From contig CM022667.1 of the NCBI GenBank assembly GCA_012295275.1, forward strand, positions 3,038,001 through 3,102,000: DNA of 64,000 nucleotides. The letters are read 5' to 3'. The stretch is from Chrysomallon squamiferum. Taxonomy: Eukaryota; Animalia; Mollusca. The notes beneath the pieces were generated by a model. The model searched no databases and was not told the DNA's origin. It saw nothing but the letters and a program-made list of their open reading frames with translations. This document shows, one piece after another, positions 1 to 64,000 of the stretch. The translations under genes were made by a program, and so were the position numbers. Numbering within the stretch: the stretch's first letter is position 1; the number at the start of each line of letters is the position of its first letter.

Positions 1-173
1 TCAGAATAATAATAATAAAAAAAAACACAAAAAAAACACATTAATTCATTAAAAAAAAAAATTAAAAAATAATAAAAAAATTAACATAAGAATACCAAAA
101 TGTACCGGTTGTTCCATATTTTAAAAAAAAAAAAGAAAAAAAAAGGATCAAAGATATTTACAGTCACAGTCAT

Positions 174-405
174 TTAAACAGACGAATCTCGCACGGACTT
201 GGGCGGTTTAAGAAATCCAATCCGACGTAGATATCTGACAATAAAGGGTGTGGCAGTTAAGGTGATTCCAATTCGAACAGGGGCAAACACTTTGTGCACT
301 GCATAGGCTACTACAAAAGTACCAGCACCAGCCGCTAGTTTCGACTGGAGGAAAGTTTCGGCCACGCCCACTTTCTGCATCATTCCCACCACATCAATCC
401 CGCTG

Positions 406-436
<31 letters not shown>

Positions 437-2665
437 ATAATAATAATTACTTTTAAAAGCTAGAATAGAAAATATCAAATTAAAAACATTAAAAATCATT
501 AAAAAAAATTCGGTATCAATACAGCCACATATTACGCCCTAATTCGTTGGTGAATCATTTTAATTTGTGATAAATAAATATTTTATTAAAAATACACTTA
601 ATGCGATTTTTAATTTCAAATTTCGCGGCTTAGTATATTTTCGCGTCTGGTTATTTTTAACTTGGTACAGAATAATTATTTTAGTTTAACGCACTCAATG
701 TATTTATAGCTATAATACATCATATCCTTTAACAAAAAGCATCTTTTAATGCTTCCTTACTATAAGCAGTAAAAACAAACATACATGACAGTTATCTGTG
801 AAAAATAGAATCATGCATAACAATCTATCACTGTCAGACTTATGTTTGTTTTAGCATTAACGTTAAGTGACAAATGAAGGTCAAAACGTGTTACTATTAT
901 TATAAAGTTCAGCATCAGTGACAGAATAGTTTATTATAATACATAATAGTGTAAGTAGTAATGTCGACTGCTTCTCAACTTATGAAGACAAGTTACATTA
1001 GTTTACAAATGAAACTTACTACTGAAATTAATTACGGCTCTGATTTGAATTCCAAATAAATAATTATATATATATATATATATATAAGGATAATTATAAC
1101 AAAAAAAGGCCGATTTCAAAATTATTTTGTACACGTTTTTCAATTATACACATGCTTATTCACAAAAAGACTATTAAAAAAAAATAATAATAAAAAAAAA
1201 AAAATTGATAAAACAAATCAAATGATCATATCATGTAACACTGTCGCATAATATCATATTGCACGCCTAACGCACTATTTTCTAAGCTTATTATATAAGC
1301 ATAGCGGTATACATAGAGAGAGTTACGTAATAGCATGCAGGGACGACATATATTAACGTGCTTCTTTTTAAATATACAAGATTATGTTTTCCAGTTATGG
1401 AGACTAATATAAAGGTTAGTCTGCCCTTTAGCATGCAAATTAAAAACATCACGAAAATAACACATTATTCAGAACATTTGTTTTATCTAAAATCTATGCC
1501 TCGGATGTGTTTTTTAAATAGCGTAATCGACTATGATTCGCTATTATGTAATCGGAATATTGTGTTAGGTTTGAACCATCAGTCGTAACGATTGATGTCC
1601 GTGGCCGTGCGCATCTGTCATACATCAAATTACATGTGCTTAAGCTTGCTTTTTCGTGAGCCTGTGTGCATTACACACACACACACACGTATATGTTTTA
1701 TGTTTATGTTTGTGTATGTATATGCATATACATATGTACGTACACATACACATATACATACATACTTGCATACATAAAATTGTGTAAACAGTGTACGTAA
1801 TTATGTTTTTACAAACACAAATGCGGGTTAACAGCTCAGGAGGTCTGTAATTGAACTTTGCTCTAGTTCAGGCAGTTTACTGATGCAAGATCAACATTCT
1901 TCCAACACCTGTGTTTACATATACCGAGTGCATCTTTCAACACAGGGGCGAAATTTGATGACGACACTTAATACGCATGTCCATGACACAACTAGAGTAG
2001 AATATCGCAGAACTAAATATCCACCTGTCCTTGGCGTTCGGAAATGAGTAAAAGGTTCGTACAAAAGGTCGACTTCTGTTAACAATTTATTGCGTATGGC
2101 AGAAATGACGAGTTTAAAATGTTGAGAAATAAATCTACGCTGTAATGTTCGTCATTAATTTTGTCCAACGTTATGGGTTAATCCTAATACCAAAAAAAAA
2201 AAAAACAGGAATTAAAAGGTGATTTATTTGTATCTGACCGAATCCGCTGGATAATGTTTTTTTTTTTTTTTACGCTTTATAGTCACCATTCACCTTTCGA
2301 AATTCTAAAAATTAGGTATTCCCTCTCTCTCTTTATTAATATACCTTGGTAACAAAGCGATCGTAAAATGTTGAACAGTATGAACGCACGTTTAGTTCAG
2401 TTTTACGATCGATAGCACTGCGACAACAAATCATGAACGTGAACTGACCCCATTGATTGAGATTAGGATATGAATATTCATGAGCGAACTCGACTACATC
2501 ATACTAGAACGAGGTCAAACGTATTTCGACGACAGTAACTTGTTACGAGTTGTCTCGTAAACATGAAACAAACACCTTTGTTTGTTAAATAGAACGCGTA
2601 ACATAACGACATGGGAACCTATTTTCCGAATGTGGCATTTCTGTTTACAAATACACGTTTCAGCG

Positions 2666-2723
<58 letters not shown>

Positions 2724-5000
2724 CGCTGTAACGTGTATTTGTGTATGCTAACGTTTGCTTAAACTGAATTAGAAACTCTTCTATTATTTATTTATTTATT
2801 TTTTTTATATCTTTTTATTTGTAGTTACTCGAATCTTTATCGATGCCATAATTAATTTTTTTTTACATGTTTCTTAACAAAACTCCGTCTTTAAAATGTC
2901 TTTCTCTTTGTTAAACCGGGGTTCTCAGTGGAAATACTCGATTTATCAGTCACCAAAATCAAGTGTGACGTACGAGAAATGCATGACGAAGTATCGGAAA
3001 ACGGACAGCTGACAACCAATATCCCATAACTGGGTAGACGTGTAAACAAGTTAACAAAGACTGCTGACGTTAACAATGAATCTTTTGTTAATGCGTTTAT
3101 ATGTACTGGTATTTGTACACCAGATGTTATGTGGTTTTTTTTGCATAAAACAGTATATAAAAAATTATTTACGTTGAAAAAAATTATTAATGATTATAAA
3201 AATAATAATAATAGTATTAATAAAAACTAATAACAACGATCAAAAGGAAAACCAATGACACAAAATCTGAAATGTAAGTTAAAATAAAGGTTATCGAACG
3301 ATGAAATCTGAAATTAAAGGGTTAGTCTTTATAATACAGGTTGAGAATCCTTTATCCGTAATACTTGGGACCGGAAGAGTTTCAGATTTCGGAATATTTC
3401 GGATTTTGGAATATAGAGATGAGAATAAAAGACATTTCTAAATATGAACTCTTATTTGTTTTTCATATGCAGCTTACGCAGATAGTCGGCAGGATTTTGT
3501 TAAATAATACTTTTAATCATTTTGTGAATAAAAATGCTGTTTGCGTATGAAAACTCTAAGATATTATTATTTCTGCTGCTCGGAAAAAGGTTCGGTATTC
3601 GGATAAGGAATCCCCAGCCTGTACCTTCACCATACTGGCGTGTTAATTTATTATTATCAATTTTTTTTTTTTTTTTTTTTTCATTTCTTTTCTGAAATAA
3701 CTGAAATAAGCATGCGATATCAATTGTTAAGAGACATTATACCTCTTTTCTTTTCATCATGCGCCTTAACAAAAGTAACCAAATGATGTGACCATGACAG
3801 CCGTGCATGAACCATAGAACTATTTAGTTATATAAACAACTGAACGTGAAAATAATTTAAAAAAAATGGTGTTTGACGATGTGTAACATATTTTGAACCG
3901 AATGTACAAGGGAAAAAGAAAAGCTATTTTGATGACGTAACCATTTCCCTTATACTGACGATGACAGAATCTAGTTCAGTTGTTAAAGGCGATGATAAAA
4001 AACGCAACAAGCCGAAGTAACAGTCTCTAAATGAACTGACATTTAGGACATCCATGGCCATCCATGCACCATGCAGTTAAAACGTCAGTGAACTCAGACA
4101 CAACTCTGACATTTAGAGACAAACAAGAGTGAGACAGAGAGAAGCGTGCTGTTTAAGAGAACCAATACCTTGAGACGGCCACATAGAAACCTCCTAACGA
4201 CGCTAGGGACAAAGCCACATGAAAAACTATGACCGTCGCCCCATACTCTTTAACAGCTCGCTTCAGCTTCTGCGCTTGCGTGATTTGCGTGTTCAGTGTT
4301 TTTTCTGTTTCTGTCTCTTCAGTACGCACCTTTGGGTTTCTGTCAGCGGGCGCCTGGGCTCGGGCCGACGTCGAGAAGCTGGACTTGGGCTGGTAGTTCT
4401 GGACGACCTTCCTGATGAGCAGCTCGTGCTCGCTGAAGATCTCCTGCAGCGTCCTCTTGCCCTGCAGGCCCTGCAGCTCGTCCATGCACTCGACGAAGCC
4501 GAACTCGTGGCACTTCTCCAGCCACAGCTTGAAGCGGTCGCAGTCGTCGCCCTGGATGCCCTGCGTGCACGGCGAGTGGAAGTCGAGGGAGTAGTCGTCG
4601 TCGTCCACGCCCTTGATGTAGTGGCCTTCTTGGTCGGTGTGGTGGGCGACCGCCTCTTTGTACTTCTTGGCGATTTCGACGATGAGCTTCTCTTGCTCCT
4701 GCAGGACGTCCGACAGCGTCTTCCTCCCAGACTGGATCCCCTGCAGCTGCTCGTCGCAGTTCTCCACGCCGAACCTGCGACATCGTTCTATCCACATGAG
4801 GAACGTCGCGCAGTCGTCCCCCTGCACGCCCTGGGGGGACGGGCCAGCGCCTATTTCAGTGCGAGCCTGTGCGGCGATGCCGCGGGCTGGGACGAAGTTG
4901 AACACCGGGTTAGCTGCAAGAAAATCAATACGTGTGTGTAAATAAATAGTTTAAAAAAAACAAACAAGCGACTGAATGATGATGATGATAATAATAATAA

Positions 5001-5031
<31 letters not shown>

Positions 5032-5316
5032 AAAATATACATTACAAAAAACAAATACAAAAAAAAAAAAAAAAAGCTATTTGTGCAATCCTTTATTTAG
5101 CAATAAAACCTCTCTCACATAGAGAAATCTAGGCTGGTTTGAATGTCTACTACTTAGTCACTATGCTAAGATAAGAAAATAAACTGTCATGTCTGACTTA
5201 GTTAAAATAAGCTGAACTCAACCAACTGTAACACAGGTTGGTCCGAAGTAAGAAAATTATAGTTTTATGTTTAAAAGATAAATTTTAAAAACGTTAAAAA
5301 ATAATTTTTATTATTC

Positions 5317-5356
<40 letters not shown>

Positions 5357-5362
5357 GTTATG

Positions 5363-5395
<33 letters not shown>

Positions 5396-5588
5396 TCTAG
5401 AATATTTGAATGATTTTTTTCTTTCTTTCTTTTTTTTATGAACTGAAATTATTATTATTATTATTATTATTTATTCTCGTGAAATTATACAATGGAATAA
5501 AATACATTTTCTATATTTACTGGAACGTCTTACCGTTGACTAAAAATACGATGGTTTTTTTTTTGGTTGCCTTTTGTTTCTTTTTTAG

Positions 5589-5619
<31 letters not shown>

Positions 5620-6389
5620 CAATAACAATAATAAAGTCTTATACATTACAATTATGATGTTATTCATTTGTTTCACTAAAACGGGACATTTTAATTTTTA
5701 AACTTGTTGATTAAAAATGTCAACGCTGTGGAAATATTTAGTTATACATTCAATGAACCCGGAGGAAAAACGCTTGCAAAAAAAAAAAAAAAAAAAAAAA
5801 AAAATTACATATAAATTAAAATAAACAAGTAGTTGGTTACTGCAGACTGGAAACATAACTGAACACTGAATGTGACCCAAACAGTTAGTGAAGTGACACA
5901 TATACGAGGTCACTGACTTGTTTATCGGCTGTTGTTTTTAACTGGGTCACACTTTCAGCAATAAAACAAAAACACTGTTTTATCAGTATGACGTCGTTAA
6001 TCTAAAGCGCGACATGATGGCACCCCGTAAGTAACCAGCGATTAAGAGTGGGAAATGTTCTTTGTGGCAATTTCAAATTAAGGAAAAATGGGACACTCGG
6101 TGGTACGCATTTTAGCCTCTGGGTAAAACGGGGGGCAATAAACCGTATCGAAGTAATACCGGTACGAAATGCTTTGTTAGTTATTTTATTAACAGAGAAA
6201 AAAACCGGTGGCTAGGCAGGGTACATTATGGGTACATATGAACATACAGATTTGTTTTAGTATTGTTTTTCCCCCCTTTTTTTTTTTTTTTTTTTTGACA
6301 TTGATGAACAAGATGTTGCGTCCAGATACATTACTCGACACTCGGTATTTATTTAAATTATTACAAATAAAATAATTAATTGATTAAAA

Positions 6390-6420
<31 letters not shown>

Positions 6421-7030
6421 ATCATTGGTTATTTACTTCTTCTCTTCAGTTTAATTCTGTTCATTAATATTTCGAATTAGTTTATATTTAATCTGCTTTT
6501 TTGATTGTTGTTGGTTGGTTTACTGATTACTATTATTTTATAATCGTTATCACTTACTATGATAATCAAAATATGAAGGATCTACATATAAATATTTTAC
6601 AACTTATTATCAGTTTGATGGAATTATTTAAATATTAAATATGAACTCACAACTGCTTGAAAAATCTACTTAATAACCAATTATACTGTTTGACAATGAA
6701 ATATTTGCCAAAGTCAAACTGTATGGTTGGAAAAAAAAAAAATAAAGCATTACCTTGACCTTTCTGAAGAAGAAAGCCATCACGTACACTCGTCAATACT
6801 GTATATAGCGTCCGTCCGGCGTCAAAAAGAAAGACTGTTTTCAGCGGTCTGTTTTCAGATCCGAAGCAAACTCTGTTTTCTGCCACCACTTTCCGTCTGC
6901 TCGTTCCATTAATCTGTGAATTGTCCGAAAACCAGGCCACAGAACATTTTGTCAGATTTACTGACATTTGTGACCGCTGTGAAAGACATGTAATAAACTT
7001 GGATGTCGTACCGCAGATATGTCGTGCCAT
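174..7030 (-). CDS. FAM210B: FAM210B-like mitochondrial protein (DUF1279) with an extra N-terminal tandem Cys-rich domain; 3 exons, ~416 aa
   Basis: Exons 7030-6754 (CAAG|gtaatg, phase 1), 4913-4169 (cttgcag|...AG|gtattg, phase 2) and 402-174 join in frame (1251 nt). The C-terminus (KEYGATVIVFHVALSLASLGGFYVAVSSGIDVVGMMQKVG...SKLAAGAGTFVVAYAVHKVFAPVRIGITLTATPFIVRYLRRIGFLKPP) closely matches vertebrate FAM210B. Exon 1 starts with an R/S/T-rich, acid-poor stretch resembling a presequence. Alternative ATG at 7036. Confidence 0.9.
2647..2742. repeat. Near-perfect palindrome with a (TA)n centre
   Basis: acaaatacacgtttcagcgtaa-(ta)n-ttacgctgtaacgtgtatttgt; the arms are reverse complements with one mismatch. 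Lies in FAM210B intron 2. Confidence 0.85.
3337..3621 (+). mobile_element. Non-autonomous pogo/Tigger-like DNA transposon (MITE), resembling Tigger4/Zombi
   Basis: TA|CAGGTTGAGAATCCTTTATCCG...CGGATAAGGAATCCCCAGCCTG|TA: imperfect terminal inverted repeats with TA target duplication and internal TTTCGGA repeats. Family assignment is from my recollection of the Tigger4 consensus, not a search. Confidence 0.7.
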
Positions 7031-7123
7031 TATCATCGTGTACAGTTTTTCACATCTGTATGGTAACTCCTGTCTAACAAAAATAACGACAACGAAGGAT
7101 AAACAACTTGTCACACAAAGCGC

Positions 7124-7163
7124 GATTGATTAGCTAAACCAACCGGTGTCCGCTGCTTTTATA
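7124..7163 (-). promoter_or_regulatory. TATA box (TATAAAA, 7163-7157) with an Inr-like TCAATC about 30 bp downstream; FAM210B-like core promoter
   Basis: The minus strand reads gggTATAAAAgcagcggacaccggttggtttagctaaTCAATCgc, about 100-130 bp upstream of the ATG. Confidence 0.5.
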
Positions 7164-7978
7164 CCCTGGAGAAACATAACTCGTGCGTAACAAGTTCCCC
7201 GTAATATTTTGTTTCGTTTCCGTTTTAAATTGAAAGACGCCAGTGTACTTTAACCTTCTATCTTTCAAATTATTATTGTATTCAGGTCATATTTTGAATA
7301 TAGTAATAAAGAAAAATATAATTTATGATTTTGTTTATTTAGATACCTATCTAAACGTAATGTTCAATATTTTTGACAGTAATATAAAAAGGTTAGAATG
7401 TAATTAATTAAAAAACATATATTAATTTAAAATAACATTATTAGCAAATTTAAAAAAAAAAAAAAAAAATTGAAACAAAACACAGAATCATTTTTTCTAC
7501 AATGTAACGAAATTTACCAGGAAAAAAAAGTCTGTTAGGCAATAAAAGTATCAGACGATTTCAATATAGTGTGTAATAAATGTCACACGGTAAAGTTTTT
7601 GTTTACACCGACAGAAGTCATACTTAGGCCCAACCCTTCTGGGTAAGCAAAAGGTGGATTTCGTGACCGACGACACATCTTTGAATTAACAAGGAACTGG
7701 TTTTCCACATGCTGCCGGACACGTTGTCGCAAATACAGTCTAAAACTTATTCGAGATGTGCGTGCGTGAGTGTAGGCATAAACTATATGTTTTTCTTTTT
7801 GTCGCCTAGAAGAATAACCATAAAACCTTTTAAAATTACATCATCTACACCGGTTGCATACGTGTAGGACGGGTGAAATATATAGCTTTGAAGATTTGAG
7901 GAATTTCTGTATTTAACAATAATGGACTAAATAAAATAAATAAAGGAAATAAGTAAAACATATACAGACAATTTAAAA

Positions 7979-8026
<48 letters not shown>

Positions 8027-8049
8027 ATAAACTTTAATGGATTGTGAAA

Positions 8050-8270
8050 CAACAACAACAGCAACAATAATAAGTAATAACTGTAGTAATTATTATGATA
8101 AAATAATACAATAAAATAAACAATAAAAAACAACGTAAACTGGAACAAAGGTTTCATTCAGATAAGTAAACAGCCAAATAATAGACTCGAGCCACTTTGT
8201 GGGTAATACCTTCTCTTTCATAGTAAACAACCTGTTATTTGTAAATATTCGAGGCTATTAATGGACTACA

Positions 8271-8320
<50 letters not shown>

Positions 8321-8520
8321 GGAACAAGATCAGTACCAATAATAATAATAAAAGTAATAGCAGTTGTAGTTATTATTATAAAATAATAAAATAAAATAAA
8401 CAATAAGAAACAAAGCAAACTGGAACAAAAGCTTCAGGTATGTAAATAGCCAAACAATGGATTCGGGCCACCCGTGTGTGTAATGCCTTCTCTTTCAGGG
8501 TAAACAACCTGTTATTCTGT
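8050..8520. repeat. Diverged tandem duplication (~190-bp shared core, period ~280 bp) with (CAA)n between the copies
   Basis: Both copies share aaactggaacaaa...cagcc/tagccaaa...ccttctctttca..gtaaacaacctgttatt. Confidence 0.7.
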
Positions 8521-8764
8521 CTGTTGAAAGACTTGACAGAGAGTCTGCATGTCCGCGTGCACGTACTCACATAAACATGACCATGCGATAATAACAAAAT
8601 GCATTTAGCAAAGTCATCTGGTACACTTCAGGTAACGACAATGGAATTTAATAAAAAAAAATAACGTTATCGATGTAAGGAAGACTACAACAGTCATGAA
8701 ACAATTAAGTAAATAAACTGGAAAATAAGCACTCGTTTGGTGTTTCGGAATACTTCAGGGACTT

Positions 8765-8809
<45 letters not shown>

Positions 8810-9562
8810 TAATAATTAATAATAAATAAATAAATAGATAAATAAATAAAAATAAAATAAAATAAAATTAAAATAAAATAAATCCAGAAACATATTTTTA
8901 AAAATAAAATAAAATTTTAAAAAATCCCCTATTACACCCGTATCCAATCAAATACACTCCCACACACAACCCACCCTAATCCACATTTATAACTATGTAC
9001 CCATTAAACAGTTATTAAAATAACGCTTATACACACTTCCATACATAAAATAGATATTAGTAAAACACTCCCATAAACACGTCACCCATGATTACATAGG
9101 TAAACACACACACACAAACAGTACTCCACCCAGCGTTACACATCCTCCTACCCCCAGAACACTTGCGTAAGAGAAACAGTATAGGTTATTTTAGAGGTAC
9201 GGTGAACCGTACCAACGGCTTTTATTACACGTTTTGTCAACCGAGCCTAGTAATAGAGCGGGGTTAGACATATAAACAAGGATTAAGTAGGTAAGGTGGC
9301 AACCGGGAGCTTTCGAGTCAAAATAACGATGAGCTCAGATTAATTCCGAGTAAAGTAAACTGATTGGCCTGTTGCTTATGTGGTGAAAGGTTGTCGTCTG
9401 CGGGTTCAATTCACCGCGAAGGAACCCGCATCATTTTGTACGAATTTTAATCAGTGTGTAGTAAAAGTTGTTGTCTGCGTGGAAATAAATAATAATTTAA
9501 TTTAAAGCTAAACTTTTTTTAAAATTATTTTGTTTTAATTAATTTCTTTTTTAATTTCTAAA

Positions 9563-9593
<31 letters not shown>

Positions 9594-10136
9594 TTTTTTT
9601 TAATATTTTAAAAAAATAAATTATTGTAAAAAATTCATTAAATAAAAAATAATTAGCAAAATGAAAAGGGTGTGTTGGGGGAAGATAAAAGAAAAAGATA
9701 AAAAAAAAAAAAAGAGCTGAATTCTCGAACATCGATTTTATTTAGAAAACGACTGATATGAACAATAAAATAAATATTAATATAAAAAAGCATAATGTAA
9801 TGAAAAATAATATTGCTGGAAAGATTAAAATAACTATATATATATATATAAAGTATTATAAAATAAAATATGTAAAAAAAGTAAATTAATAAAATAGCAA
9901 TAAAATAAATACCCTCAGGCTACTAGATCATAGTCATTATCGTAATGATAATTATTATCATCATCATCAGCAGCAAATATTGGATTTATAAACACAATAC
10001 TACTATTATAATATTTTGTTGTTTTTTCTTTTATTGATTATCTGCATGAAAATAAATATTAAAAAAAAAAAAAAAAATGCTCAACAATGATTACTTTTTA
10101 ATAAATTGATTTCTGTTCTGCAAGTTTCTTTGAAGA

Positions 10137-10212
<76 letters not shown>

Positions 10213-10625
10213 CATCACAAGTTACATTATTATATATAATCAAAAATGTGGAAGATGTTTGGTCTTTTTCAAAAGAACTAATTCAAAAATAACATCATCA
10301 GGTTTCCGTCATTTTACTGCTGCAACATGGGAATATTTTCAAAACCTACACACACAAACACACGGACACACAGAAAGGTCACAAAGATAGCTCCCAAGAT
10401 GTTAATGCCAAAGCAAAGAATGTTTTCGCGAGCACTCTATATTTCAAGACATCCTTCAGGCATAGAAATATAAATATATACATGTATACTCCTTAGCAAC
10501 CAGAAAGCGATGTGTTATTCCGGCCTGAAGGTGTTAACTTTAAACACACGCGAATAATCAAATTTTACCATCATTTGTTCTAAAAATAGATCTTGTAGAA
10601 AATATAATTTTTCATAAATGATTCC

Positions 10626-11673
10626 TCATGCTTTCTTTGATTCATCGTCTTCGGCTATCAGAGATTTAATAAGCTCTTCGTGTTTGTTGTAAATTTCTTG
10701 CACCGAATTTTCTCCTATGCGGATGCCGTTTAACCTATCAATGCACTTCCAGAAACCAAACTGGTGACAACGTTGCAGCCACAACTTAAACTGCGAGCAG
10801 TCGTCTCCCTGAATTCCTTGCGGGCAAAGAGTATCCAGCTGATAAACGAAATCAGTGTCATCTTCTTTGTTTTGATTTTTTAACGCCTCGGTCTTCTGTA
10901 TTATTTTGCGAATAAACTCCTCTTGCTCCTCGAGAACCTGACCCAGCGTTTTTCGTCCAGACTTGATGGCTTCCAACTGTTCATCGCAGTCCACTGCGCC
11001 GTACTTTCGGCATCTGCCGATCCATACTAGGAAGGATGCACAGTCGTCTCCTTGGATACCCTGAACTGATGGCTCCAGTCCTGTTTTAGCAGAGGACGAT
11101 GATAAACACGTCCCAGAAGACACAAAATTCCTATTGGAGTTACCTGTTCGTAATCAAATTGTTACAAAACTTTTAATACAGTGTTTATGTATGCGAGTGG
11201 GTTTGTGGGTGTATGTGTGCGCGTGCGCTTATGCTCATAGCTTATAACTATTTTGGCTGTGCACGGGAGTGCTGAATTAATTACAGATTTGGTGCAACAG
11301 CAAATATCATGCCTTAGAATGTAAAAGATCGGATGCGTGGAGTTTACCATTTTAAATCTTTTCCTTTATTAATTATCCTAATTATTTTGGAAGCCAATGA
11401 AATGTTGAAAAACGTGCATAATTTTAGTGCAGGAGTGAACAAGACGACAATACCTGGACTTGTTGGCAAACAGTTTCCATCTATCTCTCTTGTCAGTGGC
11501 GTTGGTGAAGATTCTCCAGAATAAAGAGACGAAGCGGGCGATTCACTTTCGTTAATACCAACATGCAATTCATCACTAGCTGTAATCGGAAAGCCTAACG
11601 AGGACGACGAGTATTTATTACGACATGAACGTTTCAGAAGGCACGTAACAAGCCTGGTGGCTGTTCGCGACAT
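10626..11673 (-). CDS. Uncharacterised 245-aa protein: putative mitochondrial presequence plus two tandem QGIQGDDC-x9-C-x7-C repeats; paralogue of the N-terminal half of the FAM210B-like gene
   Basis: Exon 1 11673-11454 (CCAG|gtattg, phase 1) and exon 2 11143-10626 (gaacag|GT) total 738 nt in frame. Exon 2 aligns without gaps to FAM210B-like exon 2 from the splice acceptor (GNSNRNFV...PSVQGIQGDDC vs ANPVFNFV...PSPQGVQGDDC). The N-terminus TATRLVTCLLKRS resembles TTSKFITCLSQRS. Confidence 0.8.
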
Positions 11674-14396
11674 TATCTTTTGTCTTTCGTATCACAGATA
11701 TCAATTCAAAGCCTTACTTATCACCAGTAGGTCACATGCATGTGTATTTTACGCACAGATTTCATGTTCAAGAATCTACATTATCGAACAGTTGTCTTAA
11801 TTTTGACGTAATGACACCATGGAGAATTAATTGTTACGTCACATCGCTAATGAAACGTCATCCAGTGGTAATAGATTTGTTATTATTTTCATTATTTTTT
11901 TTTATGGGTATCCCAAGTAAACTAGTAAGTTGTTTTTTTTTTTTTTGCCATTTCATAATGTGTTTAATATTAATTTCACTGGCATTTATTTTTATTTTTA
12001 TTTTTTGCTTTACTTGGTTATATTCTCCAAAATCAAAGAGCAGTTTCTCTTAGCAGACTTATATTTCTTCCATCTGGCATCGCACAAAACGAATTTTTCA
12101 CTATTCGATGTACAAAATTCTTTTACGCCATTACAGTTCTAAGTTTAAAAAATATCTAAAAGTTCAAGGCAGAAAGAGCAGAATCAATATAAATTATCAG
12201 AATCACAAAAAAAAAAAAAATAATTATTTAAAAGCAGAAAGAGTAGAATCAATAACGTAAATTATCACTTTAACCATGAACTTTTCAAAAACTACTTTTC
12301 TCCTCTCCGTTATTTAACAAGCTACGGCATGTGTTATTACCAGCTGTCTTACATACCTCCAGCACAACTATTTTGCGCCTTCACCAATAGCCATCGTATC
12401 ACGTCTGTTTTTTTTTTTTTGTATTTTTTTATGAAATGGATCACCGCTGTTATTATCAAAGTATCCAAATTCACATGGAAACTTTTAAAATAATAATAAT
12501 TAAATTAAATTAAAAACAACTGGGAAATGTTACCAAACAATGAAAACAATCCCAGCTTAACTCCAAGCTAGTGGCAGGATGCAAATTCAACAAAGAAAAC
12601 TTGGATGTTACATTACTAATAATATGTTTGTGGTTTATTTTCTTATTTGGAAATAATAACAAATCATTTATAAATATAATAATTTTTTTTTTTTTATAAA
12701 AAACAAAAACACAATTTCATTCTCATACTGAAGCTAGTTATAAAACAAAACAAAACAAAATAATTTTTGAAAGCTTTATTTCTCAATGATTTTTTTTTTT
12801 CTTTTTTTGATGTATCAACAAAATGAAGCATGGTCTTAAAAGTATTCTTTAAATTTTAAACATTTCAGGGACTATGGAGATCACAAAACAGAGGTTATAA
12901 AGAAAAAAAAAAAAAATAAATAAAAATAAAAAATGACTTCAGCTCTCTTCCCAATAAAAATGTTTTAATCTGAAAAATATGGTTTTCTCAAAATTACTGA
13001 AAAGTCTAATGCCAATTTTCAACCTTTGTTGAATGTCCTCCATAGTACCTGAAAAATTTATCGACACCTGCAAAAGATTTATAAATTTACAAAAAAAAAA
13101 AAAGAAAAAAATACTCGACAGACAAAGCTTATTAAATATAATTATATACATAAAAACTACTGTATTCAAATTAAACAATCTAAAGGAAAATTGAAATGGT
13201 TTTGACTTAATTTTTATTTATAAATACTTCACAACATGTAATGACAAGATATTTAACTTCTTAAAAGAGAAAAAATTTGAATCCAACAAAAATAAAGATC
13301 CACGTAATGATTTTTAAAATTATTATTCTACTTGGAAATTTAACCCTGATGAACTTACAAAAATGAACCACATGTAACTTCCACATCCACCTCTTATCAA
13401 AAAAGAAAAAAAAAAAAAAAAAAAAAAAAAGAAAGAGTAAATAAAATATATTTAATAAATAATAAAGAACATGATTACAATGAAAAATGTTAACAAGTTT
13501 AACTCTTAGGAAGAGTATTAATGAAAAATGAATATTACGCGTAAATGGCTAAAAAAAAAAAAAAAAAATTCACTAACTAGTTAATTTCAAAAAATTAAAC
13601 ATGCTTACAACCATTATAAAGACACTAGAAATGGGACATGAGGCAAAACATTTAACTACACATTGATTTAACAACAAATGCCAACATTATGGAAATGAAG
13701 AAAAAGATTTTACACAAATTTTTCTAGTTAAAACATAACCTCAAAATTTCTTTTCAAATTGTATCCAGCTGGTTCAACTGTCTTCCAATGGACTAAAAAA
13801 GAACCCACCACAATTTGAAAAAAAAAAAAAAAAAATAGAGAGAGAAGCAATGATGCTTCTTTTTTTCCTTTGGAGTTAATGGACACATTTAAAAAAAATC
13901 ATTAAATAATTTTTTTTTTTTTTTTTTAAAACAATCGTAGTAATCCAATGAATATCATATTCGTTTCCCCCTCCAATGCTGCAAATTTAAGACACTTTAT
14001 TCCTTTTTTTTGGTCCAGATTGTAGTCTCTCTTTTGTCACTTTCATTTTAATCACAAAAAGAAATATCAACTGGTTCCTACCATAGTTGTTTTTCCAGAA
14101 CTTATAACCTGTATTTATCAACAATACTAAATTAAAAATAAGAAAATAATAACAAAAGGAAAAAGAAAAAATATATATTTAAATTAAAAAAAAGGAAGGA
14201 AAATAAATAGATTTTTTTTTCTTTTTTTTTTTTCATGTACTATTTTCCATCTTTTTCATTTTTTCAAACTTTTGCACATTTTTTTTTCTTCTTTTTATGT
14301 TCTTTTTTTTCTTTTTTTTTCTTGTTTTCCATTTTCACTTTTTTTTTGTTTGAAGTACATTACCACTGCTAGATGACTGTCTTTGTTGAATGGCTT

Positions 14397-17300
14397 TCAG
14401 TAAGGGGAATAATATGCTCGCCTGTACCTGCTACGGAAGCAAACAAATACTATTTATAAAAACCACTAACATAAATAACAAAAATTGAAATAAAATCTAA
14501 AATGCTTAAACAAATTATTTAATTTCAATTGTTTTATTTTTTTGTGCTTAAAATCTTTTTATTTTACAATCTTTCATTATATTTATACTTACCACTTTCT
14601 ACAACCTCAGTCTCTTAAAATCTAGCCCAGACCAAGTTAAAAACCTGTTAGGTGAACACAAGCTTGGTGGAATCACCCTTTCTATTTCTCACATCTCCGG
14701 AACATAATTTCAAGTCTCGTATTTTTTTAATTTTTAAATTTAATTTTTTTCTTTTTTCTTTTTCCTTTTTTTTTTATTCCTTGGTAAATTATTTAACCCT
14801 TTTCTTTTTGCAATTTTTTTTCATATTTTTTTTTTTTTTTTTAAATTCATAGTTGTGGATGGCAATTTAAATTATAAATAAAAAGTCTGTATTTCAGTAC
14901 CTGAAAGAAAATTTTAACAATAAAGAGAACATGCAGAGTAATACTTTAAATATAATTTATAAAACTCTTTAAAAAGAAAAAAAAAATTAATAATTTCTTA
15001 CTCCAAAAAACAATTAACTCGTTGTTTAACCTGAAAGCGTTCTGCTGCTTATTGCAATTTTTAAAATGCCCGTCACAATAAGTAGAAGCTAAACAAACAA
15101 AACCGAATACAGCTGAAAGGTTGGCTGTATTGTCTAGTATAGAAACATGTTGCTCACATGTATATCTTACCCAAATGGTCTTCGTCCTCGTGGAGTGTAA
15201 GCTCCATAAAAGCCACGACCTCTGCCCCGCCCACGTCCCCTGGGTGGTCTATTTGTTGTGGAAATACCAGGGCGATTTGTTCTTTTAGGAGTTACCTTCA
15301 AGTATACAAACAATCACATTTAAGATACTCGAAATAGATTTATTTAAATAAGGAAATGCAATTGTGGAAAACAGTTTTAAACAGAAGTATGGGGATAACT
15401 TAGCTGTTTATTTTTCTAGATTAGTTGGAGAGGATGTGAGAGAACAAGCACGAGAAAGAGAGGAGGAAGATGCATCAACATCATTTTTAATAAAGGTGTG
15501 GCAATAATCGAAAATGTTGGTTCATTTATTCAGGATCAGAAACAAAATTAAATCATTTGTAATCTTTAGTCTAACATGCAAAACATCATTTCCTGAATAT
15601 ATCCATGGATATAAAATACATTAATGTTTGACATTTACATCTTTTTAAGCTAAAACAGTGACTCACCCGATGTTGAAGGGAATTATTTTTCAACGGTAAT
15701 TTATCAGATAAAATGAAACCAGATTGTCAAGGAGAATGAAGATGGGGGAGCAGAGAGAAAAAATCATTCCTCCAAAATTTTTTTTTTTCAAATGAAGTTC
15801 TACGATTTAATTTCCTGAATATTTACACCATTAAGTCAACTGGTATGCCTCTATTTAGGTATATTTGGAAATAACTGTTAACCACTAATTAATTAGTAAC
15901 AGTGACTTTCCTGAGTATAAAACTATATTTTTCAGTGATAGTTTACAGAAAGGATTGATTGGGCAAGAGAAGAAAGTAATGAAGGAAAATATACCAGTAT
16001 ATATATATATATTTTTTATATTAATTCAGGATCAGCAAAGTGTTTTAAATCATTTGATATCTTTAGTCTAACATGCAAAACATCATTTCCTGAACATTTC
16101 AGTGGATTTTAAATACATATTAAGCAGGTACAGTCAAATCTCATTATAATGCCAATGTTTGTGTTGTATCAATTTGGGTGTTATAACGAGTTTGATGGTA
16201 TAACTAGTTTTCTGAAACTATAAATTACTACATGTACTGAATGTCAGCTCTTCATTTTCTTCTCCCAAAAATGCCTCACAGATGTCTGTTTTGTAAAGAG
16301 GAAACCAGAGAGGGTACACAGTTTCCTTATAGTTTTGAAATATTATTTATTATTCAAGTTCATACAATTTTTGATAGGGAGGTCTTAATGTTTCAGAACA
16401 ACAAAATTATTATAGGTTATAAAAACTATTTTGAATTAAGTAATAGTCCTTGAACTGCAATGAAATGGGCAACTGCTGTTTTAATGTTTTTTCATTTAGG
16501 CATGTAGATGTATCAGTATGTGTCAGAAAGAGATAAGGAATGAAGGAGATACATAAAAATAATGAAATTATTTAAAATATATATAGTTTTATTCAGGATC
16601 AGAAAAGAATTTTAAATCACGTGTAATCTTTAGTCTAACATGCAAAACATCATTTCCTGAATATTTCTATTAAATCAATGGATTTGAAATACAGACTAAA
16701 TGAATAAACATTTACATAAACGTAATTTGAAAAAAAAAAAAAAAAAAAAAAGACATTTGTGGATAACCTAACATGCTTTTCCAATTCATATATATATATA
16801 TTGTTTACACTATTGTATAAATTCCTAAATAATTTACCTTTGAAAAATAATTTAAAGAGAAATTGTAACAAGTGATTCCATTCATATATTCAATTTTCAG
16901 TGTACACTAGCCTTATTTGTTTTTTTTATTTTATATAATGTAATAATGAATAGTTGTCTTTTCTAAACTAGCTTTTACTTGATTCAGAAATGCATTAAAA
17001 AGGAAAAAAAAAAAGAACAAATATATATATTTATATTTATTTTTGAAAGTTTTAAAATCAGACAAAGGTATCTGAATGTTCAGGATCAGAAAGAAGTTTT
17101 AAATCATGATGTATCTTTAGTCTAACATGCAAAACATCATTTCCTGAACATTTCATAAATTAAAGTGAACTGAATCAAACTGGTGCTTGGAACACATTCT
17201 TTTTATTTCCTACTTAAAAAGTCCATTTGTACTTAAATGGTATCTTCAAATGACACACATTACAGACAAAAAGATAAACTGAAAATGGGTAGGAGGGGCT

Positions 17301-19571
17301 GGGACTGGTTTGAAACTAAACCATAGCACATATTTCAAAAAACTAATTTTATCAGGAAGACTAAAAATATTTTCCCTTGTAACAGATTTAGATTCATATA
17401 AAACAAAACACTGTTTTAACTTCATAGGTCTGTATTAGATCACTCATCATTACCTTAATGTGATGAAGAAATTTTTTAAGAAAGAAATTTCAAGATGAAA
17501 GTTACCTTTATTTGTCTGCCTCTGAACAATGATTCATCAAGAGCCATTGCAGTCGCTACAGAGTCCTTGTCAGCAAATTCAACGTAGGCAAATCTGAATT
17601 ACACACAACAAAAAGAAAAAATAACAAACACCAAGTATTTATGACATCCTTACATAATCCAAAAATGCTTTACAAATTTCTTAATCACACCAAATATTTA
17701 TAGCATGTCTGCATCTTCCAAAATGGTTTACAAATTAACACCAATCCACTTAAACATAACAGTGTGAATTTTGTTTTTAATCACAGTTCCATGAAGATAA
17801 TCTCTGTAGTTACAAAAATATTACAATACATTAACTGATGATATGTATGAAATTACAAAAATCAGCAATATTCAGGATCAGAAAGAAGTTTTAAATCATG
17901 TGCAATCTTTAGTCTAACATGCAAAACATCATTTCCTGAATATCAAATAATTTGAAAAAAAAAAAAAAAATGTTTTGGCATCTGGAATAAACAAATTCCA
18001 GAAATTATTGTTACAAATTATTCTTTCAAAAAAGTATTTTTCTACTCGAGTCTGCCATGGATGTCTTATTAAATTGCTTACAACACCTTTACACGGTGTG
18101 AAAACATACTACTTACAGATGTGAAAAAATAATATGAAAACTAGTAAGATTTATATTAATTAAGGTAGAATACCCTTTTGGATGGCCTGTGAACTTGTCA
18201 CACAGAATCGTCACTCGATTCACTGAACCGCAGCCATGAAAGTGCTGTTCCAACTCTTCTGCAGCCGCACCGTAATCAACCTACAATAACATCGCATCCT
18301 TGTACAAAACAAAATGTATCAACAAAACATTCGAAAGCAAATGACTTTTCTGTGTGAGAAAGACAGAGTTTTTTGAAACATGGAAAATGATAACAGAATG
18401 CTTTCGTTTTCTTTTTTTGATCTCTTTGAAAAATGAAATTTATTAATATTTATTAATACTCTAAAAGTACTGAAACTCATATGTATTAATTACTTTTAAG
18501 ATGAATCCAGTAAATTATTTCTATATCCACAGATCAAAGCATATGAATAATACTTTCAATTTTAGTATCAAAATTTTTTTTTTTTTAAACAAATTACAAG
18601 CATCAAAACCATTAACTTACATTTCCGACATATATTGATCTTGAATCTGCATCAACCTTTTCTTCTATTGTTGGAAATGTTGACGAGGATGCTTGAAATA
18701 AAATTGCAAAAATTATTTTTCATGTAAAACAAAGAACTAACAATTATGAGGAATACACCACATCTCACCCTGTATGCAAAGGTGTAACAACTTTTTAACA
18801 ATAACCTGAATAAATAAATCTGATGAACATTACATCATTATTAAATCTGGATTATTTCTGTGCAGCATACATTTAGATCATTTCCTTGCATAACCAGTGC
18901 TGCACATTAAGCACAGAGAAAAAAAATAATTAAAAAATAATTAAAAAATGCGTACGAGTTATATATAGAATTGAATTTTACAAGTAAAAGTTTTAACAAC
19001 ATACAGACTGATGATGAACTCATATTCATCTGTTTCTCCACTTCACTCTGCATTTCTTTCAACTTTTCAGCTTCTTCCTCCATTTCTTTGACTCTTGCTT
19101 TGATTGCTTCAAGTTCCTAAGGAAAACATTTTTTATTTATTTGCTGAGATTGATACTATGACGTATAAATATCGTGTACCTGTAACGTAGTCTTCACATT
19201 TATTTGCAATTATGGGTTTAAAAAATAAATAAATACATAATAAAAAAATTCCTCATTTAAAATAACTTGATTCCAAAAACCTACTAATAGCACTATTTTA
19301 TTAAACTCTATTTCTGTTATTCTTAATAATGTCTTTCTCCACGTTTTTAAGCTTTCTTTGTTTCAGATCAAATAATTAGTAGAATGAACGTACTTAATGA
19401 ATTAAAAATACAAACCGGATCTTCAACTGCACCATCTTCAGTGGCAGCGGTATTATTATCGACATCATTTCCTTCATTTTCGAACGACGTTGTGTCGAAT
19501 TCTGTGTTTTCTTCTTGGAAGCTTTCGTTCTCGTCATTAACTAATTCCGTCATATTTTTGTCTAATCTCAT
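14397..19571 (-). CDS. PABPN1: Nuclear poly(A)-binding protein PABPN1/Pabp2; 7 coding exons
   Basis: Exons 19571(or 19553)-19416, 19116-19005, 18691-18621, 18280-18174, 17593-17506, 15295-15171 and 14430-14397; all GT-AG and in frame. Translation gives the [26 protein letters not shown] coiled coil, the RRM ([48 protein letters not shown]...[13 protein letters not shown]), an RG-rich tail and the YYSPY* end. Confidence 0.96.
15527..15599 (-). ncRNA. Box C/D snoRNA, SNORD104/snR58-like, copy 1 (PABPN1 intron 5)
   Basis: Sense: TATTCAGGA-A-ATGATGT(C)-TTTGCATGTTAGACT-A-AAGA(D')-TTACAA-ATGATTT(C')-AATTTTGTTT-CTGA(D)-TCCTGAATA. It has a 9-bp terminal stem and a D' guide complementary to 28S AGUCUAACAUGC. 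Confidence 0.85.
16025..16094 (-). ncRNA. Box C/D snoRNA, SNORD104/snR58-like, copy 2 (PABPN1 intron 5)
   Basis: Same C/D'/C'/D boxes, identical guide GCATGTTAGACT, TTCAGGA/TCCTGAA terminal stem. Confidence 0.85.
16131..16198. mobile_element. Possible small Tc1/pogo-type MITE remnant (hairpin)
   Basis: TA|CAGTCAAATCTCATTATAA...TTATAACGAGTTTGATGG|TA: imperfect inverted ends flanked by TA. Confidence 0.35.
16590..16663 (-). ncRNA. Box C/D snoRNA, SNORD104/snR58-like, copy 3 (PABPN1 intron 5)
   Basis: Same boxes and guide; 9-bp terminal stem TATTCAGGA/TCCTGAATA. Confidence 0.85.
17075..17152 (-). ncRNA. Box C/D snoRNA, SNORD104/snR58-like, copy 4 (PABPN1 intron 5)
   Basis: Same boxes and guide; 11-bp terminal stem AATGTTCAGGA/TCCTGAACATT, whose outer pairs differ compensatorily from copies 1, 3 and 5. 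Confidence 0.85.
17868..17943 (-). ncRNA. Box C/D snoRNA, SNORD104/snR58-like, copy 5 (PABPN1 intron 4)
   Basis: Same boxes and guide; 10-bp terminal stem ATATTCAGGA/TCCTGAATAT. Confidence 0.85.
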
Positions 19572-20015
19572 ACCATTACAAATTATAAATTAATGATAGA
19601 CGATTGAAATAAAGGTTTCAAATCTTGTAATAATATAACAACAATAAAACAGATTACTTATCGTTCATTAAAAAGGCAGGATGCTAAAAGATAAAACAGA
19701 TTTTTAAAGTAAAACGAATTTTTAAAACTATGGCGTCCCTAAAGGTCCGTTTCCGGTAGATAGATTAAGAGTTATTTCCCTTAATTTCTTTATATTACCT
19801 TCGTTGATTGAAGAAAATTATTTTAGTCTTTGATATTATAAAACCTTTTAAAATATATTAAAATATTTTTGAGGCGACGACACTCAATTATTTTACCTTA
19901 AAAAAAGGATAACATACATAATGTCGATGACTTTGTACAAACAGATATTTCAATAGAATATTTATTTACAATTTAATCATATGCAAATCGAATAGCCTCT
20001 CCAAAGACTACACTT

Positions 20016-20092
20016 ACCGGTTCCCAGGAGTGGATCCTTTTTATGCACCTTCTTGTACATGGGCAAGCCTAATCATAATGTAACCAGTCACC
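20016..20092 (-). mobile_element. Possible degenerate Nin-domain SINE fragment
   Basis: The minus strand gactggttac...aaggtgcataaaaggatcc resembles the Nin core (GACTGG...GGTGCATATAAAAGATCCC) as I recall it; short and diverged. Confidence 0.3.
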
Positions 20093-20144
20093 TATTATAT
20101 TAAACAAACAAACAAACAAAACTGTGATTATGATGATGATGATG

Positions 20145-20180
<36 letters not shown>

Positions 20181-20236
20181 CATTTCAAAAAAGCAACCTA
20201 ACTACCTTCAATTTGTAGAATAAATTCTGTTCAGTC

Positions 20237-20277
<41 letters not shown>

Positions 20278-21140
20278 TAATATTTCACATTTAATGAGAA
20301 ACATAAGGGGAAAGAACTCTGCAAGTACATGTGAAACAGTACAGGTTTAATTATCTGTATTTTTTTTTTTTAGTAATATATAATAATAATAATAATAATA
20401 ACAGTAGTAGTAGTAGCAGTAGTACAAGTAATAATATAGTGGCAGACAAACCCAAATGTTTCATCAGCTATAATTATTCTATTAAAAGCCAATTTCTGAT
20501 GTTAAAAAAGAAATAATTAATATCAGTCTTAATATTTCAAACAAGCTTGAAACAAGTTATTGTTAGTAGATTTAACAATCTTATGCAATCAAACTGTATA
20601 CTGAATTTTATGCAGCAGTATTGCTTCCATTGTAGTTATATTCATCTTCAAAACTTCTACATCATTAACGTTTTGTAAGAAATGGCCTTTGTAAAAAGAA
20701 GTTACCACAGTTTAATGTTGTATATCTAAGTTTAAATAAAAAACATAAAACAAAGACGTTTGTAGTTTTTTTTTTTAATTTTAAAATAAAAGCTAAAAAG
20801 CTGACACAATTTATATATTCACGTACATTTTACAACACCTATTTTTGTATAGATTAGCTAAGAATGATGTGAAACATCATTTATGGCATTTTAATAATTA
20901 ATGGAATTTCATGGTGTATTTGAATTATTTATTACAAGAATTAAGACACCTATTCTTTCTTGGTGGCAGAATACCGTACCAACTATAAAAGAAGTTTTAT
21001 GAGAAATGGAATTTGAAATGTTTCTTCTACTGAAACATAAAATGCTCTTCTGTACATTAACAGATTTAAAAAAAATTCTGGTGACAAAAATTATAAAAGA
21101 GAAAGTGTAATTTATATTTTTTTTATTGTTAATGATAATG

Positions 21141-21195
<55 letters not shown>

Positions 21196-23534
21196 GACAG
21201 AAACAGAGATTGCAAATTTAAAAATGTAAAACCATTTTTTTTAAACATTCATTTACAGATATTATAGGGATCAACTTCTACATGATTACAAACTTAAAAG
21301 ATATGAATGATGTAGATTTCCTTAATAACCCACTATTATTTTAGACAAAAATACTTTAATTCAAAGTAAATCAAACATTTTCATAGATAATTAACATAGC
21401 CATAAAACACAAAATATTATCTTTCGTTACTGTGTTATTTAATTAAAACCAAAATCTAACAGAACCATTTTTTCATAAAATTTATTCGCATTTGAATAAA
21501 ATTCAACTTAATAAATATATTAAAAAAATATAAGTAGAAAATATCTGAGTATAATATAATAATTTAACAATCATAGTGCTACAGCCAGAAGAAATCAACT
21601 CATGGTAAAGAAATCTACGACTGTCGTATATAAGCATGTACACTTTTTTGAACTCTCGCATATTTGTTGATGGAAACACTTTACTTTTTAATTTCCTGTT
21701 CCAAGTCCGATTTCTGTACTAGAATGGAGTCACAGATATAGTGCAAGTGCAAATAGTTTATTTATTATTATCTATTAACTTCTCCAGACTGCTATAGACC
21801 TGTCAAAATGAGCATAGTGAGAAACTTTAAAATAGTATGTTTTCATATTAGTGAAGATATAAATGATAATGAAATAAATTTGTCTTATGGTGTCTGCTCC
21901 CCTTTCTTTAGTTCATCCCTAGTTTCTTAAACCCTTTTCTATCACTGCACATTTAACACAATAGTTTTATCATCAAGTTGCTGTACCAATTTCAAATTAG
22001 CTTAGATCAAGTCTAACAAATAATAGTACCTGTTAATAAAAATATTTTGAGGTATTATTAAATGTATAATCTATTAATTCCCTCTCTTAAATTATCTCCC
22101 TTACATCTACATAATTATGGGTTATCTTAATATAGAAATAATGATCAGCTCGTAAGTAATTTCAGCTGACTATAATGATATAAAATGGATCCCAATATTA
22201 ATTTAATAACAATCAATATGACCTGGACTGGGTCAGGAGGTCAATCCTATTGTTGAGTTCATTGATTATTCTGTCCCCAGACTGGGATGATAAAGGTGGT
22301 AGATAAAATTTCCTGTCCAAACAACATATAAAGCAAATTAAAAAAAAATTCTTTATGTGATAAAAGTAGATTTAAGCATTTGTTTTTATATTATCACCTG
22401 TATTTCATTAGTAAAAGAGAACACGTCAATGTAAAATTTCTTCATTCACACAATTTTATTTCATTTTTCCATTTCCTAAATTCTGTAGTAAGTAGAATGT
22501 TTTTTTTTAAGGACCCTGATTAATATTCATTATCTCAAATAGTGATGCAATAAATAATAACTAATTATTAACAAATGCACAACACAATTAAATGTGATAT
22601 ATCCAAAATTGCAAATAAAGTAAAAAAAAAAAAAAAAAAAAATAAATACAAATAATAGTAACAAAAATAAATAATAAGATCTCCTTCAATTCAAACGAGA
22701 AATGTTAAAGGCCATTTTTTTTGTGCTCCTGCTTATAAATTATATCATACTTTAATTACAAAAAAGTAGGAAGCTCTTCTAATGTACAAAATAAAAATGT
22801 ACAGACTAGCAGATGGACAGACTCTAAGATAGCCAATATATGAGACAGTTCTTCAGCCATGCTTTTTTTAAATAAACTATTGAAAACAAATACTCAAGAC
22901 AATATAACAATTATATATTTGCAGTTTGCTAACTTTTTTTTTAAAATTTATTAAATGAATTCATAACATTCTGATTGTTTTCATCAGTCCATCAAGATAA
23001 AGGGTTTTTTAGCTATATTTGTTTTAAAATGTTTTGTTATAAGATTCTTCTATAGATTAAATATCAGTACAGAGTATAAAACATCAGGCAATAATACAAC
23101 ACATAACACCCAAATATATTTAATAATACACACATACACATTCTCTCTCTCGCTCTCATAGACACATAATATACACACTTAGTGCACAGTCAGTCATAGG
23201 TTTTAAAAAACAAAACAGCTGTACATTGACACCAGGTTAAGTAAACAATAAAACATTTTAATAAAACAAACAATAAATCACAGACTTAATTGTGAGAAAT
23301 ACACTAAATTCATAATATAAGCTTCATGTTATTTGGTTTCTTTGAAGTTTTAAAAAATATTTTAGTTATGTTCATACCTCAGACGAACAGATAGAAATAA
23401 TCTGTGCATGCACATTATCTACACCCCTGGCATTACAAACACTGATATACAGACAGAAATTTAGGTACACACACACACATATACGTGAAACTAAAGCACC
23501 CATATTTTCTTAATTATCCAACACCATAGTTACA

Positions 23535-26023
23535 TCAGCTTTTGTCAGGTTTCTGTCCTTTCTGCGGCACACCAGATAGTCTAACTGTTGCTCGCTTTAT
23601 ACCTTTCTTTTTTTTCAGTTCTTTTCCTTTTTCGTGAAGTTCCACTTTCCCGTCTTTGTACAACTCTCGTATACGGTCGCCTTCCGGAACTGGGTTCATT
23701 TTGCCCACTTTCCGCAGGTATTTGATTGCATAGTTAGTGCCTGCAAGTGTGACAGTGTAACGAGCTGGTGTGGCCAGTTTGTACATGAGATATGCCACAG
23801 CAATGTAACCGAGGCTACCAGATTTGAATGGTTTGATGATGGTTTCACTAACTCCTAGTTGTTCTAACCATGATACAATGTCTAAACCACTGAAACAAAA
23901 AAAAAAAGTTAAAATTAAAAAATTATATGTCACCTATTTTATTTAGGAAATTACTTACTTTATAGAAGAATTTATTAACTTTTATCTTTTTAGCAAGCAC
24001 AATGTCAATAATATTAAATATAGATATTTGTATAATGTTATTTAACTGTAGCTATTAATTCTTATCTTTCATCAGAAAAAGATAAGCATACACAAGCTAT
24101 TTAATGAATGAGATTATTAAAAATATTAAATAAAAAATCATACAGACCACCTATTTAAGTTCTATATATAAAATGTAGAGGGAATGTGTCTTTAAATTTA
24201 AATTTTGTTATCTGGTTTTATCCTTTATATTCCAAATTCTGAAACACTTCTGGTCCCAAGCATTTCAGATAAAGAATTCTCAACCTGTATATTGTAAGAA
24301 ATTCCAAAATATTCCTGTATTACCATAATCAAAAAAATCTAAAGAGATAATTGTGTATTTTATTAATTTTATTAATATTAAAATTATTAACCTTCTAGCA
24401 GCTGCGTAAAAAGAACCAAACCAGACAACAGATGTTGCAATGTGTACACAAACAAGAATTTTTCCATGTTCTTTGTAGGTTTTCTTGAATCGCTGAAATA
24501 CACTCATATTCTGTTCAGAAGTCAAGTCTGTTTGACTGATGCTGTCTGCATCAGATTCATTAGAAGAGAAAGTTTTATTTTTGTTTTCTTTGGAAATGTC
24601 TTTCTCCGTTCCACCATGTTTCTCCGATGAGTAGCTTCTTACAAAACAAAGATGGCTGCCTGCCACTGAAGGAAAACATGGAGGGGATAACAAATTCGTG
24701 CTCTGACAGAATGAACCTGTCTTATGGACGTGGTGATTGCCATGGTAACCTGTCAAATGAACACACAATGTCACTCCTGAAATAAAGAACAGAATTTTTA
24801 ACTCTCTCCACTGACAACAGTATAGTACAAGTTTATAAACTGTTTCAGTTTTCTTGCTTATAAATTTATGAACAGGCATGTACAATCTTTTCAAGTTTAT
24901 TAAGGTACAAATACATATCTTTCTGTAATTTAATCAACTGTTTTCTTTTCATTCCTTATTAAATACTTGTTACTGTTGTTATAATTCTAACAACAGTTTC
25001 TGTACAATAATAATTCATTTTTATTCAGTATATGCAATCCTAATTATGATTATATTAAATAAATAAGGATGAAGGGTGGAATATAATGAATAATAATGAA
25101 AGTCAGACAACAAATACTCGGTAATATATATCAATACACATCCAATACACAGCTTAATCATGAACCAGAATTAAATATAATTAAGTCATCAAATGTGTAG
25201 ATTTGTATTATGATGAGACTGGACATATGCAATTTAAGTTATAAAATCTGTAATAATTTTTTTTTTATGTATATATTTTTTTTAAATCCAACTTACAGTA
25301 TTATTATTAGTAGTACCATTATTTATTTATTCATTTATTTGGATAAAGTGAATTTATAAAGCATCACTTATATTATATTATACATACTTAATATGCATGT
25401 GCTATCAGATAAATCAAATATATCATTTTTCTTAAAAATATGCTCTGTGACTATTTGTGATCTATCCCCCCCAAAACTGTTGATTTTCAGGATAGTTTGA
25501 TGTAATATTACTTTTATTAGCAACAGGATGTAATTCATAACACAACTTTATGTTGTATTCACAGTATTGCATCATTCCTTATGCCTTGTAATCAAGATTT
25601 TAATATACTGTCAACAATGTCTGAATGAAATACTGCAGCATATTAAACTATGCTTTGTATAACAAACTGTATTCATGCTACACAACAATCGTTAGAATGT
25701 GAAGGTTATCTAAGCATGTCCACGTGAATTGTGTTAGCATTAGGTTACCAACGGGTTCGCTTATTCAAGTTATTGTCAATAGGAAGGATTATGAGTTCAA
25801 TATTTTGGAGTTTCGATAAAATATGCAATATTATAAAAAATATATAAACTAAACTTATTTTCTTACAATAAACTTATAAAGCTGACAATGACAGTATCAA
25901 TAATTCAATACATCGAAAACGTGCGATTCTTCATGTAAAATTACCTGTGTGTTGCTTTCTGGAAAATAATAAATGAGATCGTCTTAAACAGTTTGACAAC
26001 AGTTTAATTCGCAAAGTTATCAT
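23535..26023 (-). CDS. FAM210A: FAM210A (C18orf19)-like mitochondrial DUF1279 protein; 3 exons
   Basis: Exons 26023-25945 (ACAG|gtaatt), 24776 (or in-frame 24749)-24392 and 23889-23535. SVFQRFKKTYKEHGKILVCVHIATSVVWFGSFYAAARSGLDIVSWLEQLG...AYLMYKLATPARYTVTLAGT matches FAM210A. Confidence 0.92.
24228..24287 (-). mobile_element. Terminal fragment of the same Tigger4-like family as 3337-3621
   Basis: The reverse complement TA|CAGGTTGAGAATTCTTTATCTGAAATGCTTGGGACCAGAAGTGTTTCAGAATTTGGAA matches the left end of the 3337 element. Confidence 0.7.
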
Positions 26024-26337
26024 GATATAATTGGTTAAAAGTATCTGTAACTAAATGAAAATCAAGAAAACCAGCTCATTCACGAATTTGTCATCATTGA
26101 TACAGTTTAGCTGCTGCAATCATGCTGTTATCGTAAATCGTTTTGTTTTACAGCATTCAGTTTATCTTAATAATAGCAAAATATTGGTATTACTCTTGAT
26201 ATTTTTGTGGCAATATGTCATTAAAATATTTTTTATATTAGAAACTTAATAGAATATTTTAAATAACAATCATGTTGTTATAACGACAAACACAAAATGT
26301 ATCACTTCCGTTTGTTTGTATACGAAAAGAAAAAAGC
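26024..26337. promoter_or_regulatory. Bidirectional promoter region of FAM210A and RNMT
   Basis: Divergent ATGs 314 bp apart (RNMT start inferred); ETS-type motif CACTTCCG at ~26303; local CpG enrichment. Confidence 0.6.
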
Positions 26338-33588
<7,251 letters not shown>

Positions 33589-33899
33589 GGATTTAATCTG
33601 CAATGAACCAACAAAACAATTATTTCTATAAATCAGACCTAATTTGTTCATTTTAACATCTCCATAAAAAATGCCACTACTTTCTGGGATAAATTTATTT
33701 TTGAGCATCATTGAACCAGTTCAGAAAATGTGTGCTGACTTTGTCAATCATATTATTTTTGAACTGACCTATAATAATAAAGGCCTAAACAGATCACATA
33801 CAATGAAAGTTTTGTTAGTAAAAACCTGATCTTTGTTCATGAGAAACAAACCAAGGTTGGCATAATCACTAAAAGATAATTTTTAAAACAACAAATGAT

Positions 33900-34168
33900 T
33901 GATTATGCCAGAATCCAGAATGGAAAAAGAATTATTTAGGGTTTGTCTTCATTATTTTCATTGTCTGTTTTTATATATATATATACATCATTATAAATAA
34001 GGCTTAATTTTTACACTTTGATATATTCACTGAGTAATGAGTGATTATGCCAGAATCCAGGAAGGAAAAGAAGATTTAGGTTTTGTTCTTCATTATTTTC
34101 ATTGTCTGTGTTTATGTCCATCATTAGATATAAAGTTTAATTTTTTATATTTTGATATATTCATTGAG
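33900..34168. repeat. ~140-bp tandem duplication in the RNMT 3' region
   Basis: tgattatgccagaatccag...cttcattattttcattgtctgt...tttgatatattca.tgag occurs twice. Confidence 0.8.
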
Positions 34169-36599
34169 GAAAGTATTGTTACTGATGTTTTTAACAATTT
34201 TTAGAATAAATACAAGAAGAAAAAAACATTTCTTTAACGGTTACAAATTTAATTTGCCTATTTTTTGTAAGGATTAAAGAAGATAAGTATTGATCTAATA
34301 AACTCTGGAGAACATAGTTTTAAGATTTTGTTGATTTCTGTGGCAGAGTTGAGAAAAGAATTTGACCAGGAGAAAACTGCATGCATTTGAATTACATGAA
34401 AACAACCCTTTAGATAATACTGATAATTATTTTGCAAAGAGTGTCCTTGAGTACTCCATGTCCCTTTTTTTGTTAATTCTAAAAAATCAGTATAACAGTT
34501 TATAAGTGTTGTTTCAACAACAGCCAGCTTGTCACCTGGCAGCCAATTAGGACAACTGATATATTTGCAGTGAAGTAGACAGTCTGTATTTTATAGACAA
34601 AATTGACGATGGCAGGATGGACAAACCCCTCCCAAACATCTTAGACTAGAGGATATCAAAATCCCTCATTCTAAATATCATAGACCCCTAATAGGTGTCA
34701 TTTTGGACAAATCTGTTTACTAAGCAAGTAAAAAAAAAAAAAAATAACGTAGAACTCCCTAAACATTTATTAAAACAAAATTTAAGAAATAAATACTGAA
34801 TCCAAAGTAATACTCAGATCACTATACTGGAAGATAAGAAGATAGATGCAAATTCATCTGATGAGAAATAATTTATATTTGAACATGATGAAAGACATAA
34901 TGGGTATTTATATATATATAATTTTTTTTTTTTTTCTTCTCATAAATACAGGAAGTGTTAAGTAGGCTTTAATAACATTTATAACTGATGTGAATATTTT
35001 TTTTTTTTCAAAATAAGCCTTTAGTTGTAATGATATGGCATGTCAAATATCAGCAAAAAAACGCATCATTTTCTAAGTTCCAGCATATATGTATCTTAAT
35101 AATTATAAATAATTTGTTTTTGTGCTTTTGTGTCAAAAAACAGTGAGATCTTTCCTGAAAGTTATGATTGGTCCTCATCTTCCCACCAGATGCTGTGCGG
35201 TATCTAGTATGTCTTTTCTTTTTTCTTTTCCATTTATTTCCATAGACAGTACATGAAGTTGAAAGTCCCTTGCTCTTTATAGAGAATGTATTTACAGCCC
35301 TACACAATTTATTTATTGATTTTTTTTTATTTTAAAAAATCAATATGGTATATCCTTCATTATCTATTGGATAATGCTTATAAAAAATTACTGGTAAGTG
35401 CTGCTGAGGAAGTGTTGGCAGCTGGTACATGTGTGTGTGTGTGTGTTACAATACAAACACTATTCAGGCAACATCTTTGGAGATGTTAAACACTTATTTG
35501 TTTTTAATATTTTGTATATATAAAATATATGTATGTATCTTAAAGGGAGACAGTAGTTGGTTAATTATAGTTCTCAAAGAACAGAACTCATTTCTGAAAA
35601 ACAATAGCTTAGTGTTGTTATTCCTCCAATGTTTTTTTGTTGTTGTTTTTTTCTCACTGGGCTATTTCCTTAAAAGTTTTTAGTGAAAATCTATTGCTAC
35701 TGAAAGGTAATTTTATTTTGTGCAAATCTGATACTGTTCTTTCAATACTGAAGAGTTCTCTGCTAAAATAACCAAATAATAATTATCTACATCTTTAAAT
35801 GATAACAAAACTTAAGCAAGTTTAATCTCCCAAGATTTTTTTATTATTTAAATCTGATACCTGCTAATCATTAACAAAACACAATGTGCTAAATCCACAT
35901 TTCATTATTTACTATCACGGAATAAAAATATATTATTGAATGAAAATAAAACTAAGTTTTTTAAAAATACATTACGTGTGCCTATAATATTTGTTTAAAA
36001 TATGCAGGATATTATCTTGCATTAGGTTGTTAATGATATTGATTCATTGAAATAATGCGAAATAAATTAAATTTAAAAACACATTTATGTATTAATATTA
36101 TTATTATTTTTAAAGATACATTTGTACACGCGATAAATTAAAAATCGTTAATAAAATTATGACACCAAAAGTTTAATGTGATTTTCCGTTTAATTTTATT
36201 GATTTTTAAATGTTATTTTAATTATTAATCAACATATGTAACATACGTTATTCTCAAAGCTTAGCTAATACAGTTATATATATATAATATCCTTTAATAT
36301 AAGAAATTTAATTTTTGTCAATTAATTATTTCATTAATATTTTTAAAGTGATGAAACAGTCAATAAAAATAGTAAACGTGCATAATTATTTTTGATTATT
36401 TCATTACTTTCGTGTTGCTGTGCTAAGTATTATGTAGTGGAAATGATAAACAATAAATGTATTGCAAAGTTTATTCATTTAATTTCAATTTCATTTTATT
36501 TGAAAAGAGAAGTTTCTGATTAACTATTATTTACTGTCCAGCTAAAAAATCTCTTCTAGAAAATGCCCCTTCTTGTGTCGCAAGTGTTTATTTCGGTCA

Positions 36600-36753
36600 G
36601 TACTTGCGCATGCTCAGTATGCCAAAATTGGGACTTAGCCGTACGCAGCTCCTTTTCTCCGCCATTTATGCAGCCAATATCGCGTGGGGAAATATTGTGT
36701 TGATAGCTATATACGGCAGATATCATACTGGAAAAGTATATAACATAAATCAG
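36600..36753 (+). promoter_or_regulatory. TOP1 promoter and probable non-coding first exon
   Basis: NRF1-like TGCGCATGCTCA (36605-36616), YY1-like CCGCCATTT (~36659), strong donor CAG|GTAAGT after 36753, CpG-rich patch; next acceptor ttccag| at 37013. Confidence 0.55.
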
Positions 36754-37034
36754 GTAAGTAAGTTACTCATAATTAATTGTTCCAAAAGATTTATTAAGTA
36801 ATATTTATACCCGTACGGTCCTGGGGCTGAACGACAGACAAAGCGGCGTGCGGAGGCTAAGTCAAAATGGCTGAAAATTTTTCTAAGTCCAAACAGTTAA
36901 CCAGAGCGATGTCGACTTTTTAGAATCGGTTTTCTCATTTCTCCGATGGTTTTATGAAAAGCTCTTTCGGTATCTTTTAGACAATTAATATTATTTTATG
37001 TATTTAATTCCAGAATATTACCAGTGCTGTAGAA

Positions 37035-40000
37035 ATGGGAGAATCTGGTAAGTGAATACAGCATGATTCCTTTTGTGTTTGTTTTACGGACTTAGCTTCT
37101 GACCGAAAGAAAAAATGCGTTCAGTGAACTTCACTGAACTCTGATTTATATTTGCTATTTCCAATGTTTAGTGAAAACTTTTTTCTGACAAAAATATATT
37201 CTGATATTTGAAAAAAAAAATAAATGAAAAAAAAAAAAAAAAGAAAGAAACTTTTTAAAATAAAACAGATTTTGTTAAAACTTTTTTCTGTTACAGATGT
37301 AATATTCATTGATTTTTTAAAATTTTATTTCGTTTAATATTCTGCTAGTAAATTTATTAGATTTATGATTATTTTTCCAAAGAAAATTGAAATAACACTA
37401 ATAGAAAGTAAAAAGTGATATCTATTTTTAACATTGTTTAAAAAATTAATAACAAATAAATTTATTTATTTATTTTTAAATTTTTAAATTTTTTTTATTA
37501 TACTAGATCTATAAAAATAAGTAATAAAAACCAAATTGATTTAAAAAAATTAAATAGTGAATTAATAGTTAATTTTTGGTTAATATAATTTTTATATTCA
37601 CTACTTTAAATATGGTTCAACCAATTTTTTACATCCAATACTTCAATCTAAGCTAGGAAGGAATGGGAAAAATATTTAATTAAATAAAAAAAATAAAGAT
37701 CATAATGAAGAATTATGTTTGTGAAAACAATATTATATTAAGGAGACAGGAATCATGTCCCTACAAATGTTATTAAAATAAATAAGTTTGGTTTCCAATA
37801 GAATTTATGAACTGGATGATATAAAGTTCAAATTACAAATTTTTTGAAAATATTATTCTTTTTTTTTTTTTAGATCCACCCAAAATGAACACAAATATAA
37901 TAATTTGACAAAGCACTTGTTTTTTTTTTTGCAGCAGAGGAATTGAAAATAAAAATGCAGTCTACAGAAAGCATTGTGAACCATGTTTCTGGGACACACA
38001 ATGGTTTTGCTGGGATGGAAAACCATGTGGATTCGGGAGGGGATCGTGCCAATGGAAATGCAAACCACATTTCCTCTTCACAAAAACACGAAGGTTCATC
38101 ATCAAGTTCTAAACATAAAGAAGGAAGCGGCAGCAGCAGCAGCTCAAAGCACAAGGAACATCATTCCTCTAAACATCGTGATGACCACAAAAGCAAACAC
38201 AAAGAAGGTCATAGTTCGTCAAGCAGCAAATCAAAGGATGGAAGCTCTAGTTCGTCGAGCAAGCAAAAAGATGGAAGTTCCAGCTCTCCGAGCAAGTCGT
38301 CCAGCTTGGAGAAACACAAAGAAAGTAGTCATTCCAAGGACAAACATCACAGTTCATCAAAACATTCTAATTCTGAGCACAAACTGCACAGTAAGTCCTC
38401 ATCCTCAGACAAGCACAAAGATGGGAGCAGTAAAACCTCATCATCAGCAGATAAACCAAAAGAAGGAGTCAGCAAGTCATCGTCATCATCATTGTCAGTG
38501 GAAAAACAAAAAGATGGGAGCGTCAAAACATCGTCAAGTGACAAGCACAAAGAGGGAAGTGGCAAGACCTCATCATCATCGTCGAGCTGACAAACATCGG
38601 GATCCCAGCAGTAAACATTCTTCTGACAAACACAACAGCACTAAGTCATCATCGTCATCAGCGTTAGATAAACATAAAGATGGTTCAAGCAGCAAATCAT
38701 CCACTTCCATCGACAAACACAAAGAGTCCAGTAGCAAACATTCATCTGACAAGCACAAAGACAGCAGCACCAAATCATCTTCGACTCACGAGAAACACAA
38801 AGAAGGAAGCAGTAAATCAGCATCATCATCTGAGAAACATAAATCGTCGTCATCAGACAAACACAGGGATGGCAGCAGCAAGTCTCATTCCTCTTCATCG
38901 GACAAACATAAAGACGGCAGCAGTAAAATTTCATCTGAAAAAGTCAAGGAGTTGATCAAGTCTCCAGACAAGAAGGATCGTCCAAAAGATTCCGACAAAC
39001 ACAGAGACAAATCAAAAGATGAAAGCCGTTCGAAATCCCACAACAAGCTGACCAGTCCAAGCAAAGATGCTATTAAGACTGAGCCTGTGAGAACAATGTT
39101 GATGTGAAGCCAAAGAAAGAAGATGATATGCAGCCATTTGTTAAAATGGAGAACATGGAATGTGAGGATTCAGCTGGAGATGATGTTAAGAAAGCTCCTT
39201 CTAGTGATGAAGATGAAGTGCCTCTGGTAAGATTTTATTTATCACTGTAAATAGTTCTTTTATTTGTGCATTAAAAATCATTAATTATTTAACTATATTA
39301 TCTCTTTCTCTGTTAGATTAATTTATTGAATCATGATGTATGCTTATATTATTGTTTTTTAAAATATCATTAGACGTGTTAAAAATAATGAAAATAATAA
39401 TTTAAAAAAATGAAACCAACCCCCCCAAAAAACAATCCTCAGAAATAGCATTACAATACTACAAAAAATGTGTGTTTTAATAACTTGAAAAACATTTTTC
39501 ATCAGTTACATTATTACACTGAAGGGGCCAGGTCTTCAGAATTTGTTACTTAAAGACGTACTTAAAAACATACAGCCTTTTAGATTGCTGATAGCTAACA
39601 GTGTGAGTGAAGCAAGTTTTGCAAATAATAAAACTGTTAATACTTTCAACAGTCTGCACGAATGAAAAAGGAGGTTCCACCTGTCAAACATCAACGTGAA
39701 GAATCTTCCGATGATGAACCTTTATCAGCCAGGTGATAACAGTTTTTGAAAACATCCTTTTACATATATATGTATATATATATATCTTATTGAAGAAACT
39801 TATTATAATAAAAAGAAACATTAAAAGGTGAGTGCAGTATGATTATCAGTCAGATAATAATTTCAAAAAACATCAGGAATATTAAAAATTTAATTCCATT
39901 GTAGTTTGGAAATAATATAATGCTGTTGCTTGCTTTCTAATAAATAGTTTAATCAGTCATTTATTTTGAAGGAGTTGATTATGAACAACTGGATAAAAGA

Positions 40001-42902
40001 AATTTATTTTAATTTTTAATTTTTTCAGGATGGAAAAAGTAAAGAAGGTAAAGAAAGAGGTGAAAGATGAAGAAGAGGATTTCAAACCAACAAAGAAAAG
40101 AAAACTTGAAGATGAAGAAGAGGATTTCAAACCAACAAAGAAAAGAAAACTTGAAGATGAAGACGAGGATTTCAAACCAACAAAGAAAAGAAAACACGAA
40201 GATGATGACGAGTTTGAACCAGCTGTAAGATATTTCTGATAGTTCTAGGATCAAATCTCCTCTGTGATTCATCTGAATATAATGTAGACCAGTGGTACTT
40301 AAGTATTTTTTAAAATTATTTTTTATAATTTTTTTTTTTTTTTTTTTTTTGCTTCTGCTAGGACCCCTTATTAAGTAATTTTAAAGATTGGCACCACAGG
40401 AAGTATTCTGAATATTAATCTAATTATCAAATATGAAACCCAGCTATTGCTAAATTGAATTAAAATGTCTCTTGCTACCATTTAATCAAAAACATATGAC
40501 CAGATTTTTTTTTTTTTTTAATTTTTTTTTTTTTTTTGCAACATGTAGGTGAAGAAAAAGAAAAAGAAAATTAAGACCAAAGGTACAATAGATGAAACAA
40601 AACCACAGAAAGGAAAGAAAAAAAATGAAGAAGAACAACAAGTCTGGAAATGGTAAAAACGTGATTCTTGAACATTTTTAGTCATTTAGTGTTAAAATAA
40701 TTATACACACAAGGAAAATTAGTTAATTATGAAATATGTTTCTTTCGTTGAGTTGTAACGCTACTAATGGCGAATGTATTTTTTAAAACATTTTTTTTTT
40801 TTTCCCCCAGAAACTTACTAATTTTTAAGTCTGGTAAATTCAGAAAATTATTGCACAAAACTAAACGAGACTTTTTTGAATTTTTTTTTCTGCAGGTGGG
40901 AAGAGGAAAAGAGGGATGACGGGATCAAGTGGACATTTCTGGAACACAAGGGCCCTGTGTTTGCTCCCTTATATGAACGACTCCCGAAAAATGTCAAATT
41001 TTACTACGATGGTAAGTCACTTAAAACTGATGCTAGTTTCTTTTCAGACTGTAGCATCACCTTTCTCTTTCACTGAAATAATTTCTAATTTTTGAAGTGT
41101 ATTTAAAAAAAAAAAAAATGTTCTTTTATTTTATGGCTTCATACATTTTTTTTTAAATTTTTTTTATATTTATTATCTTTTTATATATGACTAAAATTAC
41201 TATTTAGTTTTTAATCTTTTATTAAATGTGATTGAATAAACATGTATAGAGACGCAAGCACGCACGCAACTGGATTTATATAAATAAGCTGTTGATTTAA
41301 AACATTTTTAATTGCCATGGATACAGAAGCTAAAAGTTTACAGTTTTCCTACTATGGTCTGCTTCTAAATATTGTCTCATGTTAGTGATGTCATAGGTAA
41401 ATGAAAATACACCACTGTTGAAGATAATGATGTTACTATGGATACAAAAGAATAAAGTTTACAGTTTTCCATAGTTTGATCCTTGAGTTAATTAATTACC
41501 TATGTCGATGATGTCATAAAGGAGATTCTAATAATGTTGACGTTTCGGTCATAGGGCGGGAAGTCGAGCTTTCCGAAGCTGCAGAAGAAGTTGCTGGTTT
41601 TTACGCAAAGATGTTGGACCACGATTACACAACAAAGGATGTGTTCAACACCAATTTCTTCAGAGACTGGAGAAAGGTAGGGACGAAGTGACTTCAGAAA
41701 GTTACATTTTTGGTGATATTTAAAAACTTTGTCAGATCATTGCATTTAAGTATTGAAATTATCGTCTTCGTCCAATTCAAGGCTTGTAAAAATTTTTTAA
41801 TGCTTTAGCAATTTAATTTTGCATTTAGTTGAAAAAGGTACCTGATGAACATAACAATATCTTTATTAAAAAGTCTGTTGGTTATGTATTTGCAATATAA
41901 AATGTAAAGTGGTGTTCATTTAATTCTGCATTTAAAAGATAGCGTGTCTGTTTTTGTGTTATACACATACATATATAACAATATCTTTAGAAAATACCTA
42001 CTGGAATATATTACTGGATAGTTTAAATAAATAAAGCAAAAAAAAAGTTTAATTTAATTGAGCTGAAAAATATTCTGTATGCATAATAATATGTTGCTAT
42101 GTATATATTTACAGTAGTTTGAAAAATAATAAAACATTGTGCATTTAATTCAGCATTTAGATGACAGTACTAGATATTGCATTTAAAGAACAGTGTATCA
42201 AAAATTGAAAAAAATTAATTCTTTTGTTTGTCAAAGGTGATGACAAAAGATGAAAGAGAGGTGATTACTGATCTCAAGAAATGTAATTTTAAAGAGATGC
42301 ACCAGTTCTATCTGAAACAGTCAGAAGAGAGAAAGAACCGAACCAAAGAACAGAAACAGGTAAATAAAGATTTTGTCTTTCACTGTACAGTACTTGTTAC
42401 ATTCTGTATGTCAAACCATTAAGAATTATTTAAAATTACAATCTTTTATTTACATGTCTGCATACCACAAACTGACATTTGAAATGATGTAAGGAGATGC
42501 ACAAATTGAATTGTTAAAATATATATATTTTTGTTTTTGAAGGAACTGAAACGCCAAAATGAAGAAGTAACGAAGGAATATGGATTCTGCATAATAGATG
42601 GTCACAAAGAAAAAATAGGAAACTTCAGGATAGAACCCCCAGGCTTGTTCAGGGGGAGAGGGGACCACCCTAAGCAGGGCAGACTAAAAAAACGGGTGGA
42701 GGCTGAGGAGGTGATTATTAACTGCAGCAAGTAAGTTTGTTTTTAATCTTTTTTTTTTTAGTTTCTGATTAAATTTTGTATCATTTGCTTGAAGTTTTAC
42801 TTGTGTTCATTCTTTCTTTTCTAGGTTATTTAGTTTTTTGTTGCTAGCATTTTAGAATACATAACGTTTTTGATACTCCTTTTATATAACTTTTGTATTC
42901 AG

Positions 42903-42943
<41 letters not shown>

Positions 42944-45900
42944 CATGTTTATTTTTAGATTACATTTTAATGTTAGATAACAAAGTAATTATGAAGATTT
43001 TTATTATTTAAATTTTTTTTTTAATAGAGACTCCAAAATTCCTGTCGCACCTGAAGGTCACAAATGGAAAGAAGTCCGACATGACAACTCAGTATGTTTT
43101 ATTACATTTTTAACTCCTAAATACTGGTGTCAGCTAACCATATTTTGATATTGAAAACTCTGAGACTGCTTTCAGCAACTATTTTTATTGCAGGAATAAA
43201 CTTGTATATATATTTTTTTGGCAGTGAAACACGATTTCATTTTGAAAACAGCTTGAATGCGTTCAAAAGATACTTTTTATTTAGCATGCTCAATTAGGAA
43301 TAAAATTGACAGTTAAAATAATAAATTAATTTTATTATGCTCATATGCATGTATGCAGAGAGAAAGGCAGAGACAGACACACACGAGAAAGAAATATTTA
43401 TGATATAAAACATAAAATGGAAAGGTGGAATATTTAAAAAGAATAAAATATAAAAATGTTTGTTGTCAAATTGTAGGTAACGTGGCTGGCTAGTTGGACA
43501 GAAAACATTCAAGGAGCCACGAAATATGTCATGTTGAATGCTGCATCCAAACTTAAGGTATGTGTAGATACATGAAAATATTCATCCAGTATTATTTAAT
43601 TAGTTACGTTTGTTGTCTTATGTCATTATGACATTTATAACTATCTGGAAATGTATTATTAAAGTTTAATATATTGAAGAAACTTAGATGGTGTCAAAAA
43701 AAAAAAAAAATTGAATAAATAAATTTTAAAAAGTTAAATCTATTTTAAAGGGAATTACAGTGGATAATTGAGAAAAATATAAAGTTTTTAATTCAATGTG
43801 TTATTGTGGTTTTAGGGGGAGAAAGATTGGCAGAAATACGAAATTGCAAGAAAACTTCACAAATGTGTGGACAAAATCCGAGCAACGTACAGAGAAGACT
43901 GGAAATCAAAGGAGATGAGAGTGAGACAGAGAGCGGTGGCACTCTACTTCATTGACAAGGTAAATCTGAGACTTTTAGATAAGCAGTAATGCCAGAGAAA
44001 GATTTAAAAAAAAAAAAAAAAAAAATCAGTTAAATTGCTGCCTAGAAAGATGATGTGATTTAGTTTATTTGTTTTCTTTGGATTATTTCCAATTCAGGTT
44101 ACAGACTGAGTTATCAAGTTCATTGTTCTGTTTTAGACAGACTGGAGTGATTGTTTGTGTACCCGTTTCCATGCTTCTAAGAAAACTGAATTACTTACAG
44201 TAGTTAAGTTACAAATCTGTTGTATTTTCACAAGCTGTTGCCATGGTTCCTGTACAAACTGCAGTATTTGTGATAGCGAGTTTAATACTTCAAAACCACT
44301 AAACTTAAGAACTAACCTAACATTAAACAGTGTGTTCTGTTGTGTATTTGTAATGTATTAATTAACGTGATGTTTTTTGTTTTTCAGCTTGCGCTAAGAG
44401 CTGGTAACGAGAAGGAGGAAGGTGAAACGGCAGACACAGTGGGCTGCTGCTCTCTGCGAGTTGAACATATCAAACTGTACAGTGAGAAAGACGGCAAAGA
44501 GTGTGTCGTCGAGTTCGATTTCCTCGGAAAAGATTCCATTCGCTACCAGAACAGCGTTCCTGTCGAGAAGCGAGTGTTCAAAAACCTGCAGCTCTTCATC
44601 GAGAACAAGCAACCCGAAGACGATCTCTTTGACAGGCTCAATGTACATAAATAATTTATGAAAAATAATTTTAATAAAAAAAAATAATTCAATTAATAAA
44701 ATTCATAAATGAAATTAATAAATCAAAACAAAATTAACATATACAGATAATAAAATTGAAAATAGGTACGTAAATAATGTAATAAAATAATAAAATAAAC
44801 AATAAATTGATAACTAACCTCCCCCAAAATAATAAATTTTTACGAAATTTTAAACTGATGTAAATAAATATATTTCATTTGTTTGCAATATATAATTTGT
44901 TTGCTAGCGTACTGATGTATCTCTTGTTAGTTATCATTAAAATGAACACAGCTGGGTATATGCATATATACATGAGCATGTATTTATCGGCAGTTATTTC
45001 GACAAACAAGTGCATGCATGCGCATAAACGCAGACACACATACAGAGAGAGAAAGTGATACATGAAATAAGATTAGTTTTTGTTTTATTGCAGACTACAC
45101 TGATGAACAAACATTTACATGACCTGATGGAAGGCCTGACAGCCAAAGTTTTCCGAACGTACAATGCCTCCAGAACCTTACAAGAACAGCTAGATTTACT
45201 TACAAATGGTGAGTTCGAACACAGAACAGAAACAGTAAATATAATTATTTGATGGTGTTAGTTATTTTATTTATAAGGATTTAAAAAATTTTTACTCTGA
45301 AAAATTCTAATAAAAAAATAAATACTATAACTTTTGTAGTGACTTGGGGTAGAATACTTTCATTTAAAGATTTGTGATTTTCAGCTTGTAATAAGTTTAA
45401 AAAAAAACCTACAAAAAGAATATGAAATACACCTAATAACAGACAGTATTAAAATAAGTTGAAGTTATTAACTGGCTACTGCTTCGTTAATCAGTACAAA
45501 TGGCAGCAGACTGTATAAATATTTATATAAAATTTAAAAATATCTGTAATTTTGTAGAGGAGGACGCCATTCCAGCCAAACTCTTATCTTACAATCGTGC
45601 AAACCGAGCAGTTGCTATTCTCTGCAACCATCAACGGTCAGCTCCAAAAACATTTGCTCAGTCGATGGAAAATCTCATAAACAAGGTAAAACATTTACTA
45701 ATTCATAACGTATTTAGTTCAGATGTAAATGTTTATAGTCTTTATAATATGTTTGTTATTTTGTTGTTGTAGTTAATTTGTTTGTTGCAGTTGTATGTTT
45801 TGTAACAAAAGTTAGTTTGTTCAAGTTCAGTGTCAGAATTGTAACTTGTTTACGTTGCCATAGTAATCTTGACATGTAGATAAGAATAAAATACAGCTGA

Positions 45901-47665
45901 ATAGTGTTTGATTTATTAAATTTGTGAGCCATTAAATTTGCACATTTAATGTTAATATTGTTTCAGGTTGTACCTTGTGGAAACAGATTCATATTAAAAT
46001 TATATTGTTTTAAATTTTCACATCTTATTTAACTGTTAAAGAAAAAAAGAAAAAAAGAAAAAAAAAGAAAAACTAATATTATTTGTAAAATTATCACCTG
46101 TTTCTTGACTTGTTACAAAACCTGTGAGACTATAATTTTTGTTTTTAACTTTTAAAACGATCTCCTGTTACAAAAAATACGTGATTACAATTTCTAATTA
46201 TTGTTTGTACTTACAGGTCGAGGAGAAGAGAAAACAGGTAAAAGAGGCTAAGAAGGATATAAAGGATGCCAAGTCAGATTACAAAAATCACAGCACTGAA
46301 CGAAATCCGAGCGTAAGTTTAAAAAAAATATATAGTCAGTTCTTTACAAATCTCTTCATTTTCAGCATCACCTATACAAACTTTACAATCAGAAAATCTA
46401 AAAAAAAACCCACAAAATACAATTTTTTTTAACTTCAGTATTGTTACAAAGTTTTATTTTAAGTTATATGTGAAATAAATTAGTGGATTCAGTTTTGATC
46501 TCATTTTCATGTTACTTGGATATCCAAATCAGAGCCTCTTCTAGGCCAAATTAAATGGAATATTTTTTGTTAATAAATGGTCATTGACTGTGTAGATTTT
46601 GTTTAAACTATTTGGTCAGAAATAGTAATTTTTTTAAATTTTTTTTATTTTTTTTTTTTTTTTTTTTATTTTTATTTTTTTATGTTATTTTTTTTGTTTG
46701 TTTCTATTTATAGGCTGGTAGAGAAAAAGAAGAAAGCTTTGAAGAGGTTGGAAGAACAACTTACAAAACTTGAAGTCCAGGCCACAGACAAGGTAAATAA
46801 TAATTTTTTTCTTTTTTTGTTGGTTGATTGATTGTTTTTTTCACAAATATATAATTTACTTTAGATCTTTATTTAAATAAGTATCATACTGATAATGGTG
46901 AATACAACCATGTTTGTATACATTTCTTTGTAACAGAAAAAAAACAACTAAAAAAGCTCAAAACAACAAACTAAAATATATCTAATATAAAAATCCTTTT
47001 AATCCAATTTTTAACTATGATTATCCACACTCCTGCATATTTTACATTTGTTATCAGTTGTGTATTTTGGCAGTATGTTTGTCGAAAGAACTTTAAATTA
47101 AAATAAGATAAGATTAATGTATTTCAACTTTTTTCTAAATTTTCAGGAGGAAAATAAGGAGATTGCACTTGGAACCTCCAAACTGAACTATCTCGATCCC
47201 AGAATCTCTGTAGCATGGTGAGTGGTTAAAATACAGACACAAGTTAATACTACCACTGTTACTATTGTTACTGCTGCTGGTACTACTAAGATTACTACAA
47301 ATAACCTGCTGATGATGACGATGCTACTAATATTACTATTACTATTAATGCTGTAGCTGTTACTATTACAACAACATTACTTCTACTGCTGATGCTAATA
47401 CTGCAACTACTACTGCAACTACTGCTACTAACAAAAATAGGATAATGCAGGAACTGTCATAAAAGCAGCACACCGTTTTAAGGACTTTATTTCAGCTTTA
47501 TTTACCTAAAAATCTTTCACTGATATTTTTAATGTTATTATTATAATTTTTTTATTCTCCAGGTGCAAGAAGTGGGATATTCCTATTGAAAAAGTCTACA
47601 ACAAAACTCAGAGGGATAAATTCCGGTGGGCTATCGACATGGCAACAGATGACTTCAAATTTTGA
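37035..47665 (+). CDS. TOP1: DNA topoisomerase I (type IB); three apparent 1-nt indels in this assembly
   Basis: Exons 37035-37047, 37935-39226 (indels at ~38586 and ~39088), 39653-39732, 40029-40224, 40549-40652, 40896-41011, 41555-41676, 42237-42359, 42543-42730, 43028-43091, 43477-43557, 43816-43959, 44388-44642, 45094-45208, 45558-45685, 46217-46312 (phase mismatch with the next exon), 46714-46792, 47147-47217, 47563-47665. Motifs WKWWEE...[50 protein letters not shown] and catalytic SKLNYLDPR. Confidence 0.96.
40066..40221 (+). repeat. 45-bp coding tandem repeat ([15 protein letters not shown] x3 plus partial) in the TOP1 N-terminal region
   Basis: gatgaagaagaggatttcaaaccaacaaagaaaagaaaacttgaa at 40066, 40111 and 40156, nearly identical. 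Confidence 0.9.
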
Positions 47666-49734
47666 CACCTCTGATTCTTTTAGGTGAAGATTTTTCTTAA
47701 CATGGCCATAACAGCAGACGTGTAACATGTTGGAATAGTGCTGGAATTTTTAGTTTTAAAAAAAACCAACTAAACAAACGCAAAAACTGATTCGGGGAAA
47801 GGAAAGAAAAGAAACAAAAATGAATTTTAAAACTAAACATGAATTGTGATTGATTTTGATGTAAGAAGAGAAATAAACATATTGTTGTGAAATTGTTGTA
47901 AGACTGAATGCCAGTTTGATGCCAGTCATGTTATCTGCATTCATGATATCACCAAAATGAAGATTTTATTTTACTTAGACAAATCAAATGCACCATTTAC
48001 CAGATATCTTTCAACACTGTATCGGAGTGACATCACTCTGTTACGTAATAAGTGATTGTTTGTTTTTCTTTCTTTTTTGTTTTTCTTCCTTTATTATTTT
48101 TCTTTAGTAATTATGGTTAGTGTAGTTTGTGGGTGATTTGTCATTTTTGTATTACTCGTTTTGTTATAGTTGACGTTTATTGAATTTGTATTTTTTAAAT
48201 GTCAAGAATGTTTATCAAGAATGTTTATCAACTCAAGATGAATGCAAGATCTCAGACCACTTGATGACAACAAAATAATAAACTGTAACCACAGCAACAG
48301 CAAAAAAATAAAATTATTTTCGATACCACTGAGATTAATAAATATGTTTAACAATCAGTCAGTTTATAATTTACATCAGTAGAGTTAACTTGAGAAATGG
48401 AACAAAATAGGTGTTTGAAAGAAACTGGAATGTTCACTGTGCTTAATGAAACTCTAAAGTCGATGTAACAGAGACTTAGAATTATTAAGGTTTTATTTTA
48501 ATTTGGTGAAGGGAAAAATTATGACTGACAACTAAATGATTTTTGAAAGATTTCTATTTTAATGCAAGGAATTTCGCCAAAATGTAAGTGCTGTTTTTGT
48601 GTTAGAGGTCGTGTTTCTGATTGGTTGGGTCAGAGGTCAGACTTTGCATACATTATATACTCACTTCTATGTGTTGATCATAGATTCTTTGGATATTAAT
48701 TTTTTTTTAAAGTAATAAGACTAACCATTTTTCTCACGTGTTTTCTAGATAAATTTACTGGAATAGATATTGCAGTTTAACAGTAAGAGATAGGGGAAAG
48801 AAAAGGAAAAAATAACCATTGGTGGCTTTAAATTTTCAGTTAATTGATTGTATATTTATTTTCTGTGCAGAAAGTAGTGGATGCACTTAAGAAAGTGAAG
48901 TATTTCAGAACATGGGTATTGATTTTCAGATGTATTCTTTCATTGTTTAATGTTGAATTTTTGTTTCATGTATATTCTTTTCTTTTTTAAATGCATGTTT
49001 TTTCTTCTATCATTTCATTCCAAATGTTTGGAGATTGTTGAATATTTTGTCATTTTAATGTGTACATAATGTTTTTAATGCGTTGTACATTCATTCATTT
49101 TACTCGTGTATGTTTTCATCATCACCATAATCATCATTAATATTACTATTAATATTATTATTATTATTATCATTATTATCATAATTATTATAGTTTGAAT
49201 TAATTTTATTTGGAGATGTTTTCTGTTTATATTATTTTACCTTGTACTTTTTTTTTTTTTTTTTTTTTTTTTGATTCTTTATATTGTTAACATTTTATAA
49301 CATGCATATGGCAGCAGGTGATCTTTTGCCATGTTGAACAGAGCACAGTTCAGTATTTGCTTGGACCTAGTCTTCACCTTGTTCTTGTAATTCAACACAT
49401 GTTGGCAATATGGACAACGGGTATTAGGAACTACCTAGCTCGACTTAGTTTTCTACTTTTTTTTTTCTTTTTTTTTTTTTAATATCAAAATTTAAAATAA
49501 CAAAAAATTCAAAATAAATAAATAAAAAAACTAAAAATAAGCAAATAATCCCAATTAAAATAAAAATGAAAATAATAAAAAGCATAAATAAATTAAGTGT
49601 AAATTTATATTTAAAAAATTTAAATTAGGAAAAAATCAGCTGATCTATTGGATTTTAAATTTTAAAATAAGCTAATTTCTGCATTGGTACAAATTTGACT
49701 GAAATTGATGATGAATTAAAAATTGTAGGAAATT

Positions 49735-49770
<36 letters not shown>

Positions 49771-52700
49771 AAGATTATACGCTAAATGCACATTTAGCAC
49801 ATTTGATATTAAAATTAATAATAATAAAAATATATATATTCATTTACAGATACTTTTTTTTAGCAAAAGATTATGATATAACATAAAATGTGAATATCAT
49901 AAGGAAAATATACTTGTATTTAATATTCACCAAGATAAATGTATTCATTTGTTCTTATTAAGTTCTAAGAATAACTGAATTTATTCTGTTTACCTATGTC
50001 CAATTCTAGTGAAAAAGAGAATAACCAAATACAATGAGATGGTTTTTTTTTAAAATAGTGTTTTATAACAGCTTGGGTTTTTATGTTGTCTGTACGTCTC
50101 AGTAACTGATTATGCAGTTAAAATTGTGTGATAAAAAAGTGAATTCTAAGCTAGGTCAAGAATTAAATATATATATATACATTTTTTTCATTTTAATCTA
50201 TTGTTTTCTTTCTTGTTTAAGGAAAAATTATTCTTAATGGTATCTTTAAATTCGATAGATGCGTTTCATATTTTAAATTAATATTTATAAGAAATCTTGA
50301 AATATGAAATGTTTTCTGACATTAATTTAATTATTAATATTTAGCTTTTTCATTATTATTTTTATTATTTTTGTTTTATTTGAAATTAATTACTCACATT
50401 TTTTTTTCTTTTGTGTTATTAAACATGGCAGGCCAAAGACAGGTAGAATTTATTTATCAGTTATGTAGATTTTTATTTGTTTAATTATTTATTTATTTAT
50501 TTATTTTTTGTTTGTTTGGTTTTTTAAATATTGTAATCATGTTCAGAAAGTTTTGAATGTTGTTTAGCATGAAAAAACTAAAATAAATTGGAAATTTAAT
50601 GTTAAATTATTATTTTTTAGACTATATCTAGGCATTAAACAACGAGTAAAAAATAAATATATAATTAAGGATTTTGTAATTGTTATATACAGTTTTTATT
50701 TATTTATTTCATATATATATTTTTTTCTGTTGTTTAATTTAAAAATTACTGCTTTTAAAATAGCTAAATTGATTATCTTTTGGACATGTTTGAAAATGCA
50801 TCTTCCAAAAGAATAAAATGTGGTGGATAATTTTACATATTGAAAATTGAGCATTTTTTTTTTTTTTCCCCCTAATTATTTTTAAAATAATGAATATATA
50901 ATTTATTTTTACGTTTGAAAGTTGAACAGAATTATTTTTTTTTTAATGAAATTGTACATTTTGTTTTTAAAACTATTTCCAAAGATGTGAAAATAGTTTA
51001 ATTTTTTTAACGATATATTTTATTAATGCAATACATATCCTGTTTTTGTTGTTTTCCTCTGACAGTAAAAGAGTGATGATAATCCAGGATAAATACCAGA
51101 TGTGATCAGTTGATACTATATTTTGCCACCTTATTGGCTTTGTATCAACATCTTTTCTTCACATTTTGCGAAAAAACATTTTATTGTATATTTTTAAACA
51201 TTGGGTATTATTTTAGGTCGAACCTTATTTGAAAAAAGAACAATATTGGTGATGTAATAGTATGTAAAACTGAATATATCTGTATCAGTTGTGTTTAAAC
51301 TCGTTAACTAAAGTAATAGAATTATTCATTCAGATTTTTTTTTTTTTTTTTTTAAAATATGATTTTTCACTCCATTGCTAACAAATATCATCAGTTTTTC
51401 AGATTTCCAGTCTGTGTATTTTTAGGGTCAGTAACAAAGCTATTTTTCTAAAATTTAAAATTATGTTTCTCATTCTGTGAAGGAGCGTGGATTAACTGGA
51501 TTAACAGTTGTGTGCAATAGATTCGTGCTTCAACTTGATCCACATACGTATTTTTTAATCGGATGGTTGGTCGTCATGCCTTTTTAAAAAACTCTGACAT
51601 GGACTGTGAGACCTGTGTTGGTCACTGCTTTCAAGTATTCACTTAACAGATACTCCCAAGAATAACCATTATTGAGCTCTCCACATGAAAAATGCATGGA
51701 AGATATTTTTTTTCATGATACATGCAAAATTGGTTTCATATTAAAGTGTATTATTATTTTTTTAAATCTTTTTCTGATATTAGTACTTGAATCAGTTAAC
51801 ATAATGGGTTAAAAGGTTTTCTTTTTATGGAACTTTTTTTTTTTTTTTTTTTTTTTCCATCCCACATTACCTTTTATGGTTCCTGAACTGACAGATGTCA
51901 GGTTGTGGGTTTCATTTAAATCCCAGTGGGTGTGTCACTACATGTCCTCATCCCACCTCATCTATTACTCTCAGATATTATGCTAATTAAAGAATCATAA
52001 TCAGTGTTGGCTTTACATCTGAGTAAACCTTTTGAAAAATTATTATTATCATTATTATTTTTGTGCATTTAATTGGCTTAATGAAATGATAACCTATTAT
52101 TTTCTTTTTGAAATTGTTAGGCCATGACAGCCTGTGATTTCTATCAAATTTGAGTGATGTTCATCTTTTTAATCGATGAAAATTGTTTATATATATATAC
52201 ATACATATTTATGTACATATATATATTTATGTGTATATAATTTGGAATAATCCCAGAAGATCATAACACCATAAAGCAAATCAAATTATACCCCCTGTTC
52301 TTCAGTATTAACTTAAATATATAACATGCCAACCTTTAAATTATTAATAACAATGAGAGCATTTTTTTTTTTTTTTTTTTTTTTTTGTAAACCATTATAA
52401 ATTTGTTTCAAAATATCATGAACTGTATGGAAGATAATTATAAAAATGTACTCAGTATGTTTTGTTTTCTTCTGTTGTATACATTTTTTTTTTTTTTTTT
52501 TTTTTTAAAAATGTCACCAGATATTATTAATCCATTCCACAATGTATTATCGTCATCTCTGTGAACTTCTGGCTGTAAAAGCTGTTGATATATGTATTAG
52601 GTACTCCTGTATTCTCGACCCTGGCTGTACAGAGTATTGTTAACATTATACTGAAAGTCTGAGAATGCTGGAGCCTTTGGAATGGGTGCCTTGTCTCAAT

Positions 52701-53704
52701 TAAATTATTGAATATTTGACTCTTGTTGTTGTTTATTTAAAGCAGTAGTGGTTATTAGTTTTAAAACCAGAATTTTTTGATATGTCTCAATACCAATTAA
52801 GGCAATTTTTAAAAATAATTTTATATATATATATATATATATATTAATAAGGTTTTGCACTGTGCTAATTTGGATATACATTCAGGCATTTTGAAGATTT
52901 GAATTAATAACTTGGTGGGGGAAAAGTACATCAGTTTTAAATGTATTTTAAAAATTGGAAAATAAAACGTTTTGACAAAAGCAAGCAACATGCTGTTAGT
53001 AATATTCAAATAATGTGTTTCATTATCAATACATCTTAGTGCCCCCTATGTAAATATTTAACTGTCATTATAGTTTCTGGTATAGCACTGCAAAATATAA
53101 ATAAATGTGGGTGTGTGTTGTCCTGTGTTTTGGAATGTATTTGTAAAATAACCACTAGTCATGGCAACGGTTTTGTACATCTTCAAAACAAATTTGTAAA
53201 TTTTATATAAACATTAATGATTTTCTATAAACAATGAACATCTTGTTGTGTTGTAATTTTTAATTCTAATTTAAATCTCAGATGAGAAAATGAAAATTTA
53301 AACATGAGATGAATTAATGTATAACAAACATGATGAATTAATATACATATAACAATCACGTACATAAATAAATTACATAATGATTTTTAATAAATGATTA
53401 CATGATGAAAAATACATGTAACAATAACATCTGTACATAAATAATATACAGATTTTTAAATAAACAATTGCACCATAGAAGAAAACTTCTTGTAGACGGT
53501 ATTTCCAAAATCTATTTCTGCTCTCACATAAGGTTTTCCCCATGTTGATTTTTTTGGACTGGGTAAAACATTGCATCCGCAAATATTTACATACACTTTC
53601 AGCTTATCTTTATGTGCAATTCAAACCTATCTGAACATACTCTTCTTGTCTGTCTTAATATACACTTCAATTGTGTCTTCTTGCACATTTTTAAACATTT
53701 GTGG

Positions 53705-55882
53705 TCAATCCTGCTGCATCATAGACATCACCATATTTTCAAAATTTCTGTAAAAGAAAAAAAATGGTTATTTTATTAATAAAATATTATAATAAAATAA
53801 ATAAAAAATAAAAACAGTCACTATCCTAAAATTTAAAAATTCCTCCCATGTTACAAACATTTTATATCCAAATATAAAAGGCAGATATATATGACAATCT
53901 TTATGACAAAACTAAATAAATGACTTTTGTCTGCAAGGTGACAAATGCATTTGAATATACATCAGAGACGACCAAAGAAAAATAAAGAAAACAAGTTGTT
54001 CAGATTTTTTTTTTTTTTAACTTACTTGGAGACAATGTTTTCACCAGGTGTGTAGAATGGATTACAAAACATATCTACATAAGCATTATGGAGTTTTCTG
54101 AACATCTAAAATAGAACCAAGAAATATATGTTTAAATGTTCATTTTAAATTGAATTTAAAATAGAAGCATGATACTATTATAAGAATAATACATGGGTTA
54201 TGCATATATTTACATTCTCAGTAACCGATTACAATTATTCATTTGGGTTTGTATCTGCAAAATAAAATCTGATAAATTTGAAACTGTAATATTGTTTTGT
54301 GTATTTTTTATTTATATTGAAAAAGGTTCATTTAACTGAGAGCTATCCATACCTTCATAACTCAACCCACTGTAAATTTTGAACTTGTTTATATTTCACT
54401 TGCTGCAGATTACAGGAACAAATACTGTGATTATAGTCAGTTATATGATCAGATTTTTTTTAAAAATAATTTTGAGGTACTATTTTATACTCACTGCTCT
54501 GATATCATTATCTCGAAGAGTTGTGTTTGACGTTTCAACAATGATAACAAACTTTACTTTAGTGTTTGTGACATAACCATATCTGGTCAGTGTTAAGAAA
54601 AAACTTCAGGTAACAATATTGTAAATATTAAATAGTATAAAATCTCAAAACAGTATTTTTTTTATCCATTAAGTAAAGGGCCTGTTAAATTTTGTTTTAG
54701 CCATATTAATAAAACACTATAGAAAGAGATTAAAATACATTTTACCTATATTTACATTACCCACATTCCATAACTGAAGATAGTAAATAAAATAAAATAA
54801 TAATAATATATAATAAAATATAAATAAATAAATAAATAAATAAATAAATGACACTTATTTTTCCTACAGAAAGAATCAAAACAGATTAACAATCAGTGAG
54901 TGAGACTGAGTGAAACAGAGAAAGCTGGAACTGGTGAAAGTCTTCAATTTGAAATGTATATGTATCTATCACTCAGCTTATTGTTGTTGTTTTAAAAAGG
55001 ATACACTTTATAATCCTCAGTTGGGTACAGCAGACCAAGGTAAAGTTCACGAACATCATTCGTGTTTTTTCTTACAGAGCTAATCTTTTCTTCCACCACG
55101 TCAAGCGATGTGTGTACAGTGTAGTAGAAATGTAACTCGTTGTCTGTAGGTATTGTCTTAATAAACTGGGGATAATTCTAAAACAGGGAAAGTAATTAGA
55201 TATGTATGTATGTATGTATATATATATATATTTTTTTTTTTTCATTCATTCATACTTACGTTGACACGCACACACACACACACTCGTACACACACAAGCG
55301 CTTCATAGAATATTAAATGATTAGCTATATCTTACTGATAAAATATAAGTATTGATGTATCAGTCACTCATATATGTGTACAAACATATTTGTGTATCAT
55401 AACGTAATAAATGACTAGTTCTACATTATTGTCAAAATAAATTATTGTACACATTTTGTGTAACATTGTGACTTTGCTTGTGTATGTGTATATATAATAA
55501 TTAATATATGAGTAAGACAATAGGTTGAATCAATGACTACCCATTACGATGAAGACATAAGTATTTAATAATCCTTAGTTTACATTTTTACTATAAAATG
55601 TGATAATAAATAAAAACTTTAAACACATTTATTATTAATGATAATAACGAATAAAATAACGAGCGAGATGCAGAGACTGAGAGTGAGAGAGAAAAGAAAT
55701 TATATTTTTGAAAAAAATTGTATTAATATTTATATTATAATTATGAGCCTCGAAATTATCAATGCGACTATCTCAGTATTTGTAATTTTTTTTCTCTTTC
55801 CTAAATGAAACAATAAACTAATTATTTCGAAATTATGAAGAATACTCACCTCTTTCGCGATGACAGCAACACACACCGCCAT
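53705..55882 (-). CDS. TRAPPC2L: Trafficking protein particle complex subunit 2-like; 5 exons
   Basis: Exons 55882-55850, 55177-55005, 54582-54495, 54105-54026 and 53747-53705. [43 protein letters not shown]...[27 protein letters not shown]...[21 protein letters not shown] matches TRAPPC2L. Confidence 0.96.
54583..55004 (-). other. U12-type (minor spliceosome) GT-AG intron
   Basis: 5' site GTATCCTTTT; branch sequence TTTCTTAAC followed by only 9 nt (ACTGACCAG) to the acceptor; no polypyrimidine tract. Confidence 0.9.
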
Positions 55883-55989
55883 GTTTCGGAAGTGAGATAT
55901 GAACCAATCAAAACATAAAATACAATTCGACCATGTGATACGGTATTCTTCTCCCGCCATCTCTAGTATGTTTTTCTAACTCGACCAAA
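55883..55989. promoter_or_regulatory. 107-bp bidirectional promoter of TRAPPC2L and SPT16
   Basis: Between the divergent ATGs lie CGGAAGTG (ETS/GABP-type), AACCAATCA (NF-Y CCAAT) and CCGCCATCT (YY1-type); both start codons also sit in YY1-like AANATGGCG motifs. Confidence 0.75.

Positions 55990-64000
<8,011 letters not shown>

Follow-up and report, generated by a model that had tools for sequence, protein, structure and literature searches.

Most documented examples of internal cleavage of mitochondrial precursors by MPP come from fungi and plants, and few from animals. In mammals, FAM210B has been linked to the import of iron into mitochondria and to ferrochelatase. To our knowledge, human FAM210B does not contain the Cys module described below. 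Tandem precursors cleaved by MPP include yeast Arg5,6 and Atp25, S. pombe Rsm22-Cox11, a rice RPS14 fusion and mammalian ACAD10 (PMC8734313, PMC11342911). MPP requires arginine at −2 and an aromatic residue at +1, and internal cleavage of Arg5,6 takes place at an RSY site (PMC8734313); ACAD10 is likewise cleaved internally (PMC11342911). S. pombe Aco2 joins an aconitase to a protein of the mitochondrial ribosome (10.1101/2019.12.16.879015). FAM210B has been placed in the inner membrane by a review (PMC9272004), which conflicts with the outer-membrane placement given, along with a 47-aa targeting sequence for the human protein, in PMC5520928. The N-terminus of FAM210A is reported to face the intermembrane space (PMC10564795). 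A literature search for FAM210B in molluscs found no paper and, judging by titles and the starts of abstracts, none of the papers listed, those on DUF1279 included, deals with the Cys domain.

Here we analyse a 64-kb stretch of Chrysomallon squamiferum DNA (the window) containing a FAM210B gene, gene A, and a stand-alone neighbour, gene B. We consider it probable that gene A is one gene with two mitochondrial products, and that its Cys module is released either through splicing or, as is likely, through cleavage by MPP at an internal site.

Results

Layout of genes A and B

A single ORF of gene A holds two Cys units and positions 1–34 of the FAM210 domain (Table 1), in agreement with the initial annotation, which had described a FAM210B gene carrying a Cys domain. 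Exon 1 is 45% identical to residues 1–98 of Gigantopelta P0105. The last exon, read in the FAM210 frame, matches PF06916 with an E-value of 4.7e-13 and is 88% identical to P0105 residues 340–415, compared with 38% for the other FAM210 gene of the window. The FAM210 domain occurs in the long isoform only, its two exon parts scoring 30.9 and 49.9 bits (Pfam cut-off 26).

A six-frame HMM scan found exactly four units in the window. All four peptides previously quoted lie on the minus strand, with their QG at 4833, 4563, 11063 and 10820; the four copies proposed earlier are therefore present, and only the estimated length of about 58 aa needs revision, to 62–63 aa. Gene B, adjoining gene A, carries two units and no FAM210 sequence, as expected of the stand-alone paralogue that had been proposed. 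It clusters with P0001 and P0002 (100/99), with the A group as sister (100/99), and is a recent duplicate. The likeness of its candidate exon 1 to other first exons was equalled by 19–34 of 2000 shuffles, and a BLAST comparison of this exon with P0001 gave no match.

Table 1. Features of genes A and B, in positions of the window.
Feature	Position	Strand	Remarks
Gene A (FAM210B) exon 1	6754..7036	(-)	Basic, acid-free N-terminus; predicted mitochondrial presequence; ATG 7036 or 7030
Gene A exon 2, short-isoform extent	4330..4913	(-)	RNA contig ends 4330 and 4915; loose ends match last exon and exon 1
Putative presequence cleavage site R-G-I-A-A	4870..4884	(-)	Upstream of unit A1; inferred
Cys unit A1	4654..4842	(-)	63 aa; QG-x-QG peptide and three helices
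Cys unit A2	4387..4572	(-)	62 aa; has additional Cys2
K-S-S-F-S-T-S, degenerate internal MPP-like motif	4366..4386	(-)	Fits loose pattern only; Gigantopelta counterpart R-D-F-S-T-S
Alternative 5′ splice donor AAG/GTGCGT	4324..4333	(-)	Cut 4330/4329, phase 0; 4/4 RNA runs
FAM210 (DUF1279) domain, first part	4169..4272	(-)	Long isoform only; PF06916 positions 1-34, E 3.8e-7; donor AG/GTATTG at end
Gene A last exon	174..402	(-)	Long frame, FAM210 positions 36-88; short frame, R-D-stop, stop 396-394
Gene B candidate exon 1, presequence-like	11454..11673	(-)	Weak likeness to exon 1 of gene A and orthologues
Gene B coding exon	10626..11143	(-)	Acceptor 11143 or 11080; stops without any FAM210 sequence
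Cys unit B1	10884..11072	(-)	
Cys unit B2	10641..10829	(-)	

An alternative donor removes the FAM210 domain

Transcripts were examined in four RNA runs, which are assembled contigs from one study. The predicted join of 6754 to 4913 is present in all four. The predicted join of 4169 to 402 appears in none; all four have 4330/402 in its place, contigs showing presence and not absence. The 4330/402 join shifts the frame and yields a 291-aa protein without FAM210, ending P-K-R-D-stop with the stop in the last exon. RNA depth is 341–852 across the 4330 join and 0–138 past 4330, but because all four runs are contigs from a single study the isoforms cannot be ranked by depth.

Four long/short homologue pairs share this switch and split at the same point: Gigantopelta X1/X2 (DPK/VRT versus DPK/WA-stop), a Sinanodonta pair (DDK/VG versus DDK/RD-stop), Lineus X1/X2 (EQS/VS versus EQS/RD-stop) and the pair P0109/P0015. 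The frame-shift dipeptide ends 12 of the 43 unit-bearing proteins that do not contain the FAM210 start, where 0.34 would be expected. The spliced short join was seen in contigs L001, L003 and L008, and GAG/GT stands at the short-join site in L002, L004, L006 and L007. A donor-like signature sought in the linker of the Octopus and Lingula long forms was absent. On sequence grounds the long form is also real: contig L005 has one ORF without an intron from the units through the complete FAM210 domain, PF06916 is matched by 42 of 83 homologues, and the last exon is conserved in the FAM210 frame.

Conservation and predicted structure of the Cys unit

Between A1 and B1, compared over 63 codons, pN is 0.22 and pS 0.81 (saturated). 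After removal of one intronic difference from 14 listed in the RNA contigs, 11 of 13 coding differences are synonymous, including 6 of 6 in the unit region; both replacements sit upstream of unit 1. These values bear out the purifying selection previously proposed for the units. Conservation of the Cys residues in orthologues was likewise confirmed. Across homologous units, with near-copies (including cluster mates P0021-35) removed before unit, motif and ending counts and P0097 left out as a chance repeat match, C11 is retained in 111/124, C21 in 120/124, C29 in 118/124 and W17 in 121/124. A fourth Cys to partner C11 would be expected at position 39, but 118/124 units have Gly there; the additional C2 occurs in 71/123. 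The supposed invariance of the D-D pair fails across the family (D9 72/123, D10 91/124), and a search for a conserved His across the 124 units found none, the best column reaching 29/124. Spacing is C-x9-C-x7-C in 89/124 units; 44/124 have three Cys.

In a full-length homologue model (pTM 0.31), unit cores have pLDDT 83–95 and linkers low confidence. A helix-loop-helix hairpin is closed by C21 and C29. Because C11 and C21 share a helix and are ten residues apart, it is doubtful that one unit could form a three-Cys site. As the most likely role of the module we tentatively propose that the conserved Cys21 and Cys29, together with Cys11, bind a metal or an Fe-S cluster, in which case the module could be a small acidic iron- or redox-handling protein, its supply tied to the FAM210B scaffold.

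The short splice could instead serve mainly to throttle FAM210B output; the module would then have no independent function and be either a passenger or a targeting region grown too large. The short join does put FAM210 out of frame and is frequent in databases, but the Cys, Trp and Gly residues are near-invariant from molluscs to a priapulid, the predicted structures show a confident three-helix fold, and three genomes have retained a stand-alone copy, pN lying far below pS. We regard a mere throttle as very improbable.

Predicted presequences and MPP-like sites flanking the module

The first 30 residues contain 4 K/R in gene A and 6 in gene B, with no D/E in either, which makes the mitochondrial location proposed for both probable; acid-free, basic first 30 residues are also found in most named homologues. 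A strict MPP-type motif, R-x-F/Y/L-S/C-S/T, follows the last unit in 27/47 proteins (shuffles: mean 0.3, maximum 3), and a looser motif precedes the first unit in 36 of the 40 proteins with an upstream box (mean 3.3, maximum 11); these shuffle counts are not probabilities, because the patterns were drawn after viewing these sequences and the rows are related. Neither pattern fits 18/47 proteins. Orthologue versions of the R-G-I-A-A site are RGIAT, RGIAA, RGLST and RSCST, and the internal site of the window itself has no arginine. The strict motif falls between the units and FAM210, where the presumed presequence of the FAM210A paralogue ends; FAM210A in the same window has R-S-Y-S-S about 45 aa upstream of its FAM210 domain. 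The linker between units and FAM210 varies from 24 to 174 aa.

In the model of the initial annotation the units remain bound covalently to FAM210B, the whole forming a membrane-anchored sensor, with the soluble paralogue as partner. That units and FAM210 domain share one ORF, that FAM210 is the only partner domain in 83 homologues, and that the internal site is degenerate in C. squamiferum and unmatched in the 18 proteins above would all suit such a tether. It is hard to reconcile with the observed splice, which removes FAM210, with a linker of variable length and low model confidence, and with the strict motif in more than half of the proteins, and we think it quite unlikely. The division into one membrane-anchored and one soluble protein is not supported either: since the observed spliced RNA of gene A is without FAM210, and since in the long forms an MPP-like site separates the two parts, a soluble module is probably a product of gene A itself.

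The initial annotation had pointed to CX9C spacing as the signature of Mia40/CHCH substrates. An ITS-type pattern, Ar-x-x-Hy-Hy-x-x-C, ends at C21 in 102/124 units and at C29 in none, and agrees with the published consensus (PMC8061763, PMC9041937); the pattern is of low specificity, and a single CX9C followed by CX7C is not a twin CX9C. The module may be a substrate of Mia40 whose disulfides are structural, residing in the intermembrane space or, like Mrp10, becoming oxidised in transit; it would then be a CHCH-like assembly or chaperone factor, not a metal binder. The hairpin closed by C21 and C29 and the reported orientation of FAM210A (PMC10564795) would fit. We nonetheless find this unlikely: the ITS pattern can fit any Cys-ended amphipathic helix, the spacing departs from twin CX9C, 44/124 units have three Cys, the precursors have presequence-like N-termini and MPP-like sites, and a KD scan of P0007 and P0001 found no hydrophobic stop-transfer segment in the short form. 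Pfam searches of the window and homologues gave no match to CHCH.

Range and family searches

The Cys domain occurs in FAM210B of gastropods, bivalves, octopus, Lingula, Lineus and Priapulus, a range read from the few named matches among 111 proteins; no vertebrate is among the named matches. The description "lineage-specific" is thus true of gene B only, since the domain-FAM210B gene extends to Priapulus, Lingula and Lineus. The domain is indeed unnamed: searches with Pfam, NCBIfam, PDB, Foldseek, VIA and ESM Atlas found neither a named family nor a solved fold that it matches. Pfam and NCBIfam gave no genuine family for the unit; PDB sequence searches returned 0 and 2 rows, the 2 by chance; Foldseek found nothing at E<=0.001 and ESM Atlas no usable match. 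VIA with the tandem model reached a best Z of 5.0, with solved CHCH folds absent among the matches listed, and with the full-length model in effect probed the FAM210 helices only. We do not claim a new fold from these two models.

Gly_rich_SFCGS (PF14272 / TIGR03577) was rejected: the SFCGS motif is absent, only profile positions ~43–114 (mostly 70–114) are matched, and profile-profile comparison gave a probability of 5% over 33 columns with 74 bacterial members. P0044 exceeds the Pfam cut-off for this family on whole-protein score, no single stretch passing, as does P0051 for UBA_N4BP1_C (PF23054, 47 positions), which is weakly matched in 14/83 proteins over one helix (positions 11–37), and here too no individual stretch passed. 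Other large fusion partners were sought only within the range 633–2000 aa and none was found, which is weak evidence. Thirteen pattern matches to prokaryotic genome contigs included no confirmed relative, and plasmids gave none.

Discussion

The demonstrated part of our model comprises the splice and its conservation, together with the layout of domains and the gene duplication. In the remainder, a presequence would direct the gene A product into mitochondria, MPP would cut on both sides of the Cys module, the released module would be a soluble matrix product, and the balance between module and FAM210B would depend on splice choice. Protostome FAM210B genes might even be an ancient animal mitochondrial polyprotein locus, from which MPP frees up to three products (a conserved VSL..MQ.NVP..NMPGGG peptide, a Cys metalloprotein of a new family, and FAM210B). 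A conserved frame-shifting splice would favour the Cys protein as main product, and this protein would serve the invertebrate matrix as an iron or Fe-S carrier that has escaped recognition and that vertebrates do not have; we offer this larger picture tentatively and judge it doubtful.

A conserved animal example of predicted internal cleavage, combined with a splice switch, would allow a direct test of how two products of one gene are tuned. The protein family looks abundant in mitochondria and is masked in annotation as "FAM210B" or "uncharacterized". Since mammalian FAM210B is linked to iron import and ferrochelatase, the fact that protostome genes encode a Cys module together with it offers a testable lead on the role of this poorly understood scaffold. 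Gene B, the duplicate, neatly exemplifies a splice isoform turned into its own gene.

Compared with known systems, gene A shares with vertebrate FAM210B the C-terminal FAM210 domain (PF06916, DUF1279). Like twin CX9C (CHCH) proteins, the unit combines a helix bearing one CX9C with an ITS-like face and a predicted hairpin of helices; it differs in that its second spacing is CX7C with the middle Cys common to both, in its third helix and QG-x-QG leader, and in the presequence-like N-terminus of the protein. Aco2 of S. pombe is likewise a fused gene, and it too yields a shortened mRNA that covers just the N-terminal part; its short form arises by internal polyadenylation, that of gene A by an alternative 5′ donor and a frame shift into the last exon. 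With the MPP-cleaved tandem precursors the FAM210B long forms would share the plan of a single precursor that starts with a presequence, here a predicted one, and has an R −2/aromatic +1 motif, here a putative one, where two folded parts meet. The FAM210B case differs from them in being animal-wide and conserved, with cleavage predicted only, in having an unnamed domain as N-terminal partner, and in the second internal site of many homologues, which gives three predicted pieces.

Cys units and their setting

All four Cys-rich peptides quoted in the initial annotation are present on the minus strand, two in the FAM210B gene (gene A; units A1, A2) and two in its stand-alone neighbour (gene B; B1, B2), and an HMM scan of the 64-kb window found no fifth copy. 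In line with the proposed fusion to FAM210B, the gene A units and positions 1–34 of the FAM210 domain (PF06916) share one ORF, with the remainder of the domain in the last exon. Purifying selection, also proposed, is borne out by A1 versus B1 (pS 0.81, saturated; pN 0.22, with few replacements). RNA-contig differences are synonymous in 11 of 13 cases, and in 6 of 6 inside the unit region.

The window is AT-rich (GC 25–39%). GC3 is 0.93 in the gene A Cys units vs 0.50 in gene B; elsewhere in gene A it is 0.39 in exon 1, 0.43 in the last exon and 0.49 in the sequence immediately beyond the 4330 donor. This step falls at the alternative donor, and candidate causes are codon selection or biased gene conversion.

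By Pfam, the window contains two FAM210 genes and topoisomerase I. The second, FAM210A-like gene has an intron inside its FAM210 domain in the same phase as that of FAM210B. Neighbouring exons resemble PABPN1 and SPT16, and gave no significant Pfam match. Topoisomerase I (PF01028) has a long, Ser/Lys/His-rich N-terminus. The gastropod Gigantopelta aegis is the source of the closest named relatives of gene A and gene B proteins alike.

Coordinates of features in the window
Feature	Position	Strand	Remark
Gene A exon 1	6754–7036	-	
Gene A exon 2	from 4913	-	
Gene A last exon	402–174	-	remainder of FAM210 domain
Gene A units, QG motif starts	4833, 4563	-	
Gene A Cys units, GC3 interval	4387–4842	-	
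Gene B units, QG motif starts	11063, 10820	-	
Gene B candidate exon 1	11454–11673	-	
FAM210A-like gene	24933–23535	-	Pfam; ~17 kb from FAM210B gene, same strand
PABPN1-like exons	18907–19589	-	
SPT16-like exons	37904–46432	+	
Topoisomerase I exons	58628–58933	+	

A switch between long and short forms

RNA evidence covers 4090–4935 in four runs from a single study. The predicted exon 1 join (6754/4913) was recovered in all four, while the predicted join of units to FAM210 (4169/402) appeared in none; contigs extend beyond 4330 in three runs, and these read across 4169 into the intron with no loose end. In 4/4 runs a contig departs at 4330, at a donor (AAG/GTGCGT) 161 bases upstream of the one first proposed, and continues with the opening letters of the last exon. 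The 4330/402 splice shifts the frame to P-K-R-D-stop, giving a short form of 291 aa without the FAM210 domain. Contig depth, which cannot rank isoforms, was 341–852 on the short join vs 0–138 beyond. The long form, units plus FAM210, is likely still made, since the last exon is 88% conserved when read in the FAM210 frame and one ORF spans units and FAM210 in L005, a contig from another animal.

Comparison across homologues shows conservation of this switch, with four cluster pairs (Gigantopelta, Sinanodonta, Lineus and one unnamed) diverging here into a long and a short form. Short-form tails (WA, WP, WN, RD or RH, then stop) correspond to the last-exon start S-G-I/L-D one base out of frame, and DNA contigs L001, L003 and L008 display the off-frame join directly. 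GAG/GT occupies the switch site in L002, L004, L006 and L007, and is absent there from L005, L012 and L014. The frame-shift ending occurs in 12 of 43 FAM-less unit proteins (0.34 expected), and 32 of the 47 linkers contain the donor-like pattern [EKQ]-V-[GSR] (shuffles: mean 7.2, maximum 17).

Gene B ends after its second unit. A tree of 47 two-unit proteins joins it to P0001 and P0002 (100/99), and the gene A group (100/99) is their sister; gene B is therefore a within-lineage duplicate that fixes the short product. Exon 1 of P0001 is clearly homologous to that of gene A (E 4e-11); the gene B candidate is only weakly similar to exon 1 of gene A and its orthologues. The longest contig has an identical length for the stand-alone and fused genes in P0001/P0007 (59,883,994) and P0002/P0106 (2,597,079), consistent with linkage in both relatives.

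Range and fold of the unit

Homologue searches returned 6, 14 and 74 matches; 84 proteins were screened, and 77 gave 124 near-complete units over 63 columns (two units in 47 proteins, one in 30). The most conserved positions are Q7 and G8 (118/123 each), C11, W17, C21 and C29 (kept in 111, 121, 120 and 118 of the 124 units, respectively), and G39, E49 and Q50. FAM210 is the sole partner domain (42/83 proteins, Pfam). Most matches carry no species name, and the range rests on the named carriers: Gigantopelta, Elysia (2), Lymnaea, Solemya, Sinanodonta, Octopus, Lingula, Lineus and Priapulus. Because these include Priapulus, the unit-FAM210B gene predates the lophotrochozoan/ecdysozoan split if that record is right.

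The suggestion that the unit lies outside named families held, as searches of Pfam, NCBIfam, PDB, Foldseek, VIA and ESM Atlas produced no convincing family or fold match. AlphaFold models the tandem units with three helices each (pLDDT 76, pTM 0.57); in the model of a full-length homologue, confidence is high for the units but low for the linkers (pTM 0.31). We do not claim a new fold, because small helical bundles score generically.

In L010–L015 introns interrupt the unit and the C21–C29 loop is longer, which suggests a further animal lineage. P0055, P0061 and P0093 form a divergent multi-unit subfamily in which some units have the QG-x-QG leader and C11/C29 replaced; no FAM210 domain was seen in these three. 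Free QG-x-QG/QD pentapeptides, up to 7 per protein, recur in linkers outside folded units (e.g., P0020, P0047, P0058, P0064), possibly as docking motifs or decayed repeats.

A predicted internal cleavage signal

MPP cleaves with R at -2 and an aromatic residue at +1, and an internal RSY is cut in yeast Arg5,6 (PMC8734313); mammalian ACAD10 is described as cleaved internally at MPP consensus sites (PMC11342911). R-x-[FYL]-[SC]-[ST] lies between the last unit and FAM210 in 27 of 47 proteins (shuffles: mean 0.3, maximum 3), a count to be read knowing that the patterns were picked after viewing the sequences and that the rows are related; 18 of the 47 linkers carry no match, strict or loose. A similar motif precedes the first unit in 36 of 40 proteins having an upstream conserved box (shuffle mean 3.3). 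In the window's FAM210A, R-S-Y-S-S lies some 45 residues ahead of the FAM210 domain, the same place as the FAM210B motif. We infer that the internal motif was the end of the FAM210B presequence; the module sits upstream of it and would be released by cleavage. Counting against cleavage, gene A's own copy, K-S-S-F-S-T-S, lacks the arginine, which Gigantopelta retains.

The upstream box (~55 aa; VSL..MQ.NVP..H.NMPGGG..KY..HP) occurs in about half of homologues (e.g., P0100, P0104, P0108, P0089). It is absent from the window, has no Pfam match and is poorly modelled. It terminates in an MPP-like motif and may be a third released product.

Possible function and precedents

In mammals FAM210B has been tied to ferrochelatase and iron import (review, PMC9272004). 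It also curbs OMA1 activation (PMC10723637), and its location is disputed, inner (PMC9272004) vs outer membrane (PMC5520928). The FAM210A N-terminus has been placed in the intermembrane space (PMC10564795).

The short form has a predicted presequence and no hydrophobic segment, and should reach the matrix. Among conserved matrix Cys, metal binding is commoner than disulfides. For this reason, and given the mild acidity of the units (net charge -2.2 on average), we favour a metal or Fe-S binder, a step that taken alone we put at well below even odds. The chief alternative, a Mia40 substrate with a disulfide, draws on an ITS-like pattern whose end falls at C21 in 102 of the 124 units.

Titles and abstract openings yielded no paper on the Cys unit domain. 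The domain is unnamed; its splice and cleavage logic has precedents. The gene A long form follows the logic of MPP-cut tandem precursors, although here cleavage is only predicted, and the short form follows that of S. pombe Aco2, described as a fused gene that also gives a truncated mRNA (10.1101/2019.12.16.879015).
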